Assembly: GCA_964612975.1 (NCBI GenBank)
Contig: CAZTGC010000003.1
Span: 140,724 to 204,723 of the forward strand
DNA length: 64,000 nt
From: an uncultured Dictyoglomota bacterium
GTDB taxonomy: Bacteria; Dictyoglomota; Dictyoglomia; Dictyoglomales; Dictyoglomaceae
Direction: 5' to 3'
The notes under the pieces: generated by a model
Seen by the model: the letters and a program-made list of their open reading frames with translations, nothing else
What the model was told of the DNA's origin: nothing
Databases searched by the model: none
Made by a program: the position numbers and the translations under genes
Shown here: piece after piece, positions 1 through 64,000 of the stretch
How positions within the stretch are numbered: position 1 is the first letter of the stretch
How the letters are laid out: each line of letters begins with the position of its first letter

Positions 1-928
1 CCCTATAATATTTTCCGCCCTTCCCTTTTATATTTAACCAATTCCCCGTATAAAGCTGAATTCCAGGTTGTGTTGTATAAACTTCCATCAATCTTCCACT
101 TTTAGATTCGTAAACAGTGGCACATAAAGAAAGTTCTCTCTTTTGGTTTCTAAGTACAAAATTATGGTCATATCCGTTAAAGGGAGAATACTTTAGTTCT
201 TTTATTCTTTCACCTATTTTTCTTGGAGTTCTAAAATCTAAGGGAGTATTTTCAACTGGTGCAATTTCTCCTTTAGGAATTAAGGTATTATCTACTGGTG
301 TATAGCTATCAGCTAAAATTGTAAGCTCATGGTCCAATATATCTTGAGATCCCTCTCCAGAAAGATTAAAATAAGAATGATTAGTCAAATTAATTACTGT
401 TGGTTTATCGGTGCTAGCAATATATTCAATAATGAGTTCATTATTATTAGTAAAAATATATGTTACTGAAATATCAAGATTTCCAGGATAACCTTCTTCT
501 CCATCATGACTTAAATATTTCAATCTTAATGCTGGTCCTGAAGGAAGCTTCATGGGTATAGCTTTAAAAACCTTCCTATGAAAACCCTTAATTCCTCCAT
601 GAAGAGAATTTTCACCATCATTTAGAGCAAGCTGATAAAAAATTCCATCAATAGTAAATTTGCCCTTAGCAATCCTATTGGCATATCTTCCCACTATACA
701 TCCTAAATAAGGATTATTGGGATTTTCATATTCATAAAGGGTATCAAATCCTAAAACTATGTCCTCTAAAACTCCATTTCCATCAGGAACCCAAAGTTCA
801 GTAATAGTTCCTCCATATGTTATTATTTTAATAAGTAATCCATTTTTGTTTATCAATGTATATTGATCCACAGGAATGCCTTCCTGGGTAATCCCATAAA
901 AAGATCTTTCTATATATGTGTCCATCAT
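1..928 (-). CDS. galM: aldose 1-epimerase (galactose mutarotase); 3' end runs off the window
   Basis: Absent from the ORF track because it is open at the window edge. My reverse translation from ATG 928 gives MMDTYIERSFYGITQEGIPVDQYTL...GCIVGRYANRIAKGKF...SLHGGIKGFHRKVF...GEEGYPGNL...LTNHSYFNLSGEG, the typical mutarotase blocks. AGGAGG lies at 938-943 on the minus strand. Confidence 0.85.
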   Translation of the reverse strand, partial: MMDTYIERSFYGITQEGIPVDQYTLINKNGLLIKIITYGGTITELWVPDGNGVLEDIVLGFDTLYEYENPNNPYLGCIVGRYANRIAKGKFTIDGIFYQLALNDGENSLHGGIKGFHRKVFKAIPMKLPSGPALRLKYLSHDGEEGYPGNLDISVTYIFTNNNELIIEYIASTDKPTVINLTNHSYFNLSGEGSQDILDHELTILADSYTPVDNTLIPKGEIAPVENTPLDFRTPRKIGERIKELKYSPFNGYDHNFVLRNQKRELSLCATVYESKSGRLMEVYTTQPGIQLYTGNWLNIKGKGGKYYR

Positions 929-1315
929 AAAAATGTTCCTCCTTTTTATTTACTTTTTGTTTATATATTAATAATTCTTCTAAATAAATGCAAATAAAAT
1001 AATTAATTAAATTTTAACCTGGTTAGATAATTTTAGACATATAGTGAAAATATATTTACTACTCCACTTATTAGGGAAAGGAAAGTTAAAATTATCTAAA
1101 AAATAAAGATTTCAGCATCTTATGTGAAATGTTTCCTATACTCTAAATTAATATAATTTTATCTTTTAAAGAAAAAATATCCCTATTCCTCCCAAGGATA
1201 AACCTAATATCCCAAAGTAGATAATATTTCTTGTAAGAATAAATAAATTATGATACACTTTACTTAAAATACTTTTTTATTTATATGCAAAAAATAAAAT
1301 TTCTGGAGGATAAAT

Positions 1316-2764
1316 ATGCTGGAAGAATTGGAAAAATTTTTAAAGGGATATAGCTGGGAATTTTATAAGGACTCTCTAAGAGAAATCAAGGAAAATACAT
1401 TTTTATTTGTAGCTAAAAATAAGGGAGAGAAAAAAGTAGGAATTCTAAAGAAGGAAAATATCTTTTATTTATCAGAACCTCATTACTCCTATGATTTATT
1501 TATGGAATCTTTAAAATCATATATTAACTTTTATCCAATATCCTTTGAAAATTACTTAAAACTTAAAGAAATAATTAATATTTCCCCATCTTACTGTGAT
1601 AAGAAAACATCCTTTGGAACTGGAGATAGATTAGGACTTGTATCTTCCTCTCATTTAAGGATTTTAAGAAACTACCCTTTATTTCCTGTTATATCACAAC
1701 AATCTCCTCGGGAGCTTGTAAAAACCAAAAGAGATTTTAAAGATGTTCTCTTGAAAGGAATTTTAGGAATGTTGGAATCAGGATATAATGGAAAATTTGG
1801 AGCGGACGCAGATCATATAAAGGACGAGTATTATTTGGACGAGGCTATAAAGGTAGGATTTTCTATGTATACCTTAGATATTAGTGACTTTTTAGAAAAA
1901 ACTGAAAATCTTGAAAAAGCAGAGCTACAAGAAAGATTTAGAAAAATTTCTTCTTTGAGCAAAAAAATTATTGATAAGTATAAAGGTAAAAAAATAAATA
2001 TATCTTCCCAAGACTATTACGAATTTAATGAGGAAAAACTTTGTGAATCTGCAATTATATATGAAAGAGGATTGGACTTTATAGAGAATGTATATAAAGT
2101 TTTAAAGGAAAAGGTAAGAGATTTTGATTTAGAGGTATCCATAGATGAAGGAGAAAGGGATACAACCTTAGAGGATCATCTATTTGTCGCAGAATATCTC
2201 CATGAAAAGGGAATAGATTTTTGGAGTTTAGCACCTAAATTTCCTGGAGAATTTCAAAAGGCTTTGGACTATAAAGGAGATGTAAATATTTTTTCTGCAG
2301 AATTAAAAAAACATTATCTCCTTTCTCAAAAAATTGAAGGTTATAGATTAAGTCTACATTCTGGAAGTGATAAGTTCAGTATATATAAGATGTTTTCTGA
2401 TATTACCAATAAAAATTTTCATATAAAAACATCAGGAACTAGCTGGCTTCAAGGAGTAAAAGTTATTGCAAAATTTGATCCATCTTTATTTTCTGAACTT
2501 TATGCTATCTCCTTAGAAAATTTAGAGGAAAGTAAAAAAGCCTATAAAGTATCTATAAAGAAAGAGGATTTTCCAAAGGAAATTGTAGGTAATCCCATAG
2601 ACTTTTTTGAAAAACCAGAAATAAAGCAATTATTTCATATATCCTATGGTATTCTTTTGGATGAGAAGGGAAAGGAAATATATGATATTTTAGATAAGTA
2701 TGAAAAAGAGCATTATAAGTTTGTAGGGGAAAATATTGAAAATCACCTTAAAATTCTATTTTAG
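1316..2764 (+). CDS. uxaE: tagaturonate/fructuronate epimerase (UxaE family)
   Basis: 482 aa. Blocks SFGTGDRLGL, GADADHIK, LHSGSDKFS and KTSGTSWLQ match my memory of Thermotoga maritima UxaE (TM0440). GGAGG lies upstream of the ATG. Confidence 0.8.
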   Translation: MLEELEKFLKGYSWEFYKDSLREIKENTFLFVAKNKGEKKVGILKKENIFYLSEPHYSYDLFMESLKSYINFYPISFENYLKLKEIINISPSYCDKKTSFGTGDRLGLVSSSHLRILRNYPLFPVISQQSPRELVKTKRDFKDVLLKGILGMLESGYNGKFGADADHIKDEYYLDEAIKVGFSMYTLDISDFLEKTENLEKAELQERFRKISSLSKKIIDKYKGKKINISSQDYYEFNEEKLCESAIIYERGLDFIENVYKVLKEKVRDFDLEVSIDEGERDTTLEDHLFVAEYLHEKGIDFWSLAPKFPGEFQKALDYKGDVNIFSAELKKHYLLSQKIEGYRLSLHSGSDKFSIYKMFSDITNKNFHIKTSGTSWLQGVKVIAKFDPSLFSELYAISLENLEESKKAYKVSIKKEDFPKEIVGNPIDFFEKPEIKQLFHISYGILLDEKGKEIYDILDKYEKEHYKFVGENIENHLKILF

Positions 2765-2775
2765 GAGGGTTAATA

Positions 2776-3780
2776 ATGACAAAAATAGCGATTGTTAATT
2801 CCAATAGTTTTGGAAAATATTATCCAGAGCATATTGAAAGATTAAAAAAATTAGGGGATGTTGAAAGATTTGAATTTCCAGAGGATATAGATGGAAAAAC
2901 CTTAGCAGAAAAGCTTAATGGGTTCTCCATAATTATTGCCAGTGTGAAGCCATATTACAATAAAGAATTTTTTGACCATAAGGATAAAACTCTCCTAATA
3001 ACTCGTCATGGAATAGGGTATGATAACATAGACATTAAAAGTGCCACAGAAAAAGGAGTAATAGTGACAAAAGTAGGTGGAGAGACAGAAAGAGAAGCAG
3101 TAGCAGAGACTGCTGTTGCTCTATTAATGAGTGTTATAAGAAAGATAAGGGAAGCATCTTTAAAAGTAAAAGAGGGAAAATGGAGGGAAAGAGCAAAATT
3201 TATTGGCTGGGAAATAAAGGAGAAAACCGTAGGAATTATTGGTTTTGGAAATATTGGAAGTAGAGTGGGAGAAATATTAAAAAATGGATTCGGTGCTAAA
3301 ATTATAGTATATGATCCCTATCTTTCTGAAGAAGAAATAAATAAAAGAGGAGGGGAAAAGGTAACCTTAGAGGATCTTCTCAAAAATTCAGATATTATTT
3401 CCTTGAACTGTTCCTTAACTCAGGAGAATTATCATATGCTTTCCTTTAGAGAATTCTCCATTATGAAGAATGGAGTATTCATTATAAATACTGCAAGGGG
3501 AGAATTAATAGATGAAAAAGTATTAATCTCTAATCTGGAATCTGGAAAAGTAGGAGGAGTGGGTGTGGATGTAGTTGAAGGAGAGCCTATTGATGAAAAT
3601 CATCCTTTATTAAAATTTGATAATGTTGTTATAACTCCTCATATCTCCGCATATACCTACGAAGCTTTAAAGGCTATGGGAGATAAAGTTGTCTCTGATG
3701 TGGAGAAGGTTTTAAAGGGTGAAATTCCCGATGAGGTTATTAATAAAGAAGTTTTAGAGGGAAAGAGATGGAAGAGTTAA
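2776..3780 (+). CDS. D-isomer-specific 2-hydroxyacid dehydrogenase (GhrB/TkrA-like; possible 2-ketoaldonate reductase)
   Basis: 334 aa. Rossmann motif GIIGFGNIGSRVG, then NTARG ... E ... ITPHIS catalytic-region pattern. Good SD (AGGAGGG). Confidence 0.85.
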   Translation: MTKIAIVNSNSFGKYYPEHIERLKKLGDVERFEFPEDIDGKTLAEKLNGFSIIIASVKPYYNKEFFDHKDKTLLITRHGIGYDNIDIKSATEKGVIVTKVGGETEREAVAETAVALLMSVIRKIREASLKVKEGKWRERAKFIGWEIKEKTVGIIGFGNIGSRVGEILKNGFGAKIIVYDPYLSEEEINKRGGEKVTLEDLLKNSDIISLNCSLTQENYHMLSFREFSIMKNGVFIINTARGELIDEKVLISNLESGKVGGVGVDVVEGEPIDENHPLLKFDNVVITPHISAYTYEALKAMGDKVVSDVEKVLKGEIPDEVINKEVLEGKRWKS

Positions 3781-5249
3781 TCCTTGCTGTAGATATTGGA
3801 ACTACAAATATTAAGGCAGGAATAGTTGATGAAAATGGAAGAATTTTAAAGGTTAAAAGTAGGGAACTTCCCATCGAAAAGGATGATACAGGAAAAGTAG
3901 AACATAATCCTGAAGAAGTATTTAAGATTTTCGTATCCTTAGTTCGAGAAATAGTTTCAGAATATGAGGGTAGAATTTCCCTTCTTGTTCTTTCCTCCTA
4001 TATGTTTGGAATTCTTCCCTTGGATAAAAACTTAAAACCTTTAACAGGGATTATAACCCTTTTAGATTTAAGATCTCGGGAAACCTTTGAGGAACTCTAT
4101 AAATTAGTAAATTTTGAGGAATTATATAGGAGAACAGGATGTCCTCCCCTTTTTATATATCCCTTTTCGAAAATTTATTGGTTAAAAAGAAAGAGAAGGG
4201 AGATATATGAAAATGCAAGATATTATATAGGGTCTAAAGATTACTTTTTAATGAGACTCTTAGGAGGACTATATACTGAACCAAGTCAATCCATTTCAAC
4301 CCAATTAATGAATGTCCATACTCTTACATGGGATCCTTATCCCCTGGAATTCCTAGGAATAAAGGAGGAAAATCTTCCTAAAATTATTCCTCCTGAGGAA
4401 ATTTTAGGAAAGCTTCCTTTGGAAAGTAAGAACCTTTTGGGACTAAAGGGAGATGTTTATGTACTTACTGGGGTATACGATGGGGGAGCAGTGGGACTTG
4501 GAATAGGAGCAATGGGAGACTCTATTGGGGTTATAAATATTGGTACCACTGGAATGCTTAGAGTTACATATCCAAAACCTGTAATTGATAAAGATAAAAA
4601 TATGAGATTTCAAGCATATTTTTTATGTTCCAATAAATGGTATATTGGAGGAGCAGTAAACAATGCTGGAATAATTCTTAAATGGTTCAGGGACAATATA
4701 TTTAATCTTTCTTATGAAGATCTAACATTAGAAGCTCAAAGGGATGATAGTAAAAACTTACTCTTTCTTCCCTTCATTACAGGAGAAAGATATCCTGAAA
4801 TAGGAAATATTGCCTCAGGAGTATTTTTTGGATTAAAAAGTTTTCATAATAAAAATCATATGATAAGAGCTGGATTAGAAGGTGTAGCTTTTACATTAAA
4901 AATGGCCTTTGAAGCTTTAAAGGAAAATAATATAGAGATAAAAGAACTTAGAGCAGGAGGTGGAGGAACAAAATCTTCTCTTTGGATGAATATATTTGCC
5001 TCAGTTTTTAACATGCCCATAAAGATAACAGATTCTGAAGAAGCAGGTCTTTTAGGTTCTGCCCTTTTAGGATTTACCGCATTAAAAAAGTTTAAAACCT
5101 TAGAAGAGGCAACGGAGAAATTAGTTAAAATAAAAAATATATACCATCCAAATTCTGATTTGGTTGAAGATTATAACAAGAAGTTTGACTTCTTTAAATT
5201 TTTAGTAAGAGATTTAAAGGATGCCTTTAAGAGACACAATAACTTATAA
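3768..5249 (+). CDS. FGGY-family carbohydrate kinase (gluconokinase-like by context)
   Basis: 493 aa. N-terminal ILAVDIGTTNIKAG phosphate-1 motif and C-terminal AGGGGTKSSLW block. Overlaps the upstream gene by 13 nt. Substrate is inferred only from neighbours. Confidence 0.8.
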   Translation: MEELILAVDIGTTNIKAGIVDENGRILKVKSRELPIEKDDTGKVEHNPEEVFKIFVSLVREIVSEYEGRISLLVLSSYMFGILPLDKNLKPLTGIITLLDLRSRETFEELYKLVNFEELYRRTGCPPLFIYPFSKIYWLKRKRREIYENARYYIGSKDYFLMRLLGGLYTEPSQSISTQLMNVHTLTWDPYPLEFLGIKEENLPKIIPPEEILGKLPLESKNLLGLKGDVYVLTGVYDGGAVGLGIGAMGDSIGVINIGTTGMLRVTYPKPVIDKDKNMRFQAYFLCSNKWYIGGAVNNAGIILKWFRDNIFNLSYEDLTLEAQRDDSKNLLFLPFITGERYPEIGNIASGVFFGLKSFHNKNHMIRAGLEGVAFTLKMAFEALKENNIEIKELRAGGGGTKSSLWMNIFASVFNMPIKITDSEEAGLLGSALLGFTALKKFKTLEEATEKLVKIKNIYHPNSDLVEDYNKKFDFFKFLVRDLKDAFKRHNNL

Positions 5250-5264
5250 AGGAGGACAAAGATA

Positions 5265-6674
5265 ATGAAGGGGAATATTGGTTTGGTAGGATTAGCAGTA
5301 ATGGGACAAAATCTTGCCCTAAATATAGCAAGAAAGGGTTATTCTGTATCGGTATATAATAAAACCTCAAAAAGAACAGAAGATTTTTTAAGAGAAAAGG
5401 TAAAGGATGAAAAAATAATTCCTTGCTATGATTTAAAAAGTTTTATTGATTCCTTGGAAAAGCCAAGAAAAATAATTCTTATGGTAAAGGCTGGAAATCC
5501 CGTTGATGAGGTAATTAATAACTTTTTGCCATATTTAGATCCTGGTGATCTAATAATTGATGGTGGAAATTCCCATTATCAAGATACTTCTCGGAGAATA
5601 AAAGAACTAAGGGAAAAGAAAATTCTATATTTAGGAATGGGTGTATCAGGAGGAGAATTTGGAGCATTATATGGACCATCTTTAATGCCCGGAGGTTCCG
5701 AGGATGCATATAAAATGGTTGAAGAAATTCTTTTGAAAATCTCTGCAAAAACTGAAGATGGGCCCTGTTGCGCCTTTGTGGGAAAAGACTCTGCTGGACA
5801 TTTTGTAAAGATGGTCCACAATGGTATTGAGTATGCATACATGCAAGCTATTGCAGAAGTGTATGATATTATGAGGAAAATTTTGAATATGAACTCAAAG
5901 GAAATTGGGGATATTTTTGAGAATTGGAATAATGGAGAATTAAATTCCTTTTTGATGGAAATATCCTACAAAATCATGAGATACATGGACAAAGAAAAGG
6001 GAGTACCTCTTGTGGAGTTAATATTAGATAAGGCAGAACAAAAGGGAACAGGGAAATGGACTACCCAATCTGCATTAGACCTTGGAATTCCTACCCCTTC
6101 TTTAAATCTTGCTGTAGAAGCAAGAACCCTTTCCTATTTTAAAGATTTGAGAAGGGAACTTTCTAAGAAGTATGAGAAAAGAATCTCCAATATTTCTTTA
6201 GAAAGGGAAAGGATCCTTAAGGATTTAGAGAACTCTTTACTCTTTTCAATATTTATGGCCTTTTCTCAAGGACTTTGGTTAATAAGTTCTGCCAGTAGAG
6301 CTTTTGATTATGGGATAAATCTTTCAGAGGTACTAAGAATATGGAAGGGAGGTTGTATAATAAGGGCGAAGATTTTAAACTTTTTAAGGGAAATTATTAA
6401 TGAAAATCCTGAAAATGTAAATCTTTTAAACAATGAAAAGTCCCTTTCTTTTATTAAGGGTAAATTAGATTCAATAAAAAATATAACAAAGATTGCAAGA
6501 GACTTTAATTTGCCAACATTAGTTTTGAATTCCTCTTTAGATTATTTTTTAAGCATCACCGAAGGGGATCTTCCAGCAAATCTTATTCAGGCTCAAAGAG
6601 ATTTCTTTGGAGCCCATACCTTTGAAAGAAAAGATAAAGAAGGAATATTTCATGTCCAATGGGAAAAATTTTAA
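5265..6674 (+). CDS. gnd: 6-phosphogluconate dehydrogenase, decarboxylating
   Basis: 469 aa. GLVGLAVMGQNLALN, DGGNSHYQDT, GVSGGE.GA..GPSLMPGG, HNGIEYA.MQ and QKGTGKWT are near-universal Gnd blocks. Confidence 0.95.
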   Translation: MKGNIGLVGLAVMGQNLALNIARKGYSVSVYNKTSKRTEDFLREKVKDEKIIPCYDLKSFIDSLEKPRKIILMVKAGNPVDEVINNFLPYLDPGDLIIDGGNSHYQDTSRRIKELREKKILYLGMGVSGGEFGALYGPSLMPGGSEDAYKMVEEILLKISAKTEDGPCCAFVGKDSAGHFVKMVHNGIEYAYMQAIAEVYDIMRKILNMNSKEIGDIFENWNNGELNSFLMEISYKIMRYMDKEKGVPLVELILDKAEQKGTGKWTTQSALDLGIPTPSLNLAVEARTLSYFKDLRRELSKKYEKRISNISLERERILKDLENSLLFSIFMAFSQGLWLISSASRAFDYGINLSEVLRIWKGGCIIRAKILNFLREIINENPENVNLLNNEKSLSFIKGKLDSIKNITKIARDFNLPTLVLNSSLDYFLSITEGDLPANLIQAQRDFFGAHTFERKDKEGIFHVQWEKF

Positions 6675-6689
6675 AAAGGAGGAGGAAAG

Positions 6690-7514
6690 ATGAGTTATAT
6701 AGGAGAACTTTTTTCAGTAAAAGATAAAGTTGCTGTTTTTACTGGGGGATCAGGAATTTTAGCAGGAACCATTGCAAAGGGTTTAGGTAAAGCAGGGGCA
6801 AAAATTGTTGTAACAGATATTACTTCCTTAGAGGAAAGGATCGAAGAATTAAAAAAAGAAGGGATAGAAGTAGAAGGCTATTACATGGATGTCCTTAATA
6901 AAAAGATAGTGGAGGAGGTAGCAGAAAAGGTAAAAGATAGATTTGGAAGAGTTGATATTCTCCTTAATGCTGCAGGAGGAAATATTCCTGAGGCAACCAC
7001 ATCAAAGGATGTAACCTTTTTTGATCTTCCCATTGAGTCCTTGCAAAAAGTAGTGAATTTAAATCTTTTTGGAGGAGCCATTATTCCCAGTCAAGTCTTT
7101 GGAAAGATGATGCTGAAAAATAAAGATGGCGGAGTAATAATAAATTTTTCATCTATGGCATCCTTTAGACCTTTAACAAGAACTATAGGTTATTCTGCAG
7201 CAAAGGCAGCAGTAAGTAATTTTACCCAATGGCTAGCAGTATATATAGCTCAGGAATACTCCCCTAAAATCAGAGTAAATGCTATTGCACCTGGATTTTT
7301 ATTAACAAAACAAAATAGATTTCTCCTTTTAGATGAAAAGGAGGATCTAACACCAAGGGGACAAGCAATTATTAATCATACTCCCATGGGAAGATTTGGA
7401 GAGCCCCATGAACTTATTGGTACTATAATTTGGCTCTCTTCACCTGCAAGTTCCTTCGTAACAGGAGCAGTAATTCCTGTTGATGGAGGATTCAATGCCT
7501 ACTCAGGAGTATAA
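6690..7514 (+). CDS. uxuB: SDR-type D-mannonate oxidoreductase / fructuronate reductase (UxuB/YjmF-like)
   Basis: 274 aa. TGGSGILAG, NAAGGN, YSAAKAA (YxxxK), IRVNAIAPGF and C-terminal PVDGGFNAYSGV, as I recall for the SDR-type UxuB of Bacillus. Confidence 0.7.
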   Translation: MSYIGELFSVKDKVAVFTGGSGILAGTIAKGLGKAGAKIVVTDITSLEERIEELKKEGIEVEGYYMDVLNKKIVEEVAEKVKDRFGRVDILLNAAGGNIPEATTSKDVTFFDLPIESLQKVVNLNLFGGAIIPSQVFGKMMLKNKDGGVIINFSSMASFRPLTRTIGYSAAKAAVSNFTQWLAVYIAQEYSPKIRVNAIAPGFLLTKQNRFLLLDEKEDLTPRGQAIINHTPMGRFGEPHELIGTIIWLSSPASSFVTGAVIPVDGGFNAYSGV

Positions 7515-7536
7515 AGGTGGGGAAAATCCCCGCCTT

Positions 7537-8190
7537 TTAAATCCATTCAGCACTTATCACATTATCAAGTTCTGCAACTTTTGCTATTACTTCTTCCTCA
7601 GAAAGTTTTGCAGGAAGTTTTAAAGAGATAGTTAAAATCGCCTTTCCCTCCCAAGCTGAAGAAAGCTCAATTTGTTTTATATCCACATTTAATTCTCCCA
7701 ATAAAGAACCTATAGCTCCAATGGAACCCGGTCTATCTTCTATTACACATCTTAAGGAGATGGGCTTATGACTTCCAATTACTGACACCTCAAATTTCAC
7801 AGCAAGCATCAATGTTGCTACCACTAATAAAGTAGTAATAATTGCAGGCAAATAAAGACCTACTCCAATTGCTAATCCAATACCTGCTACAGTCCATATA
7901 CTTGCAGCAGTAGTTAACCCTTTAATTGTTATTCCTGTTCTTAATATGGTTCCTGCACCTATAAAACCGATACCAGTTATCACTTGAGCTGCAATTCTTC
8001 CTGGATCTGAGGGATATCTTCCAGGGAATCCATATGCAGATACTATCATCATTAAGGTGGAGCCAAGACAGACTAATATATGGGTACGAAGGCCTGCTGG
8101 TTTCTCCTCTTTCTCCCTCTCCCAACCTATTAATCCTCCTAATAATACTGCCAATAAAAGTCTTAAGATAATATCTAAATCACTAATCAT
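7537..8190 (-). CDS. mgtC: MgtC/SapB family membrane protein with C-terminal ACT-like domain
   Basis: 217 aa. LGGLIGWEREKEEKPAGLRTH signature, four or five hydrophobic segments, soluble C-terminal domain. Confidence 0.85.
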   Translation of the reverse strand: MISDLDIILRLLLAVLLGGLIGWEREKEEKPAGLRTHILVCLGSTLMMIVSAYGFPGRYPSDPGRIAAQVITGIGFIGAGTILRTGITIKGLTTAASIWTVAGIGLAIGVGLYLPAIITTLLVVATLMLAVKFEVSVIGSHKPISLRCVIEDRPGSIGAIGSLLGELNVDIKQIELSSAWEGKAILTISLKLPAKLSEEEVIAKVAELDNVISAEWI

Positions 8191-8406
8191 GGTTTTAAAT
8201 TATATCACATATATAGGGTTTTTAATAGAATACAGCTCTTTATCTGTGGTATACAAATAAAAAGGTCACATACTGTTACTAAAGGGAAAGGTTTTCCAAG
8301 GGAATTATGTGGGACTTGCCTTGAGGAATAACACAAAAGTAAATATTTTAACGAGAATCTTGTCTAAAATTGTTATATAATATTAAAAAAGAAGTGGAGG
8401 TACTTT

Positions 8407-8973
8407 ATGAGAAAATTTATATTGGTATCTCTTGTTTTTATGATATTAATATTTAGTCTTTCCCTTTCCCAAACTCAAACCTCAACAGTAACTACGAAAC
8501 CTGGAACAGTATTTGTTCTTCAGCTTGAATCCTTTAGTAAGATTTACAAATCAAATTTTGAAAAAAATATAAAAGCCTTTGACGATACCTTTAAGTTTGG
8601 CTCTTCTCTTTATCATCCCATTATAGGTCTTAACATCTCCTGTTATACTAAAACAAGTCAAAAGGGGTTTCCATATCCCACATTAGCAAATAGAGTTTTA
8701 AGGGAACTTTTACCCCTTATAAATGATATAATTCTACCTCCTAAAACTCTTGTTAACATAATAATAATGGTACAAGAGAAAAATGATCCCTTCTTAGGAA
8801 AAACATTGTTTATTAGTATTCCATATCAAGCCATAAAAGATTTTATAGTTAAAAGGGATCAGGAAGCCCTTGCAAAGCAAATGATCGTTCTTATCGAAAC
8901 AGATAAGTTAAATTATCAAAAAGGAGCCTTTGTATCCTCAAAATATGATTGGGAATGGATCCTAAGATTATAG
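8407..8973 (+). CDS. secreted hypothetical protein
   Basis: 188 aa with N-terminal signal peptide (MRKFILVSLVFMILIFSLSLSQ) and a GGAGG SD. No motif recognised. Confidence 0.6.
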   Translation: MRKFILVSLVFMILIFSLSLSQTQTSTVTTKPGTVFVLQLESFSKIYKSNFEKNIKAFDDTFKFGSSLYHPIIGLNISCYTKTSQKGFPYPTLANRVLRELLPLINDIILPPKTLVNIIIMVQEKNDPFLGKTLFISIPYQAIKDFIVKRDQEALAKQMIVLIETDKLNYQKGAFVSSKYDWEWILRL

Positions 8974-8991
8974 AGGAGAAAAGAGGGGAAA

Positions 8992-9633
8992 ATGATGATA
9001 TTTAAATTTTTAACCATATTACTTCTTTTTTCTATTTCCTTTGGGATAACGGAAGAGGGAATACTACAAAATGTATTAAATACCTATAATAAATTAGATA
9101 CCTTTAGTAGTATATTGGAAGTATATAATAGAGAAAGGGAGAAAGAAGAATATTTCATTTTTGAATTTTATTTTAAAAAGCCTGATAATTATAGATTTAA
9201 TATAATCGAAGGAAAAGATAAAGGTACAATTATTATAATGAAAGAGGGAAGAATAAGAATGCAACGAACAGGGGTGTTAAAAGTAATTCCATTAACTTTA
9301 AATCCTGATGATCCTTCAGTTTTAAATATTAAGAAGAAGAGATTTGATGAAATGGGCTTGGGCTATGTTATTCAAATGATAACTCAAAAACCCATAAAAT
9401 TTATAGGAGAAGAAAAAATATCAGGAATTCCTTGTTTTGTTTTAGAAACGGGACTCAGCAAAGATCGAACTCACAACTTTCTTTCTCAAAAATTCTATAT
9501 AGATAAAAACTTTATTCCTATAAACATGGAACAATACGAAGATTATAATGGGGTAAAAACTTTAACTCACAAAAGAACGTATAAAAATTATAAAATTAAT
9601 CCTGTTTTAGCTAATAATATATTTGAGTTTTAG
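8992..9633 (+). CDS. LolA-fold outer-membrane lipoprotein-sorting-like protein
   Basis: 213 aa. Signal peptide, then FEFYFKKPDNYRFNI..G....II...G and a C-terminal NNIFEF pattern reminiscent of LolA-like/DUF4367 proteins. Pattern memory only. Confidence 0.5.
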   Translation: MMIFKFLTILLLFSISFGITEEGILQNVLNTYNKLDTFSSILEVYNREREKEEYFIFEFYFKKPDNYRFNIIEGKDKGTIIIMKEGRIRMQRTGVLKVIPLTLNPDDPSVLNIKKKRFDEMGLGYVIQMITQKPIKFIGEEKISGIPCFVLETGLSKDRTHNFLSQKFYIDKNFIPINMEQYEDYNGVKTLTHKRTYKNYKINPVLANNIFEF

Positions 9634-9646
9634 AAAGGAGGATAGA

Positions 9647-10198
9647 ATGTACAAAGAACTAAAACATAACTTTATTTATTTACTTCACCCCCTTCCTGCT
9701 TTCTTAGTGACCAGTAGAAGCAATACAGGTAAGCAAAATGTTATGGCTGCCTCCTGGATTATTCCATTAAGTATTAACCCACCTTTAGTAGTTCTTAGTC
9801 TTAGACCCGAAAGATTTACCCTTCAACTTATTAGGGAGACTAAGGAATTTGCTATAAATATCCCTCCCTATGAGCTTTCTTCGGCGACCCTTCTATGTGG
9901 TAAGATCTCGGGAAGGGATAAGGATAAATTTCAATTGGCAAAGCTTACTCCTATACCTGGAAATAAAATTAATGCACCTTTAATAAAGGAGTGTATAGCC
10001 CATATAGAATGTGCCTTAGAGGACATTGTAGATGTAAAGGGAGATCATGTATTAGTTATAGGAAAGGTAGTCTTTGCTCAAGTTGAAGAGGATAAGTTTG
10101 ATAGAATATATAACCTTCAGAATTTTAATCCTTCAATGTATTTAGGACAAGATACCTATACCACCTGCAAGGAGGCAATAAAGATAAACGTGGGGTAA
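9647..10198 (+). CDS. flavin reductase-like (split-barrel FMN-binding) protein
   Basis: The track starts at TTG 9623, but ATG 9647 follows AGGAGG (9636-9641). The NVMAASW..P.S.NPPLVVLSLRP pattern is typical of the family. Confidence 0.8.
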   Translation: MYKELKHNFIYLLHPLPAFLVTSRSNTGKQNVMAASWIIPLSINPPLVVLSLRPERFTLQLIRETKEFAINIPPYELSSATLLCGKISGRDKDKFQLAKLTPIPGNKINAPLIKECIAHIECALEDIVDVKGDHVLVIGKVVFAQVEEDKFDRIYNLQNFNPSMYLGQDTYTTCKEAIKINVG

Positions 10199-10206
10199 GG
10201 ATAAGG

Positions 10207-11325
10207 TTGGAAAAGGTAACAAAATCTTTCTCCTTAGAAAGGGAATTTACCCTTTTTAAAAGAAAAAAAGGAAGAATTTTAGAGGATCTACCTGAGATAG
10301 AAGAAAATAAGGTTTATGCATTAAGGGATGTAGATTTATTTATCCCCGAAGGGAAAACCCTTTGTGTTATTGGCCCTTCAGGATGTGGCAAAACTACCCT
10401 TTTAAAGGTTATTGCAGGATTAGAAAGATCCGATTCTGGGAATATCTACTTTAATGACCAATTGGTAAATGATCTTCCTCCAAAGGATAGAGGAATTGGA
10501 ATGGTCTTTCAGAATTATGCTTTATATCCCCATTATGAAGCTCGAGGAAATCTTTCTTTCTATTTTTGGATAAGAAAAAAACCTGAAGAGGAAATAGATG
10601 AGAGGATAAAGGAAACTGCCAAAATTTTAGGGGTTGGATTTGAGGAACTTCTTTCCAAAAAACCCAAAATCTTATCAGGGGGAGAAAAACAAAGGGTTGC
10701 TATTGGAAGATGTATTGTAAGAAATCCCACATTAATGTTAATGGATGAGCCCTTATCTAATTTAGATGCAAAATTAAGGGTTATAACAAGAACAGAGATT
10801 AAAAAATTATTGGTGAGATTTCAGGTAACAACAATTTATGTTACCCATGATCAAAGAGAAGCACAAGCCTTAGGAGATATAATCGCAGTTATGAAACAGG
10901 GGAGAATATTACAAGTGGGAACCTATGAGGAACTTATGGAAGAACCTATGGATGCTTTTACTGCTTCCTTTATTGGAATTCCTCCTATGAATCTTTTAAA
11001 GGGAGAAGTAATAAATAACAAATTTGTTTTTAAAAATATAGAAGTTCCTATCCCCTTTAATTATAATAAGAAGGAAATAATCTTAGGTTTTCATCCTTCA
11101 AAGATAGAAATTAGTAAAGAGCCAACAAATTTAACGGGAGAAATATTCTTTATAGAGAGTCTTCCTTCAGATAAACTTCAAACTATTTATGTGGAAATGG
11201 GAAATATAAACCTAAAAATTCAAATTCCAAGGGAACCTTTATTCCGAGTGGGAGACAAAGTTTATTTGAAGCTTCCTGAAAAAATTTACTTTTTTGATCC
11301 TGACACCGAAAAAAGAATTATGTGA
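10207..11325 (+). CDS. CUT1-type sugar ABC transporter ATP-binding protein (MalK/MsmK/UgpC-like)
   Basis: 372 aa with a TTG start. Walker A GPSGCGKTT, Q-loop MVFQNYALYPH, signature LSGGEKQR, Walker B LMLMDEPLSNLD, H-loop YVTHDQ, C-terminal TOBE-like domain. There is an extra roughly 25 aa before Walker A. Confidence 0.9.
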   Translation: MEKVTKSFSLEREFTLFKRKKGRILEDLPEIEENKVYALRDVDLFIPEGKTLCVIGPSGCGKTTLLKVIAGLERSDSGNIYFNDQLVNDLPPKDRGIGMVFQNYALYPHYEARGNLSFYFWIRKKPEEEIDERIKETAKILGVGFEELLSKKPKILSGGEKQRVAIGRCIVRNPTLMLMDEPLSNLDAKLRVITRTEIKKLLVRFQVTTIYVTHDQREAQALGDIIAVMKQGRILQVGTYEELMEEPMDAFTASFIGIPPMNLLKGEVINNKFVFKNIEVPIPFNYNKKEIILGFHPSKIEISKEPTNLTGEIFFIESLPSDKLQTIYVEMGNINLKIQIPREPLFRVGDKVYLKLPEKIYFFDPDTEKRIM

Positions 11326-11338
11326 TGGAGGTTAGATT

Positions 11339-12295
11339 ATGAAAAAAAGAATAATTTTGACAATGTTAGTTCTTTTTCTTCTCGTAACTCCTCTGTTCTC
11401 TTGGTCTGCCCATAAAGAGATGACAGAAATAATATTGGAACAATTTCCATGGCTAAAAAAGTACAATAATATTAAGGTTACTCCCTATAATTATACTGAT
11501 ACCTCCTTATATAATCCTTCCTATGCGATTACATATCGAGGAGAAAAAATTGGAGATAAGATTTCTGCCATTACAATCATTACAAGATATGTGGAAGAAC
11601 CTGATAGGGGAATGGATGGAAATATAAATATAAGTTCAATGCAGAAGTTAACAGGAGGTAGTTCTGGTTGGAGGCATATGTATTTTATTACCTTTCAAGG
11701 TTTATGGATCTTAGGGGAAGCTCCAAAGAGAGCTCTACATTTTTGGAATTTAGCAAGGGAAGCTTTTATGAAAGGGGATTATTATTGGGGATTTAGATTC
11801 TTTGCATATAGCCTTCATTATCTCCAAGATGTAAGTATGCCCTTTCATGCCTATCCCATGCCTTTAAAAAATGTAGTCCTTGGAATATTTAATTTAGATA
11901 AATTAATATCTCAAGGAGAAAACCACCACTACACCGTAGAAGATTACCAGGAATACCAAATAAAAAATAGAAATCCTAAGTATATAAAGGTATTAAAGGA
12001 AGCAAAACCATTAGAGGTTAATAATCCAGAAGAGTCGGCAAAAAGAGCAGCATGGATTTCTCGAGATTTCATGGGGAAATTATGGGATTTACAAATAAAA
12101 TATTATGGTCCTGAGATAAATAATAAGAAGAATTTTAAGGCAGATCCAAAACTTTTCTTCTTTGAAAATTATTCTCCCTTGAGGGAGAAATATGATAATA
12201 TTATTCTTCAGGCATTAGAATTTTGTGTAGGATGGACAAAGGGATATATAATTTTTCTTAAGGATTTTTTAGATAAAATGGGGGAAATTAAATGA
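11339..12295 (+). CDS. secreted zinc-dependent phospholipase C / P1-nuclease superfamily protein
   Basis: 318 aa. The signal peptide ends ...PLFS|WSAHKE, so the mature N-terminus is Trp, as in Bacillus cereus PC-PLC (WSAEDKH) and P1 nuclease. HYLQDVSMPFH resembles PLC HYFGDIDTPYH, and HHYTVEDY resembles HSKYENF. Confidence 0.55.
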   Translation: MKKRIILTMLVLFLLVTPLFSWSAHKEMTEIILEQFPWLKKYNNIKVTPYNYTDTSLYNPSYAITYRGEKIGDKISAITIITRYVEEPDRGMDGNINISSMQKLTGGSSGWRHMYFITFQGLWILGEAPKRALHFWNLAREAFMKGDYYWGFRFFAYSLHYLQDVSMPFHAYPMPLKNVVLGIFNLDKLISQGENHHYTVEDYQEYQIKNRNPKYIKVLKEAKPLEVNNPEESAKRAAWISRDFMGKLWDLQIKYYGPEINNKKNFKADPKLFFFENYSPLREKYDNIILQALEFCVGWTKGYIIFLKDFLDKMGEIK

Positions 12296-13434
12296 AAAAA
12301 ATAATTCTCATATTGGGACTAATTTTTATTACATTTATTATATTATATTTTTTAACAGATATTTTTACTCCCTCCATAGAGGCTAAAACTATTAAATTAG
12401 AAAAAAGAGATCTTCCCATAATAATATCTGCAACAGGAAATCTATATTTCATGAATAAAGTAGATATTTCTCCCCAAATATCAGGAGTTCTTTTAAAGTT
12501 AAAAGTAAAAGTAGGAGATAAGGTTAAAAGGGGAGATATACTCGCAGAGATAGACGCAAGGGAGATAAAAAAACAGATGGAAAACATAAAATTAATAATG
12601 GATACCATAAAGACACAGGAAACCCTTCAGAATCAAATGAAAATTTTAGGGTCTTTTTTTGGATTTTCCCAAAATAATCCCCAAGGTGATACAAATTCCT
12701 TTGAAGGTTTAAAAAATCTTCTGTCTTCCTATTATGAAAATCTTAAAAATATGTATGAAAACAGATTTGTTAAATCTCCAATCTCAGGAATAGTAGTAAA
12801 TATTAATATAGAAGAAGGGCAAATTGTTAAAGAGCAATCCCAATTTAATTTAAATCTCCAAAATTTAAGTCCTTTAAACATTTTTTCCCTTTTAAATCCT
12901 TTCTCATCTTCTCCTTCAAATTCATTAATGACAATTGTAGATACAGATTCCTTGGTGGCTGACATTAGAGTTGATGAATCCAATGTGCTTAAAATAAAAG
13001 AGGGACAGAAAGCAGAAGTTAAAGTAGATGCTTTGGGAGAGAAGATATGGGAGGGAAGGGTTAAAAGTATAGCCTTCTCTCCCTCCCTAAGTAAAGATGG
13101 AAGCTATGGATATAATGTTAAAGTATCTGTTCCATCCTTGGGGGATAAAGTAAAAGAGGGAATGTCCGTTTCCACAAATATTCATGTGGGTATTAAGAAA
13201 AATGCCTTTGTTATTCCTATGAATTCTGTTGTCTTTAAAGAAGGAAAAAACTTTGTCTTTATTGTAAATGACAAACATGCATTAGAAAAAGAAGTCTTTT
13301 TAGGAGATATTTATGGAGCTATGATTGAAATTGTAAAGGGATTAAAGGAAAATGATATAGTTATTCTATCTCCATCAAATAAGATAAAGAATGGGAGTAG
13401 GGTAAAGATAATTGAGGATTTTAGAGAGTTTTAA
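12292..13434 (+). CDS. periplasmic adaptor subunit (HlyD/MacA-like membrane fusion protein)
   Basis: 380 aa. N-terminal TM anchor, lipoyl-like VKVGDKVKRGDILAEID hairpin, coiled-coil middle, beta-barrel C-terminus. 4-nt overlap with the upstream gene. Confidence 0.8.
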   Translation: MKKIILILGLIFITFIILYFLTDIFTPSIEAKTIKLEKRDLPIIISATGNLYFMNKVDISPQISGVLLKLKVKVGDKVKRGDILAEIDAREIKKQMENIKLIMDTIKTQETLQNQMKILGSFFGFSQNNPQGDTNSFEGLKNLLSSYYENLKNMYENRFVKSPISGIVVNINIEEGQIVKEQSQFNLNLQNLSPLNIFSLLNPFSSSPSNSLMTIVDTDSLVADIRVDESNVLKIKEGQKAEVKVDALGEKIWEGRVKSIAFSPSLSKDGSYGYNVKVSVPSLGDKVKEGMSVSTNIHVGIKKNAFVIPMNSVVFKEGKNFVFIVNDKHALEKEVFLGDIYGAMIEIVKGLKENDIVILSPSNKIKNGSRVKIIEDFREF

Positions 13435-14644
13435 ATCTTCTTTTTATTATTTAAAAGTTAGCAAACTTAGATCTTTCCTTACTATTCTTGGAATAATAAT
13501 TGGAGTTTTTACAGTAATCCTTTTAATTTCTATTGGACAAGGGGCAAAAAATAGAGTAACTCAGGTAATGCAGGAATTAGGAGGTAATACCCTTTTAATA
13601 TTTCCCTCTAATATAGAAACTAATGGAGATTTTAATACCTTAAGGGAGGAAGCCCAGAGGAGAAGAAACAGAGGTATTCCCCAATTATTTAATTACAGTG
13701 ATCTTCTTTATTTAAGAAGAATCTTTAGGGATGAAATTTTAATATCTTCCATGGCTAATTTCTCGCCATCTGTAAAATATAAATTTGTAGAAATAAATGC
13801 CCAAGTGATGGGAACAGATAATGAAGGACTTATAATATCAAAGGAAGGATTTCTATCTGGAAGATTTTTTACAGAAACTGAAATAAAAAACAGGGAAAAG
13901 GTATGTATTGTGGGTCCAAAGATAGCAAGAGAGATTGCAGAAAATTATGAGCAAGCAGTAAATAAATTCTTAGATATTGGAGGACAAAATTATAGAATAA
14001 TTGGAGTTTTAAGAGAAAGGGGATTTACTTCCTCAAGTTATGAAGATCAAGATAGAAGAATAATAATTCCTATCACAACCCTTTTTTCTATTAAAGGAGA
14101 TCAAAATTTAAATATAATTGCTGTCCAAGTGAAAAACCCTGAGGCTTTAGAAATTTATCGCTATAAGTTAATATTCGCATTGAAGCAAAGGAGAGGAAAA
14201 ACCAATTTTGTTGTTGCAAGACAGGAGGATCTTCTTTCTGCTATGAAGGAGATATTAAATATTTTGACCCTTACTTTGGCTGGAATTGCAGGTGTATCCC
14301 TTGTAGTGGGTGGAATTGGAATAATGAATATCATGTTGGTTTCTGTTATGGAGAGAATAAAGGAGATAGGTATAAGAAAGGCTGTAGGAGCAAAAAGGCG
14401 AGATATATTAATCCAATTTCTTGTGGAATCTTCTATTCTTAGTATTTTTGGGGGAATAATTGGGATAATATTAGCCTTAATTTCTGGCAAAATTATTGTT
14501 AATTTTGGCATACCTTTTTCTATAAATTTCAATATATTAATCTTAGGATTTTTATTTTCCCTCTCCATAGGATTAATATTTGGAGTTTGGCCTGCCGTAA
14601 GGGCTGCAAGTTTAGATCCTATCCAAGCTTTAAGATCTGAATAA
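13412..14644 (+). CDS. MacB/LolCE-type ABC transporter permease (MacB_PCD + FtsX)
   Basis: 410 aa with a TTG start. N-terminal KLRSFLTILGIIIGV, a large external domain and a C-terminal FtsX four-helix region ending PA.RAA.LDPI.ALR.E. Confidence 0.85.
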   Translation: MRILESFKSSFYYLKVSKLRSFLTILGIIIGVFTVILLISIGQGAKNRVTQVMQELGGNTLLIFPSNIETNGDFNTLREEAQRRRNRGIPQLFNYSDLLYLRRIFRDEILISSMANFSPSVKYKFVEINAQVMGTDNEGLIISKEGFLSGRFFTETEIKNREKVCIVGPKIAREIAENYEQAVNKFLDIGGQNYRIIGVLRERGFTSSSYEDQDRRIIIPITTLFSIKGDQNLNIIAVQVKNPEALEIYRYKLIFALKQRRGKTNFVVARQEDLLSAMKEILNILTLTLAGIAGVSLVVGGIGIMNIMLVSVMERIKEIGIRKAVGAKRRDILIQFLVESSILSIFGGIIGIILALISGKIIVNFGIPFSINFNILILGFLFSLSIGLIFGVWPAVRAASLDPIQALRSE

Positions 14645-14671
14645 AAATCTTCTGGTAGAATTTTAAAAATC

Positions 14672-14700
14672 TTGACATAAATCTTTTAATTTTATAAAAT
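14672..14700 (+). promoter_or_regulatory. sigma-70-type promoter for the DUF2089 pair
   Basis: TTGACA (14672-14677), 17-nt spacer, TAAAAT (14695-14700), about 37 nt upstream of ATG 14738. Confidence 0.6.
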
Positions 14701-14737
14701 TAATTTTGTAAAATTGTAAAAAGGAGATTCAAAATTT

Positions 14738-15103
14738 ATGGCACATTATTTACCAAGATGTCCCATATGTGGAAAGGAAATGGTAATCACAAGATTAAAA
14801 TGTAATTCCTGTGGAATTACATTAGAGGGAGAATTTTTAGCTAACAAATTGGCATCTCTAAATTCTGAAGAACAGGAATTCTTGGAATTGTTTTTAAGAA
14901 CCCGAGGAAATGTTAAAGAAATGGAGAGAATACTGAAAATTTCTTATCCAACCGTTAGAGCTAAATTAGATAATATCTTAAGATCTATTGGATTAATACC
15001 CGTTGATGAGGAGGAAGAAAAAACAAGAACACGAGAAATTATTGACAAATTAGAAAGAGGAGAAATTAGTGTTCAAGATGCTTTAAAACTCTTAGAGGAA
15101 TGA
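14738..15103 (+). CDS. DUF2089 family protein (zinc ribbon + HTH)
   Basis: 121 aa. CPICGKEM...CNSCG zinc ribbon followed by LFLRTRGNVKEMERILKISYPTVRAKLDNI, which matches the DUF2089 consensus as I remember it. Confidence 0.75.
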   Translation: MAHYLPRCPICGKEMVITRLKCNSCGITLEGEFLANKLASLNSEEQEFLELFLRTRGNVKEMERILKISYPTVRAKLDNILRSIGLIPVDEEEEKTRTREIIDKLERGEISVQDALKLLEE

Positions 15104-15125
15104 AAAAAAGAGGAGGTTACTTAAA

Positions 15126-15662
15126 ATGTCCCTTCGAGCTCTTCTGGGAATATTTTTAATCATTTTAGGTGTATCCTTAATTGCCAAATATTTTGGATAT
15201 CCAATATTGGGAGAGCTGTGGAAATTTTGGCCCCTTATTTTTGTATATATCGGTTTTAGACTTCTTTATGGTTATTACAAAAGAGAAAATCTTCTGAGGA
15301 GGAGAAAAAAGATGAGGGAGGAGAGGTTTCGAATATTAAAACTCGTGGAGGAGGGAAAGGTAAAAGCAGAAGAAGCAGAGGAATTATTAAAAAAGATAGA
15401 TGAAAATTTAGAAAGGGAAAAGAGATTTTTAAGGGTAAATGTTGTAGAAAATGGTAAGACAAAAGTGAATATAACGTTTCCTTTATCATTGTTGAGATGG
15501 GGATTAAAATTAGCAAGGGAATATGGAGAGAAATATGGAAACAAAATAGATCTATCTCCAGAGGAAATTGAAGCAATTATAAATGATCCAGATTTTAAAG
15601 GGAAAATTGTAGATATCAATTTGGAAGAAGAAAATACTCAGGTTTTAGTTGAGATAGTTTAA
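15126..15662 (+). CDS. membrane protein with SHOCT-like helical motif
   Basis: 178 aa. Two N-terminal TM segments, then ILKLVEEGKVKAEEAEELLKKI (SHOCT-like) and a soluble C-terminal domain. Strong SD. Confidence 0.5.
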   Translation: MSLRALLGIFLIILGVSLIAKYFGYPILGELWKFWPLIFVYIGFRLLYGYYKRENLLRRRKKMREERFRILKLVEEGKVKAEEAEELLKKIDENLEREKRFLRVNVVENGKTKVNITFPLSLLRWGLKLAREYGEKYGNKIDLSPEEIEAIINDPDFKGKIVDINLEEENTQVLVEIV

Positions 15663-15665
15663 TGG

Positions 15666-15685
15666 GGGGAGAAGAGGTTCTCCCC
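15666..15685. terminator. hairpin between convergent genes
   Basis: GGGGAGAA-gagg-TTCTCCCC, an 8-bp GC-rich stem followed by TAAATTTTT. Confidence 0.6.
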
Positions 15686-16413
15686 TAAATTTTTATTATT
15701 TCATACCTACCCCAAACTCCTAAATTTTCTCCTATAATTACTATTACCTCGTGAACTTCAGAAAACCCCTTTGCGTATTCAATCCCTAACTCTATATCCT
15801 CGGGCTTTTGGATCATATTTCCCACCGCTGTTGCTAAAGCATCAGCAAAAATTGTGTAATTAGAGATAACTACTACTGCATCTGCCCTCCCAAAACTTAG
15901 AGAGGGGCCTACAGTGCCCGAAGAAGTACATATGCCTAAATATTTGGAGGGGGGAATTAAGATTCCCAATTTGTTACTCCATATAGATTCTCCTGCAAAA
16001 ATAGATACTATTCTTTCCTTTTTACTACTCAAAAATATATCTCCTCCATTTTCGATTATTATTTGAGGAGAAAATTTCAGCAAATCCCTTCCTACAAATT
16101 CTGCAATAGCTCCTGCTACTCCTGCCATGGGGCCAACTCCTGCTTTCCTCGCCCATTGAGACATCTCCTTTACAATTTTAGGGGCAGATGGTGGGACATC
16201 ATGAGGTTCTAAGGTTATATTAAATAAAGGATCTTCCTTTATATATTTCTCTATTTGATTTCTATAATATTCTAAAATCTTCCTTGCTTCTTTTTCCAAA
16301 TCTCTTTCTGCAAAAATATAGAGGTCGCTTTCCTTAATCTTTACAGGAAATCCTATAAGATCATCAGCTTTCATATATCTTCTATATTCTCTTTTTACGT
16401 ATTTATTTGACAT
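15685..16413 (-). CDS. UPF0280 (ApbE-like) family protein
   Basis: 242 aa. VGPMAGVAGAIAE, ENGGDIF, TSSGTVGPSLSFGRADAV and ADALATAVGN blocks typical of UPF0280. Confidence 0.75.
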   Translation of the reverse strand: MSNKYVKREYRRYMKADDLIGFPVKIKESDLYIFAERDLEKEARKILEYYRNQIEKYIKEDPLFNITLEPHDVPPSAPKIVKEMSQWARKAGVGPMAGVAGAIAEFVGRDLLKFSPQIIIENGGDIFLSSKKERIVSIFAGESIWSNKLGILIPPSKYLGICTSSGTVGPSLSFGRADAVVVISNYTIFADALATAVGNMIQKPEDIELGIEYAKGFSEVHEVIVIIGENLGVWGRYEIIKI

Positions 16414-16493
16414 TTTGGATTTACAGTAATAAAATTACTATCGTTCTTATGTATTATATAGAAAAGAGGTGCAGTTTAAAATAAACTAATTTT

Positions 16494-17849
16494 ATGAATA
16501 TTTTAGATCAAGGAATATTTCCCATCCAGAGAAATAATCCTGCATGGTTTTTTATTCGTAGCTTTATAATTGTAATTCTTACTGGTACTTTCCTTTTAAT
16601 GTTACCAATATCATCCAATAGTGGAAGATTTACTGATCCTCTAACCGCCTTATTTACTGCCACTTCTGCCACCTGTGTTACAGGTCTTGTGGTTGTAGAT
16701 ACAGGAATCTATTGGTCTCATTTTGGACATTTAGTTATTATGGGATTAATCCAGATTGGAGGACTAAGCTACATAGTTCTCGTAACTTCTTTAATGGTTC
16801 TTTTAAATAAGAAAATTCCTTTAAGAGATCGAATAATGCTTCAATTCTCCTTAAATACTTTATCTATAAGGGGAATAATTGGCTTTTTAAAGGGAGTTTT
16901 ATTAACGGTTTTTATATTTGAAGGAATTGGAGCACTTTCTTTATTTACCATATTTATTAGAGAGTATCCCTTTTTAAAAGCAGTAAAATTTGCAATTTTT
17001 CATTCTATATCTGCCTTTTGTAATGCAGGATTTGATCTTCTTGGAGGATTCAAAAGTTTCACCCAATATGTAAATCATCTTCAATTAAATCTTACCATAA
17101 CTTCATTAATAATAATAGGTGGGCTTGGTTTTTTTGTCATATATGATATTTATCAAAAAGTTACTAATAAAAAAAACCATTTATCCCTTCATTCTAAAGC
17201 AGCTTTGTTTATCACTTTGTTTTTAATTATTTTGGGAACAATTTTAATCCTTGTTTTAGAATATAATAATGTTCTAAAACCCCTCCCTTGGAAAGGGAAA
17301 TTATTAGGCTCTTATTTCCAAAGTGTAACAACAAGGACTGCTGGATTTAACACTTTAAACATTGGAGAGATGAGACCTGCTACATCGTTGCTTTTAATTA
17401 TGCTGATGTTTATTGGTGCATCTCCGGGAGGAACAGGGGGAGGGATAAAAACTGTCACTTTTTTAATCCTTTTATTAAGTGTATTTGCAATTATCTTAGA
17501 AAGAAAACATGTACATTTCAAAAATAGAAGTCTCAATTGGGAAACTGTAAAAAGAGCATGGGCAGTATTTTTCTTCTCCTTAGGTTTAGTCCTAAGCTCT
17601 TGGTTTACATTACTTTTAATAGAACCCTTTGAATCCTTAAAAATACTATTTGAAGTTGTATCTGCCTTTGGAACGGTGGGGCTATCTACGGGAATAACTC
17701 CACAACTTTCTTCTTTTGGTAGAATCGTAATTATTTTAACTATGTTTTTGGGAAGAATAGGGACTGTAACCGCAGGCTTCGCTCTTCTTTCTTCAATAAA
17801 CCATAAAAAATTAATAGACTATCCTACGGAGGAGGTGAGTGTGGGATAA
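16494..17849 (+). CDS. TrkH/KtrB-family potassium transporter membrane subunit
   Basis: 451 aa. Multiple TM segments with repeated selectivity-filter-like motifs (ATCVTGL, CNAGFD, RTAGFN, GTVGLS). Confidence 0.9.
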   Translation: MNILDQGIFPIQRNNPAWFFIRSFIIVILTGTFLLMLPISSNSGRFTDPLTALFTATSATCVTGLVVVDTGIYWSHFGHLVIMGLIQIGGLSYIVLVTSLMVLLNKKIPLRDRIMLQFSLNTLSIRGIIGFLKGVLLTVFIFEGIGALSLFTIFIREYPFLKAVKFAIFHSISAFCNAGFDLLGGFKSFTQYVNHLQLNLTITSLIIIGGLGFFVIYDIYQKVTNKKNHLSLHSKAALFITLFLIILGTILILVLEYNNVLKPLPWKGKLLGSYFQSVTTRTAGFNTLNIGEMRPATSLLLIMLMFIGASPGGTGGGIKTVTFLILLLSVFAIILERKHVHFKNRSLNWETVKRAWAVFFFSLGLVLSSWFTLLLIEPFESLKILFEVVSAFGTVGLSTGITPQLSSFGRIVIILTMFLGRIGTVTAGFALLSSINHKKLIDYPTEEVSVG

Positions 17850-18548
17850 ATGAGATCTCTATTTTATAAAATGGGTCTTACAAAGGAAAGATTTTATCAG
17901 TTTACTGTAATTGGATTAGGTAGGTTTGGTACTTCTGTTGCAATAACATTGGAAAGACTTGGATATCCTGTCTTAGCTATTGATAAGGATGAGAAAAAGG
18001 TAGAAGAACTAAAGGATTATGTATCCTTTGCAAAGGTTGCTGATTCAACAAATATTAATGCTCTTAGAGATGCAGGTGTTCAGAACTCAGATGTAGCAAT
18101 TATTGCTATAGCCAATGATATTCAATCTTCGGTTCTATCAACCCTATTGGTAAAAGAGTTAGGAGTAAAATATGTAGCTGCAAAAGCTGTAAATGATGCC
18201 CATGGAAAGATATTAGAAAAAATTGGTGCAGATTTAGTGGTACTTCCCGAAAAAGAAAGTGGAGAACTTCTTGCTCAAAGATTAGTGGTTCCTAATATGA
18301 TTGATTTGATGGAGCTCTCTGCTGATGTAAAAATCTTTGAAGTAAAAACAAGTCCTCATCTTGTAGGAAAGACTTTGGAAGATTTACAATTAAGGAGAAA
18401 ATACGATCTTAATATTTTAGCAATTAATCGGGGTGGAAATATAATTTATAATCCCCACCCCGATAAAAAAATAGAAGCAGATGATATTCTTTATATAGTA
18501 GGGACCTTAGATGCTTTGAATAAACTTCTTATGGTAGAAAACATTTAA
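17850..18548 (+). CDS. TrkA/KtrA-family potassium uptake regulatory subunit (RCK N + C)
   Basis: 232 aa. VIGLGRFGTSVA Rossmann motif and a C-terminal TrkA_C domain. The start abuts the ktrB-like stop. Confidence 0.9.
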   Translation: MRSLFYKMGLTKERFYQFTVIGLGRFGTSVAITLERLGYPVLAIDKDEKKVEELKDYVSFAKVADSTNINALRDAGVQNSDVAIIAIANDIQSSVLSTLLVKELGVKYVAAKAVNDAHGKILEKIGADLVVLPEKESGELLAQRLVVPNMIDLMELSADVKIFEVKTSPHLVGKTLEDLQLRRKYDLNILAINRGGNIIYNPHPDKKIEADDILYIVGTLDALNKLLMVENI

Positions 18549-18958
18549 ACTATTAATTTTATCTCCATAGCCTTATAGGGACATATATCTACACAAATAC
18601 CACAAGCAGTGCATTTTTGAGGCTCAAATTTTACTAAATATGTTTCTTCATCTCTTTGTAATGCCTTTGTAGGACAATAACTAACACAATAGAGACAGTG
18701 GGTACATCTTGTCTCATCCCATATTACATCCTGTGATAGAGGTTGAATCTTTACTTCTAATTCCTTTAAATATTGTACCCCTTTTTGAAAATTCTCTTCC
18801 TCTCCAGTAATTTCCAAGACCATAACTCCCTCTTCATCAGGGGTTATAGTTGCTTTTAATATATTGAAATCTAAATCAAATTTCCGGACCAGATTAACTA
18901 TTACTGGCTTATCCGCTAAATGTTTTGGAAAATGTAAAACTAACCTTTCAGTTCTCAT
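18545..18958 (-). CDS. NIL domain + 2x[4Fe-4S] ferredoxin domain protein
   Basis: 137 aa. N-terminal NIL-like domain (PVIVNLVRKFDLDFNILKA) followed by CTHCLYCVSYCP and CTACGICVDICP clusters. 4-nt overlap with the upstream gene. Confidence 0.8.
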   Translation of the reverse strand: MRTERLVLHFPKHLADKPVIVNLVRKFDLDFNILKATITPDEEGVMVLEITGEEENFQKGVQYLKELEVKIQPLSQDVIWDETRCTHCLYCVSYCPTKALQRDEETYLVKFEPQKCTACGICVDICPYKAMEIKLIV

Positions 18959-20178
18959 ATAGAACTAACCTCCTCCTTTATTTCTTTTCCAGAAAAGGGC
19001 TTGAGTTTAATTCCTGATTCTGGTCCGGGAATAGGAGCAGATGGCTTTGTTAATAAAAATTTTCCTTCCTTTATCCATTCCTTTAATATATTTGCAATTT
19101 CTCTTGCTTTTGCATAACTGGAGAGGGGATTTGTAGGAACCTTTTTACCTAAGATTTTTATCTCTCCACTTCTCAATTCCTTATAATTAACCTCTCCTAT
19201 AATTTCTGGTTCCCTATTGGGATAAGCGGAACTATAATCCACTATAGGAGCATATATATCTTCATCTTTAACTGAGGTATAAAAAGCAATCTCTTCATTC
19301 AATACGGGAATTGGTACTCCAATGCCAACTGTTAAGGATACTCCATAACCAATAATACTTGCCCCTTTTAGCCATCTTGGACTCATTTGTTTAAGATCTC
19401 CAATTACTGCAATAGTTCCTGCACCTCTTTTGGGAACTCCATTTTCTCCTCTCATTACCGAGGGATCATGTTGGGTTCCCTGCCATATAATATATCCAAT
19501 CCCTCCTCCAACGAATATTTTTGTGCCTATTCCGATGGTTTTATAGAAGGGATCATTAAGAAGGGGAGATAATTGCCCTGCAGAGGAATAATTTGCATTT
19601 CCCAAGTTTGGTCTTAACATTCCAAGATATGTATATATGGTTTTATTGGACAAATTCACTGCTACATTATAATTTTGGTAAGCATTTCTTACATTAAAAA
19701 GTACTGCTTCATTTAGATCCTTTATATTTATATATGCAGATAAAGACTTTCTTGGATAGCAATCTGTTCCATATGTTGTAGCAGTTAGTAATATATCTTT
19801 TCCTGCCACCAATTCCTCAATTATATGACCTCCACCATAGGAGAATCTTCCAGGATAATGTCTATTTCGAGGATCATCTTCAGGAAGAGCTGAAGCACCT
19901 AAGAATATATCAACTGCAGCATAACCAGCATATGCAGGAACATTATTTAAATATACCCTTCCTCCTCCAAGTTTAATTCTTGGTTTTGTATGTCCAATAT
20001 TAAAATAAATACCAGAAGAACACATTATTCCAAAGGTACCTGTCGTTACTACATCTACTTCCTTTGCTGCTTTCTCTATCCCCTTCTCCCTAACAATATC
20101 AATTATCTCTTCAGCAGTCACTACAACTGCCTTACCCTGGCGGATTTTCTCATTAATTTCCTCAATAGTCTTTGCCAT
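18955..20178 (-). CDS. COG1900/DUF39 homocysteine biosynthesis protein
   Basis: 407 aa. N-terminal EINEKIRQGKAVVVTAEE and VDVVTTGTFG blocks typical of COG1900a proteins. Paired with a NIL-ferredoxin as in the methanogen MA1821/MA1822 system. Confidence 0.75.
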   Translation of the reverse strand: MAKTIEEINEKIRQGKAVVVTAEEIIDIVREKGIEKAAKEVDVVTTGTFGIMCSSGIYFNIGHTKPRIKLGGGRVYLNNVPAYAGYAAVDIFLGASALPEDDPRNRHYPGRFSYGGGHIIEELVAGKDILLTATTYGTDCYPRKSLSAYINIKDLNEAVLFNVRNAYQNYNVAVNLSNKTIYTYLGMLRPNLGNANYSSAGQLSPLLNDPFYKTIGIGTKIFVGGGIGYIIWQGTQHDPSVMRGENGVPKRGAGTIAVIGDLKQMSPRWLKGASIIGYGVSLTVGIGVPIPVLNEEIAFYTSVKDEDIYAPIVDYSSAYPNREPEIIGEVNYKELRSGEIKILGKKVPTNPLSSYAKAREIANILKEWIKEGKFLLTKPSAPIPGPESGIKLKPFSGKEIKEEVSSI

Positions 20179-20220
20179 CTTCTGACCTCCTTATCTTCAA
20201 AATTGTTATTATGTTTATTG

Positions 20221-20282
20221 CTATAAACCGCCCTTTTCGGGCAAGGCATGATCCATATCACTCTCATCACCTCCTATTATAG
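20221..20282 (-). ncRNA. candidate structured 5' leader (three-way junction) of the homocysteine operon
   Basis: In the RNA sense: P1 CUAUAA/UUAUAG, P2 GUGAU/AUCAU, P3 UGCCC-GAAAA-GGGCG. It lies between the promoter at 20299-20327 and ATG 20178. No known riboswitch class recognised. Confidence 0.3.
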
Positions 20283-20298
20283 AAAAATTTGATTCGAA

Positions 20299-20327
20299 AT
20301 TATACCAAAACAATCTAAATTATGCAA
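20299..20327 (-). promoter_or_regulatory. sigma-70-type promoter for the COG1900/NIL-ferredoxin operon
   Basis: Minus strand TTGCAT (20327-20322), 17-nt spacer, TATAAT (20304-20299). Confidence 0.65.
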
Positions 20328-20396
20328 GAGAAAAAATTTTATCCTGAGGAGGATCTCTTTTCCAAAAAGTGATTACAGATCAAAGGAATCAAAGGC

Positions 20397-20425
20397 TTGA
20401 CATTGCAGAGGTAAAATTTTATAAT
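20397..20425 (+). promoter_or_regulatory. consensus sigma-70-type promoter for the CUT1 sugar ABC operon
   Basis: TTGACA (20397-20402), exact 17-nt spacer, TATAAT (20420-20425), about 90 nt upstream of ATG 20519. Confidence 0.7.
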
Positions 20426-20518
20426 TTTCTTTGTTAGTTTCTTATTGAAAACAAAAATTAGGAGGTGGTGAATAAGAAAAATTTCCTCTTTTAAAAACTT
20501 TTTTAGGAGGTATAAATC

Positions 20519-21763
20519 ATGTGGCGTAAAACTTTAGTAATCTTCTCCTTAATTTTCCTTCTTTTAGTTTTTTCCTCTTTAGCCCAATTAAAAGGCAAGT
20601 TGGAGATTTTCAGTTGGTGGACTGCAGGTGGAGAAGCAGAAGGTCTTCAAGCTCTCTTTGATATCTTCCACAAAAAATATCCTGCAGTAGAGATTATCAA
20701 TGCAACGGTTGCTGGTGGCGCTGGCGCCCAGGCAAAGGCAGTTTTAAAAACAAGAATGCTTGGTGGTGATCCTCCCGATACTTTCCAAGTCCATGCAGGG
20801 CATGAGTTAATCGATACCTGGGTAAAAACAGGATTTATGGAACCAGTCACCTTCTTATATAAAGAAGAGGGATGGCTTAAGGTAATGCCAAAGGGAATAT
20901 TGGACATAGTTTCCTATAGAGGAGAATACTGGTCTGTTCCAGTAAACATTCATAGGGCAAATGTTCTCTGGTACAATAAAAAGATTTTTGAGGAAAATAA
21001 ATTAACACCCCCAAGAACCTTTGATGAATTCTTTAAAGTAGCAGATACATTAAAGGCGAAGGGAATTATTCCATTAGCATTTGGAACAAAGGATGGATGG
21101 GAAGCTGCTCATGTGTTTGAAACAGTTTTAATTGGAAAATTAGGTGCAGAAGGATATAAGGGCCTTTGGACAGGAAAAACAAAATGGTCCGATCCAAAAG
21201 TTACCGATGCTTTAGAAACCTTTAAAAAGATGTTAACATATGTCAATCCAGATCATTCTGCAAGAACGTGGGATGAGGCATGTGCTTTAATTGTAGAAGA
21301 AAAGGCTGCAATGAATATTATGGGAGATTGGGCAGTAGGATACTTCTATGCAAAGGAATTCAAAGACTTTGGTTGGGTATTAGCTCCAGGAAATGCTAGA
21401 ATATTTGATGCTTTATCAGATAGTTTTGGCCTTCCTAAGAGGGTAAAGAACAGGAGTAATGTGATAGCATTTTTAAAAGTATTAGGTTCAAAAGAAGGGC
21501 AAGAGGTATTTAATATTAAGAAGGGATCAATTCCTGCAAGAACCGATGTAGACAAGACAAAATTCCCAGAATATCAAAAATCAGCTATGAACGACTGGTT
21601 AAAACATGCTATTGTACCCAGTGTAATGCATGGAGCAGCTGCATCTGAGGGATGGGTAACAGATTTTAAAGATGTAATTTCACTCTTTGTAGCATTTCCC
21701 AATGTACGTACTACCCAAAAGGCATTAGTTAGTATTGCTATAAAACAAGGGGTAAAACAGTAA
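20519..21763 (+). CDS. CUT1 sugar ABC transporter substrate-binding protein
   Basis: 414 aa. Signal peptide, then the KLEIFSWWTAGGEAEGL..L pattern typical of family-1 extracellular solute-binding proteins. Confidence 0.9.
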   Translation: MWRKTLVIFSLIFLLLVFSSLAQLKGKLEIFSWWTAGGEAEGLQALFDIFHKKYPAVEIINATVAGGAGAQAKAVLKTRMLGGDPPDTFQVHAGHELIDTWVKTGFMEPVTFLYKEEGWLKVMPKGILDIVSYRGEYWSVPVNIHRANVLWYNKKIFEENKLTPPRTFDEFFKVADTLKAKGIIPLAFGTKDGWEAAHVFETVLIGKLGAEGYKGLWTGKTKWSDPKVTDALETFKKMLTYVNPDHSARTWDEACALIVEEKAAMNIMGDWAVGYFYAKEFKDFGWVLAPGNARIFDALSDSFGLPKRVKNRSNVIAFLKVLGSKEGQEVFNIKKGSIPARTDVDKTKFPEYQKSAMNDWLKHAIVPSVMHGAAASEGWVTDFKDVISLFVAFPNVRTTQKALVSIAIKQGVKQ

Positions 21764-21770
21764 AAGAAAA

Positions 21771-21790
21771 GGGGGAGAAGAATCTCCCCC
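21771..21790 (+). terminator. intercistronic hairpin after the binding-protein gene (attenuator/terminator)
   Basis: GGGGGAGA-agaa-TCTCCCCC followed by CTTTTATATTTT. This position is typical between SBP and permease genes. Confidence 0.6.
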
Positions 21791-21814
21791 CTTTTATATT
21801 TTGGAGGGAAAAGA

Positions 21815-22717
21815 ATGAAGAAAATTAATAAAGAAAAGATTATTCCTTTTTTATTTATATTGCCTTCAATTATTTTAATAGCAATTTTTGTTTATGGATT
21901 TATAGGGTGGACGGGTTGGGTTTCCCTTGTAAATTGGAGAGATATTTTCCCAGACTTTACTTTTATAGGATTTAGAAATTATATTGATCTTTTCCAAAAT
22001 TATAGATTTCAGATCTCATTAAAAAATACCCTTGTATTTACATCTTTATTTTTAATTTCTTCAATTATTATTGGACTTTTATTAGCAATTCTTATTGATA
22101 GAAAAATTAGAGGGGAAAATATCTTTAGAAACATTTATCTTTTCCCCATGGCAATATCCTTTGTAGTTACTGGTGTTGTTTGGAGATGGCTATTAAATCC
22201 GGGGACTGGTGGAATAGAAGGATCCATAGGGATAAATATGCTTTTAGATAAACTGGGGCTTTCCTTCTTGAAAAGTGGATGGTATACAGATCCTGAAATA
22301 GGAATCAAAGCAGTAGTTATAGCAGCAGTTTGGCAAATGTCTGGATATGTAATGGCAATGTATCTTGCAGGTATAAGGGGAATTCCTACAGAGCTTTTTG
22401 AGGCAGCCCAAGTGGATGGTGCTAGCACTTTTGAGGTTTATAGATATATTATTCTTCCCCTTCTCCGTCCTATAACCCTTGGAGCTATAATTGTTTTAGG
22501 ACATATCTCCCTTAAAATCTTTGATTTAGTTTTTGCCATGACAGGAAGTGGTGTTGGATTTTCATGTGATGTTCCTGCATTATTTATGTATGATACCACA
22601 TTCAGAGGAAATTATTTCTCTCAAGGAGCAGGTATCGCAATAATTCTTTTAATCTCTGTTGCAGTACTAATAATACCATATCTAAGATACAGTTTAAGGG
22701 TGGAGGTTAAAAGATAA
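21815..22717 (+). CDS. sugar ABC transporter permease (MalF/UgpA-type)
   Basis: 300 aa, six TM segments, EAA loop FEAAQVDGASTFEVYRYIILPLL. Confidence 0.9.
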   Translation: MKKINKEKIIPFLFILPSIILIAIFVYGFIGWTGWVSLVNWRDIFPDFTFIGFRNYIDLFQNYRFQISLKNTLVFTSLFLISSIIIGLLLAILIDRKIRGENIFRNIYLFPMAISFVVTGVVWRWLLNPGTGGIEGSIGINMLLDKLGLSFLKSGWYTDPEIGIKAVVIAAVWQMSGYVMAMYLAGIRGIPTELFEAAQVDGASTFEVYRYIILPLLRPITLGAIIVLGHISLKIFDLVFAMTGSGVGFSCDVPALFMYDTTFRGNYFSQGAGIAIILLISVAVLIIPYLRYSLRVEVKR

Positions 22718-23559
22718 TGAAAATATCAAAAATTCTCCTTTATATTGTCCTTATTTTTTTTGCTGTTTTTTATTTAATGCCTGTTTACATACTTTTGACA
22801 ACAAGTTTTAAGAGCTTTGCAGAGGTAAATTTAAGAGAAATGTGGAATTTTCCGAAAAATTTTAGTTTTGAAAGTTTTATTCAGGCTTGGAGGGGTAATC
22901 CATCTCGAGGCCTAAGGGGCCTCTCCCAAAACTTTATGAATAGTATTTATCTTGTAATACCAGCTACCATAATCTCTGCCTTTTTAGGATCTTTAAATGG
23001 ATATGTTCTTACCAAATGGAAATTTAAAGGATCTGATATAATTTTTCCTTTACTTTTATTTGGTATGTTTATTCCATATCAAAGTATCCTTATTCCATTA
23101 GTTCAGGTTCTTCAAAAAACCAAATTATATGGATCAATTCCTGGTTTAATTTTTGTCCATTCCGTTTATGGAATTCCAATAACTACATTAATCTTTAGAA
23201 ATTATTATGCTACAATTCCCACAGAATTAATAGAGGCTGCCAAAATTGATGGTGCAGGATTTGCAGGAATTTATAGAAGAATAATTTTTCCTGTTTCCAT
23301 GCCGGGATTTGCAGTAGTTATGATTTGGCAATTTACATCAATATGGAATGATTTCTTATTTGGACTTGTTGTTGCACCAAATCCCTCTGTTCAGCCTATC
23401 ACTGTAGCATTAAACAACCTTGCAGGAAGTTATTTTGTTGAATGGAATATTCAGATGGCAGGAGCATTACTCACAGCTTTACCTCCCCTTTTAGTTTATA
23501 TCTTCCTTGGAAGATTTTTTATGAGGGGACTTCTTGCGGGATCTCTATCTGGAGTATAA
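22717..23559 (+). CDS. sugar ABC transporter permease (MalG/UgpE-type)
   Basis: 280 aa. EAA loop IEAAKIDGAGFAGIYRRIIFP. The start overlaps the upstream stop. Confidence 0.9.
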   Translation: MKISKILLYIVLIFFAVFYLMPVYILLTTSFKSFAEVNLREMWNFPKNFSFESFIQAWRGNPSRGLRGLSQNFMNSIYLVIPATIISAFLGSLNGYVLTKWKFKGSDIIFPLLLFGMFIPYQSILIPLVQVLQKTKLYGSIPGLIFVHSVYGIPITTLIFRNYYATIPTELIEAAKIDGAGFAGIYRRIIFPVSMPGFAVVMIWQFTSIWNDFLFGLVVAPNPSVQPITVALNNLAGSYFVEWNIQMAGALLTALPPLLVYIFLGRFFMRGLLAGSLSGV

Positions 23560-23560
23560 A

Positions 23561-23592
23561 AAAGTCCTGGGGAATATCCCAGGGCTTTTTTA
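23561..23592 (+). terminator. rho-independent terminator of the sugar ABC operon
   Basis: AAAGTCCTGGG-gaatat-CCCAGGGCTTT stem followed by a T-run. Confidence 0.75.
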
Positions 23593-23730
23593 AATTATCT
23601 TAAATTTTACTATTTGCAAATTAACCCTATTAGTGCCTTTGTTATTCTAAAGATGTTATAGTTGCAAGATGACCCCCAAGACTTTCGCAATCTAGTTTTA
23701 CACTGATCTGTAATTAATTTTTTGAAAGGG

Positions 23731-23802
23731 AAAGCTTCCTTGGGATAGAATTTTATTAAATTTCAGTTTCTAAAAAACTGAATCTCAAGGAAGCTTTTTT
23801 CC
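23731..23802 (+). other. long orphan hairpin followed by a T-run in non-coding DNA
   Basis: AAAGCTTCCTTGGGAT (23731-23746) pairs with ATCTCAAGGAAGCTTT (23782-23797), 16 bp including one G-U. An inner hairpin TTCAGTT-tctaaaa-AACTGAA sits in the loop. TTTTT follows. Confidence 0.5.
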
Positions 23803-23951
23803 TAAAAACATTTTTTTAGAAGAAAAAAATATAAAAATCCTTAGATAAAAGATATAGAGAAGATTTTTAATATATGATATAATTTTAAAAAATCCCTGGA
23901 ATGAAGTAATATTTTCTTAATGTTAAAAAATAGATATTAAGGAGGTATAAA

Positions 23952-24758
23952 ATGTTTAAAAAAGTAACCTTAGAAAAGGGACTAAATCCTTTGGTAAAGG
24001 AAAGAGAAATGGAATATATCGAGTTTGATGTATTCAAAGGAGGAAAAGGGGATGATTACTCTTTTAATTCCAAGGATTATGAAATTGGGTTAGTGATTCT
24101 ATCTGGAAAATGTAATGTAAAAGTAGATGAACTTGAGTATTCTTCGATAGGTTCAAGGAGGAATGTTGTTGATGGAAATGCTTTTTCTCTTTATATTCCA
24201 AACAATAAAGAAGTTAAAATTGAAGCTTTAGAAGAAATAGAAGTTGCTTTATGTAAAAGTAAGGTGAAAACTGAGGAAGAAGTAAGATTAATAAAGCCCG
24301 AAGATGTAATTATAAGAAATGTGGGGATATTAAATTGGAGAAGAGATGTTAAGGATATTATAGATAAAAGAATAAATGCAAAAAGAATTTTAGTAGGAGA
24401 AACCATAAATCCTCCTGGAAATTGGTCCAGCTTTCCTCCCCATAAGCATGATAGGGAGAATTATCCAGAGGAGATAAAAATGGAAGAAGTTTATTTTTAC
24501 AAAGTTTATCCTTCTCAAGGATTTGGAATTCAAAGAATATTTACTGAAGAAAGGGATTTAGATGAGTTATTTCTAATAGAAGATAATTCTCTGCTTATGA
24601 TAAAGAGAGGATATCATCCTGTGGTTGCAGCGCCTGGTTATCAAGTATATTATCTCTGGGTATTAGCAGGAGAAAAAAGAGAACAAATATTCTACGATGC
24701 TCCTGAACATAAATGGATTAGATATATGGAAAGGGTTATAAAAGAAATTGAAAGATAA
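23952..24758 (+). CDS. iolB: 5-deoxy-glucuronate isomerase (IolB/KduI family)
   Basis: 268 aa. INPPGNWSSFPPHKHD cupin metal motif characteristic of IolB, plus GYHPVVAAPGY. Confidence 0.8.
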   Translation: MFKKVTLEKGLNPLVKEREMEYIEFDVFKGGKGDDYSFNSKDYEIGLVILSGKCNVKVDELEYSSIGSRRNVVDGNAFSLYIPNNKEVKIEALEEIEVALCKSKVKTEEEVRLIKPEDVIIRNVGILNWRRDVKDIIDKRINAKRILVGETINPPGNWSSFPPHKHDRENYPEEIKMEEVYFYKVYPSQGFGIQRIFTEERDLDELFLIEDNSLLMIKRGYHPVVAAPGYQVYYLWVLAGEKREQIFYDAPEHKWIRYMERVIKEIER

Positions 24759-24841
24759 AATTGATTATTACTCAAGAGATTCTCTTTGGCCCAGTAAGTT
24801 TGAATAAATTAAGAGAAGAAAATATTCCTATAAACTCGGAA

Positions 24842-24869
24842 AGCCCTGGGATTTTCCAGGGCTTTTTTA
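24842..24869 (+). terminator. rho-independent terminator after iolB
   Basis: AGCCCTGG-gatttt-CCAGGGCT followed by TTTTTAT. It sits between convergent genes. Confidence 0.7.
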
Positions 24870-25856
24870 TTCAAAAACTAAAAATTTTTTAACAAATTTT
24901 ATTTTCTCTAATGTATGAAATGGGCCTCCACCTTCATGCCCATTAAAGGGATAAATCTTGATCTCCTTCTCTCCTTTGTAATAATTATATACTGCAAATA
25001 CTGTAGAAGGAGGACAGATCATATCCATAAGTCCTACAGAAAAAAGGGCCTTTGCTTTTGCTCTTACTGCAAAATTTACACCATCAAAGTATGAAAGAGT
25101 TTTAAATACTTGATCTACTTTATCTCTATGAATCTTTAAATACTGGTCTATCTCTTGATAGGGATATTCATTGGTTATTTCTAATGCTCTTCTAAAATGA
25201 CATAAAAAAGGAACATCAGGCATTGCAATCTTTATATCTATATTTAAATAAGAAGAAAGTCCTGCTACAGCTAAGGTAATTCCTCCGCCTTGGCTTCCTC
25301 CTGTAATTCCAATTCTATTTTTATCAACATCAGGAAATGCCATCAAAGTCTCCACAGCCCTAACAGCATCAGTAAATACTCTTCTATAATAATATTTTTT
25401 AGGATCAAGAATTCCCCTTGTCATAAATCCAGAATATTGAGGATCAAAGGGAGAATCATCATAATCGGGAGTATCTCCGCAACTCCAAGAACTTCCCTGT
25501 CCTCGAGTATCCATAACAAGATGGGCGATATTTAAATTTGCCCAAAGCAAGAAATCTATAGGAAAACTTCTTCCTCCTCCATATCCGATATACCCCACAA
25601 TTCCAGGAATTTTACTTCTTCTTTCTTTCGGAAGTATAAGCCATCCCTTTATCCTTTGCCCTTTATATCCAGAAAAGGTGACATCATAAGTATCTACAAG
25701 TTCAAGCCCAAAATCTATTTTCTCAAAGACTGGATCAAGGGGATAGTTATGGGATTCTTCTAAGGTTTCTCTCCAAAAATCATCAAAATCCTTTGGTTCT
25801 TCCCTTTCAGGCATATATTTCCATAACTCAGAAAGGGGTAAATCAAAAAATGCCAT
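24867..25856 (-). CDS. CE7 acetyl xylan esterase / cephalosporin-C deacetylase
   Basis: 329 aa. N-terminal [12 protein letters not shown], nucleophile elbow GGSQGG and C-terminal His region, as in Thermotoga TM0077-type CE7 enzymes. Confidence 0.9.
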
Positions 25857-25882
25857 AAGATAACACCTCCCAGTTAAAATCT

Positions 25883-26815
25883 TTAAAGAATCGTCTTATA
25901 CCAATTTATCGTTCTCTTAAGCCCTTCTTCTAAGGAAAATTTAGGAGTCCATAAAAGATATTTTTTAGCCAACGTTATATCTCCCACCGAATTCCTTATC
26001 TCTCCTTTTCTTTCTGGAGCATATATGGGGTCTATATCTACATTTATAAGCCTTTTAATCTTCTCATAAAGTTTATTTATACTTATCCTCTTTCCAGTAG
26101 CAATATTAAACACCTTTCCTCCCATATTTTTTATTTTCATAGCCTGAATATTTGCTGCGACCACATCTTCCACATATATAAAGTCTCTTGTTTGTTCTCC
26201 ATCTCCATATATGGTGGGAGTTTCATTCTTAAGAAGAGAAGATATAAATTTAGGAATTACTGCAGAATAGAAGGAATTTGGATCTTGCCTTGGCCCATAC
26301 ACATTAAAATACCTTAAGGAAACAACTTCTAATTTATAGACCTCAAAAAAGAATTTCATGTAAAGTTCTCCTGCATATTTACTTATAGCATAAGGAGAAA
26401 CTGGATTTATCTTTTGATCTTCCCTCTTGGGAATAATAGGATCATCTCCATATATAGCCGAAGAAGATGCATATATTATTCTTTTTACTTGATTTCTAAG
26501 ACCTGCTATAAAGACATTTAAAGTTCCATTTATATTTATTTCATTGCATTTTTCTGGATTTTCTATGGATTCCAATACAGAGGTTATAGCAGCTTCGTGA
26601 AATATATAATCCACATTTTTAGTTAAAGATAAAAGTAGATCTAAATCTCTTATATCTCCATTTATAAAAAGAATCTTATCTTTAATAGAATTTAAATTTT
26701 CTTCCTTTCCTGTGGAAAGATTATCAAGGACAATTACCTTTCCTTCCTCCCATACCAATCTTTCTGCAATATGAGATCCAATAAATCCAGCTCCACCAGT
26801 TATTAAAAATTTCAT
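25883..26815 (-). CDS. NAD-dependent epimerase/dehydratase (GalE/WbpP-like extended SDR)
   Basis: 310 aa. [22 protein letters not shown] (YxxxK), [10 protein letters not shown]. Confidence 0.85.
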
Positions 26816-26868
26816 ACTTAAAATAATAACATGAAATATAATATAAATGCTATAATTTGTAACGGAAA

Positions 26869-28053
26869 ATGAAGGAAAATATAAAAGTCTTCTTAAAAAG
26901 AGATACTCTTAGAAAGATTATTATAGGTAATCCCTGGATTTACCATAATGAAATCTTAAAAATTGAAGGAAACTTTTCTCCAGGAGATATAGTGGATATT
27001 TATGATAGTAGCAAAAGTTTTGTAGGAAGGGGATACATTAATCCCAATTCAAAGATAACTATAAGAATTTTAACAAGGAAGGAAGAAGAAATTGATAAAG
27101 AATTCTTCAGGGAAAGAATTCTTAGAGCATGGGAATATAGGAAAAGGTTAGTGGATGCTCGATCCTGTAGAGTAGTTTTTGGAGAGGCAGATTTTCTTCC
27201 GGGACTTATTGTAGATAAATTTGAAGATATTTTAGTGATTCAAACCCTTTCCCTTGGTATAGATAGATTCAAAGAGACCATATTAGAGATTCTTGATGAA
27301 ATTTTTCAGCCTCGAGGGATATATGAGAGAAATGATGTTCCCATAAGAGAGATAGAAGATCTTCCTCAGATAAAGGGATTTTTGAAAGGAAATTTTGATC
27401 CTATTATAGAAATAGAGGAAAATGGACTAAAGATATTGGTAGATGTTGAAAATGGGCAGAAAACAGGATACTTTTTGGATCAGAAGGAAAATAGAACTGC
27501 TTTAAAAGGGCTGGTAAACGGGGCAGAGGTTCTTGATGCCTTTTCTTATACAGGCTCCTTCGCCCTTCATGCTTTAAAATTTGGGGCAGAAGAGGTTGTA
27601 GCAGTGGATTCCTCAAGCTATGCTTTAGATCTTGCAAAAAAGAATGTAGCTCTTAACGGATTCTCTGAAAAAATTGAATTTATCGAAGAAAATGCCTTTG
27701 ACCTTCTTAGAAAATTTCATAAAGAGGGAAGAAATTTTGATGTGATTATTCTCGATCCTCCTGCTTTTGCAAAATCTCAGAAAAATTTAGAGAATGCCTT
27801 AAGGGGTTATAAAGAGATCAATCTAAGAGCTATGAAAATAGTAAGAGATGAAGGATTTTTAATCACTTGCTCTTGCTCTCAACATGTTTCTCCTGAAATA
27901 TTTCAAAGAGTTATAGAAGCAGCAAGCTATGATGCTAATAGAATATTAAGGCTTGTAGAATTCAAATATCAATCAAAGGATCATCCCATCCTTTATTCCC
28001 ATCCTGAATCTTTATATTTAAAATGTGGAATATATCAGGTTTTGAAAAAATAG
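26869..28053 (+). CDS. class I SAM-dependent rRNA methyltransferase (RlmI-like, PUA + MTase)
   Basis: 394 aa. N-terminal PUA-like domain (GNPWIYHNEI), GQKTGYFLDQKENR, DPPAFAKS. Confidence 0.8.
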   Translation: MKENIKVFLKRDTLRKIIIGNPWIYHNEILKIEGNFSPGDIVDIYDSSKSFVGRGYINPNSKITIRILTRKEEEIDKEFFRERILRAWEYRKRLVDARSCRVVFGEADFLPGLIVDKFEDILVIQTLSLGIDRFKETILEILDEIFQPRGIYERNDVPIREIEDLPQIKGFLKGNFDPIIEIEENGLKILVDVENGQKTGYFLDQKENRTALKGLVNGAEVLDAFSYTGSFALHALKFGAEEVVAVDSSSYALDLAKKNVALNGFSEKIEFIEENAFDLLRKFHKEGRNFDVIILDPPAFAKSQKNLENALRGYKEINLRAMKIVRDEGFLITCSCSQHVSPEIFQRVIEAASYDANRILRLVEFKYQSKDHPILYSHPESLYLKCGIYQVLKK

Positions 28054-28137
28054 TAAATCATATACATTAAAATTGAAACTTCTTAAAATATACTTTATAA
28101 TGCATATAGAGATGAAGGTTTTTATGGAGGTTTATAA

Positions 28138-28767
28138 ATGCCTACTCTTAACAAAGAAGATCTCGAACAGATAATACACATAGTAAAGGAATTAATAAAA
28201 CAGGAGATAGATACAAAATTTCCAATTTATTCGGAACTTATAGATCTAAAAGCTATAGTCAAAGAACTTGCAGAAGCCCAAAAAAGAACCGAGGATAGAC
28301 TAAACGCTCTTGCAGAAGTTCAAAAAAGAACTGAAGAAGAACTTCACAACTTAGCACTAATCCAAAAAGATTTGCAGAAACAAGTCGGAGGAATTTCACA
28401 TTCTGTAGGATTTGATTTAGAAAATCAGAGTTATAAAGCTCTTCCTGATCTTTTAAAAAGAGATTTTGAGATTGAAGTTAAAGAAAGGTTAATAAGAAAA
28501 TTCATAAAAACAAAAAAAGGAGAATCAATGGAGATCAATATTATTGGGAAGGCCGAAAAAGATGGAAAAGCATTATATATTGTAGGTGAAGCAAAGACAA
28601 ATTTATCTATAAGGCATATATGTGATTTTATAGATAAATTAAAAGATATAAAAGAAACATTAGGAGAAGAAATATTTCCTGTCATTGTTACCCATATGAC
28701 AGAACCAGAAGTAGAAGAATATGCTCTTAAAAATGGTATAAAAATCTATTATTCCTACGATTTTTGA
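28138..28767 (+). CDS. hypothetical protein: coiled-coil repeat (DUF3782-like) + PD-(D/E)XK-like C-terminal domain
   Basis: 209 aa. Tandem 14-aa repeat AEAQKRTEDRLNAL / AEVQKRTEEELHNL. The C-terminal EINIIG...YIVGEAK pattern is compatible with a restriction-endonuclease-like fold. Weak call. Confidence 0.4.
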   Translation: MPTLNKEDLEQIIHIVKELIKQEIDTKFPIYSELIDLKAIVKELAEAQKRTEDRLNALAEVQKRTEEELHNLALIQKDLQKQVGGISHSVGFDLENQSYKALPDLLKRDFEIEVKERLIRKFIKTKKGESMEINIIGKAEKDGKALYIVGEAKTNLSIRHICDFIDKLKDIKETLGEEIFPVIVTHMTEPEVEEYALKNGIKIYYSYDF

Positions 28768-29055
28768 TAAAACATATAAAATATTTAAAGAAACCTTCTA
28801 ATTAAAAGATCAATTTGAATTAAGCTTAATCTTTCTTATTATTTTGCTTGATTTTTAATTCTCTCAATAAAAATATTAGGAAAGATTACAGATTAGCTAA
28901 ATTATTTCTTTACAACTTTTAAAAATTAGCATAAATTATTCCTATAAAGAGGAGGTGAAAAAGAAAATTCAAAAGGTTCAAGCATAATGGGTAAATGGGA
29001 ATAATGTATGGTATAACCCAAAAAACCCTTGGAAAAAGTGATAAGGAGGCTTAAT

Positions 29056-29556
29056 ATGAAAGAAGTGATTAATATTATAAAATCACGGGTAAGCGTAAGG
29101 AATTATCTGGACAAAGAGATTCCAAAGGAAATTTTAGAAGATCTAATTGATTGTGCCCGCCTTGCTCCCTCGGGATATAATAGACAACCTTGGACATTTT
29201 TAGTAGTTACTGATAAAGAATTGAAGGAAAAGCTCTCAGAAATTTGCACCTACGGGAGATTTTTAAAGGAAGCAGGAGCAGGCATTCTTATATTTTGTGA
29301 GAAAGATGCTGAAACGGCATTAGAAGACGCCTGTGCAGCAACAGAAAATATTATAATATCCGCTCAGGCTTATGGGCTTGGAACTTGTTGGATAAATTCA
29401 TATAAAAAAGAACATTCTGAAGAAGTGAAAAGACTTGTTAATTGTCCCGATAATTTAGAGTTAATGGTCATATTAGCAGTGGGATATCCAAAGGAAATTC
29501 CTCAGAGACCAAAGAAAAGGGAATTATCAGAAGTATTAAGATGGCAAAGATTTTAA
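29056..29556 (+). CDS. nitroreductase family protein
   Basis: The track starts at TTG 29029, but ATG 29056 follows AAGGAGG. RVSVRNY...ARLAPSGYNRQPW is the family signature. Confidence 0.85.
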   Translation: MKEVINIIKSRVSVRNYLDKEIPKEILEDLIDCARLAPSGYNRQPWTFLVVTDKELKEKLSEICTYGRFLKEAGAGILIFCEKDAETALEDACAATENIIISAQAYGLGTCWINSYKKEHSEEVKRLVNCPDNLELMVILAVGYPKEIPQRPKKRELSEVLRWQRF

Positions 29557-29630
29557 TTTCTAGGTTAAGTAATTAGAAGATTCTATAAGATAAAAATTTG
29601 ACTTATCCTAGAAGATGGGAGGAAAAAAAT

Positions 29631-29944
29631 ATGAAGATTCAAAAATTTTATGGAAAACCTATAAAACCAATTATATGTGGTGGGAGAGGTGGGACATTTG
29701 ACAAAGATTCCTGAAGTTCAAGGAGAAGAAAAGCATTATATCTTTTCAAATTGGCAAGATGTGGAATTTCCCCTTTCCCGATGAGGATTGGATAAGGGGA
29801 TATCCTCACGAAATGAGAGATTTTATTGAATGTGTTTTATATAAAAGAGAACCCATCTCGGATTTTGAATTGGCAAAGGATACTTTAAAGGTAATATATG
29901 CAGGATATACATCTTCTGAGGAAGGAGTAAGGGTTTATCTATGA
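29631..29944 (+). pseudogene. relic of a Gfo/Idh/MocA oxidoreductase (Rossmann domain lost, remainder frameshifted)
   Basis: The last 61 codons (29759-29944) read WNFPFPDEDWIRGYPHEMRDFIECVLYKREPISDFELAKDTLKVIYAGYTSSEEGVRVYL, a typical Gfo/Idh/MocA C-terminus. Upstream pieces sit in two other frames (MKIQKFYGKP...*, VGHLTKIPEVQGEEKHYIFSNWQ..*). Confidence 0.55.
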
Positions 29945-31713
29945 AAAGGATTAAGGGGGATGTAATTGTAATTGGAGCTGGAGGTGCTGGGCTTAGAGCT
30001 TCCCTTTCCGCTTATGAAAAAAATCCCCATTTAAAAATTCTTCTCATCTCAAAAAACCCCATTGGTTTAGGTGGGGTCACTGCCAATGCTTTTTCAGATA
30101 GAATGGCCTTTCATGCTACTTTATCCTATACTTTACCTCCTGATGAAAATTATCTTCATCATGCTATGGATATTTATAGGATTGGAGGAGAAGTGTCTGA
30201 TTATAATTTAGCAGAGATCTTGGCTAAGAAAAGTGAATCTGCAATTAACTATTTAATATCAATTGGTGTTCCCTTTGTAAAAACCCCTGATGGAAAAATT
30301 GATCAGTTTCTTACCGATGGATCCTTTTATCCAAGAGCCTGTTATGTGGGACCTAATACATCTATCGAGATGACAAAAGCCTTAGCAAGAAAGGTGAAGG
30401 AAACAAGGGTTGAAATCTATGAAAATTTAATGGTTTACGATCTTATAATAAAACAAGATAGAGTAATTGGGGCTAAAGCTATAGATGTTAACACTCAAGA
30501 AAAATTTATTATTCAGGGAAAGGCATTTATATTAGCCGCAGGTGGAGCAGGAGAATTATATCACCAAAATGTTTTCACTTCTGAGATGACGGGTGATGGG
30601 TATGCAATGGCATTAAGAGCAGGAGCGGAACTTGTTAACATGGAATTTATGCAAATTGGTATATGTCATCCTCATATTTTATTTGCAGAATCAGGAAGTA
30701 TGTTTAGAGCTCTGCCTAAGATTGTGGATGAAAAGGGAAGGGAATTTTTATTGGATTATCTCTCAGAGGAAGATAAAAGGGATTTGTGTGTTTTGGAATT
30801 TAAAAAAGGAGCCCATTGGCCCATTTCCTTTGAGTCTCCTACTAAGTTAATTGACCTTAGTATTTATTATCATATGAAAAAGGGGCATAAAATATTTATG
30901 AACTTTATGGAAAATCCTTCCTATTTATCCTACGAGAATATTCCAGAAGAAATTTTAAAATGGAGTGAGAAGATTGGAAAGGAAATATTTAAGAATACAA
31001 AACCCTACGAAAGACTTCTGAAAATTAATTCTCAAATTGTAGAATGGCTAAGAAATTATGATATTGATCCTTCAAAGGATCCTATTCCCATTCAAAATTC
31101 TCTTCAGCATTTTCAAGGGGGAGTAAAAATAAAAGAGGATGCAGGAACAAATATAAAGGGACTTTTTGCAGTAGGAGAATGTGCAGGAGGACAACATGGA
31201 GCCAACCGTCCTGGAGGAAATTCCCTTTTGGATACCCAAGTATTTGGAGAAATTTCTGGTAAAAAAGCGGTAGAATATGCTGAAAACATAGATTTTATAG
31301 AAATTTCTGATACCAATGAAGAAGTTTCTTTAAAGGGTACTCCTGCTAAAATTGTGAGGGAAAAAATAAGGGATATAATTTCTCAATATGGATTTTTAGT
31401 AAGAATTGAGGAGGATATTAAAAGGGGTTTAAATGAGCTTAAAGAAATAAGAAAAGAGGGAGTATCCTTGGATGAAAATGGATTATCCTATTATTACGAA
31501 ACAATTAACATGTTAGATGTTGCAGAAGTAATTCTTAATGCTGTTTATATTAGAGATGAAAGTAGAGGTCCCCATTTAAGATTTAAAAGGTTTGAGCCCC
31601 CCATATTGGAGTTCCTTCCTAAAAATCCCAATTGGAATAAATATATTGTTTTTTACATGAGGTATGGCGAATTAAAATATGAGATAAGAGAACCTGTGAG
31701 GCCGAAGAATTAA
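29941..31713 (+). CDS. FAD-binding oxidoreductase (fumarate reductase/succinate dehydrogenase/L-aspartate oxidase flavoprotein-like)
   Basis: 590 aa. DVIVIGAGGAGLRASL dinucleotide fold, ILAAGGAG, GLFAVGECAGGQHGANRPGGNSLLD. No adjacent Fe-S subunit. Confidence 0.8.
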   Translation: MKRIKGDVIVIGAGGAGLRASLSAYEKNPHLKILLISKNPIGLGGVTANAFSDRMAFHATLSYTLPPDENYLHHAMDIYRIGGEVSDYNLAEILAKKSESAINYLISIGVPFVKTPDGKIDQFLTDGSFYPRACYVGPNTSIEMTKALARKVKETRVEIYENLMVYDLIIKQDRVIGAKAIDVNTQEKFIIQGKAFILAAGGAGELYHQNVFTSEMTGDGYAMALRAGAELVNMEFMQIGICHPHILFAESGSMFRALPKIVDEKGREFLLDYLSEEDKRDLCVLEFKKGAHWPISFESPTKLIDLSIYYHMKKGHKIFMNFMENPSYLSYENIPEEILKWSEKIGKEIFKNTKPYERLLKINSQIVEWLRNYDIDPSKDPIPIQNSLQHFQGGVKIKEDAGTNIKGLFAVGECAGGQHGANRPGGNSLLDTQVFGEISGKKAVEYAENIDFIEISDTNEEVSLKGTPAKIVREKIRDIISQYGFLVRIEEDIKRGLNELKEIRKEGVSLDENGLSYYYETINMLDVAEVILNAVYIRDESRGPHLRFKRFEPPILEFLPKNPNWNKYIVFYMRYGELKYEIREPVRPKN

Positions 31714-31715
31714 AT

Positions 31716-32804
31716 ATGAAGGCAAAAGCTGCTGTTTTAGAAGAATTTGGTAATCCTCTTGTTATACGATATTTTGATATTCCAGAACTTCCTCCCAAGG
31801 GAATTTTGGTGAGGATGGTAGCTTCTGGAGTTTGTGGGTCTGATTTACATATGATAGATGGAAAAGATTCTCGTGTTCCCTTGCCTATAATATTAGGCCA
31901 TGAAGGAATAGGGGAAGTTATAGAAATAAATGGAGAAAAGAGAGATTTAAACGGAGAGATTGTTAAAAAAGGAGATTTAGTTATATGGAATAGAGGAATT
32001 GTGTGTAGAGAGTGTTACTTTTGTCAAATAGCTAAAATGCCTTATTTATGTGAAAATAGAAAAATATATGGAATAAATCGTTCTTGTACCGAATATCCTT
32101 ATCTTCTGGGTTCATATAGTGAGTATATTATTTTAGAAGAAAAAACAGAGATAATGAAAGTATCTTCTAGAGTCGACCCTGCCGTAATGGTTATGGCAGG
32201 ATGTTCGGGAGCCACTGGAATTCATGCTATAGATTCTTTGCAAGATAACTTGCTTGATAAGACAGTAGTAGTACAAGGTGGGGGACCTCTTGGGATTTTT
32301 GTTTTAGTGCTTTCTAAACTTCTGGGAGCGAGGTATACTATACTAATTACGGGTAGTAATTTTAGAAAAAAGATAGTAGAGAAAATAGGAATAGATTTAA
32401 TTCTTGACAGAAATTTATCAGAAGAAGAGAAAATAAAGAAAATTTTAGAAATAACCTATAAAAAAGGAGCTGATTTAGTAATAGAGGCTACAGGATCAAA
32501 TAAAGCAATTTTAGAAGGAATAAAGATGCTTAGAAAAGGGGGTACCTATCTTATAGTAGGGGTTGCTACACCTGAAGAGAAGATTTCAGTAGATTTTTAT
32601 GATATTTCTTCGAAGAGTTTGATTATTAAAGGTATATGGGTAAGTGATACAGAACACCTTAAGAAGGCAGTAGTATTCATTGAGAAGTATGAGGATATAT
32701 TCAAACCTATAATTACCCACAGAATATCCTTAGAAGAGATAAATGAAGGGCTAAAATTAGTGAGGGAAAGAAAAGCAGTTAAAGTGGTTATAGATAAATT
32801 CTAA
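31716..32804 (+). CDS. zinc-binding medium-chain alcohol/polyol dehydrogenase
   Basis: 362 aa. GVCGSDLH, GHEGIGEV, structural-zinc Cys cluster CRECYFCQ...C, Rossmann VQGGGPLG. Confidence 0.85.
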   Translation: MKAKAAVLEEFGNPLVIRYFDIPELPPKGILVRMVASGVCGSDLHMIDGKDSRVPLPIILGHEGIGEVIEINGEKRDLNGEIVKKGDLVIWNRGIVCRECYFCQIAKMPYLCENRKIYGINRSCTEYPYLLGSYSEYIILEEKTEIMKVSSRVDPAVMVMAGCSGATGIHAIDSLQDNLLDKTVVVQGGGPLGIFVLVLSKLLGARYTILITGSNFRKKIVEKIGIDLILDRNLSEEEKIKKILEITYKKGADLVIEATGSNKAILEGIKMLRKGGTYLIVGVATPEEKISVDFYDISSKSLIIKGIWVSDTEHLKKAVVFIEKYEDIFKPIITHRISLEEINEGLKLVRERKAVKVVIDKF

Positions 32805-32822
32805 AAACTTAAGGAGAAATTT

Positions 32823-33917
32823 ATGATTGGGGAATTGGATAAGTTTGATCTTCAGAAATTCTGGGAAGAGAACGATTACTCCTTAGAAAATTTTAATAAT
32901 AAGATAAGAATTCCTATCTTTTACTGGCTTGATGATCACTTTTTGTTTGAATTCTTAAATGTGGAATCTACGATTAGATACTATACTGATTATGAGTATA
33001 GATTAAAGCTTCATAAAGAAGCAAATAAAAGATTAGAAAAGGTATTAGGTAGAAAATTTTACCCTGAGGATCCCATTGAACCACCATCTCCCAATAGATT
33101 TGAAGTTTTGATGGGAGCTAAATATGTGCTCACCGAGGGGGGAACCCCATGGCTTATTTCAGAAGTGGAAGATGTAAAGGATCTAAAGGAGTTGATAAAG
33201 AAGATGGAGAAAGTTGATATAAAAAAATCTGCTCTTCCCGAAGATTTTATGGAGAAAAAGGAAAATTATGAGAAAATATCAGGAAAGAAATTGAAACTGG
33301 GAAATTTTAGTAGAGGACCTGCAACTATGGCAACAAGTATTTTAGGAACAGAAAATACTTGTATTTTCATGATGGAAGAGGAAGATATTCTATTAGAGTT
33401 TTTTGAAATTTTATGTCAAAAGTTAATAGAGTACAATAAGGTATTAAGAGAGGCTACTGATAATAATGAATTTGGATATTCTATTGCTGATGATAATTGT
33501 TTTCTTTTTCCTCCTAAAAAATATTTGAAATTCTGTGCTCCCTTCTTGGAGAAGATATTTAAGGAATTCGCTCCTTTAGAGGAACATAAAAGATATCAAC
33601 ATTCTGATAGTAATATGAAGCATTTAATGAGTATTTTACATGATTTAGGAGTAAATGAGGTAAATTTTGGGCCTGAAATTCATCCTGAGGAAATAAGAAG
33701 AGCAATGCCAAAGACAAAAATTTATGGGCAGATGCCTCCTTTCACATTAAGAAATGGAAAACCCTATGAGATTATTGAAATTGTGAAAAGGGACATGAAG
33801 TTTTTAGGGGAAGATGGAAATTTTGTGGAGTGTACTGCAGGAAGTGTTCCAGGAGGAACTCCATTAGAAAATATCAAATTTTATATGTGGGCGGTGGAAA
33901 AATATTGCAGGTTATAA
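32823..33917 (+). CDS. hypothetical protein, possibly URO-D-like (uroporphyrinogen decarboxylase/methyltransferase fold)
   Basis: 364 aa. Only loose resemblance (GPATMATSILG...M.EE, ADDNCFL.PPK.Y..F..P, HSDSN...L) to URO-D/MtaA-type TIM barrels. Low-confidence family call. Confidence 0.35.
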   Translation: MIGELDKFDLQKFWEENDYSLENFNNKIRIPIFYWLDDHFLFEFLNVESTIRYYTDYEYRLKLHKEANKRLEKVLGRKFYPEDPIEPPSPNRFEVLMGAKYVLTEGGTPWLISEVEDVKDLKELIKKMEKVDIKKSALPEDFMEKKENYEKISGKKLKLGNFSRGPATMATSILGTENTCIFMMEEEDILLEFFEILCQKLIEYNKVLREATDNNEFGYSIADDNCFLFPPKKYLKFCAPFLEKIFKEFAPLEEHKRYQHSDSNMKHLMSILHDLGVNEVNFGPEIHPEEIRRAMPKTKIYGQMPPFTLRNGKPYEIIEIVKRDMKFLGEDGNFVECTAGSVPGGTPLENIKFYMWAVEKYCRL

Positions 33918-33924
33918 AATAAAA

Positions 33925-33947
33925 AGCCGGGGAGAGGTGCCCCGGCT
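33925..33947. terminator. bidirectional terminator hairpin between convergent genes
   Basis: AGCCGGGG-agaggtg-CCCCGGCT flanked by an A-run and a T/A-run. Confidence 0.7.
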
Positions 33948-33976
33948 TAAATAAGAGAAGGGATGGGTTTGTCTTT

Positions 33977-35294
33977 TTAGAATTTTGCAGATCCAGAAGC
34001 AATAAATCTAAGATAGGATAAATCAGGAGAAATATTTTGAATTTGCTCCCCAAGGACTGCAACATCAAGAGAGAATCCAAAAAGATTCAATCCAGCACCA
34101 ACAGATAAAGTTAATCCCCTTACTGCAAGTTCTGCTGACTTCGTTGGATCAAGCTCTTCTAATCTTATATTCCCGTAGGCTCCTGCCCTTAATGCAAGAA
34201 TGGGAAGAACCCAAAATTCTACTCCTGCACGTAGGGTTCCATATCTCCAGGTTTCTGGCTTGTTCCAATTCTCCTGACTAAAATTATAACTTAGATCAAA
34301 GTTTTCTAAATCTAATGCTAATTTAATCATACCCAAATCTATCGCAGCACCAAAATTAAAGAAGGAAGGAAGCTTAATGCCAGAATATACTTCCTGAGGT
34401 GGATTATAGGTCCACCAAGCATCCCAGTGGCCCCATACAAAGTCATCATGCCACATATAGTCTCTTATATAATTTATATTACTATAGGCATTTCTATAAA
34501 CTAATCCTACCTTTAAAAGAGCAAGATTTAGAATTGCCCCTAAATCCACAGTAAATCCATCAATACTGGCCCAATCGTAGGAATGAAATTGAGAATCCCA
34601 AGTATGATAGTTATCTTTCTCAGGATCATTTTCATACTCGCTTCCCGGAATAAATCTTCCACTTCCAAACCATATCCCATCAACCTTTCTTGATACTTCC
34701 CCTTTAATGTAGGTTAAGTTGACCCCAAGAGCTATTGGCCCAAATTTTGTTCCTGTTCCTAAGGAGAAGGTATCAAGCTTTGAGACATCTGTTACATCAG
34801 AGAACCAATCAAACTTCATAGGGTAAATATCGGGTGCATAGCTTGTCCAATACCCACCATCAGCCCTTGCCACAACTATAGGTGGTATAAAGGGTTTTTT
34901 ATATGCAACAGAAAGATTTGATAGAGCTAATGCTGCATAAAGGGGCTTGAAATTAAATTTATACTCATACTTAGGAGTTCCGCCTTCCCAGCCAACAAAT
35001 TCTTTACTTACTTCACCTAAAGTTAATACCGTTAAGTTTATATTTCTTACATATGCAAGCCCTGCAGGGTTATATTCCACAGAGGATGCATCATTGGCAG
35101 GCAAGGGCAGTTCCTGCTCCACCCATGCCAAGGAATCTTGCACTTCCTCCACTCATCCAGGGAAGGAAAAAGAAAAGATTAATAGGATATTTCTCTCCAG
35201 GTACAGGACGTTCTTCTATTTGAGCAAAGGATATTGTGAGAAGAAGAACAAGGGAAAGGATGCTTACCGTTAGAATCTTTAAAATCTTACTCAT
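33977..35294 (-). pseudogene. FadL/PorV-like outer-membrane beta-barrel gene interrupted by a 1-nt frameshift near 35099
   Basis: ORF 35294-35091 encodes signal peptide + ARFLGMGGAGTALA then CQ*. ORF 35152-33977 continues in the +1 frame with ANDASSVEYNPAGLAYV and ends in the aromatic SGSAKF. Removing one base at GCC-T-GCC restores ...GTALAANDASSVEYNPAGLA..., parallel to the paralog at 37823-38671. Confidence 0.7.
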
Positions 35295-35352
35295 CTTTGG
35301 ATACCTCCTTTTTCTTTATATTATTATACTACAATACTTTTGATTTCTTGTC

Positions 35353-35368
35353 TGTGATATAAATCACA
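35353..35368 (-). promoter_or_regulatory. CRP/FNR-type palindrome TGTGA-N6-TCACA upstream of the barrel gene
   Basis: A perfect TGTGATATAAATCACA. TATAAT (minus strand, 35328-35323) lies 24 nt downstream, which puts the palindrome centre near -42 to -44. Confidence 0.4.
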
Positions 35369-35374
35369 TATCCT

Positions 35375-35585
35375 TCAAAAATTAAAGTTCTCTTTCCTCA
35401 ATCTCATAAAAGATAAATTATCCTCAGTATATGCCCTGAGAATTTCATCTAAGATAGGATATGGGGTGAGAGAATCCTCATCCCTTTGATTTGGCCTTAA
35501 CTCCCCATGGAACCTTTGTTAAAATTGACTCAGGTATAATTTCCCTTTCTCTATTAATAAATCTTACTAATTCATAGAACATCAT
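35375..35585 (-). pseudogene. relic of the C-terminal part of NAD+ synthetase (nadE)
   Basis: Minus-strand pieces in two frames: [28 protein letters not shown]... and ...[29 protein letters not shown]. They resemble the NadE block v..La.yiN...iIP..i..k.PSAEL.p.Q.DeDsL.pY..LD.IL. There is no N-terminal domain. Confidence 0.45.
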
Positions 35586-35612
35586 CTAAGGTGGCTAAAC
35601 AGGCAAATACTT

Positions 35613-36833
35613 TTATCCCTTTTTTAGAGCTAAAATTCTTTCTTCTGGAGATGGATGGGAATAATGCCAAATCCTATATAATGGTAAGGGATTTAGATTT
35701 GCTAAATTTTCCTTTACCAATCTTTTAAGGGCACTTATTAAAGGCTCTTCTGTTTCCAAAAGCTCCTTTGAGAATTTATCTGCTGAATATTCAAATTTGC
35801 GAGATATGGCATTTATAATAGGGGTAATAAAATATGCAATAGATGAAATAAAGATAAAAGAGTAGACAATAATAGAAAAACTTTTTTCTACAGAGAAGGT
35901 ATAAGATATCAATGGAGATTTGTAAATAAGGAAAACAAAATAAATATATGCTATGTAGAATAATATGCTTAAAGCTATTATCTTGGGAATATGCTTTTTA
36001 ACATGATGCCCCAGTTCATGGGCAAGAACTGCTAAGATTTCATCATGGGTATAACTTAATATAGTATCAAAAAGGACAACCCTTCTTGAATTTCCAATTC
36101 CTGTAAGATATGCATTTACCTTTTTTGTTCTTCTTGATGCATCCATAACAAATATATTAGAGATTTTGAATTTTGCTTTTTCTAGAAGAGAAAGAATCTT
36201 ATTTTTTAATTCTTCATCCTCTAAGGGATAAAATTTATTAAATAGAGGGGCTATAACCATGGGATATAACCAGGAGATAAAAATTTCAAAAATGATAACA
36301 ACAAGAATAAATTTCCACCACCAATTGGGATCAACCTCTATTATCCATAAAAGAAGGTAAAGAAGGGGAACTCCTAAAATTATAGATATCATTATAGATT
36401 TAATTATATCGATAATAAAAACCTTAGGAGTTGTGGTATTAAATCCATACTTTTCCTCTATCACAAAGGTAGAGTATATGCTAAAGGGAAGAGAAACCAA
36501 AAAATTTATTAAACCAAAAATCCCAAAGAATAAAAGACCTTGAAAAATATAAGATTTTGAAAGGGAAGATACAAGTTTTTCAAAGTACGGAAATCCCCAA
36601 AGGATTAATATAATTGAAAGGATAATATCAATAATATGGGATATCACTCCTAAATTTGTTCTGTCTCTTAAATAATTTTTAGATTTCTCAAAATCCTCCT
36701 CACTTACTTTATCCCTAAATACCTCTGGAATTTTTACCCTTGCTGATGTGGAGTATTTATTATTCCATAGGGTAAGAATTAAATCCCATACTTCTTTAAT
36801 TAAGAAGACAAAAAGAAAAATATAAAGAAACAT
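35613..36833 (-). CDS. M48 family (Ste24/HtpX-like) zinc metalloprotease
   Basis: 406 aa. Multiple TM segments, HELGHHVKKH (HExxH) and a downstream E in FSADKF/EERI region. Confidence 0.85.
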   Translation of the reverse strand: MFLYIFLFVFLIKEVWDLILTLWNNKYSTSARVKIPEVFRDKVSEEDFEKSKNYLRDRTNLGVISHIIDIILSIILILWGFPYFEKLVSSLSKSYIFQGLLFFGIFGLINFLVSLPFSIYSTFVIEEKYGFNTTTPKVFIIDIIKSIMISIILGVPLLYLLLWIIEVDPNWWWKFILVVIIFEIFISWLYPMVIAPLFNKFYPLEDEELKNKILSLLEKAKFKISNIFVMDASRRTKKVNAYLTGIGNSRRVVLFDTILSYTHDEILAVLAHELGHHVKKHIPKIIALSILFYIAYIYFVFLIYKSPLISYTFSVEKSFSIIVYSFIFISSIAYFITPIINAISRKFEYSADKFSKELLETEEPLISALKRLVKENLANLNPLPLYRIWHYSHPSPEERILALKKG

Positions 36834-36846
36834 TGCAAAAATCCTC

Positions 36847-37706
36847 CTATGAAATTTTTATTGCTTGGGAAAGAAGCTCAATACTTGCTAATATTCCCTC
36901 CTCATAATTTACCTTCCCCTCAAACTCTATGGATAGATATCCTTTGTATCCCACATTCTTTAGCATCCTTAAGATTTTAACATAGTCAGGTTTAAATCAA
37001 AATCATAGAAAATTCCACCTCCAAAATAGGTTTTAGCATGAACAAGAATAGTATAGGGGATAAGTTTTTCTAATTGTTCATAGGTATCATCTAAGAAGTT
37101 TCCACAATCTAGTGCCACCTTAAACCAATCCCTATTTACCCCTTTTAAAATATCCAAAACCCCCTCTGCAGAATAGTTTAGCCCCCAATGATTTTCTATA
37201 GCAAGAATTATCCCATATTCCTTTGCAAAATCTACACATTCCCTAAATGCAGATATATTCCATTCTATTCCCTCCTCATAAGTATATCCTTCTAATGCTG
37301 GCTCCTTTCCCCTTTTTGCCATAAGTTCAGTAAAATCTTTTATAGTTCCCCATCTTCCCCCAAAAACCATAATAATTGGAGCTCCTAACTTATATCCTAC
37401 CTTAATTAAATCCTTTACCTTATCTATCTCTTTTTTTCTTTCCTCCTTATCTGGCTTTACAAAATTATTATGAATAGAAAGAGCATAAATATCCAAAGAA
37501 TGCTCAACACAAAGCCTTTTTATTTTATATAAATAATTATCCTCCAAGGATTCTAATTGAACAGCCAAAATCTCTAAACCATCTAAGCCATATTTATAGG
37601 CTAAAGGAATCATTTTTTTTAAAGTTAGGGGTCTTTCCTCAGGATTCCCATAATCAAATCTTTTAAAAGAATAAGTAGAACCTCCTATTCTCATTTTAAC
37701 CTCCAA
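36847..37706 (-). pseudogene. sugar phosphate isomerase/epimerase (xylose isomerase-like TIM barrel) with a 1-nt frameshift near 36991-36996
   Basis: The track ORF ends ...GGGIFYDFDLNLTMLKS* at 36969. The next frame continues PDYVKILRMLKNVGYKGYLSIEFEGKVNYEEGILASIELLSQAIKIS* to 36847, which is the canonical C-terminus of this family. The shift lies in the TTTAAA run. Confidence 0.75.
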
Positions 37707-37822
37707 AATAAACTTTTTAATATTTTATAATAACAAGTAAGGATCTTACAAAAAAGTTACTATTAAAATGGGGATTGAATTTAAGTTTTTAAAAAGCCCC
37801 TTCATAAAGGAGGGACAATTTT

Positions 37823-38671
37823 TTAGAAGCTTGCTGATAAGCTTATTATATGTTGATTGGTTAAATTTTTTGTATATAAAAGGGCATAATCTAAGTTGAA
37901 GTTTGCAAAGCTTAATCCTACTCCAAAGGTTAATCCTTCCTTTGCTCCATTATATCCCCCCCTTATTGCTAAAATAGGAAGGGGATTTATCTCAGAACCA
38001 ATATGAACTCTATTTAAAAATGTGGGCTTTTCCAATAAAGATATATCTACAACAATTTTTAAAGGTACTACTAAATCTAGTTTTAATAAAGTTCCCACCA
38101 CCACATCTTTTCTTTCTACACTTTCCACAGTACCTGTATTCCATCTTAAAAAGTTTATGGGATTATACAAGGCAATACCAAAGCTTAGGTTAGAATTTAC
38201 TAAATAAATTGCCCCAATATCTACCCCAAATCCTTGAGCAGAACCTGTATCTAATGTGGTCATGTAAAAATATCCCGTTGCTCCTACACTAAGATTGGGC
38301 ATAACATTAGTAGCTATACTTACCTGAAAGGCATTCTCTGAAAAGGGAAAAAGTAGTTCTTCGGAACTTACACTTTTAGTGGATAATCCCAATCCTAAGG
38401 AAAAAGATTCCAAGGGTAAAACTCCTCCAAAGAATTCCACCCTCGTAAAACTTTCTGGCATCTCCAAGTGATTAAAACTAAGGGTTTTTTTATCTATAAA
38501 AGATAATCCCGCTGGATTATATATCAAACTTCCCCAATCATCAGAGAGGGCAACATAGGCTCCTCCTAATCCTCCTGCCCTTGCATTTAAAATCATTGGG
38601 GTAAAAGATGCAAAGCATGGGGTTATGATAAATAAACATATAATTAAGCATATAAAAATTATTTTCCTCAT
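37823..38671 (-). CDS. FadL/PorV/PorQ-like outer-membrane beta-barrel protein
   Basis: 282 aa. Signal peptide, ARAGGLGGAYVALSDDWGSLIYNPAGLSF N-terminal motif, alternating beta-strand pattern, C-terminal SLSASF aromatic end. Paralog of 33977-35294. Confidence 0.6.
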   Translation of the reverse strand: MRKIIFICLIICLFIITPCFASFTPMILNARAGGLGGAYVALSDDWGSLIYNPAGLSFIDKKTLSFNHLEMPESFTRVEFFGGVLPLESFSLGLGLSTKSVSSEELLFPFSENAFQVSIATNVMPNLSVGATGYFYMTTLDTGSAQGFGVDIGAIYLVNSNLSFGIALYNPINFLRWNTGTVESVERKDVVVGTLLKLDLVVPLKIVVDISLLEKPTFLNRVHIGSEINPLPILAIRGGYNGAKEGLTFGVGLSFANFNLDYALLYTKNLTNQHIISLSASF

Positions 38672-38700
38672 CTATTATGCCTCCTTTTAAAAAATTTAAG

Positions 38701-38724
38701 TTTAGGGGGGATTTCCCCCCTAAA
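38701..38724 (-). terminator. strong intercistronic hairpin between the protease and barrel genes
   Basis: TTTAGGGGGG-attt-CCCCCCTAAA immediately after the protease stop codon (38727-38729). Confidence 0.55.
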
Positions 38725-38726
38725 AG

Positions 38727-41700
38727 TTATTTCAAGATCCCAATGAACCTATTTATTCTTACCTCACCCTGATGAGAAGTTGAAACAAGCTGGAATAGAT
38801 AGAGTCCATTGGGTAAGTAAAGTCCTTTCCAATTTACCCCTTCCCATATTACTTCGTAATTTCCAGCAGAAAGATTCCCAAGATCCCTTTCGTATACCTT
38901 TTCTCCTGCAAGGTTATATACTATAAACCTTACCTTTGCATCTTGAGAAATATTAAAGTATATCTTCGCTGGTCCTTCTTTAGGATTAAAGGATTTTGTG
39001 AATTTTGTAACATTTAAAAGGGAAAGGGGTTGTCCCAAATTAATAATTGTTGTTGCAGAAATATATCTAGAATTATTTAATTCATCCTTTGCTGTTGCCT
39101 CAATAATATATTTTCCATTGGGAAGTAAAGCCCCACTTTCATCCTTTCCATTCCATGTATAATTAAAACTTCCATTGTTAACCCTTTGATTTTCAACTAT
39201 AGTCCTTACAAGATTATTCTTTTGTCCATTAACGGTGTTATAAACTTTAATTGTTAGATATGCATAACCTGAATCATCAAATACTGATCCACTTATATTA
39301 CAACTTCCAGTATTAGGATTGAAGGAGGATGAAACTGTTAGAGTTAAAGTTGGTGTATCAACTAATAAAGCCCTTGCTTTTCTTAAAAGTATTTCATTTA
39401 TAGAAATATCTACCCCCTCAAGCCCAAAGGAAAAGTATACTACCGCATATTTTTTTACTGGATCCACATATCTTAATCCTGCAGTTCCAGAGGATGCTAT
39501 TACTTTATTTACAATAGATGGTGCCTTTTGTTCCTTTATCTTTTCAGGAAGTTTTATCTCAGGAATAGGAAGGGATACTCCTAAAGGATTGTAAACTAAT
39601 AGGGCTTGTGCTCCCTCTAAAGGATCAATCTCATCTGGATAAAATTGATTTTGGGCAGAATTCTCTGTATTTAAATTAAAGGTTAATCCCTCAAAAGTTG
39701 TTCCACTAACACCCCTTATGGAATAAATTTCTGTATTATCTTGAACAAAACTTGCCTTGAGGTATCCTTTATAGAATGTTTCACTTATGTATCCTTTCGA
39801 ATATCCCCATCCTAAATCTTGGCTTGTAATAAATAATTTACCACCATTATTTAAATAGCTCATTATTTGATTTTGTACAGAAGAATAATAGATTGCTCCC
39901 CAATCTCCGGCCCAAAGAACCCAGTCATAATTTAACATGTAACCTACTGAGGGTATCGCATTATCTTTAAATACATCAATAATGTTATAGCCAATTCCTT
40001 CATCTACAAAGGCATTCTCTATAAAAGGTGCTATTCCAAATTCTCCTCCATCGTCGGAGATAATTAAAGCTTCTATGGTAGCTGGAGTCGTGAAGGATTT
40101 CTGATACCAAGGAGAATCTCCATTGGCATTACTTGCCCTTATCCTCGTATAATAGGTAGTTCCAAGGAAAAGAGGAGCATTTAATAGAGGGCGATATTCT
40201 GTATCTTGAGTCTTAATATCTATTACTAAATTACTAAAGTTTGGATCTTGTGCAACCTGTAAATTGTAGGAAGTAGCATAAGGAACTGGTGTCCATTTAA
40301 ATAATGGTCTTATAGTTAAAGGATTTTGGGAGTACCAACCCATATGATAAATAAAGGAAGGTTGTGCAGGCACTTCCGTTGATTTTACATATATATCGCA
40401 AGTAATATTATTTCCAGAAATAGCAATATTTCTTACAGCGACTGCTGTGGGAATTTCAAAATAAGCTTTGCTATTGGGAGTACTATTTTTATCAAAAGTT
40501 CGATTATTAGTAGATCCTGGATAAGGATGTCCCGTGTTGCCCGATGAAAGTCTTTTTTCTAATTCCCAAAGTCCATTTGCCTGTTCCAAAGCAACTAAAT
40601 AGTGTCTTGATGGATCAAGTCCTGGATACCATTCATAATCATTTTGAGTTTTCCTCATTTTCTCATCCACATGATAGATGAGAAGACCCTCTCCCATTAA
40701 ATAACTATCAAAGCCAATTTTTCTCCTATTCTCCAATAGGAAATATTCATCTCCAATAACTCCATCGGTCCAAAGCATATAAATTACTGGCTCTATCTCC
40801 ACAGGAGGTATAGAGACATTAATCAAATTATTTTCTGGGACTATTGGAGTTACCCATCCTAATTTAATCTTACACCAGGCGTCAAAATGAGAAGGAGAAC
40901 CTCCCATGGAATATCCCGAGGGTCCTTGTGGTCCATTCCAAGATCCGGCTGCCATTAAGCTCCATCTTCCAAGTCCCAAAGAAGAATAATCTCTATCATA
41001 AAGATCGGGAAGTTGTCCAAAGGAATGTCCCATTTCATGAACAAATACCCCTACCGTTGAGGGAATAATTTTACCTTTATCCTCCATGTATTCTGGTTCA
41101 ATAGAGTATCTTATAAGAAATAATTTTCCACCAATATTTACATAAACTGTGGATGCATGGGACCAAATATCATTTACATCTCCTGTCCATTCTGCTCCTT
41201 CTCCACTATGAATTACAAATACTACATCATAATTTCTTAAATCATATCCAGAATTTACTGCATGTTGTAAAACCTCTTTAACTAATGTAAAAACTCCACC
41301 ATCAAATCCATGATTTCCATCATTTATATAGTAGGTATAAGTATTTTGAGCAGTATACCAAGGAAGAATAGTTGCAGTTACATCAAATTTATTATAGGAG
41401 TTTTCTTTATAAAATTCCTTTACACTTCCTACATTGTAGGGATTAATATTACTCCAATTTGCCCCTTCACTATTAAAGAGTATTTCAAAATAATCTGAAG
41501 GAATATTGGCTTGTTTTGGCTTATCAGCAAATTCTACAGGGATTACTATTGCAGATCCTGTACCAGTTGTTTTTTCAATAACTCCATATATTTTTGCTTC
41601 CTTTGGAATACTTACAGGAGTAATTTCAGGTAAAGTTGGAAGCTTTATCTTTTTCTCTAAAAGTCTTTCATGGGGTGGCATAATTTTTACTTTAGTTAAG

Positions 41701-41771
41701 GGAAAAGTTTCTGCAAGGGTAAAAGAGAATAGGAGGATTAAGAATGCTAAAAACCCAAAACCTTTCTTCAT
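38727..41771 (-). CDS. secreted M6 (immune inhibitor A-like) metalloprotease with FN3, FlgD-Ig-like and C-terminal sorting-like domains
   Basis: 1014 aa. Signal peptide; VFVHEMGHSFGQLPDLYD, the M6 HExxHxxGxxD motif; an FN3-like segment (KWTPVPYATSYNLQVA...); a FlgD-Ig-like segment (YTWNGKDESGALLPNGKYII); and a terminal segment VRFIVYNLAGEKVYERDLGNLSAGNYEVIWEG...LPNGLYLFQLVS...RFIGILK. Confidence 0.85.
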   Translation of the reverse strand: MKKGFGFLAFLILLFSFTLAETFPLTKVKIMPPHERLLEKKIKLPTLPEITPVSIPKEAKIYGVIEKTTGTGSAIVIPVEFADKPKQANIPSDYFEILFNSEGANWSNINPYNVGSVKEFYKENSYNKFDVTATILPWYTAQNTYTYYINDGNHGFDGGVFTLVKEVLQHAVNSGYDLRNYDVVFVIHSGEGAEWTGDVNDIWSHASTVYVNIGGKLFLIRYSIEPEYMEDKGKIIPSTVGVFVHEMGHSFGQLPDLYDRDYSSLGLGRWSLMAAGSWNGPQGPSGYSMGGSPSHFDAWCKIKLGWVTPIVPENNLINVSIPPVEIEPVIYMLWTDGVIGDEYFLLENRRKIGFDSYLMGEGLLIYHVDEKMRKTQNDYEWYPGLDPSRHYLVALEQANGLWELEKRLSSGNTGHPYPGSTNNRTFDKNSTPNSKAYFEIPTAVAVRNIAISGNNITCDIYVKSTEVPAQPSFIYHMGWYSQNPLTIRPLFKWTPVPYATSYNLQVAQDPNFSNLVIDIKTQDTEYRPLLNAPLFLGTTYYTRIRASNANGDSPWYQKSFTTPATIEALIISDDGGEFGIAPFIENAFVDEGIGYNIIDVFKDNAIPSVGYMLNYDWVLWAGDWGAIYYSSVQNQIMSYLNNGGKLFITSQDLGWGYSKGYISETFYKGYLKASFVQDNTEIYSIRGVSGTTFEGLTFNLNTENSAQNQFYPDEIDPLEGAQALLVYNPLGVSLPIPEIKLPEKIKEQKAPSIVNKVIASSGTAGLRYVDPVKKYAVVYFSFGLEGVDISINEILLRKARALLVDTPTLTLTVSSSFNPNTGSCNISGSVFDDSGYAYLTIKVYNTVNGQKNNLVRTIVENQRVNNGSFNYTWNGKDESGALLPNGKYIIEATAKDELNNSRYISATTIINLGQPLSLLNVTKFTKSFNPKEGPAKIYFNISQDAKVRFIVYNLAGEKVYERDLGNLSAGNYEVIWEGVNWKGLYLPNGLYLFQLVSTSHQGEVRINRFIGILK

Positions 41772-41942
41772 CCTTAGACCTCCCTTTTAAAGGTTTTCAA
41801 CAAGGCATTAGGGTATTATACTATATCCTCCAAATTAATAACAGGGGATATACAGATTATCTTAAAAATTTTGTGCTAAAATATAAAAATTTCCCTTAAT
41901 AATATAGAAAATTAAGGAAAATTATCTAGGAGGAATTGGTTA

Positions 41943-42905
41943 ATGATTATATTAGGTCATAGAGGAAATCTATATAATCCTGAAAATACCCTTAAAGCCT
42001 TTAAATCTGCCATTGAGATGGGAGCAGATGGAATAGAATTGGATGTTCAAAAAACCTTAGATAATGTTCTTGTAGTGTCCCATGATGAAAATTTGAAAAG
42101 ATTAACAGGTATAGATTTAAACATAAGAAGAGTGGAATTTGAAAAATTAAAGGATATCAAAATTGATGGAGAACCTATAGTTGATCTTAAGACAGCCTTA
42201 GAATTTATAAAATCCCATAATAAATTTGTAGATATAGAAGTTAAAAATCCTAAGGATTTTTTAGATGTTATAGAACTTGTAAAGAAAATTAGTTTAAAAG
42301 ATTTTATAATCTCATCCTTTTGGCATAAAGAGGTCTTTGAAGCAAAAAAATCTTATCCCGATATAAAATTTGCTTATCTTTATTCCCATTTTCCAAAGGA
42401 TCTTTTAACCTACATTAAAGAAATAGATTTTCTAAAGCCTCATTATCATTATATTAATGAGGAATATATCCCCTTTAAAGAAAAAACCATAGCATGGACT
42501 GTTGATGAGGAAGAGAAAATAGATTATCTTTTAAGTATGGATATTTGGGGAATAATTACCAACTTCCCCGATAGAGTTATAAATAGAGTGAAGGGAGGAG
42601 AGAAAATGTTTCAAAATCCTTATTTATCATATTTTGTACAAATGATTGATAAGAAATCAATTGTCAGAGGGGAAAATTATGTAAGTTTCGAAGCAGTAAA
42701 TTATGTTATGCCCTTAAGGATAGAATCCCTATCCATGGAAGATGGAGAAATAAATATTAATAAAACTTTTCCTGTTGATTGGAATTTAGGAGAAAGACTA
42801 AAATTTGAGATTACTATTAACGGAGAAAATCCAAAGATAAAAATAAGGGTAAGAGAAGTTGGAGAATTATCCTTTTCTTTAAAGGAATTAGAGGGGACTA
42901 TATAA
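41943..42905 (+). CDS. glycerophosphodiester phosphodiesterase family protein with an extra C-terminal domain
   Basis: 320 aa. ILGHRGN..ENTL.AF..A...GADGIELDV....D...V.HD is the GDPD signature. About 100 C-terminal residues are unassigned. Confidence 0.85.
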   Translation: MIILGHRGNLYNPENTLKAFKSAIEMGADGIELDVQKTLDNVLVVSHDENLKRLTGIDLNIRRVEFEKLKDIKIDGEPIVDLKTALEFIKSHNKFVDIEVKNPKDFLDVIELVKKISLKDFIISSFWHKEVFEAKKSYPDIKFAYLYSHFPKDLLTYIKEIDFLKPHYHYINEEYIPFKEKTIAWTVDEEEKIDYLLSMDIWGIITNFPDRVINRVKGGEKMFQNPYLSYFVQMIDKKSIVRGENYVSFEAVNYVMPLRIESLSMEDGEININKTFPVDWNLGERLKFEITINGENPKIKIRVREVGELSFSLKELEGTI

Positions 42906-42915
42906 TTAAATTTTT

Positions 42916-42943
42916 AGGAGGGGAATCTATTTTATCCCCTCCT
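42916..42943. terminator. bidirectional terminator hairpin
   Basis: AGGAGGGGA-atctatttta-TCCCCTCCT between convergent genes. Confidence 0.65.
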
Positions 42944-42963
42944 TAATCTCAGTTTAAAAGGCA

Positions 42964-43983
42964 TCATCTTCCCTCATCTTTATCTCCAGGAACAACCTCA
43001 GAATTTTCTTTAACAAAATTTATCACCTCATCAACATAAGCAAAGGCAAGGGAAACATAAGTATCTGCAGATCCATAATATATTGCAATTCTTCCAGTCT
43101 CTGCATCTACCAATGTGGCACAGGGAAATGCCACATTGGGTACAAAACCAACAGTTTCATACTCCATTTCAGGAGTTAGAAGATAATCCCTTAATCTATA
43201 AAGGACTCGAGAAGGATTATTTAAATCTAAAATTGCAGCACCAAAACTATAGACATATCCATTACAGGTAAGAACAACTCCATGATAAAATAATAGCCAT
43301 CCCTCTTCTGTTTCAATAGGTATAGGACCTGCACCTATCTTAAGACTCTGCCACCATCCCGATCCCCCTCTGCTCATCACCCTTCTATGCCTTCCCCAAT
43401 AAATTAAGTCCTTACTCTCACTCAAAAATATATCCCCAAAGGGAGTATGTCCTGAATCACTGGGCCTTGAAAGCATAACGTAATTGCCATTTATTTTTCT
43501 TGGGAAGAGAACACCATTTCTATTATATGGAAGAAAGGCATTTTCCATTCTTATAAATTCCTTAAAATCCTTAGTATATCCAATTCCAATTGTTGGTCCA
43601 TAAAAATCAGTACACCAGGTGATATAAAATTTATCTTCTATCTTAACAACCCTGGGATCATATGCATAATTAGGTTGATAAATATTTCCCTTCTCATCCT
43701 TCCAAATTATTTCTGGATCTTCTATCTTCCAATTTATTCCATCTTTGCTCCATCCCACATGTAATCTTGCCTTTCCATCTTTATGGTCTGCTCTAAATAC
43801 TCCAACAAATTCGCCGTTAAAGGGAACTACCGCACTATTAAAGATTCTTGCAGTCCTTTTTGTAGGATTCCATTTTGTTAAAGGATTTTTATCATATCTC
43901 CATATTACTCCTTCATAATTCTCTGGTTTTTCTTGCCAAGGGATATTTTCCAAGGGTTCTCCAATTATTTTTATCTTTCCCAT
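42964..43983 (-). CDS. GH130 beta-mannoside phosphorylase family protein
   Basis: 339 aa. IFNSAVVPFNGEFVGVFRAD...SKDGINW, YDPRV and WLLFYHGV are typical GH130 five-bladed propeller blocks. Confidence 0.8.
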   Translation of the reverse strand: MGKIKIIGEPLENIPWQEKPENYEGVIWRYDKNPLTKWNPTKRTARIFNSAVVPFNGEFVGVFRADHKDGKARLHVGWSKDGINWKIEDPEIIWKDEKGNIYQPNYAYDPRVVKIEDKFYITWCTDFYGPTIGIGYTKDFKEFIRMENAFLPYNRNGVLFPRKINGNYVMLSRPSDSGHTPFGDIFLSESKDLIYWGRHRRVMSRGGSGWWQSLKIGAGPIPIETEEGWLLFYHGVVLTCNGYVYSFGAAILDLNNPSRVLYRLRDYLLTPEMEYETVGFVPNVAFPCATLVDAETGRIAIYYGSADTYVSLAFAYVDEVINFVKENSEVVPGDKDEGR

Positions 43984-44131
43984 AGATTTACCTCCTTTTG
44001 TTTTCCTTTATAAAAATACTAATAGAACAAAATTTTTCTTGTCAATATTTACAAAATTGTATCCATTTGCTTTATTCTTTTAAAAGATTATGAAATATGA
44101 TATAATGATAAAAATTTTAAATAGGAGAAGC

Positions 44132-46513
44132 ATGCCAGAAATTCTTTTAAAATCTAAATCCCTTGGGAAAATCTTAAGCTGGGAAAAGAAAGAATCCCTA
44201 ATACTTTATGGAGAGAATGAGAATTTAAGAATATATGTTTTATGGGACAAGGTTTTGAGATTTTATTTTTCCAAAAATAGAGAATGGAAACATGCCTCCT
44301 TTGTGGTAAAAGAAATTTCCCCTTCAAAAGATTTCTCTGTGGAGGAAAAAGAAGAAATTATTCTTAGGACAAAAATGCTAAGGGTTACCATAGATAAAAA
44401 TAGTGGAAAGATTAGTATATATAATAAAGACGGGGATTTAATACTTTCCGATTACCAAGATTGTGGGTATAGAATATTTAAAAATCGAGTATATTCTTAT
44501 AAAGAAATTAAGGAAGAGAAAGCCTTTTTAGGATTTGGAGAAAGAACTGGAAATTTAAATAAAAAAGGGAAAAGATTAACCAATTGGAATACCGACAATC
44601 CCCATCATTATACTAATATCGATTCCCTTTACCAATCTCATCCCTTTTTCTTAGCCTGGAATCCTAAAAAAAGCTATGGAATTTTCCTTGATAATACCTT
44701 TAGAACCTATTTTGACATGGGGAGGGAGAGTGAAAAATACTATTACTTCTATGCAGAGGATGGAGAATTGGACTATTACTTTTTCTATGGGCCTTCACCA
44801 AAAGAAGTATTGGAACTTTATACAGAGTTAACAGGAAGATATTATTTACCACCTCTATGGGCATTGGGCTATCAACAATCTCGGTGGAGTTATGCAACAG
44901 AAGAGGAAGTAAGAATATTGGCAAAGACCTTTAGAGAGAAAACAATTCCTTGTGATGTAATATATTTAGATATAGATTATATGGAAGATTTTAAAGTATT
45001 CACTATTAATAATAAAAGATTTCCCAATTTTCAAAGGATGATTGAGGATCTTTCCCTAAAGGGATTCAAAATTATACCCATTATAGATCCAGGAGTAAAG
45101 GTGGATTTAAATTATGACTTATATAAAGAGGGAATAGAAAAGGATCTTTTTTGCAAGAAATCTAATGGGAAAATATATACGGGATATGTATGGCCAGGAA
45201 AATGTGTTTTTCCTGATTTTATAAGGAAAGAAGTGAGGGAATGGTGGGAGGAAAAACAAAAGGAGATGATTAAATTAGGAATTTCAGGGTTCTGGAACGA
45301 TATGAATGAACCATCCTCCATGTCCCATATAGAATATCTCTTAATGAGATTACTCTTTTATCATCTTCATTTTAAAGAGCCTCCCTTTATTCCTCAAGTT
45401 CCTTGGAACAAAGAGAAAAAACCAAAGGAATTTTATAAAAAAACATTATCTTCTGATGTCCTTCATGGAGATAAAAGGGAATTTACCCATCATGAGATCC
45501 ATAATGTTTATGGCCTTCTAATGGTAGAGGCGTGTTTTGAAGGATGGAAGAAAGCTAAACCAAATCTTCGTCCCTTAATCATTACAAGAGCAGGATTTTC
45601 AGGAATTCAAAAATTTTCAGCAGTATGGACAGGAGATAATAAAAGCACTTGGGAGCATCTTTATATGTCTCTTCCTATGCTTCAAAATCTGAGTTTATCT
45701 GGAATTCCCTTTGTTGGTGCTGATGTGGGAGGTTTCTGGAAGGATTGTAACTCTGAACTTTTCATCCGTTGGATGGAACTTGGTACTTTTTATCCCTATT
45801 TTAGGAATCACTCTGCTATGAATACAAAAAATCAAGAACCTTGGAGTTTTGGAGAGAATGTGGAAAAAATTGTGAGAAATTATATAAATTTAAGGTATAA
45901 ACTTTTGCCGTATATTTATTCTCTATTCTGGGAAGCAAAAGAGAAGGGAATTCCCCCACTAAGATCATTAATAATGGAATTTCCAGAAGATCCTGAAGGT
46001 ATAATTCATGAGGATGAGTTTTTATTAGGCCCTAATTTATTGGTAGCTCCTATCTATAGGGAAGGAGAAAGAAAGAGACGGGTATATCTTCCAAAGGGAG
46101 ATTGGTATGATTTTTGGACAGGAGAAAAACTTACAGGACCTAATATATTTGAAGTTTCTGCCCCCTTAGAGATTATTCCTGTATTTGTAAAGGGAGGAAG
46201 TATTATACCCCTATGGGAACTTCAAAATTATGTAGGAGAAAAGGAACAGGAAAATTTGGAATTAAGAGTTTATGATGGAGAGGGAGAGTTTATTTTTTAT
46301 GAAGATGATGGATTTTCCTGGAATTATGAGAGGGGAGAATACAATCTTTTAAAATTTTCCCTCTCTAAGGAAAGGGAGGGATATATATTAAGCATTGAAT
46401 ATCTCCATAATGGTTATAAATCACCAAGAAAAAGATTTAGAATAGTAACCCTAAAGGGAAAAATAATAGAGGTAGAGGAGCAAAAAGCCGAAAAAATATA
46501 TTTATCACCTTAG
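44132..46513 (+). CDS. GH31 alpha-glucosidase/alpha-xylosidase
   Basis: Nucleophile motif GFWNDMNEPS, plus VIYLDIDYM and RAGFSGIQ..AVWTGDN. The track start 44090 lies upstream of an extended -10 (TGATATAAT, 44098-44106). ATG 44132 follows AGGAG. Confidence 0.9.
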   Translation: MPEILLKSKSLGKILSWEKKESLILYGENENLRIYVLWDKVLRFYFSKNREWKHASFVVKEISPSKDFSVEEKEEIILRTKMLRVTIDKNSGKISIYNKDGDLILSDYQDCGYRIFKNRVYSYKEIKEEKAFLGFGERTGNLNKKGKRLTNWNTDNPHHYTNIDSLYQSHPFFLAWNPKKSYGIFLDNTFRTYFDMGRESEKYYYFYAEDGELDYYFFYGPSPKEVLELYTELTGRYYLPPLWALGYQQSRWSYATEEEVRILAKTFREKTIPCDVIYLDIDYMEDFKVFTINNKRFPNFQRMIEDLSLKGFKIIPIIDPGVKVDLNYDLYKEGIEKDLFCKKSNGKIYTGYVWPGKCVFPDFIRKEVREWWEEKQKEMIKLGISGFWNDMNEPSSMSHIEYLLMRLLFYHLHFKEPPFIPQVPWNKEKKPKEFYKKTLSSDVLHGDKREFTHHEIHNVYGLLMVEACFEGWKKAKPNLRPLIITRAGFSGIQKFSAVWTGDNKSTWEHLYMSLPMLQNLSLSGIPFVGADVGGFWKDCNSELFIRWMELGTFYPYFRNHSAMNTKNQEPWSFGENVEKIVRNYINLRYKLLPYIYSLFWEAKEKGIPPLRSLIMEFPEDPEGIIHEDEFLLGPNLLVAPIYREGERKRRVYLPKGDWYDFWTGEKLTGPNIFEVSAPLEIIPVFVKGGSIIPLWELQNYVGEKEQENLELRVYDGEGEFIFYEDDGFSWNYERGEYNLLKFSLSKEREGYILSIEYLHNGYKSPRKRFRIVTLKGKIIEVEEQKAEKIYLSP

Positions 46514-46577
46514 AAACCCAATTTAATTCAAACTGATACTTAATCTTCCCTTTCTTTATAGAAATTCCTCTTAAGAC

Positions 46578-46608
46578 AATTGACAAGAGTCAATTTTTAT
46601 TTTAAACT
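46578..46608 (+). promoter_or_regulatory. promoter with overlapping palindromic operator for the ArsR/SdpR-like operon
   Basis: AATTGAC-aaga-GTCAATT (46578-46595) contains TTGACA (46580-46585). After a 17-nt spacer comes TAAACT (46603-46608). Confidence 0.5.
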
Positions 46609-46646
46609 TCATTTAGATAAATATCAAAATGATGTATAACTAAGAG

Positions 46647-46931
46647 ATGTTTTTAGATCTTCTATTTAAAGCATTAAGTGATGAGACCAGAAGAAGGATT
46701 TTAAAGATGCTTGCAGAAAAAGATAGGACTGCAGGAGAAATTGCCAGCTTCTTTCCTCAAACGTGGCCTACTATTTCCCACCACTTGGAAATATTAAAAG
46801 AGGCAGGACTTATAGTTGATGAAAGAAGGGGAAAATATATTGTATATTCTCTAAATACTACTGTTTTCCATGAGGCTTTGCTTTTTTTATTAGACACTTT
46901 AAAAAAGAGGGAGAAGGTAAATGAAGAATAA
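46647..46931 (+). CDS. ArsR/SmtB-family (SdpR-like) transcriptional repressor
   Basis: 94 aa. ALSDETRRRILKML....TAGEIA......TISHHL..L..AGLI wHTH pattern. Confidence 0.85.
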   Translation: MFLDLLFKALSDETRRRILKMLAEKDRTAGEIASFFPQTWPTISHHLEILKEAGLIVDERRGKYIVYSLNTTVFHEALLFLLDTLKKREKVNEE

Positions 46932-47604
46932 ATATAAGGTTGACAGATATACTTTTAAAAAGGATCTCGGGATAATCCTTCTTATTTTTATTATGTTTTT
47001 AACAGGAATAATATTTTATCCTTATCTTCCCGAAAAAATTCCTATGCATTGGAATTTCAAAGGAGAAATAGATAGATACGGCTCAAAACTTGAAGGAACT
47101 TTTGCTATTCCCCTAATGGTGTTTCTGATTTACCTGGGATTTTTATATCTTCCTTATATTGATCCTAAAAGGGAAAATTATCCCAAATTTGAAAAGGTCT
47201 ATCAAATTATAAAATATTTATTTGTAATAGTATTTTCCATACTACATTATAGTGTTATTGTTTCTGCCCTTGGAGGACCAAGGGATCTAATACCTAAGAT
47301 AACCCCAATAACCATTGGAATTTTATTTATAATCCTTGGAAACTATATGCCAAGAATTAAATATAATTGGTTTGTAGGAGTAAGAACTCCGTGGACTCTA
47401 TCCAATGAGGAGGTCTGGAGAAAAACCCATAGAGTCTCAGGATATCTTTTTGTAGTTGGTGGAATATTTATGCTTTTAGCAGCATTTTTACCGCCTTATA
47501 TAAATATTATAATTGGATTTTCTGGGATTTCATTTGTAGGTATTTTTAGTATAATCTATTCCCTTATTGTCTATAAAAGGCTAAAAAACAAAGAGGAGGA
47601 TTAA
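46921..47604 (+). CDS. SdpI/YhfL-family membrane protein (DUF1648 + SdpI)
   Basis: 227 aa. IPMHWNFKGEIDRYGSK (DUF1648) and NWFVGVRTPWTLSNEEVWRKTHR (SdpI). Overlaps the regulator gene. Confidence 0.8.
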   Translation: MKNKYKVDRYTFKKDLGIILLIFIMFLTGIIFYPYLPEKIPMHWNFKGEIDRYGSKLEGTFAIPLMVFLIYLGFLYLPYIDPKRENYPKFEKVYQIIKYLFVIVFSILHYSVIVSALGGPRDLIPKITPITIGILFIILGNYMPRIKYNWFVGVRTPWTLSNEEVWRKTHRVSGYLFVVGGIFMLLAAFLPPYINIIIGFSGISFVGIFSIIYSLIVYKRLKNKEED

Positions 47605-47605
47605 A

Positions 47606-47806
47606 ATGGAAAATATCTCCCAAATTTTTCCTTTAATTTTGCCCTTAATAATTCTTCAATTAATTTTTCAAATTTTTGCCGTTATAAACCTTATAAGAAG
47701 ACCCAAAGAAGAATTAAGATGGGAAAATAAAATAGTTTGGGGGATAATAATTTTAGTTTTTGGCATATTAGGACCAACTATCTATTTCCTCTTTGGGAGA
47801 AAATAA
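47606..47806 (+). CDS. small PLDc_N-domain membrane protein
   Basis: 66 aa with two TM helices. The W(G)IIILVFGILGPTIYFLFGRK ending is typical of PLD-nuclease N-terminal-domain miniproteins. Confidence 0.6.
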   Translation: MENISQIFPLILPLIILQLIFQIFAVINLIRRPKEELRWENKIVWGIIILVFGILGPTIYFLFGRK

Positions 47807-47807
47807 G

Positions 47808-48704
47808 ATGAATGTTATAGAAACGTACAATTTATCTAAATATTTTAAGGAGAAAAAAGCAGTAGATAATTTAAATTTACAAGTTAAAGAAGGAATAGTT
47901 TTTGGATATTTAGGCCCTAATGGTGCAGGAAAAACCACTACTATAAGACTTCTTCTAAATCTCGCAAGACCCACAAAGGGATCTGCAATAGTTTTAGGGG
48001 AAGATATTACAAAAAGCAAAAATTATCTGAGAAAAATAGGTTTTCTTCCTGATGTTCCCAATTTTTACAATTATTTTACCCCAAGGGAATATTTAGGGTT
48101 TTTTGCAGACATCCTAAATGTAGATAAAAAAAGAATTGATGAGGTTTTAGAAATTGTAGATTTAAAAAGCGAAAAAAGAAGAATTGGAACCTTCTCCCGT
48201 GGGATGAAGCAAAGATTAGGAATTGCTCAAACTCTCCTCCATAATCCCTCCCTTTTAATATTAGATGAGCCTACTTCTGCTTTAGATCCTCAAGGAAGAA
48301 AAGAAATTCTTGATCTTATATTATCTTTAAAGGGAGAAAAAACTATTTTCTTTTCTACCCATATATTGGCTGATGTGGAAAAGATTTGTGATAGGGTGGG
48401 AATTTTAAAAGAAGGAAAACTACTTCTTAATGATACCATAGATAACCTGAAAAAAAGGTATAGTCGTAGAACCTTGTATATAGAGGTAGATAATCCTCAA
48501 AGGCTTTTTATCAAATTAAAGGAATTTAACTGGATTGAATCTTTATCTTTTTATAACAAAAATGGAATTCTTGTGAAAATAAAGGATATGTCCTTACCCC
48601 AAAGGGAAATCCCAAGGATTATATCCCAAGAAGATCTTCTCCTTTTCAAATTTGAATTTTTAGAACCTTCCTTAGAAGATATTTTCTTTGAGGTGGTATC
48701 ATGA
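47808..48704 (+). CDS. ABC-2-type transporter ATP-binding protein
   Basis: The track starts at TTG 47793, but ATG 47808 follows GGGAG. GPNGAGKTT, FSRGMKQRLGIAQ, LILDEPTSALD. Confidence 0.9.
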   Translation: MNVIETYNLSKYFKEKKAVDNLNLQVKEGIVFGYLGPNGAGKTTTIRLLLNLARPTKGSAIVLGEDITKSKNYLRKIGFLPDVPNFYNYFTPREYLGFFADILNVDKKRIDEVLEIVDLKSEKRRIGTFSRGMKQRLGIAQTLLHNPSLLILDEPTSALDPQGRKEILDLILSLKGEKTIFFSTHILADVEKICDRVGILKEGKLLLNDTIDNLKKRYSRRTLYIEVDNPQRLFIKLKEFNWIESLSFYNKNGILVKIKDMSLPQREIPRIISQEDLLLFKFEFLEPSLEDIFFEVVS

Positions 48705-49471
48705 TTTTAAAACTTATGAAGAAGGAATGGAAGGAGATTATAAAAACTGGAAAATTTTATGCTTTACTTTTTTCTTTTCTATTCTTTGCAATAGCAAGCC
48801 CTGCTATTGCTAAATTTACCCCAGAAATTATTAAAAGTTTAGTAAACTCTCAGCAAACTCAAGGATTGATTATTCAGATTCCACCTCCCACATGGAAGGA
48901 TTCCTTTTTACAATTTTTTAAGAATCTTAATCAGATAATCTTTATTGTTTTGGTAATAGTATTTATTGGGAATATAGCAGAGGAAAAGAATAAAGGAACT
49001 GCAATAATGGTATTAACAAAGGGGATAGATAGAGGTAAGTGGATTATTTCAAAGTTTATTTTTCAACTTTTATTAAGTTTTGCCCTTTTATCAATATCCT
49101 ATATTCTTTGTTTATACTACACCTTTCTTCTCTTTTCCAACTTTCCTATTAAAAATTCCCTTTTCTCCACTTTATTATATTTAATATATCTTTTCTTCTT
49201 TCTTTCTTTAACTCTTTTTTCCAGCTCCTTGGGAAATAATACCATTCAAGCATTAGGAATATTCTTGGGAATTTTTATCCTTCTTAACATTCTTTCCATC
49301 TTTCCCCGTCTTAATCCATATAATCCCATATATCTTTCCACCTTAGAAAATATGTGGATTACAGCCTCCGTAGAATTAAAAGAAGCTTTAAAACCTATAA
49401 TTTCTACAATTTTACTATCTTTTATATTTATATTCTCAAGTATTTTACATTTCAAAAAGCAGGAGTTATAA
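48701..49471 (+). CDS. ABC-2 family transporter permease
   Basis: 256 aa with about six TM segments. ATGA overlap with the ATPase gene. Confidence 0.7.
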   Translation: MILKLMKKEWKEIIKTGKFYALLFSFLFFAIASPAIAKFTPEIIKSLVNSQQTQGLIIQIPPPTWKDSFLQFFKNLNQIIFIVLVIVFIGNIAEEKNKGTAIMVLTKGIDRGKWIISKFIFQLLLSFALLSISYILCLYYTFLLFSNFPIKNSLFSTLLYLIYLFFFLSLTLFSSSLGNNTIQALGIFLGIFILLNILSIFPRLNPYNPIYLSTLENMWITASVELKEALKPIISTILLSFIFIFSSILHFKKQEL

Positions 49472-49478
49472 GGAAAAA

Positions 49479-50204
49479 CTATTTATATTCTAAAATCCAT
49501 ATCTCTGTTGCTTTTGGAAGTTTGTCCCTTGAAATTTTTAGAAGGGAGCTTTCAATTCTAACTATTTTAATATCTTTTACTAATTTTAAAAATTCATCTA
49601 AGGTTCCTATGGGCCATCCTTGAGTATATTCTGTTTTATAATGCATAGGAATAGCAATCTTGGGATTTAGTTGTCTTATAACCTTTAAAGCCTCTTCTTG
49701 AGGAAGGGTATAATACCCTCCTACAGGGATAAGTAAAATGTCAACCTTTCCAATAAGATTAATTTCCTTTTCCGTTAATACAATACCTAAATCTCCCAAA
49801 TGGGCAAGCCTCATTCCCTCTACATCAATGACAGTTATACTATTTTTCCCTCTCTTTTTTCCTTCTGCATCATCATGGTAGGTAGGGACATTCCATATCT
49901 TTATATCTCCAATTTTCTTTTCAAATAAATTCCAATCAGCTCCTCCCCCTTTAGTTCCCACAACTACCTCTACCCTTTTACCTAAAAAATTAGGGTTATA
50001 GTGATCTCCATGTTCATGACTACTAATTATTAAATCTGCAGTGGTTTGAGGAATAGGATAGTTAGAAGAGAAGGGATCAATTATAATGGAAAATCCAGAT
50101 TCAAATTGAATTCTAAAACAGGCATGTCCAAAATATTTTATCTCCATAGCAAAGGTTAAGGAAATAAGAGAGAGTAATAAAATTAAAACTAAATATTTAT
50201 TCAT
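49479..50204 (-). CDS. secreted MBL-fold metallo-hydrolase (UPF0173-like)
   Basis: 241 aa. Signal peptide, KYFGHACF, SSHEHGDH (HxHxDH) motif. Confidence 0.8.
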   Translation of the reverse strand: MNKYLVLILLLSLISLTFAMEIKYFGHACFRIQFESGFSIIIDPFSSNYPIPQTTADLIISSHEHGDHYNPNFLGKRVEVVVGTKGGGADWNLFEKKIGDIKIWNVPTYHDDAEGKKRGKNSITVIDVEGMRLAHLGDLGIVLTEKEINLIGKVDILLIPVGGYYTLPQEEALKVIRQLNPKIAIPMHYKTEYTQGWPIGTLDEFLKLVKDIKIVRIESSLLKISRDKLPKATEIWILEYK

Positions 50205-50207
50205 TTT

Positions 50208-51404
50208 TTATCCCCCTTTCACTTGGAATATAAAAATCCTATAACCTTCTCCTCCCAATAGTAGAAGTATAAGATATTTTCCATCTAAAGTAAAATCCAT
50301 TTTTTCCAAAAAATATTCATTATCCAATTCCACTTTTTTCCTTAATTCTTTTCTCCAGGAATAAACTATAATCTCCCTGGTGGGAGCAAGATAGTGTACT
50401 CCTGAGGAATAGGCTATAAGTCTATTATCATAAGAAAAAACTGGATGGGAACCAAAAATGGTAAATAAAGCTCTATTATCCTTTAAAGAAAATACAGTAA
50501 TTGTTCTATTCCCTTCTATTCCCAATAACTCTCCTGTGGGACTTAAAAAGGGATTTCCTATATAAGGGAGAGTCAAGATTTCTTTCAGGGTAGAAAGATC
50601 TATTACCTTTATTTTCTCTGCATTGTCTAAGGAAAGGGAAAGATATCTGTCATCTTGGGAAAGGCTCCATCCTATAACTCTATCTCCCTCATAAAAGTAT
50701 TCCAAATCCCTTCCTGTTTTTAAGTCCTTTAAAATTAAAGCATATCCTTTTCTATCTCTTAATATTGGATTAAAGATAAAAAGATATTTATCTTTATTGC
50801 TAAAAAGGATTTCAAATTCTAAATAATCCTTTTGGCTTATAGTATATAATTTTTCCCTTTTTGGAAAGGTTAAAACATTGTATTCATACCAATCAGATAA
50901 TTGAATAAAGCCTCCCACTAAAAAGGTAGAAAAATGAACCTTTTCCATAATGAAATTTCCTAAAGGAGATATAATTAAATCTTCTATTTTTTCAACTTGA
51001 ATTGTTAGAATTTTTGAGCTTCCCTTTAAAGTATTTTCCTTATTATATGGAAATGGGGTTTCTATTCTTCTTGTAAGATCAAAAAGACTTAGATAGGGCT
51101 CATTATTGACCCCAATTACTCTCCCTGAATCAAGGGGATAGAAATTCGTAACTAATATATTCTCTCCCTCTTTAACTACAGAAGATCTTACTCTAATCCT
51201 ATAAATTTCTTTTTCCTCTTTTATATTGTATAAAATTAAAAAATCCCTTTGGGAGAAGAATAAAATATTTTCAAAAATCTTAAAGAAGTTTACTGATTCA
51301 TTCCCTAATCTTATTACTTTTACCAAAGAAATATCTAAACTCTCTTGAGCAAGAGGAGAGGACAAAAATAAAAGAAAGAAAAGTACTGATAAAACTCTTC
51401 TCAC
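50208..51404 (-). CDS. secreted hypothetical protein with PD40/TolB-like beta-propeller repeats
   Basis: 398 aa. Signal peptide and recurring SQDDRYLSL / SPTGELLGI / SYDNRLIAY / TLDGKYLIL motifs. Confidence 0.5.
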   Translation of the reverse strand: MRRVLSVLFFLLFLSSPLAQESLDISLVKVIRLGNESVNFFKIFENILFFSQRDFLILYNIKEEKEIYRIRVRSSVVKEGENILVTNFYPLDSGRVIGVNNEPYLSLFDLTRRIETPFPYNKENTLKGSSKILTIQVEKIEDLIISPLGNFIMEKVHFSTFLVGGFIQLSDWYEYNVLTFPKREKLYTISQKDYLEFEILFSNKDKYLFIFNPILRDRKGYALILKDLKTGRDLEYFYEGDRVIGWSLSQDDRYLSLSLDNAEKIKVIDLSTLKEILTLPYIGNPFLSPTGELLGIEGNRTITVFSLKDNRALFTIFGSHPVFSYDNRLIAYSSGVHYLAPTREIIVYSWRKELRKKVELDNEYFLEKMDFTLDGKYLILLLLGGEGYRIFIFQVKGG

Positions 51405-51477
51405 AAATCTTCTCCCTTTTTTCCTAAAAATATAAATATATTATACCGAAAGATATCATAAAAAGATGTGCTAAAGA

Positions 51478-53451
51478 TCACATTTTTATAAAATTTGCAT
51501 TCTGAATTTGATAGAGACGATAATACAATCCCTTTTTTCTCAAAAGTTCTTGATGATTTCCCTTCTCTATTATTTTCCCTTTGTGTAATACGTAAATAGT
51601 ATCCACGTCCTGAATTGTAGAAAGTCTATGAGCAATAATAATGCTTGTTCTTCCTTCTATAATTTTATTAAGAGCATCTTGAATAAGCTTTTCTGTTTCT
51701 GTATCAATATTGGAAGTTGCTTCATCTAATATAAGAATTTTGGGATCAGAAGCTAAAGCCCTTGCAAAAGCTAATAATTGTCTTTGTCCAGCAGATAGAG
51801 TTGCTCCCCTTTCCTGAACAGGGGTTTCATAACCCTGGGGAAGCCTTAAAATAAATTCTTCTGCATTAACTATTTTGGCTACTTCCTTTACCTTCTCATA
51901 GGATACATTATCTCTTTTTAATTTAATATTGTGAAGAATATTTGTTGCAAAAAGATGGACATCCTGAAGGACTAAACTTATTTGACTTCTTAATTCCTCC
52001 AAATTAAGTTCTTTAATGTTTATGTCATCAATTAATATTTCTCCCCTTTGAATATCATAGAAACGAGTAATTAAATTTATAATAGAAGTTTTTCCTGCAC
52101 CTGTTAAACCAACAAAAGCAACCTTCTCCCCAGGCTCTATAATAAAAGAAACATCCTTTAAAACCCATTCTCTATCATAGGCAAACCAAACATTTTTAAA
52201 TTCTATTTTTCCTTTTATTTCCCCCAATTTTATGGGATTTTCATAAGATTTAATTGTTATAGGCTCGTCTAAAAGTAGGAAAATTCTTTCGGAGGATGCC
52301 ATAGCATTTTGAAGAATATCATATTTTTCTGCAAGATCTTGAATGGGTCTGAAAAATAAGTCTAAGTATGAAATAAAAAGAAAAAGCATTCCAAAACTTA
52401 TTTGATTATTTAAAATCTGAATTCCACCAAAAAATATTAGAGCAGATACCACAAAACTTCCCAATGCGTTAACCAATGGTCTAAAAATTGCATTAACAAA
52501 TATGAATCTTAATTGAGCATTTAATAAACTATTATTTATCTCTCTAAACTCCCTTTCATTTTCTTTTTCCCGTGCAAAAAGTTCTGTTATTCTTATCCCA
52601 TTTATATGTTCCGCAAGATAGGCATTAACACGAGCCAATCTAACTCTAAAGTCTCTATAGGCTTTTCTTGCATATTTTCTAAATATAAAACTCATATATC
52701 CCACTATAGGGATTGATAAAATAACAATTACTGCTAACTTCCAATTTAAGATAAACATAAATATACTTAATCCGATAATTAAAAAAACATCTATAACAAC
52801 ACTTGTAATTACAGAGTTGTACATTTCCTGAAGGGTCTCTGTGTCATTAGTAACTCTTGTTACTAATCTTCCCACAGGATTTCTATCAAAAAAGCTTATG
52901 GGAAGCTTTAAAATATGGCTAAAAATGTCCCTTCTTATATCGTAAATGATTTTTTGAGAGGTCAAATGAAGAAGATAAACTTGAATATATGTAAGAAGAA
53001 AAATCCCCAAGATAACAATAAAATATAATAAAGCAGACTCTCTAAGAACTTTAAAATCCCATGTCCTTAGTATTTTCTTATCTTCTATGTGGATTTTTTC
53101 CAAGTCCTTTTCTAATATATAAAAAACATCGTTATATTTTTTAATGGGATATTTATTTAATAATCTTTCCCAATCCTCATCTTTAATCATTCCCCTTATA
53201 TTTTCATCAATTAAATAAACCCTTTCCTCTTTATCCTGAACTTTCAAAATATTAAAGGGATTTATACATGTATCAATGGCATTTTTAATAATATATGGGT
53301 TCAAAAGCTTTCCTATTGTTATTAAAAATATAAGAATTATAGCAAAAATAATTCCCTTTATATAAGGCTTTGCATATTTTAAAAGTCTTCTCATTAAACG
53401 AGAATCATAAACCTTTCCTAATATTTCTTGTTCTTCAAAGTAATCCCTCAT
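51478..53451 (-). CDS. ABC exporter half-transporter (TMD-NBD), consensus-site subunit
   Basis: 657 aa. GLTGAGKTS, signature LSAGQRQ (non-canonical), Walker B ILILDEATS with catalytic E, H-loop IIAHRLS. Confidence 0.9.
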   Translation of the reverse strand: MRDYFEEQEILGKVYDSRLMRRLLKYAKPYIKGIIFAIILIFLITIGKLLNPYIIKNAIDTCINPFNILKVQDKEERVYLIDENIRGMIKDEDWERLLNKYPIKKYNDVFYILEKDLEKIHIEDKKILRTWDFKVLRESALLYFIVILGIFLLTYIQVYLLHLTSQKIIYDIRRDIFSHILKLPISFFDRNPVGRLVTRVTNDTETLQEMYNSVITSVVIDVFLIIGLSIFMFILNWKLAVIVILSIPIVGYMSFIFRKYARKAYRDFRVRLARVNAYLAEHINGIRITELFAREKENEREFREINNSLLNAQLRFIFVNAIFRPLVNALGSFVVSALIFFGGIQILNNQISFGMLFLFISYLDLFFRPIQDLAEKYDILQNAMASSERIFLLLDEPITIKSYENPIKLGEIKGKIEFKNVWFAYDREWVLKDVSFIIEPGEKVAFVGLTGAGKTSIINLITRFYDIQRGEILIDDINIKELNLEELRSQISLVLQDVHLFATNILHNIKLKRDNVSYEKVKEVAKIVNAEEFILRLPQGYETPVQERGATLSAGQRQLLAFARALASDPKILILDEATSNIDTETEKLIQDALNKIIEGRTSIIIAHRLSTIQDVDTIYVLHKGKIIEKGNHQELLRKKGLYYRLYQIQNANFIKM

Positions 53452-55205
53452 AATTTCTCCTCCAATTCTGACTCCAATTGCTGTTCCTCATATAATCTTG
53501 CATAGAATCCACCATATCTCATTAATTCCTCATGATTTCCCCTCTCAATTATCTTTCCATCTTTTAAAACAATGATTTCATCTGCATCTTGAATCACTGA
53601 TAATCTCTGGGCAATTATAATAAGGGTCTTATTCTTTTTTATTTTCATCAAGTTATTAAGAATTTTCTTCTCGGTGTGGGCATCTACTGCAGATAAAGCA
53701 TCATCCAATATAATAATTGAAGGATCTATGGCCAACGCCCTTGCCAAGGCAACCCTTTGCTTTTGTCCTCCTGATAGGGTAATTCCCCTTTCTCCTATAA
53801 CGGTGTTTAATCCCTCTGGAAATTCCTTCAGATCTTCATCTAAAGCAACAATCTCTATTAGCTCTTTTATTTTCTCATCGGAGATCTCTAAATTTCCAAA
53901 TCTTATATTATTGGCAATAGTATCAGAAAAGAGAAAATTATCTTGAGGAACAAATCCAATATTTTTTCTTAAGGAATTAAGGGATAGCTTTTTTATAGGA
54001 ATATCGTCAATTAAAATCTCCCCTTCTTTTACATTAAACAATCTTGGAATAAGACTTACAAGAGTTGTTTTCCCAGATCCCACAGGGCCTGTTATTCCCA
54101 AAAACTTTCCAGGAGTAATCTCCAAGGATATATTTTCTAAAACCCATGAATTATTAGAGGGATAGGAAAAATAAACATTCTTATATTTAATCTTACCCTC
54201 TATTTTTTCTTTATGAATAGCATCTTTACAATCCCTAATCTCGGGAATCTCATCGAGAACTTCATTTATTCTCTCTAAGGAAGCCCTTCCCCTCTGAAAA
54301 ACATTTACCACTTGACCCAATGCAGCCATAGGCCATATTAAAAGTCCTATATATCCATTAAAGGCTATAAAATCTCCAAGGGAAATCTCCCCTCTTAAAG
54401 CTGATAAACCCCCAAAATAGAATATAATTAACACACAAAAACCTGCTAAAAACTCTATGGAGGGAAACATAAATCCCCAAACTCTAACCAATTTTATATT
54501 TCTCTTCAAAAGATCCTTAGCCTTTTCCAAAAAGTTTTTTAATTCTCCTTCTTCCTGCACATATGCCTTTACAACTCTAATTCCCGCAATAGTTTCCTCC
54601 ACTTTATCGGTTAATTGGGCAAATCCATCTTGAACATATTTAAATCTATCGTGGGTTATTCTCCCAAAAAAGAATATTGATAAAGTTATTAAGGGAAGAG
54701 GAATTAATAAATATAACGTAAGTCTTAAACTTATACTCAAAAGGAAAGCAATACTTAATATTCCTAAAAATAGGGTATCGAAGAACATAATAACACCAAA
54801 TCCAAAAACTTCTCTTACTGCATTTAGATCGTTGGTGGCTAATGCCATTAATTCTCCAGTTTTATGATAATTAAAATAATTTATTGAAAGTTTTTGGAGA
54901 TGGGAAAAGTATTTATCTCTAATTTTTGCTTCAAGCTTTCTTGAGGTGGGAATTATAGACATTCTCCAAAAATATCTAAATAAAGCTGTCAATATAGCAA
55001 AAAGAATAAGGAGAAGGGAATAAATAGAATTTTCTCTTATCCCAAAATGACCCTGCCTTAATTTATCAACTCCCCATCCCAGAAATTTAGGAATTATAAG
55101 CTGAAATATATCTGTAAGAAGAAGAGCTAAAACTCCCTTTATATAATTTCCCTTATATTCCCATAAAAATCCTTTTATATGTCTTAATAATGGCCTCTTC
55201 GTCAT
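53448..55205 (-). CDS. ABC exporter half-transporter (TMD-NBD), degenerate-site subunit
   Basis: GPVGSGKTT, LSGGQKQR, Walker B IIILDDALS (Asp in place of the catalytic Glu), H-loop IIAQRLS (Gln in place of His). The start is uncertain: the track gives TTG 55301, I prefer ATG 55205 (MTKRPLLRHIKG...), and neither has a clear SD. Confidence 0.8.
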   Translation of the reverse strand: MTKRPLLRHIKGFLWEYKGNYIKGVLALLLTDIFQLIIPKFLGWGVDKLRQGHFGIRENSIYSLLLILFAILTALFRYFWRMSIIPTSRKLEAKIRDKYFSHLQKLSINYFNYHKTGELMALATNDLNAVREVFGFGVIMFFDTLFLGILSIAFLLSISLRLTLYLLIPLPLITLSIFFFGRITHDRFKYVQDGFAQLTDKVEETIAGIRVVKAYVQEEGELKNFLEKAKDLLKRNIKLVRVWGFMFPSIEFLAGFCVLIIFYFGGLSALRGEISLGDFIAFNGYIGLLIWPMAALGQVVNVFQRGRASLERINEVLDEIPEIRDCKDAIHKEKIEGKIKYKNVYFSYPSNNSWVLENISLEITPGKFLGITGPVGSGKTTLVSLIPRLFNVKEGEILIDDIPIKKLSLNSLRKNIGFVPQDNFLFSDTIANNIRFGNLEISDEKIKELIEIVALDEDLKEFPEGLNTVIGERGITLSGGQKQRVALARALAIDPSIIILDDALSAVDAHTEKKILNNLMKIKKNKTLIIIAQRLSVIQDADEIIVLKDGKIIERGNHEELMRYGGFYARLYEEQQLESELEEKL

Positions 55206-55298
55206 ACAACTTAAAAAGTTTATATTATTTACCCAGAATTGAAAAGTAAAAATTTTTATTTTATTGACAATTCCTCCTAAGTATGATACCTTTTTAAT

Positions 55299-55327
55299 CA
55301 AATTGGTATTTAAATGGCATAAATTGG
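55299..55327 (+). promoter_or_regulatory. three phased AAATTGG-type direct repeats upstream of the regulator gene
   Basis: CAAATTGG (55299-55306), TTAAATGG (55310-55317), TAAATTGG (55320-55327), spaced 11 and 10 nt apart. Confidence 0.4.
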
Positions 55328-55346
55328 TAAAAGGGGAGAGAATTTT

Positions 55347-56366
55347 GTGAAAATATCTCCACTAATAAAAGAAAAGGTCAAAGATGAGATTTTGAAATTC
55401 ATTGAGAGAAATAGAAGGGAAGAATATGTTAGAATTCCCTCGGAAAGAGATTTAGCAAAAAAATACAACGTTAGTAGAACCACTATTCGTTCTGTTATAA
55501 AAGAGCTTATAAATAGTGGCTTTATAATTCAGTTTCAAGGAAAAGGAACATATATACTTCCTAAACCGAGGGAAAAGAACCTTTATATAATATATTCCCC
55601 TGATATAAAGAAAAATGATCCCTTTTACACAAAATTTTTCTTGGAATTAACAGTTATCTCCTCAAAGGAAGATATAAATATAACATTTATTAATATTGAT
55701 AATTTACCTAATAAAATAAATGTTCCTTTAATTGTAGTGGGGCTTATCGAAGAAGATATCATGAAGAAAATAAAGGAATCCTATAATATCATAATTACTA
55801 TTGAGCAATATTTGAGTCAAGATGAGATAATCCAAGTATCTATAGATGATTATAAAATTGGATGGACTGCAGGAAATACTTTAATAAAATATGGATATAA
55901 AAATTTGATTCACTTGGCAGGTCCAGATAAATATACTGCTCCCTATTTAAGAAAGCTGGGCTTTATTGATAGATTAAAAAATGAAAAGAGAATCTCTTAT
56001 GAAATTATTGAGGGTAAAATGAATTGGAATTCTGGATATGAGCTCGGTGAGATTATTCTCCAAAGATTTAATGATATTAGAGCTCCTTTGGGTGTATTTA
56101 CAGCTAATGATTGGATGGCTATAGGATTAATACAAAGGCTAAGAGAAAATAAGATAAAAATTGGAGATGAGATTTCTATTATAGGTTGCGACAACATACC
56201 ATTAGCAAGCGAAGTAGTTCCACCTCTTACCACCTTCGATTGGAATGTAAAAAGCATTATGTTGGAGATTATTCATATGATTAATACTATATATTCTGGA
56301 AGAAGTTTACAAAATAAAAGAATTTTACTTCCAGCAAAATTAATTTTGAGAGAAACCTTAAGGTAG
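55347..56366 (+). CDS. AraR-type chimeric regulator: GntR-family wHTH fused to a LacI/PBP1-type sugar-binding domain
   Basis: 339 aa with a GTG start. N-terminus IPSERDLAKKYNVSRTTIRSVIKELINSGFI..FQGKGTYI is GntR-type. The remainder carries LacI/GalR effector-domain blocks (FTANDWMAIGLIQRL..., ISIIGCDNIPLA). Confidence 0.75.
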   Translation: MKISPLIKEKVKDEILKFIERNRREEYVRIPSERDLAKKYNVSRTTIRSVIKELINSGFIIQFQGKGTYILPKPREKNLYIIYSPDIKKNDPFYTKFFLELTVISSKEDINITFINIDNLPNKINVPLIVVGLIEEDIMKKIKESYNIIITIEQYLSQDEIIQVSIDDYKIGWTAGNTLIKYGYKNLIHLAGPDKYTAPYLRKLGFIDRLKNEKRISYEIIEGKMNWNSGYELGEIILQRFNDIRAPLGVFTANDWMAIGLIQRLRENKIKIGDEISIIGCDNIPLASEVVPPLTTFDWNVKSIMLEIIHMINTIYSGRSLQNKRILLPAKLILRETLR

Positions 56367-56420
56367 TTGACATCCTTAGATACTTAATATCACCTTTAAG
56401 GTATAAGACAGGATTTATCA

Positions 56421-56449
56421 TTGACAAAATTTGTTTTGAATGATAAGAT
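56421..56449 (+). promoter_or_regulatory. sigma-70-type promoter (extended -10) of the malEFG-like/GH53 operon
   Basis: TTGACA (56421-56426), 17-nt spacer ending in TG, TAAGAT (56444-56449). Confidence 0.6.
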
Positions 56450-56479
56450 TAAATTGGCATTAAATTGGTTTAAAAGTGG
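56450..56479 (+). promoter_or_regulatory. three phased AAATTGG-type direct repeats immediately downstream of the -10
   Basis: TAAATTGG (56450-56457), TAAATTGG (56461-56468), AAAAGTGG (56472-56479), spaced exactly 11 nt apart. Shares GGCAT(T)AAATTGGT with 55316-55328. Confidence 0.45.
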
Positions 56480-56565
56480 TTTAAATTTATCAAGGAGGTG
56501 GTAAGAAGATTATAAATCTTTCCCTATCAAAGTCATTAATCTCTATGAAAGGAGGATTCTTTTAA

Positions 56566-57759
56566 ATGAGAAGAATCTTAATAGTTTTAGCTTTAACCCT
56601 TTCTTTAATAGTTTTTTCTCTAACTTCTGCCCAAGCTACAAAAATAACTATTTGGTGCTCTGAAAAACAGGTGGATATTCTCCAGAGATTAGGAGAAGAA
56701 TTTAAGGCAAAATATGGGGTTGCTGTTGAAGTTCAATATGTGGAATTTGGATCCATTAAGCCCAACTTCTTAACTGCTGCTCCCCAAGGAAAAGGTGCAG
56801 ATATTATTGTAGGAGCCCATGATTGGGTAGGAGAATTAGTGGTAAATGGATTATTGGAACCAATTCCTGAATTCAAAGATATAAAACAATTTTATGAAAC
56901 TTCCCTTAAAGCCTTTTCTTATGGTGGAAAGCTCTATGGTTTACCCTATGCTATGGAAGCTATAGCTTTAATTTATAATAAAGACTATGTCAAAACCCCA
57001 CCCTTAACCATGGAAAGCTTGATTACCACAGCAAAAAGAATAAACACTGCATATAAAGGTAAAGTAAAGGGATTTGTTACCAGTGCAGCAGAATTCTATT
57101 ATGTAGCACCTGTCATTTTTGGACAGGGAGGATATGTATTTAAAGATACTCCTTCAGGACTTGATGTATCTGATATTGGGCTTGCAAATCCTGGAGCTGT
57201 AAAGGGTGTAAAATTATGGAAAAGATTAGTAGATGAGGGACTTTTAAGCCCTGGAGATAACTATCAAATAATGGATTCTTTATTCAAAGAAGGGAAGGCA
57301 GCAATGATCATAAATGGGCCCTGGGCAGTCAAAGCCTATAAAGATGCAGGGGTAAATTATGGGGTAAGTGTTATTCCTAATTTAGAGGCAAAGATTCCTG
57401 CAAAACCATTTGTTGGTGTTCAAGGGTTTATGGTAAATTCAAAATCACCAAATAAAGTTCTTGTCAGAGAATTTCTCATAAGCTTTATTTCTACAAAGGA
57501 TACCATGTATAAGATTTATCTTGCAGATCCAAGAATTCCTTCAAGAAAGGATGTTCTTGCCCTTGTAAAAGATAACCCTGATATCGTTGGATTCACAAAG
57601 AGTGCTTCCAACGGAATACCAATGCCCAATGTCCCAGAAATGGCTGCAGTTTGGGGTGCCATGAATGATGCCCTTAATTTAGTGGTAAATGAAAAGGCAA
57701 CTCTAGAGGATGCCCTTAATAATGCGGTGAAAACTATAAAAGCTCAAATTAAAAAGTAA
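56566..57759 (+). CDS. MalE/CycB(GanS)-family oligosaccharide-binding protein
   Basis: 397 aa. Signal peptide, KITIWCSEKQ..., GADIIVGAHDWVGEL, INGPWA blocks of the maltodextrin/cyclodextrin/galactooligosaccharide SBP family. Confidence 0.85.
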   Translation: MRRILIVLALTLSLIVFSLTSAQATKITIWCSEKQVDILQRLGEEFKAKYGVAVEVQYVEFGSIKPNFLTAAPQGKGADIIVGAHDWVGELVVNGLLEPIPEFKDIKQFYETSLKAFSYGGKLYGLPYAMEAIALIYNKDYVKTPPLTMESLITTAKRINTAYKGKVKGFVTSAAEFYYVAPVIFGQGGYVFKDTPSGLDVSDIGLANPGAVKGVKLWKRLVDEGLLSPGDNYQIMDSLFKEGKAAMIINGPWAVKAYKDAGVNYGVSVIPNLEAKIPAKPFVGVQGFMVNSKSPNKVLVREFLISFISTKDTMYKIYLADPRIPSRKDVLALVKDNPDIVGFTKSASNGIPMPNVPEMAAVWGAMNDALNLVVNEKATLEDALNNAVKTIKAQIKK

Positions 57760-57770
57760 AATCTTGATAT

Positions 57771-57801
57771 AAGGACCCAAGAGAATAACCCTTGGGTCCT
57801 T
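57771..57801 (+). terminator. intercistronic hairpin after the binding-protein gene
   Basis: AAGGACCCAAG-agaataacc-CTTGGGTCCTT (11 bp) followed by ACTTTT. Confidence 0.6.
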
Positions 57802-57822
57802 ACTTTTAGGAGGGAGAAGTTA

Positions 57823-59559
57823 GTGATTAAAGTATTAAAAATCTTTTTATTGTTTTTATTAGCATTATTTAACGCTATCCTTTTATTATTTGGAATTTAT
57901 CTTATTCAAAACGCCTATTATGAGATTGGAATTGTTCTTCTTTCTGCTCTCATACTTATAGATTTCTTCATTCTTAATCCCAAAGCTTATCCCTACAGAT
58001 ATACAATTCCCGCCCTTATTTTCCTATTTCTCCTTGTCCTTTATCCTATTTATTTTACAATTAAAACTGCCTTTACTAATTTTGGAACGGGACATATATT
58101 TACAAAAGAGGAAACTATTGAAAGGCTTCTTTATGATCCCAACTACACCTACATTTTAGAAGAAAAACCTATAAAATTTAAGATATTCTCAGTCTTTAAA
58201 GATTCCCAACCCCAAGATGATTTTTTAATAATTTTTGAAATTGACAAGAAATATTATGTAGCTGGTATTCCCCACCCAAGTAAACAAAGGGGAAGAGAAG
58301 TTCTTTTAAGAGAAGGAAAACTAGTAAGGATAGAAGATAAAAATTTTAAGTTAAATGGGAGATCCTTTGAAGTTTCTCCTTATCCCTTTATTCTTTCCAA
58401 TATAGATTTGATTTCAACCTCAGATAAGGTGTATAAATCTGTCTATATGTTAGAAGATCCTGAACTGGAAAAAAACTTTTCCTTTTTTACATTGATTATT
58501 CAGAAATATTTGATTCAAACAGAATATATTGAGCCAGAAACTGGAAAAATTTTAGGAGTAAAAGTAGATAGCGATGGAAGATGGAAATTCTTTTTTATAG
58601 ACAGGCTTTACAGACTTTCCTATGAGGATATTAGAGAAAATGGTAAGATTAAGACAAAACTTGTAATTGTTAATACAAAAACTAAAAAGCCTATTATTGA
58701 AGAAAAGGGTTCCTTTTTTGATCAAGATGAAAAGGGAAATAGAATTTTTTTAGTAGGATACACTGCCTTTATTGGATTTGAAAACTTTTCAAGGATTTTA
58801 ACTGATGAACAAATCTCAGGACCATTTCTTAGAGTGTTTCTATGGACAGTTCTTTGGTCCCTATTTACTGTTTTATTTTCCTTTTCTCTAGGACTTTCTT
58901 TAGCTCTGATACTTAATAATAGGAAATTAAAATTTAGAAATATTTATAGAACTTTACTCATTATCCCCTGGGCAATCCCTTATTTTATATCGGTTTTAAC
59001 TTGGAGAAATGGAATTTTTAATGAAACCTATGGTATTCTTAATAAAATTATTCTTCCCTTCTTAGGAATTGAGCCTATAAAATGGTTTAATGATCCCTTC
59101 TGGGCTAAGGTTATTTGTTTAACTGTAAATACTTGGCTTACCTTCCCATATATGATGACTGTTTCCTTAGGAGCCCTTCAGGGAATACCTGATGAGCTTT
59201 ATGAGGTTGCAGCAATTGATGGCGCGGGAAAATGGAATAGATTTTGGTATATTACCTTCCCATTACTTCTTACAGTGGTTGCTCCTTTACTTATTAGTAG
59301 TTTTGCCTATACCTTTAATAACTTCACTCTTATTTACCTTTTGACTGCTGGTGGTCCTCCTATGGTGGGAGCAACAACTCCTGCAGGACATACAGATATT
59401 TTAATTTCCTATGTATATAAATTAGCCTTTGAGGGAAGAGGACAAGAATTTGGTTTTGCAAGTTCTATAGCTATTCTCATCTTCTTTTTAGTTGCAGGAA
59501 TAAGCCTCATAAACTTTAAATTATCAGGAGCTTTTGAAGAGATAAGAGGTGAGCAATAA
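57823..59559 (+). CDS. MalF-type permease with a large P2-like external loop
   Basis: 578 aa with a GTG start. Three N-terminal TM segments, an external loop of about 230 aa, then the EAA loop YEVAAIDGAGKWNRFWYITFPLL. Confidence 0.85.
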   Translation: MIKVLKIFLLFLLALFNAILLLFGIYLIQNAYYEIGIVLLSALILIDFFILNPKAYPYRYTIPALIFLFLLVLYPIYFTIKTAFTNFGTGHIFTKEETIERLLYDPNYTYILEEKPIKFKIFSVFKDSQPQDDFLIIFEIDKKYYVAGIPHPSKQRGREVLLREGKLVRIEDKNFKLNGRSFEVSPYPFILSNIDLISTSDKVYKSVYMLEDPELEKNFSFFTLIIQKYLIQTEYIEPETGKILGVKVDSDGRWKFFFIDRLYRLSYEDIRENGKIKTKLVIVNTKTKKPIIEEKGSFFDQDEKGNRIFLVGYTAFIGFENFSRILTDEQISGPFLRVFLWTVLWSLFTVLFSFSLGLSLALILNNRKLKFRNIYRTLLIIPWAIPYFISVLTWRNGIFNETYGILNKIILPFLGIEPIKWFNDPFWAKVICLTVNTWLTFPYMMTVSLGALQGIPDELYEVAAIDGAGKWNRFWYITFPLLLTVVAPLLISSFAYTFNNFTLIYLLTAGGPPMVGATTPAGHTDILISYVYKLAFEGRGQEFGFASSIAILIFFLVAGISLINFKLSGAFEEIRGEQ

Positions 59560-61808
59560 TGGTTGGAGAAGGAAGAAAAAATTTATTAACCCATTTAATT
59601 CTCTTAATTATTATTCCTATAATTCTTTTTCCTATAATTTGGGTAGTATCAACTTCTATAAGAAGAGATGAGGCTGCATTCTCAACAAAGCTTTTTTCTT
59701 CAAGATTAACCCTTCAACACTACATAGATTTGGTAGCCCCTGAGAAGAATATTCCTGTTCTTGTTCAAGAAATTCAAAATTTAGTGTTAAGGACACCTCC
59801 ATACAATAAATGGGATGAAAAAAGAATAAAGAAACTTATTGATGAGGACTTAAGGAGACTTCAAGATTATGTAAAGGAAACCCAAGAAAGATATGAAAAT
59901 TCGAAGAAATTATTTAACAAAGTAAATAACTTTCTTACTTCTAAAAATGAAGATATTAAAAGTAAAACCTTATCAATCCTTTTGGAGTTAAAGGACTTTT
60001 TAGAAAGAAAAATCCCAAAGGAAGAAGCAGGAAGAATAGAAATTGAGAAGTATAATAACTTAAAAGTTCTTAAAGAAAGATTTTCTAAGATTTCAGAAAG
60101 GATAAATAAAAATTTGATGGAGATTAATAGAATTAAAAATAGATATTCATCCCTTCAAGAGAGCATCCTTAATATAAATAAGGAGTTTAGTTATGAGATA
60201 AATCCTAAAATCGAATTAATAAATAAGAAATTAACGGAGGAAACAAATGTTATACCTGCCTCCTTTTTCCAGTCTAAAAATAAAAACCTCTTATCTAAAT
60301 CCTTAGAAATTTTAAAAAATTTAACTGAAAAAGTTGAAGGATATCCTGATCTTTCTCAAACTCTTAATGACTTAAAAAATCTCCATCACAATTTAGAATA
60401 TAATTGGAATCCATTCTCCCCTCAATCTAAGGAAATATATTTCAGCATAAAGGAATTAGATTCTAAAATCTCCATGGCAATATCTATGTTGGAAAATAAC
60501 ATAAGAAATCTTAAAGAGGAAGAAAGAAAATTAGCCCTATTGGAGCAAGAAAATGAATTCTTAGAGATACAAAGGGAGCTTCTAGGAACTGAGATGGAAG
60601 AAGAGGAAGAAGAATTAAAGCCTATTTCCAAATATTCAGAACTTAAGACCTTCTTAAAAAATTTAGATGGGAAAATAAAGGAAATTGAAGATGCAAAAAA
60701 TTTCAAAGATTTAGTTATTGTATGTGTCCCCTTAGAAGAGGAATTTAGAAATTTTGTAAGTGAATATATTTTAAGCTTTGATAGAGATGAATTAGTAGGC
60801 AAAATAGAATCAGCTGTAGATAAATTGAGATGGTTTCAAGAATATAATACCTTCCTAAATAAGTTTGAATTTTTTTCTAAAAATCTGAATAATACAATAG
60901 AAAAAACTAAGATATATCTTTCTGATTTATCCTTAACAGGAAAATCTCTAAATCCAAATCTTTTAGATACTCTATATGATATTGCTAAAACTGATTATGT
61001 AAATCTTGTAAGTCCTAATATGAATATAGTTTCTAAAAAGGCAGGAGATTTAATAGATCTACTTCCCTACAAGGATGTTAAAGGAGATTTAAAGGGAATT
61101 GATGGAGAATTATTTAGAATTGACCAAGTTTGGAAGCAAAAAACAAGACACTACTTTTTAAGATGGGTAAGAAATTCAATTTTTGTTGCTGGTATCTCTG
61201 CAATTATAACCACTATTGTATGCTCCATAGCTGCTTATCCCTTTAGTAGGTTGAGATTTTGGGGAAGAAAATATGGAATAATGACTCTCCTTTTAATTCA
61301 GATGTTTCCAAGTGCAGTTTATATGATTGCGATTTATAGTCTTCTGAACCTACTTGGCAAATTTGTTCCCTTTTTAGGACTTGACACTCTAACAGGTCTT
61401 ACCTTTGTCTACTTAGGTAATATTGCATACAATATGTATATAATTAAAGGCTTCTATGATACAATTCCTGATTCCTTAGAGGAGTCAGCAATGATCGATG
61501 GAGCAACAAGATTTCAAACCTTCTATAAGATAGTTATTCCCCTTGCCCGCCCTATTCTTGCAGTAGTGATAATTTTAACCTTCATGGGTGTTTTTAATGA
61601 ATTTATCTTTGCAAGAATTATATTGCGGGATGCTAAAAATTATACCTATGCCATTGGTCTATGGACTTTCTCCTCAGGACCATACCTTACAGAATGGGGT
61701 TTATTTACGGCTGCTGCCCTTCTTGGAATGCTCCCTATGACCATATTATTCCTTTCCCTTCAAAGATATATAGTTTCTGGACTTACAAAGGGAGCAGTAA
61801 AAGGTTAA
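59559..61808 (+). CDS. MalG-type permease with a roughly 470-aa insertion between TM1 and TM2
   Basis: 749 aa. Both ends align with E. coli MalG as I recall it (FPIIWVVSTSIRR; VRNSIFVAGISAI...; EESAMIDGATRFQTFYKIVIPLARP; QRYIVSGLTKGAVKG). Residues about 60-535 are K/E/N/L-rich with no TM segment. Confidence 0.85.
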   Translation: MVGEGRKNLLTHLILLIIIPIILFPIIWVVSTSIRRDEAAFSTKLFSSRLTLQHYIDLVAPEKNIPVLVQEIQNLVLRTPPYNKWDEKRIKKLIDEDLRRLQDYVKETQERYENSKKLFNKVNNFLTSKNEDIKSKTLSILLELKDFLERKIPKEEAGRIEIEKYNNLKVLKERFSKISERINKNLMEINRIKNRYSSLQESILNINKEFSYEINPKIELINKKLTEETNVIPASFFQSKNKNLLSKSLEILKNLTEKVEGYPDLSQTLNDLKNLHHNLEYNWNPFSPQSKEIYFSIKELDSKISMAISMLENNIRNLKEEERKLALLEQENEFLEIQRELLGTEMEEEEEELKPISKYSELKTFLKNLDGKIKEIEDAKNFKDLVIVCVPLEEEFRNFVSEYILSFDRDELVGKIESAVDKLRWFQEYNTFLNKFEFFSKNLNNTIEKTKIYLSDLSLTGKSLNPNLLDTLYDIAKTDYVNLVSPNMNIVSKKAGDLIDLLPYKDVKGDLKGIDGELFRIDQVWKQKTRHYFLRWVRNSIFVAGISAIITTIVCSIAAYPFSRLRFWGRKYGIMTLLLIQMFPSAVYMIAIYSLLNLLGKFVPFLGLDTLTGLTFVYLGNIAYNMYIIKGFYDTIPDSLEESAMIDGATRFQTFYKIVIPLARPILAVVIILTFMGVFNEFIFARIILRDAKNYTYAIGLWTFSSGPYLTEWGLFTAAALLGMLPMTILFLSLQRYIVSGLTKGAVKG

Positions 61809-61823
61809 AAGGAGGCGGAATTG

Positions 61824-63689
61824 ATGAGATTTCAAAAATTTTTCTCCATAATAAATATAACTATGTTGGGATTAAGTTTTCTTCTTTATTTAGGATTTTC
61901 TAACACAGAGATTATTGTAAATCCCATTGAAAATCTTAGGAAAGATTTTATTAAAGGGATTGATGTTTCTATGCTTTATCAAATTGAAGAGAATGGTGGC
62001 AAATTTTATGATAATGGTATAGAGAAGGATCCCCTGGAAATATTAAAGAATCATGGAGTAAATTGGATAAGATTAAGAGTTTGGAATGATCCCTTTGATG
62101 AAACAGGACAGCCCTTTGGGGGAGGGAATTGTGATTATGTAAAAATAACCAAAATTGCTCAAAGGGCAAAATCCTTAGGATTAAAAGTATGCCTCGATTT
62201 TCATTATAGTGATTGGTGGGCAGATCCAGGAAAACAGAATAAGCCCAAGGCATGGAAAAATCTTAAAGGAACTTCCTTAGTGAAAGAAGTTTCTAATTTT
62301 ACCTTTAAAGTTTTAGATTATATGAAAAAGAATAATGCCCTCCCCGATATGGTTCAACTTGGAAATGAGGTTAACAATGGTTTCTTATGGCCTGATGGAC
62401 AACTTATTGGGGTTAATGTGGGAGGATTTGATGGTTTTGTAAAATTACTAAATGCAGGTATAAGTTCTGTAAGAAGAGTAAGCAGATCTATAAAAATTGC
62501 CATTCATTTGTCCGATGGTGGAAACAATTCTTTGTACCGATGGTTCTTTGAAGAAATAACAAGAAGGAAAGTAGATTTTGATGTTATTGGAGTATCCTAT
62601 TATCCATATTGGCATGGTACCCTTGATGAACTAAGAGCTAATCTAAATGATATCTCCCAAAGATATAATAAGGACGTAGCAATCCTTGAAACTGCTTATG
62701 CTTGGACATTACAAGATATAGATGGACATCCCAATATCTTTGGAGGAGATATGGAGATAATGGGGGGATATAAAGCAACAATTCAGGGACAAGCTACTGC
62801 AATAAGAGATATTATGGAAGTTGTTGCTCAAGTTCCAAATGGAAGAGGTTTAGGAATATTTTATTGGGAGGGATGTTGGATACCTGTAAAGGGAGCTGGC
62901 TGGAAAGAAGGGGAAGGAAATCCCTGGGAAAATCAAGCTCTATTTGATTTTAATGGTAATACTCTTCCTTCCTTAGATGTTTTTAATCTTGTTTATGGTA
63001 AAACCTATGTAAAACTCAAACCAAAGGAATTGCTTTCCATTATAAATATAAAAATTTCCACAGGAGAGACACCCAAATTTCCTGAAAAGGTTAGAATTTT
63101 ATTTTCCGATGATGCCATAAGATCAATCCCAGTAATTTGGGAAGAAATTGATAAATCATTAATATCCACCCCTGGTAGTTTCAAAGTAAAAGGTATTGTG
63201 AAGGATGTTAATATTGAAGTATCTGCAAATATCACTGTTGTAGGAGAAAGGATTTTTGTCCAAAATCCAAGTTTTGAATCAGGAGGTTTTGAGCCTTGGA
63301 TAGTGGTAGGAGATAAGACTGCGGTGAAGGTTGTTAAAGCAAGTCCCCCTCAGAATGCTAAATCAGGAGAATATGCAGTAAATTATTGGCTTGATAAACC
63401 ATTTAAATTTGAAATGTATCAAGTGGTAAAGGGACTTAAAGATGGAGTCTATAAGGTAAGTTTTTGGATTCAAGGTGGCGGAGGAGAAAATATTCTAAAA
63501 CTTAAAGTGAGCGAATATGGTGGAGAGGATCTATTTTTAGATATTGTAAATACAGGCTGGCTTAAATGGAGTAATCCCACTATAAAGGGAATAAAGGTTT
63601 CCACAGGTCAATGTAAAATCAGTATAATTATTGACGGAAATACAGGAAATTGGGGTTGGATTGATGATTTTGAGCTAAAAGAGGAATAG
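61824..63689 (+). CDS. ganB: GH53 endo-beta-1,4-galactanase with C-terminal Ig-like and carbohydrate-binding-like domains
   Basis: GIDVSMLYQIEENGGKFYD, NWIRLRVWNDP, VQLGNEVNNG (acid/base) and AILETAYAW (nucleophile) are GH53 blocks. The C-terminal 150 aa (FVQNPSFESGGFEPW...WIDDFEL) form a galactose-binding-like jelly roll. ATG 61824 is preferred over TTG 61821. Confidence 0.9.
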   Translation: MRFQKFFSIINITMLGLSFLLYLGFSNTEIIVNPIENLRKDFIKGIDVSMLYQIEENGGKFYDNGIEKDPLEILKNHGVNWIRLRVWNDPFDETGQPFGGGNCDYVKITKIAQRAKSLGLKVCLDFHYSDWWADPGKQNKPKAWKNLKGTSLVKEVSNFTFKVLDYMKKNNALPDMVQLGNEVNNGFLWPDGQLIGVNVGGFDGFVKLLNAGISSVRRVSRSIKIAIHLSDGGNNSLYRWFFEEITRRKVDFDVIGVSYYPYWHGTLDELRANLNDISQRYNKDVAILETAYAWTLQDIDGHPNIFGGDMEIMGGYKATIQGQATAIRDIMEVVAQVPNGRGLGIFYWEGCWIPVKGAGWKEGEGNPWENQALFDFNGNTLPSLDVFNLVYGKTYVKLKPKELLSIINIKISTGETPKFPEKVRILFSDDAIRSIPVIWEEIDKSLISTPGSFKVKGIVKDVNIEVSANITVVGERIFVQNPSFESGGFEPWIVVGDKTAVKVVKASPPQNAKSGEYAVNYWLDKPFKFEMYQVVKGLKDGVYKVSFWIQGGGGENILKLKVSEYGGEDLFLDIVNTGWLKWSNPTIKGIKVSTGQCKISIIIDGNTGNWGWIDDFELKEE

Positions 63690-63707
63690 GGGAGGAATAT
63701 CCTCCCC
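63689..63707. terminator. bidirectional terminator hairpin
   Basis: GGGGAGGA-ata-TCCTCCCC between convergent genes, overlapping the GH53 stop codon. Confidence 0.65.
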
Positions 63708-63713
63708 AACTCC

Positions 63714-64000
63714 TTATATTATCCCTTTTTCTTTAAATACTTCGTAAGCTTCTTTTATGAATTCAGGACTTGTTCCGCAACATCCTCCAATAAAATTTAT
63801 ACCTAAATCCAACATCTCTTCCACAAAAACTGCAAAATCAGAAGGAGATTCAGAATAAGTTAATCTTCCATCTAAAATTTTAGGAATACCTGCATTAGGC
63901 TGTATTAACACAGGAAGATTTGTTGATTTTCTAACAATAGGAGCTATCTTCTTCATATCTTCAATTCCCTTCCCACAATTTGATCCCACAAAATCTGCAC
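63714..64000 (-). CDS. homocysteine S-methyltransferase domain protein (MetH/BHMT-like); 5' part beyond the window
   Basis: The C-terminal segment ...NCGKGIEDM...PVLIQPNAGIP...FIGGCCGTSPEFI carries the zinc-binding GGCCGT motif of the Hcy-binding domain. Confidence 0.75.
   Translation of the reverse strand, partial: ADFVGSNCGKGIEDMKKIAPIVRKSTNLPVLIQPNAGIPKILDGRLTYSESPSDFAVFVEEMLDLGINFIGGCCGTSPEFIKEAYEVFKEKGII

Follow-up and report, generated by a model that had tools for sequence, protein, structure and literature searches.

Organization of the locus

The stretch of DNA analysed here (64 kb, hereafter the window) comes from an uncultured member of the Dictyoglomaceae, a hot-spring relative of Dictyoglomus, as the first-pass annotation had guessed from the letters, and all of the sequence features described in that annotation are present where it placed them. 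On the minus strand, to which all features below belong, the gene of a 1014-aa secreted M6 (immune inhibitor A-like) metalloprotease (38727..41771), the proposed cargo, is followed by a hairpin, a ribosome binding site and the gene of a 282-aa, 14-strand outer-membrane barrel (37823..38671). The barrel is placed in the PorV/PorQ family from NF033709, AF2, Foldseek and profile comparisons and is the proposed cognate anchor or carrier of the protease. The spacer between the two genes is 55 nt long. Its GC hairpin (TTTAGGGGGGAAATCCCCCCTAAA, 38701..38724; 10 bp, G6/C6) begins 3 nt past the protease stop codon, is followed by a T-rich tract and resembles a terminator or attenuator, and the ribosome binding site of the barrel gene, AAGGAGG (38680..38686), can be read in the same intergenic sequence. 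The hairpin structure is kept with compensatory changes at loci L012, L013 and L002, and a similar G6/C6 hairpin occupies the same position in Anoxybacter (L009); the intergenic region of L004 lacks it. The ratio of cargo to barrel expression is probably set by this element.

Another barrel gene, a larger paralog with weak barrel HMM and NF033709 matches, lies at 33977..35294. The open reading frame noted earlier spans 33977-35152, and the true start, with a ribosome binding site and a signal peptide, is at 35294. With the intact 436-aa orthologue (L012:10259-11569) as the frame reference, a 4-nt tandem duplication (35096-35103; minus-strand sequence TGCCTGCC) is seen to break the gene, and none of its neighbours bears a tail of the kind described below. 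As a frameshifted pseudogene without cargo, this paralog, which the first-pass annotation had listed beside the pair, adds nothing to the argument.

The M6 metalloprotease and its C-terminal tail

The protease starts with a Sec signal peptide read from the sequence (MKKGFGFLAFLILLFSFTLA, 41712..41771), and its M6 catalytic domain covers aa 77-367 (40671..41543). It scores 170.9 bits on TIGR03296 (cut-off 110.8) and 69.6 bits on PF05547 (cut-off 22). In the zinc motif HEMGHSFGQLPD (aa 245-256; 41025-41039 and just downstream), HEMGH at aa 245-249 is intact and the downstream Asp is present, in agreement with the HExxHxxGxxD zinc site of family M6. Because this motif is intact, the protease is predicted to be enzymatically active. 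Its orthologues in Dictyoglomaceae are 66-92% identical, and the M6 domain is homologous, at approximately 40% identity, to those of FCB-group M6 proteases (Zixibacteria, KSB1 and Melioribacteraceae).

Two FlgD_ig domains (PF13860) are found in the protease, which as a whole protein reaches 73 bits (cut-off 27). The first is internal (aa 816-897, 39081..39326) and is also matched by our local tail HMM (E 7e-08). The second (aa 926-1003) stops 11 residues short of the C-terminus and makes up most of the tail (aa 926-1014, 38730..38996, ending in ...RFIGILK), which is the proposed docking element. The first-pass annotation had described the tail as T9SS-CTD/FlgD-Ig-like and had proposed an HMM search with PF13860, TIGR04183 and TIGR04131. 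The FlgD_ig part of this description stands, the tail alone scoring 44 bits on PF13860 against a gathering threshold of 27, whereas the T9SS-specific models are not passed: TIGR04183 (T9SS type A CTD) gives 15.4 bits, under its cut-off of 23; PF18962 (Por_Secre_tail) gives 15.1 bits for the tail alone and 10.8 for the whole protein, under 27; and of the type B models, CHU_C (PF13585) gives 20.9 against 27 and TIGR04131 does not match. The tail of the Anoxybacter orthologue passes TIGR04131 (43.5 against a cut-off of 35). The CTD part of the description is upheld by homology to accepted type A members together with the extreme C-terminal position: aligned with the CTDs of FCB-group M6 proteases that carry PF18962, the tail gives 99.15% in hhalign (E 4e-19), and it is clearly a homologue of the CTDs of FlgD_ig type found in T9SS cargo of the FCB group. 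The AF2 model of the tail is a beta-sandwich (pLDDT 84.6), whose best Foldseek match, PorU 6ZA2, is essentially tied with FlgD 3OSV. By sequence, the best PDB match is FlgD 3OSV (E 2e-7), and the nearest T9SS structure is the PorU CTD (6ZA2 residues 1080-1144, E 1.4e-3).

The barrel and its family

The barrel carries a signal peptide, a ARAGGLGGAYVALSDD...YNPAGL motif and a terminal Phe beta-signal. In the AF2 model (pLDDT 89.6), 14 strands and an N-terminal plug are seen, and all loops have at most 11 residues. The plug contains the NPAG motif N52-P53-A54-G55 (38507..38518), a hallmark of the FadL superfamily; across an alignment of 41 sequences (A1), N52, P53 and G55 never vary and A54 hardly does. 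On NF033709 (PorV_fam), the barrel scores 81.5 bits (E 8e-23), narrowly under the cut-off of 90; the Anoxybacter barrel has the same score, and the D. thermophilum orthologue is named 'PorV/PorQ family protein' in UniRef. The top Foldseek match is PorV (6H3I_F, E 1.8e-10, TM 0.73), and profiles of the barrel run against the PDB find PorV at E values from 5e-14 to 1.5e-33. With a narrow profile free of FCB sequences, PorV 6H3I_F is still found at E 5e-14, while FadL and TodX appear only at E >= 0.27. Fourteen strands, an N-terminal plug and PorV as the closest solved structure thus characterize the barrel as they do the PorV/PorQ family. It scores 27.8 against 250 on the equivalog model of PorV proper (NF033710) and 45.4 against 220 on that of PorQ proper (NF033711). 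The PorP/SprF model TIGR03519 has no match to it at E <= 1 and gives 12.6 bits for the Anoxybacter barrel. These profiles and the predicted fold support placing the barrel in the PorV/PorQ branch of the FadL superfamily, as PorV-like rather than FadL-like, which sharpens the earlier assignment to the FadL/PorV/PorQ superfamily, although the NF033709 score stays below the cut-off. Both tail and barrel fall under the curated T9SS-specific cut-offs, so strict family membership is at best putative for either.

Two other roles of the barrel should be weighed here. It could be a FadL-type uptake channel for hydrophobic products (peptides, lipids) of the adjoining enzyme, with a metabolic linkage and no docking, a role to which the superfamily fold, the N-terminal plug, the NPA motif and a weak match to the FadL/OMPP1/TodX model PF03349 (Toluene_X; 19.1 bits against 29.7, over the N-terminal 40 residues only) would be suited. 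We consider this improbable: the profiles clearly favour PorV over FadL/TodX, the partners of such barrels share the tail and no enzymatic activity, many being adhesin-like (FG-GAP, PKD, CBM), and the strict order, with the tail gene upstream, and the 4-bp overlaps suit a protein-protein partnership. It is far harder still to see the barrel as a BAM-associated (BamG-like) or other envelope-biogenesis subunit. A weak match to the BamG model NF053685 (18 bits) and a Foldseek match to chain F of the P. gingivalis BAM complex (9HJM, E 2.6e-6) point that way, but these scores are far under those for PorV, and the several cargo-linked barrel paralogs found per locus at L037, L040 and L024 are ill-suited to a housekeeping subunit.

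Conservation and generality of the pair

The pair is kept in every Dictyoglomaceae locus examined, with differing flanks, and recurs in Anoxybacter fermentans (Halanaerobiales, a cultured diderm Firmicute), where identity is 33% for the M6 protease and 28% for the barrel. A homologous barrel gene is also found in a Zixibacteria genome, immediately upstream of an M6/CTD gene. Across 80 related loci of many phyla, the upstream same-strand neighbour ends in a tail for 52 of 89 barrels; of the 448 other long ORFs at these loci, 32 (7%) have such a neighbour (odds ratio 18, Fisher p = 2e-26). Approximately one third of the related barrels are without a detectable tail neighbour. Start and stop codons frequently overlap by 4 bp in the tail-barrel pairs. 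The adjacency pointed out by the first-pass annotation is thus shared by relatives and exemplifies a general rule of tail gene followed by barrel gene, and none of the findings that would have spoken against that annotation, namely a generic tail, an unrelated barrel or unconserved adjacency, was obtained outright.

The passengers of these pairs vary (FG-GAP, S8, CBM30/11, BNR, PKD and M6), so the tail is the sole element common to them. Of 53 tails in the wider set, TIGR04183 matches 44, the PorU model (at its C-terminus) 43 and the PorZ model 40; the linked cargos are not PorU, and the linked barrels are neither PorV nor PorQ equivalogs. NF033709 is passed, at 114-223 bits, by cargo-linked barrels of Elusimicrobiota, Poribacteria, a Bacillota MAG and Bacteroidetes. 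These data bear on the view that the two genes owe their adjacency to inherited gene order and are not functionally coupled, the tail being a generic Ig-like spacer or stabilizer and the barrel a generic porin. The FlgD_ig fold is indeed widespread, and it also serves as a spacer, as the internal copy (aa 816-897) shows; however, the pair was kept while its flanks were reshuffled, it is found again in another phylum, and the 18-fold enrichment extends over many phyla and unrelated passengers, so this view is strongly disfavoured and very improbable.

Proposed mechanism and the T9SS question

Based on the homology of both parts, their predicted folds, the conserved operonic linkage and its generality over varied passengers, it is reasonably likely that the two genes form a cognate CTD-cargo/anchor-barrel cassette. 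The M6 protease would be exported by Sec, and its last approximately 85 residues would fold as a beta-sandwich of the FlgD_ig/CTD type, to be recognized by the co-encoded barrel, which BAM would put into the outer membrane as a 14-strand member of the PorV/PorQ family. The barrel would then hold the protease non-covalently at the outer membrane, with the tail kept and uncleaved. This logic equals that by which PorV anchors PorU, PorQ anchors PorZ, and type B CTD cargo is carried or anchored by SprF/PorP-like barrels, and by analogy the protease may be attached to, and exposed at, the cell surface through physical docking. Of the CTD-dependent surface-attachment pairing suggested earlier, the part homologies and the conserved adjacency hold, but tail and barrel both score under the T9SS-specific cut-offs. 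The extracellular loops with which PorV grips CTDs are long and extend into SprA (PMC10994853); as the loops of the window barrel have at most 11 residues, the docking mode must differ. In a natural fusion (P0029), the FlgD_ig domain comes after the terminal beta-signal and would be periplasmic, so docking may instead take place on the periplasmic face.

No SprA/Sov, PorK/L/M/N (GldK-N), PorT, PorW or PorU gene was seen in the window or in the approximately 20-kb Dictyoglomaceae flanks. Outside FCB phyla, T9SS genes are missing according to the literature (PMC11285876, PMC11205867), and it is on such a statement (PMC11285876) that the description of this genome as having no canonical T9SS is based. 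The pair might nevertheless be an accessory of a complete, unrecognized T9SS-like machinery in Dictyoglomota, with an SprA-like translocon and motor encoded elsewhere; the barrel would then be a specialized carrier that gathers the cargo at the translocon, just as happens in Bacteroidota, and nothing would be independent of T9SS. Similar cargo-linked PorV_fam barrels occur in Bacteroidetes (L070, L081), the majority of the tails in the wider set are recognized by TIGR04183, and a protein of the protease's size (approximately 110 kDa) cannot pass through a plugged 14-strand barrel itself. Against this stand the restriction of T9SS genes to FCB phyla in the literature cited above, the lack of any T9SS gene in the window or in the Dictyoglomaceae flanks, which vary by genome, and a literature search that found no link between Dictyoglomus and T9SS; we judge such an accessory role to be unlikely, if the least so of the alternatives.

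A bolder form of the cassette reading, which we put forward only tentatively, is that of a self-contained, translocon-independent two-gene display module composed of any passenger, a FlgD_ig-type tail and a minimal PorV-like barrel of its own. Such a module would be widespread among non-FCB diderms (Dictyoglomota, Halanaerobiales and, by MAG labels, Elusimicrobiota, Poribacteria, Bipolaricaulota, Thermotogota and others) and would represent either a precursor of the T9SS carrier/anchor or a distinct, undescribed surface route. Since the same barrels are present in Bacteroidetes presumed to bear T9SS (L070, L081), independence from the translocon is something that we infer.

Significance

In the T9SS field, CTD signals and PorV/PorQ/PorP carriers are seen as machine parts that only Bacteroidota and their FCB relatives possess. 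In the present data, the half of T9SS made up of signal and carrier takes the form of a compact operon whose passengers are interchangeable; it occurs in Dictyoglomota, in a cultured diderm Firmicute and, by MAG labels, in many other non-FCB phyla. If these genomes are truly without SprA and the Por/Gld motor, recognition between CTD and barrel would predate T9SS and extend beyond it, a point of relevance to how T9SS arose, and the cargo would need another way to reach or stay at the outer membrane. The module is also a candidate minimal surface-display cassette from thermophiles, and it suggests a rule for annotating thousands of 'hypothetical' barrels (5011 representative clusters): check the tail of the upstream gene.

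Comparison with known systems

PorV is the T9SS carrier that binds CTD cargo. The closest parallels to the present pair are PorU-PorV and PorZ-PorQ of P. gingivalis, in which a large surface enzyme with a C-terminal Ig-like CTD is matched with a 14-strand PorV/PorQ-family barrel. There, 75 bp separate porU from the porV gene directly downstream; PorU is anchored by PorV, and neither PorU nor PorZ loses its CTD to cleavage (PMC5445135, PMC7463736), which may also hold for the protease in the window. Among T9SS structures, the window tail is nearest to the PorU CTD and the barrel nearest to PorV. On the other hand, the window has an M6 metalloprotease as cargo where these systems have a C25 sortase or a beta-propeller protein; its barrel is approximately 100 residues shorter than PorV/PorQ, has minimal loops and fails both equivalog cut-offs; and Dictyoglomota are not known to have SprA or the Por/Gld motor.

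Type B systems (SprB-SprF and PG1035-PorP; Flavobacterium, Porphyromonas) share the genetic linkage of cargo to a dedicated barrel: cognate PorP/SprF barrels bind type B CTD cargo, one barrel per cargo or small cargo set, and act as carrier and anchor (PMC9143113, PMC12618676). The window pair differs in that the barrel lacks a TIGR03519 match and the tail is below CHU_C and without a TIGR04131 match. FCB type A cargo has a homologous FlgD_ig-type tail, with the pattern PNP...IY.L.G..V...WDG.d..G..v.sGvY...K.vllK, whereas the window tail lacks the PNP motif, reading FNPKEG, and does not reach the model cut-offs. One general carrier, PorV, is believed to serve type A cargo, and PorU to remove its CTD (PMC12618676, PMC7463736), whereas the window cargo adjoins a private barrel gene. 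With FadL/TodX, the barrel shares 14 strands, the N-terminal plug and the NPA motif (Foldseek TM 0.56-0.71), but it is approximately 140 residues shorter, its profile E value is >= 0.27 compared to 5e-14 for PorV, and it is encoded beside a tail-bearing secreted protein and not beside a catabolic operon.

Organization of the protease-barrel gene pair

The first-pass annotation placed an M6 metalloprotease with a C-terminal FlgD-Ig-like domain directly upstream of a PorV/FadL-like barrel, and this arrangement was confirmed. The protease gene (38727-41771, minus strand, 1014 aa) is co-directional with the barrel gene (37823-38671, minus strand, 282 aa). The protease has a Sec-type signal peptide and an M6 domain (TIGR03296, 170.9 bits with a cut-off of 110.8; Pfam Peptidase_M6, 69.6 bits), whose zinc site is intact (HEMGHSFGQLPD, aa 245-256). 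FlgD_ig occurs twice in it (aa 816-897 and 926-1003), and the second copy, hereafter the tail, stops 11 residues short of the C-terminus. A middle region of approximately 400 aa is without a family match. The segment aa 565-800 (window 39372-40079; ALIISDDGGEF...GGKLFITSQDLGW...) is unmatched among Pfam, NCBIfam and PDB sequence families, and it is nonetheless kept in every Dictyoglomaceae orthologue and in Anoxybacter. The nearest named relatives of both the protease and the barrel are Dictyoglomaceae MAGs, in line with the earlier suggestion of a Dictyoglomus- or Thermotogota-like genome; outside Dictyoglomota, the protease is most closely related to an M6/FlgD_ig protein from Anoxybacter fermentans that is 1494 aa long (33% identity, 96% of the query covered).

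The GC hairpin previously noted between the two genes is indeed present. It is an intergenic 10-bp G6/C6 hairpin at 38701-38724, which begins 3 nt past the protease stop codon and is followed by a T-rich tract and then by the RBS AAGGAGG. When the window was compared with the related loci L012, L013 and L002, the structure of the GC-rich hairpin right behind the cargo (tail-bearing protein) stop codon was found to be kept across several Dictyoglomaceae, among which compensatory changes occur. A similar, near-identical G6/C6 hairpin occupies the same intergenic position in Anoxybacter (L009), and none is present in the intergenic region of the D. thermophilum-type locus L004. The hairpin could set the cargo:barrel expression ratio.

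Homology of the tail to T9SS CTDs

The tail had been likened to the T9SS C-terminal sorting domain (CTD), and this reading held for homology and not for the curated CTD models. FlgD_ig (PF13860) is the only curated model passed by the tail (44 bits for the tail alone), and the scores on TIGR04183 (15.4, cut-off 23), PF18962 (15.1, cut-off 27) and CHU_C (20.9, cut-off 27) all lie below the cut-offs. On the other hand, a profile of the Dictyoglomaceae and Anoxybacter tails matched the tails of FCB-group M6 proteases, in which PF18962 and PF13860 are both present, with an hhalign probability of 99.15% and an E-value of 4e-19. Among PDB sequences, FlgD proteins are the best matches of the tail (3OSV, E 2e-7), and the sole T9SS entry is the PorU CTD (6ZA2 residues 1080-1144, E 1.4e-3). 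AF2 models the tail as a beta-sandwich (pLDDT 84.6), for which Foldseek returned PorU 6ZA2 on top (E 4.3e-5), practically level with FlgD 3OSV, and PorZ further down. The tail carries FNPKEG in place of the family PNPFNP, and a large-database search with the 96-aa tail as query gave a single match. Based on these profile, PDB and fold comparisons, the tail is a divergent FlgD_ig-type domain homologous to T9SS CTDs.

Identity and fold of the barrel

The barrel is made with a signal peptide, carries the motif ARAGGLGGAYVALSDD...YNPAGL and ends in the beta-signal ...LSASF. It shares 66-70% identity with Dictyoglomaceae MAG proteins and 52% with a D. thermophilum protein whose UniRef name is already 'PorV/PorQ family protein'. 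The PorV-like assignment stands by profile and fold but not by model cut-offs: on the NCBIfam family model PorV_fam (NF033709) the barrel scores 81.5 bits (E 8e-23), slightly below the 90-bit cut-off, and it lies far under both the PorV and the PorQ equivalog cut-offs. The FadL/Toluene_X match reaches only 19 bits and is confined to the N-terminal motif, and BamG-like and UPF0164 (Treponema FadL-like) identities were put aside for low scores. By sequence profile from a broad alignment, PorV is the nearest solved protein (E 1.5e-33), and when FCB-group PorV/PorQ sequences were left out of the profile, PorV still gave E 5e-14 versus E >= 0.27 for FadL and TodX. The confident AlphaFold2 model (41 homologues, pLDDT 89.6, pTM 0.83) shows 14 strands, an N-terminal plug bearing the nearly invariant NPAG motif, and loops of at most 11 residues. 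Foldseek against the PDB ranked F. johnsoniae PorV first (6H3I chain F, E 1.8e-10, TM 0.73), followed by TodX, FadL, CymD and TbuX. An exhaustive HMMER search retrieved 5011 representative clusters at E <= 1e-3, yet only the Dictyoglomaceae barrel cluster itself reached E < 1e-30. The family is thus very large, and the Dictyoglomaceae barrel forms an isolated and divergent branch within it.

The first-pass annotation had counted a second, larger paralog as a further barrel. The gene exists (33977-35294, minus strand), but it is frameshifted by a 4-nt tandem duplication at 35096-35103 (minus strand, TGCCTGCC) that falls between its GMGGAG and NPAGL motifs. An 88%-identical relative has an intact orthologue of 436 aa (L012:10259-11569), and the window copy has either become a pseudogene recently or been misassembled. 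It is cargo-less and lies outside the module. Similarly, L002 (Dictyoglomus sp. NZ13-RE01) has three barrel paralogs in 9 kb (4912-5970, 9992-10855 and 12940-13776), of which only the middle one has a tail-bearing partner; the barrels on either side of it, of 352 and 278 aa, are without one, like the frameshifted paralog of the window.

Conservation of the pair in related genomes

The M6 protease gene followed by the barrel gene is retained in all Dictyoglomaceae loci examined (the window, L012, L013, L002, L004 and the related D. thermophilum-type L005 and L006), and the flanking genes vary. Beyond this family, the gene directly behind the M6/FlgD_ig gene of the cultured Anoxybacter fermentans (Halanaerobiales) encodes a 282-aa barrel with 28% identity to the window barrel (E 2e-23) and likewise 81.5 bits on PorV_fam. 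The Anoxybacter cassette (L009, CP016379, 6074-15917) is larger than the window pair and consists, in order, of an S8 protease with CarboxypepD_reg, the M6 protein, the barrel and an 803-aa protein whose FlgD_ig domain is N-terminal; its M6 protein has four FlgD_ig domains and a tail above the cut-off of the type B CTD model TIGR04131. On a Zixibacteria chromosome, a gene for a homologous 417-aa barrel ends 13 bp ahead of an M6/CTD gene. A single cross-phylum clade of M6-linked barrels was rejected: these barrels group by lineage instead, and the Anoxybacter barrel is closest to cargo-linked barrels whose cargo is non-M6. The gene next to an Armatimonadia M6/FlgD_ig homologue is PFL-like and not a barrel gene, and the contig stops there; P0017 and P0057, two distant homologues of the barrel, are without a tail-bearing neighbour. 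Dictyoglomaceae and the Anoxybacter isolate are the firm cases outside the FCB group.

Linkage of tails and barrels across phyla

Species-representative genomes were scanned with a narrower barrel alignment, giving, by one peptide pattern that missed some Dictyoglomus species, a selection-biased set of 80 loci from many phyla, and the loci were scored with local HMMs for the barrel, the tail and the M6 domain. An upstream adjoining same-strand ORF ending in the tail was found for 52 of the 89 evaluable barrels, and a tail-ending neighbour on either side for 60, against a background of 32/448 among other ORFs of at least 250 aa in the same loci (odds ratio 18, Fisher p = 2e-26). The tail gene lies preferentially upstream rather than downstream of the barrel (p = 4e-9), and many of these gene pairs overlap by 4 bp. 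The passengers are 144-3213 aa long and so varied in domains (FG-GAP repeats, S8 subtilases, CBM30/CBM11, BNR, PKD or M6) that the tail is the only element common to the cargos. The linked tails (n=53) match TIGR04183 in 44 cases, the C-terminal part of the PorU model in 43 and the PorZ model in 40. If the cargos were PorU, the pairs would be ordinary porU-porV pairs; this was rejected, as the cargos are not PorU. Cargo-linked barrels of Elusimicrobiota, Poribacteria, a Bacillota MAG and Bacteroidetes score above the PorV_fam cut-off, and all of them stay below the equivalog cut-offs for PorV and PorQ. Since the cargos are not PorU and the barrels are neither PorV nor PorQ equivalogs, they constitute a third class, the cargo-linked PorV/PorQ-family barrels.

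Two or three tail-cargo/barrel pairs stand in succession at L037, L040, L024 and L063, an arrangement pointing to tandem duplications of the entire module, in which each cargo has a private barrel. Many family barrels have C-terminal extensions of 100-700 aa past the beta-signal (P0029; L035:3390-4661; L078:2120-3394; L047, L061, L067, L079, L091 and others); these include FlgD_ig and, in some, TPR or LpoB/CsgG-like domains (precomputed Pfam matches), and presumably are periplasmic modules reminiscent of the PorP-PorE partnership. The barrel-FlgD_ig fusions (P0029, L035, L078) were rejected as decisive Rosetta-stone evidence because the FlgD_ig comes after the beta-signal, on the periplasmic side, and has no terminal K/R motif. 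A contig labelled 'Thaumarchaeota archaeon' (L052) matches the Neomarinimicrobiota locus L047 in cargo/barrel layout, coordinates and scores; possibly it is bacterial and was mis-binned, and MAG taxonomy labels call for caution.

Proposed mechanism and comparison with the T9SS

The Dictyoglomaceae barrel may serve the M6 protease as its private carrier or anchor and would recognise the protease's C-terminal beta-sandwich. This role is proposed because its logic equals that of documented T9SS pairs. The porU gene is located 75 bp upstream of porV, PorV and PorQ are the outer-membrane anchors of PorU and PorZ, respectively, and PorU and PorZ alone among cargos retain the CTD (PMC5445135, PMC7463736). 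In addition, cognate PorP/SprF barrels carry and anchor the type B CTD cargo to which they are genetically linked (PMC9143113, PMC12618676). By analogy, the tail would dock on the barrel and be retained, and the protease would be exposed on the surface. The pairing for which a divergent CTD-dependent attachment route had been suggested does exist, is conserved and exemplifies a general tail/barrel rule, and that reading is supported in part.

T9SS genes are restricted to Bacteroidota and other FCB phyla according to reviews (PMC11285876, PMC11205867). No T9SS core genes are visible in the 64-kb window or the Dictyoglomaceae flanks, and a literature search found no paper connecting Dictyoglomus to the T9SS and nothing relevant on FlgD_ig with PorV, Elusimicrobia with T9SS, or TXSScan with Dictyoglomi. 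The tail/barrel module is found in Bacteroidetes as well, and there it may well work through the T9SS.

Three points temper the analogy. PorV binds CTDs via long extracellular loops protruding into SprA (PMC10994853), whereas the window barrel has no long extracellular loops; the FlgD_ig domain of the natural barrel fusion lies past the beta-signal and should be periplasmic; and a 110-kDa protein cannot be exported through the plugged 14-strand barrel itself. The pair varies on an already known kind, the CTD-carrier/anchor pair; its phylum is unexpected and its barrel is minimal.

Follow-up and report, generated by a model that had tools for sequence, protein, structure and literature searches.

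A long MalG-type permease of a Dictyoglomota bacterium with a predicted all-helical domain in its putative first external loop

The window is a stretch of 64,000 nucleotides from a contig of an uncultured Dictyoglomota bacterium (CAZTGC010000003.1), and it carries a sugar ABC importer operon close to one end. A first reading made from the letters alone (the sequence-only reading) had described an operon ending with a GH53 gene, and this order was recovered: malE, malF and malG are followed by a PF07745 gene whose product has a hydrophobic N-terminus. The features are listed below with window coordinates; residue numbers within malG are those of its product.

55347..56366, + strand: regulator, GntR-type HTH fused to a LacI-type sugar-binding domain (Pfam GntR, Peripla_BP_3)
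56421..56449, + strand: promoter-like site TTGACA-17 nt-TAAGAT with TG, upstream of malE (consensus scan)
56566..57759, + strand: malE-type solute-binding protein, 397 aa, signal peptide ending AQA (NCBIfam MalE, E = 1.6e-86; SBP_bac_8, SBP_bac_1)
57823..59559, + strand: malF-type permease of 578 aa, N-terminally extended and with a large loop (NCBIfam MalF, E = 5.3e-109)
59559..61808, + strand: malG-type ABC permease gene with insert (2r6g_G, E = 8.4e-58; NCBIfam MalG, E = 4.6e-71)
59583..59654, + strand: TM1, residues about 9-32 (hydropathy segment 5-36; aligns to E. coli MalG TM1)
59655..59816, + strand: membrane-adjacent conserved start of P1, residues 33-86, RRDEAAFS...LTLQxYxDLxAPEKNxPVL...TPPY (many invariant columns)
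59817..60692, + strand: variable "stalk" of four predicted helices, A 87-151, B 160-227, C 242-282 and D 289-378
60591..60617, + strand: acidic patch EMEEEEEEL, residues 345-353, then LKP, inside helix D (sequence)
60702..61133, + strand: better-conserved helices E-H, residues 382-525, leading back to the membrane (AlphaFold2, alignment)
61134..61154, + strand: conserved pre-TM2 junction DQvWKQKTrHYF, residues 522-533 (invariant W525, K528, Y532)
61155..61805, + strand: MalG core, TM2 to TM6, EAA region and C-terminal GLTKGAVKG (E. coli MalG 81-296; PF00528 557-742)
61821..63689, + strand: GH53 endo-beta-1,4-galactanase-type enzyme with a hydrophobic N-terminus (PF07745, E = 8.3e-133)

The MalF protein matched the Pfam families DUF4896, TM_PBP2_N and BPD_transp_1, and the GH53 protein also carried Big_4 (PF07532) and a weak, below-cutoff CBM_4_9 match. 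The GntR/LacI-type regulator is found upstream of the operon in the assemblies L031 and L060 as well. Promoter and terminator scans of the region gave counts no higher than in shuffled sequence, and no Rfam family or tRNA was found across the whole window. MalE scored 290.6 bits against the NCBIfam MalE cut-off of 291 and 224.6 bits against the GanS cut-off of 700. Because a GH53 gene adjoins, the context suggests that the real substrate may be beta-1,4-galacto-oligosaccharides.

The malG gene is a single uninterrupted frame of 749 aa in the list of open reading frames; its start overlaps the malF stop as TAATG, with a Shine-Dalgarno-like AGAGGTGA upstream. Residues 13-58 of E. coli MalG (PDB 2r6g_G) aligned to residues 8-54 of the product and residues 81-296 to residues 533-749, so that the protein is a MalG homologue at both ends, over TM1 and from TM2 to the C-terminus, as had been read from the letters. 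When the family profile was used, E. coli residues 9-45 and 82-296 were aligned and the E. coli P1 loop (46-81) was left unaligned against ~494 window residues. Pfam BPD_transp_1 (PF00528) was restricted to residues 557-742 (E = 6.7e-15). The NCBIfam MalG family (NF008231) matched in two stretches with 239.8 bits, below its 261-bit equivalog cut-off, because the insert splits the match in two; MalG was by far the best NCBIfam family, the runner-up being UgpE with 75 bits. The protein has the PF00528 domain, the EAA region and the homology to E. coli MalG over TM2-TM6 that mark a MalG-type CUT1 permease, and its gene shares the operon with those of a MalE-type binding protein and a large-loop MalF-type partner.

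Between TM1 and TM2 lie residues 55-532 (nt 59721-61154), about 478 hydrophilic residues, and the whole P1 loop has ~500 residues against about 45 in E. coli MalG (22-36 of them unaligned). This agrees with the sequence-only reading, which had put the insert at about 470 residues, rich in K, E, N and L, with an EEEEEE patch and no hydrophobic segment. The composition of residues 55-532 is L 13.4%, K 12.3%, E 12.1% and N 9.2%, and the highest 19-residue Kyte-Doolittle mean within the insert is 0.77 compared to more than 1.5 for TM segments. The acidic patch at residues 345-353 is acidic in the Dictyoglomota and Atribacterota relatives and not in Thermotoga.

The domain falls into two parts, set off from each other by how conservation is distributed along it and by where indels occur. 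The base is made of residues 33-86, where block conservation is 0.69-0.86 versus 0.28-0.5 in mid-insert, and of helices E-H (382-532), which AlphaFold2 places at residues 382-407, 411-459, 466-501 and 505-525 and which hold the invariant residues F399, W425, V484, L498, D515 and R520. The stalk (residues 87-378), modelled as very long antiparallel helices, has the lowest conservation, and the indels between homologues are located there. The TPPY motif (residues 80-83) was considered as a counterpart of E. coli TPPPFP and an exact anchor of the insertion point; the profile alignment did not support it. An internal duplication of helical modules was also rejected, the best hhalign comparison of sub-alignments (AB versus CD) reaching a probability of 63%, which is unconvincing because helical sequence has a biased composition.

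The insert most probably sits in the first external (P1) loop, outside the cytoplasmic membrane, where it had been placed before, because TM1 and TM2-TM6, EAA region included, have homologous counterparts in E. coli MalG, where a solved structure gives the topology, and because there is no extra hydrophobic segment. Since MalK is cytoplasmic and the EAA region has to face it, the TM1-TM2 loop should lie outside.

AlphaFold2 was run on the insert alone (pLDDT 85.7, pTM 0.60) and gave long alpha-helices, which the full-length model repeated. The stalk helices A-D have pLDDT values mostly of 85-95, the longest predicted helix has 91 residues (about 13 nm if straight), and within a single chain the helices are confidently predicted to pack against one another. 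Of the description of the insert as coiled-coil-like and heptad-like, the long helices are predicted and the heptad part was not established: a Fourier test of hydrophobic 3.5-residue periodicity gave a weak, patchy signal. Foldseek neighbours (PDB and BFVD, two models) were all antiparallel coiled-coil arms, from SMC, MukB, Rad50 and the dynein stalk, with TM-scores of at most 0.26 and identities of 9-17%; the sole match at E <= 1e-3 was a single entry of the viral library BFVD (E = 5.3e-4, TM 0.12). The likeness to coiled-coil arms is one of shape and not of homology. Taken as a structural description, a long MalG whose P1 loop carries an all-helical domain with a conserved base and a variable stalk is a statement that we make with high confidence.

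A search for a characterised domain, as the sequence-only reading had asked for on the insert alone, returned none in Pfam (the window protein and 14 inserts), NCBIfam, PDB sequence searches or Foldseek. The Pfam hits on these inserts were sub-threshold, mutually inconsistent helical families only; the best PDB sequence match with the single insert sequence had an E-value of 0.06, and the best PDB profile match (E = 1.4e-4) was apolipoprotein A-IV, a compositional match.

The reality of the gene was supported by a 94%-identical copy of 749 aa in the same operon of an independent assembly (L060, Logan SRR8369793). Long malG genes were found at 59 genomic loci, 48 of them with intact ORFs, among them the complete genomes of Fervidobacterium islandicum and F. 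thailandense and a 1.96-Mb contig of Dictyoglomus thermophilum, and GC content is continuous across the gene. Compared with L060, the insert has a dN/dS of 0.32 (about 0.46 for residues 111-479) and MalE and MalF of 0.11-0.12, with zero nonsynonymous changes in the MalG core; these ratios indicate that the insert is under purifying selection. Within what sequence comparison can reveal, a chimeric assembly or a hidden frameshift, about which the sequence-only reading had been wary, is excluded, because the same ORF occurs in L060 and 48 intact long malG ORFs were found.

A profile search gave 145 homologues, all with PF00528, and among the homologues found the insert domain is confined to MalG proteins. 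The long malG ORFs come from genomes of Dictyoglomota, Atribacterota and Thermotogota and almost only from these three phyla. The closest assembly is L031 (95-98% identity), followed by Dictyoglomaceae L001 (MalF 73%, GH53 76%), and the MalE proteins of the three phyla share 74-86% identity. The MalG of T. maritima, whose TM1202 had been proposed earlier as a place to look, does carry a homologous insert: the insert alone matched a T. maritima protein with 30% identity (E = 7.5e-48), in agreement with the published description (PMC2246101). The middle of the insert varies in sequence and in length, about 470-680 aa across homologues. On a common measure, the window insert of about 500 aa is among the shortest versus 534-677 aa elsewhere, Fervidobacterium having about 555 aa, Thermotoga and Pseudothermotoga about 577, and several Thermotogaceae MAGs, two of them labelled Kosmotogaceae, 668-677 aa. 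Stalk length is lineage-specific and constant within a lineage. The genes malE and malF (556-582 aa, constant length) lie directly upstream of malG in nearly every locus, and in one Thermotogaceae lineage a lone long malG has neither as a neighbour. A covariation of MalF length with insert length (r = 0.76) was set aside as a phylogenetic effect of few residues, MalF ranging over 556-582 aa.

The insert had already been reported in 2008, when Noll, Lapierre, Gogarten and Nanavati described an "unusual domain architecture" in the MalG1 and MalG2 proteins of Thermotogales and left its function unknown (PMC2246101). According to that paper the region is in no other MalG and was recently acquired in Thermotogales (PMC2246101). 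The restriction to Thermotogales is contradicted by the presence of the insert in Dictyoglomota and Atribacterota. Our literature search found only the 2008 paper on the insert, and a glycoside-transporter review of 2026 does not mention it. The earlier remark that such an insertion has no described function stands.

We propose tentatively, with a rough probability of 0.3-0.4, that the enlarged P1 loop serves as an accessory arm that docks or retains MalE. In E. coli the P1 loop of MalG contacts MalE, as stated in a review citing cross-linking data (PMC6906923), and the insert would elaborate this normal role beside the MalE docking site. By acquiring an all-alpha-helical domain, the loop would have been enlarged from about 45 to about 500 residues. 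Its conserved base would shape the MalE docking platform jointly with MalF's P2 loop, and the projecting helical arm could capture MalE or keep it close to the transporter, possibly with its sugar bound, in organisms whose periplasm is roomy.

The insert goes with the Mal system more than with the envelope, given malE and a malF of constant length upstream at nearly every locus and ordinary permeases in another CUT1 system of the window, and this speaks for an arm for MalE. The distal stalk, which is the expected captor, is the least conserved part with the highest dN/dS, which counts against it; such a stalk looks more like a spacer or ruler than like a surface for specific binding. The lone long malG without adjoining malE and malF in one Thermotogaceae lineage is a further point against, as is MalE itself, which at 397 aa has the size of E. 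coli MalE and no extra feature that would pair with the arm.

The first alternative, which we regard as unlikely though less so than those that follow, is that the rod tethers the importer across the periplasm, reaching an outer-envelope component (the toga or an outer-membrane porin) or a surface-bound glycanase, and would link import to the breakdown or entry of polysaccharide. Thermotogota, Dictyoglomota and Atribacterota have unusual outer envelopes, and the insert is found almost only in these phyla; this phyletic pattern is explained equally well by interphylum transfer of the operon, given the 74-86% identity of MalE. Very long helices are predicted and stalk lengths are constant within lineages, as expected of a ruler, but a rod of 10-14 nm is far shorter than the Thermotoga Omp-alpha spacer, which at roughly 45 nm spans the periplasm. 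The GH53 gene with its hydrophobic N-terminus follows malG here, and GH53 also follows in L001-L005, L010, L011 and L017, which would fit a link to the glycanase. Many mal operons that lack GH53 (e.g. Fervidobacterium L013-L016) have the insert just as well, as do orphan malG genes, and the GH53-specific link of the sequence-only reading is weakened accordingly. Its idea of a reach to an outer sheath lost ground as well, since two further CUT1 sugar ABC permeases of the window, which form a pair, have ordinary lengths of 300 and 280 aa without an insert. With that pair of ordinary size, the insert is no adaptation to the envelope that importers here share in general.

Somewhat less probable still is a role as a scaffold, in which the antiparallel helices would pair between transporters or with another periplasmic protein. 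This would bring about clustering or added stability of the complex, at high temperature for instance, and the helices would take no direct part in delivering substrate. Oligomerisation commonly goes through coiled-coil-like helices, and helical character and length are kept while the distal sequence is weakly constrained; AlphaFold2, however, folds the helices within one chain with high confidence. Most hosts are thermophiles, as judged from record titles, but the longest inserts occur in mesophilic lineages such as the Kosmotogaceae-type MAGs.

We consider it very doubtful that the insert is a periplasmic sensor or regulatory domain, a helical bundle of the chemoreceptor 4HB/HBM type that would bind a ligand and gate the transporter. 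The Foldseek matches that point this way, to the McpZ sensing domain (8f7n) and to MCP models, were weak and not significant (E = 0.08-0.3; for 8f7n, E = 0.08-0.31), with TM-scores of at most 0.18. None of the 14 inserts carries a Pfam sensor family, and the variable middle has no conserved pocket-like motif.

An artefact, be it a misassembly, a frameshift-made gene fusion or an insert that is truly cytoplasmic, is by far the least credible reading, for which nothing was found save that topology is deduced by homology, and against which stand the same 749-aa ORF in L060, the homologous intact ORFs in F. islandicum, F. thailandense and D. thermophilum, the intact frame, the continuous GC, the purifying selection on the insert and an EAA region that has to face MalK in the cytoplasm.

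Whichever role applies, a domain of ~500 residues, conserved and under selection, beside the docking site of a binding protein, has stood unexplained for 18 years. An arm that captured MalE or bridged to the envelope would mean a new mode of action for ABC importers in wide or unusual periplasms. On a reading that we hold to be improbable, about as much so as the sensor, the rod would be the inner-membrane half of a trans-envelope import machine that docks an outer-envelope channel or a surface glycanase. Long oligosaccharides would then pass directly to MalE and MalFG in an importer counterpart of the tripartite efflux pumps, a trans-envelope machine that would have evolved in bacteria with toga-like envelopes and spread by operon transfer.

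Among type I ABC importers MalFGK2-MalE is the textbook case, and we know of no solved importer with a large helical domain in the MalG loop. E. coli MalG (PDB 2R6G) aligns with the window protein over TM1, TM2-TM6, the EAA region, the P3 "scoop loop" region and GLTxGxVKG, and has the same partners MalF and MalE, but its P1 loop has about 45 residues instead of about 500. AcrA/MacA-type adaptor alpha-hairpins, TolA domain II and Thermotoga Omp-alpha are periplasmic helices that are anchored in the inner membrane and bridge outward. Their likeness to the insert would be a functional analogy only, those being separate polypeptides and not loops of an importer permease, and no sequence or fold match of the insert to periplasm-spanning helical proteins was found in Pfam, the PDB profile search or Foldseek. 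The arms of SMC, MukB, Rad50 and the dynein stalk share the long antiparallel helices of the insert, but are cytoplasmic and flank ATPase heads.

Like the MalG insert, the P2 loop of E. coli MalF adds a large domain to a maltose-transporter permease on its periplasmic side, close to where MalE docks. This Ig-like domain has about 180 residues and a reach of about 3 nm, and gives a precedent for a loop that holds the binding protein (PMC6906923). The MalG insert, in contrast, is predicted to be all-alpha, is about 2.5 times larger and would be far more elongated, and the MalF of the window has its own large loop as well.

MalG1 and MalG2 of Thermotogales (TM1202 and its paralogue) belong to the same family as the window protein, with an insert of homologous sequence between TM1 and TM2, a hydrophilic region of ~500 aa that can be aligned end to end. 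Their loci share the malE-malF-malG order, and GH53 lies downstream in several Thermotogota loci. The window insert differs from theirs in being without a ~50-residue segment at the A-B hairpin, and the nearest relatives of the window protein are in Dictyoglomaceae. For the window alone, the protein is a further member of a family already reported in 2008; what this study adds is the spread of the domain beyond Thermotogales and its predicted fold, a conserved base with a stalk of variable length, confidently modelled.

The malG gene (59559-61808, + strand) is an uninterrupted ORF of 749 aa. The sequence-only reading had seen MalG homology at both ends around a large loop between TM1 and TM2, and the alignments bear this out. 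E. coli MalG (PDB 2r6g_G) aligned through residues 13-58 with query residues 8-54 and through residues 81-296 with query residues 533-749 (E = 8.4e-58), the NCBIfam MalG model gave a split match in two stretches (E = 4.6e-71), and Pfam BPD_transp_1 was limited to residues 557-742. In the family profile, residues 9-45 and 82-296 of E. coli MalG were aligned and the P1 loop (46-81), the first periplasmic loop, lay opposite ~494 window residues. The insert comprises residues 55-532 (59736-61150, or residues 60-531, in the sequence-only reading) and was correctly described as K/E/N/L-rich, with an acidic patch and no hydrophobic segment: it contains L 13.4%, K 12.3%, E 12.1% and N 9.2%, reads EMEEEEEEL at residues 345-353, and its highest 19-residue hydropathy mean is 0.77, compared with >1.5 in the TM segments. 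The GC content shows no break across the gene.

The EAA region of the permease core must face cytoplasmic MalK. TM1 and TM2-TM6 are homologous to those of E. coli MalG, for which a solved structure exists, and throughout the family the N-terminal residues preceding TM1 are more basic than the RRDE stretch that follows it. Together with the lack of a membrane-spanning segment in the insert, these features point to a periplasmic TM1-TM2 loop, in agreement with the earlier placement of the insert outside the cytoplasmic membrane.

An artefact, whether chimeric assembly or hidden frameshift, was excluded at the level of sequence comparison by an independent assembly (L060, Logan SRR8369793) and by purifying selection. 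The L060 gene is 94% identical, has exactly 749 codons and lies in the same operon (regulator, malE, malF, malG, GH53). Between the window and L060, dN/dS (from small counts) was 0.32 for the insert, 0.12 for the membrane-proximal portions, and 0.46 across residues 111-479, against 0.12 for MalE and 0.11 for MalF, with zero nonsynonymous changes in the MalG core. These values and the L060 copy indicate that purifying selection acts on a translated insert, though with looser constraint than on the rest of MalG.

Further features of the window are as follows.
1316-2764: UxaE
20519-23559, + strand: second CUT1-type sugar ABC system, made up of ordinary-sized proteins (binding protein 414 aa, permeases 300 and 280 aa)
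38727-41771, - strand: M6 (immune inhibitor A-type) peptidase, 1014 aa, with C-terminal FlgD Ig-like domains
44090-46513, + strand: GH31 glycosidase, 807 aa
55347-56366, + strand, upstream of the operon: regulator with a GntR-type helix-turn-helix and a LacI-type sugar domain resembling periplasmic binding proteins (Peripla_BP_3)
59555-59561: malF stop/malG start overlap, TAATG
60422-60802, - strand: antisense ORF of 126 aa, Ser/Leu-rich, within the insert-coding region
63689-63707: GC-rich hairpin (GGGGAGGATATTCCTCCCC) separating the GH53 gene end from the convergent gene listed next
63714-63989: homocysteine S-methyltransferase gene, truncated at the window end

The TAATG overlap and the strong GGAGG-like ribosome-binding sites at all four operon genes suggest that the malF-malG permease pair is translationally coupled. 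The antisense ORF appears to mirror the K/E/N/L-rich sense frame and is most likely not a gene. The regulator is kept upstream of malE in L031 and L060, and the hairpin may be a terminator shared by the GH53 and homocysteine S-methyltransferase genes. The M6 peptidase, the GH31 glycosidase and UxaE show a window rich in carbohydrate-use genes.

When the insert alone was searched, as the sequence-only reading had proposed, all 40 proteins found were permeases (602-829 aa, with PF00528), including those of Dictyoglomus (36-45% identity) and Thermotoga maritima (30%, E = 7.5e-48). Only 16 clusters among 1.84 billion cluster representatives matched the insert; their full-length members are long MalG-like proteins (780-933 aa) and the others fragments. 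A profile from 14 inserts recovered 145 proteins and extended the range to Atribacterota, Fervidobacterium and Pseudothermotoga; among the homologues found, the domain was never a stand-alone protein. In one-genome-per-species contigs, 59 loci were found in Dictyoglomota, Atribacterota, many Thermotogota genera and one Tissierellaceae bin; the ORF is intact at 48, with inserts of 534-677 aa (~500 aa in the window by the same measure). The Tissierellaceae locus (L045, JAPXKQ010000058.1; MalG 870 aa, insert 620 aa), the only one outside the three phyla, has a MalG similar to those of the Thermotogota/Thermotogae MAGs L044 and L058, and could reflect either genuine acquisition by Bacillota or wrong binning of the contig.

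Directly upstream of the long malG, nearly all loci carry malE and malF, the latter constant in length (556-582 aa). Four Thermotogaceae bins (L026, L030, L037 and L059, e.g. L059:7005-9452) hold an orphan long malG of ~781-789 aa by motif-based estimate (raw ORFs 815-818 aa), flanked by neither malE nor malF but by unrelated genes (uracil-DNA glycosylase, iron-dependent repressor, epimerase, phosphodiesterase and PhoH-like protein). Between the window operon (56566-61808) and Dictyoglomota, Atribacterota and Thermotogota loci (L003, L004, L005), MalE is 74-86% identical and the insert ~35-45%, which suggests transfer of the entire operon from phylum to phylum and an insert that evolves at several times the rate of its partners. 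The ordinary permeases of the second CUT1 system serve as an internal control and tie the insert specifically to the Mal-type system.

AlphaFold2 gave a pLDDT of ~85-93 for the insert in the full protein (34 sequences), where the TM core was poorly modelled because the alignment was shallow, and a pLDDT of 85.7 and pTM of 0.60 for the insert alone (20 sequences). Both models are all alpha-helical, with the same helices.

Predicted helices of the insert (AlphaFold2, residues)
A: 87-151
B: 160-227
C: 242-282
D: 289-378 (~90 residues, containing P355 and the acidic patch)
E: 382-407
F: 411-459
G: 466-501
H: 505-525

Conservation falls into two zones: block scores are 0.55-0.86 for residues 21-80 and 481-540 and 0.28-0.44 for residues 121-400, with large indels between homologues at the A-B and C-D hairpins. 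Combined with the predicted secondary structure, this is consistent with a conserved membrane-adjacent base carrying a stalk of variable length. Amid the otherwise variable stalk, the middle of helix D (60519-60560, residues ~321-334) holds a conserved island, KLAxLxQENEFLEMQxELL. This motif is strongly conserved in Dictyoglomota and among the window protein's close relatives, has diverged in the Atribacterota sequences (EENTLLKNQQELL) and lacks conservation in Thermotogota, and it could indicate a contact site specific to a clade.

Since the insert replaces the tip of P1, keeps a conserved base and is confined to Mal-type systems, our preferred, still tentative explanation (probability roughly 0.3-0.4) is that the enlarged P1 would help to dock or retain MalE. 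The main rival is the envelope tether of the sequence-only reading. Thermotogota, Dictyoglomota and Atribacterota have unusual envelopes, and both the restriction of the insert to these phyla and the lineage-specific stalk length would fit a tether; however, operon transfer explains the distribution equally well, and the second CUT1 system of the same genome does without an insert. The tether and the proposed link to GH53 are also weakened by operons in which this gene is missing, since it follows malG in only part of the loci (L001-L005, L010, L011 and L017). The earlier interpretation is supported in part: a periplasmic, helical and uncharacterised insert stands. A scaffold or a sensor role is less likely than either.

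The insert family is already published, so this window brings no new discovery of it. MalG1 and MalG2 of Thermotogales were described in 2008 (Noll et al.) with a hydrophilic region of ~500 aa between TM1 and TM2 that resembled no known protein, whose function was unknown to the authors and which neither MalG3 nor other bacteria had; the same paper describes a MalF with eight TM and a large loop (PMC2246101). We found no later literature on the insert, which a 2026 review of glycoside transporters also leaves unmentioned: it is a published oddity, never explained. The Dictyoglomota and Atribacterota homologues from the profile and contig searches mean that the 2008 statements 'in no other MalG' and 'recently acquired within Thermotogales' need revision. 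For a model transporter this is a genuine gap of long standing, and one now easily tested.

As for characterised domains, Pfam gave no family match to the insert (only scattered sub-threshold helical or coiled-coil families for the 14 inserts), PDB sequence searches nothing meaningful and Foldseek with the insert models no significant match; no convincing internal repeat was found. Of the coiled-coil-like heptads described earlier, long antiparallel helices are supported by AlphaFold2 and the Foldseek neighbours, but a heptad coiled coil is not proven. The top neighbours, with TM-scores of at most 0.26, were all antiparallel coiled-coil arms, and it is in this form that the predicted insert resembles MukB, SMC, Rad50 and the dynein stalk.
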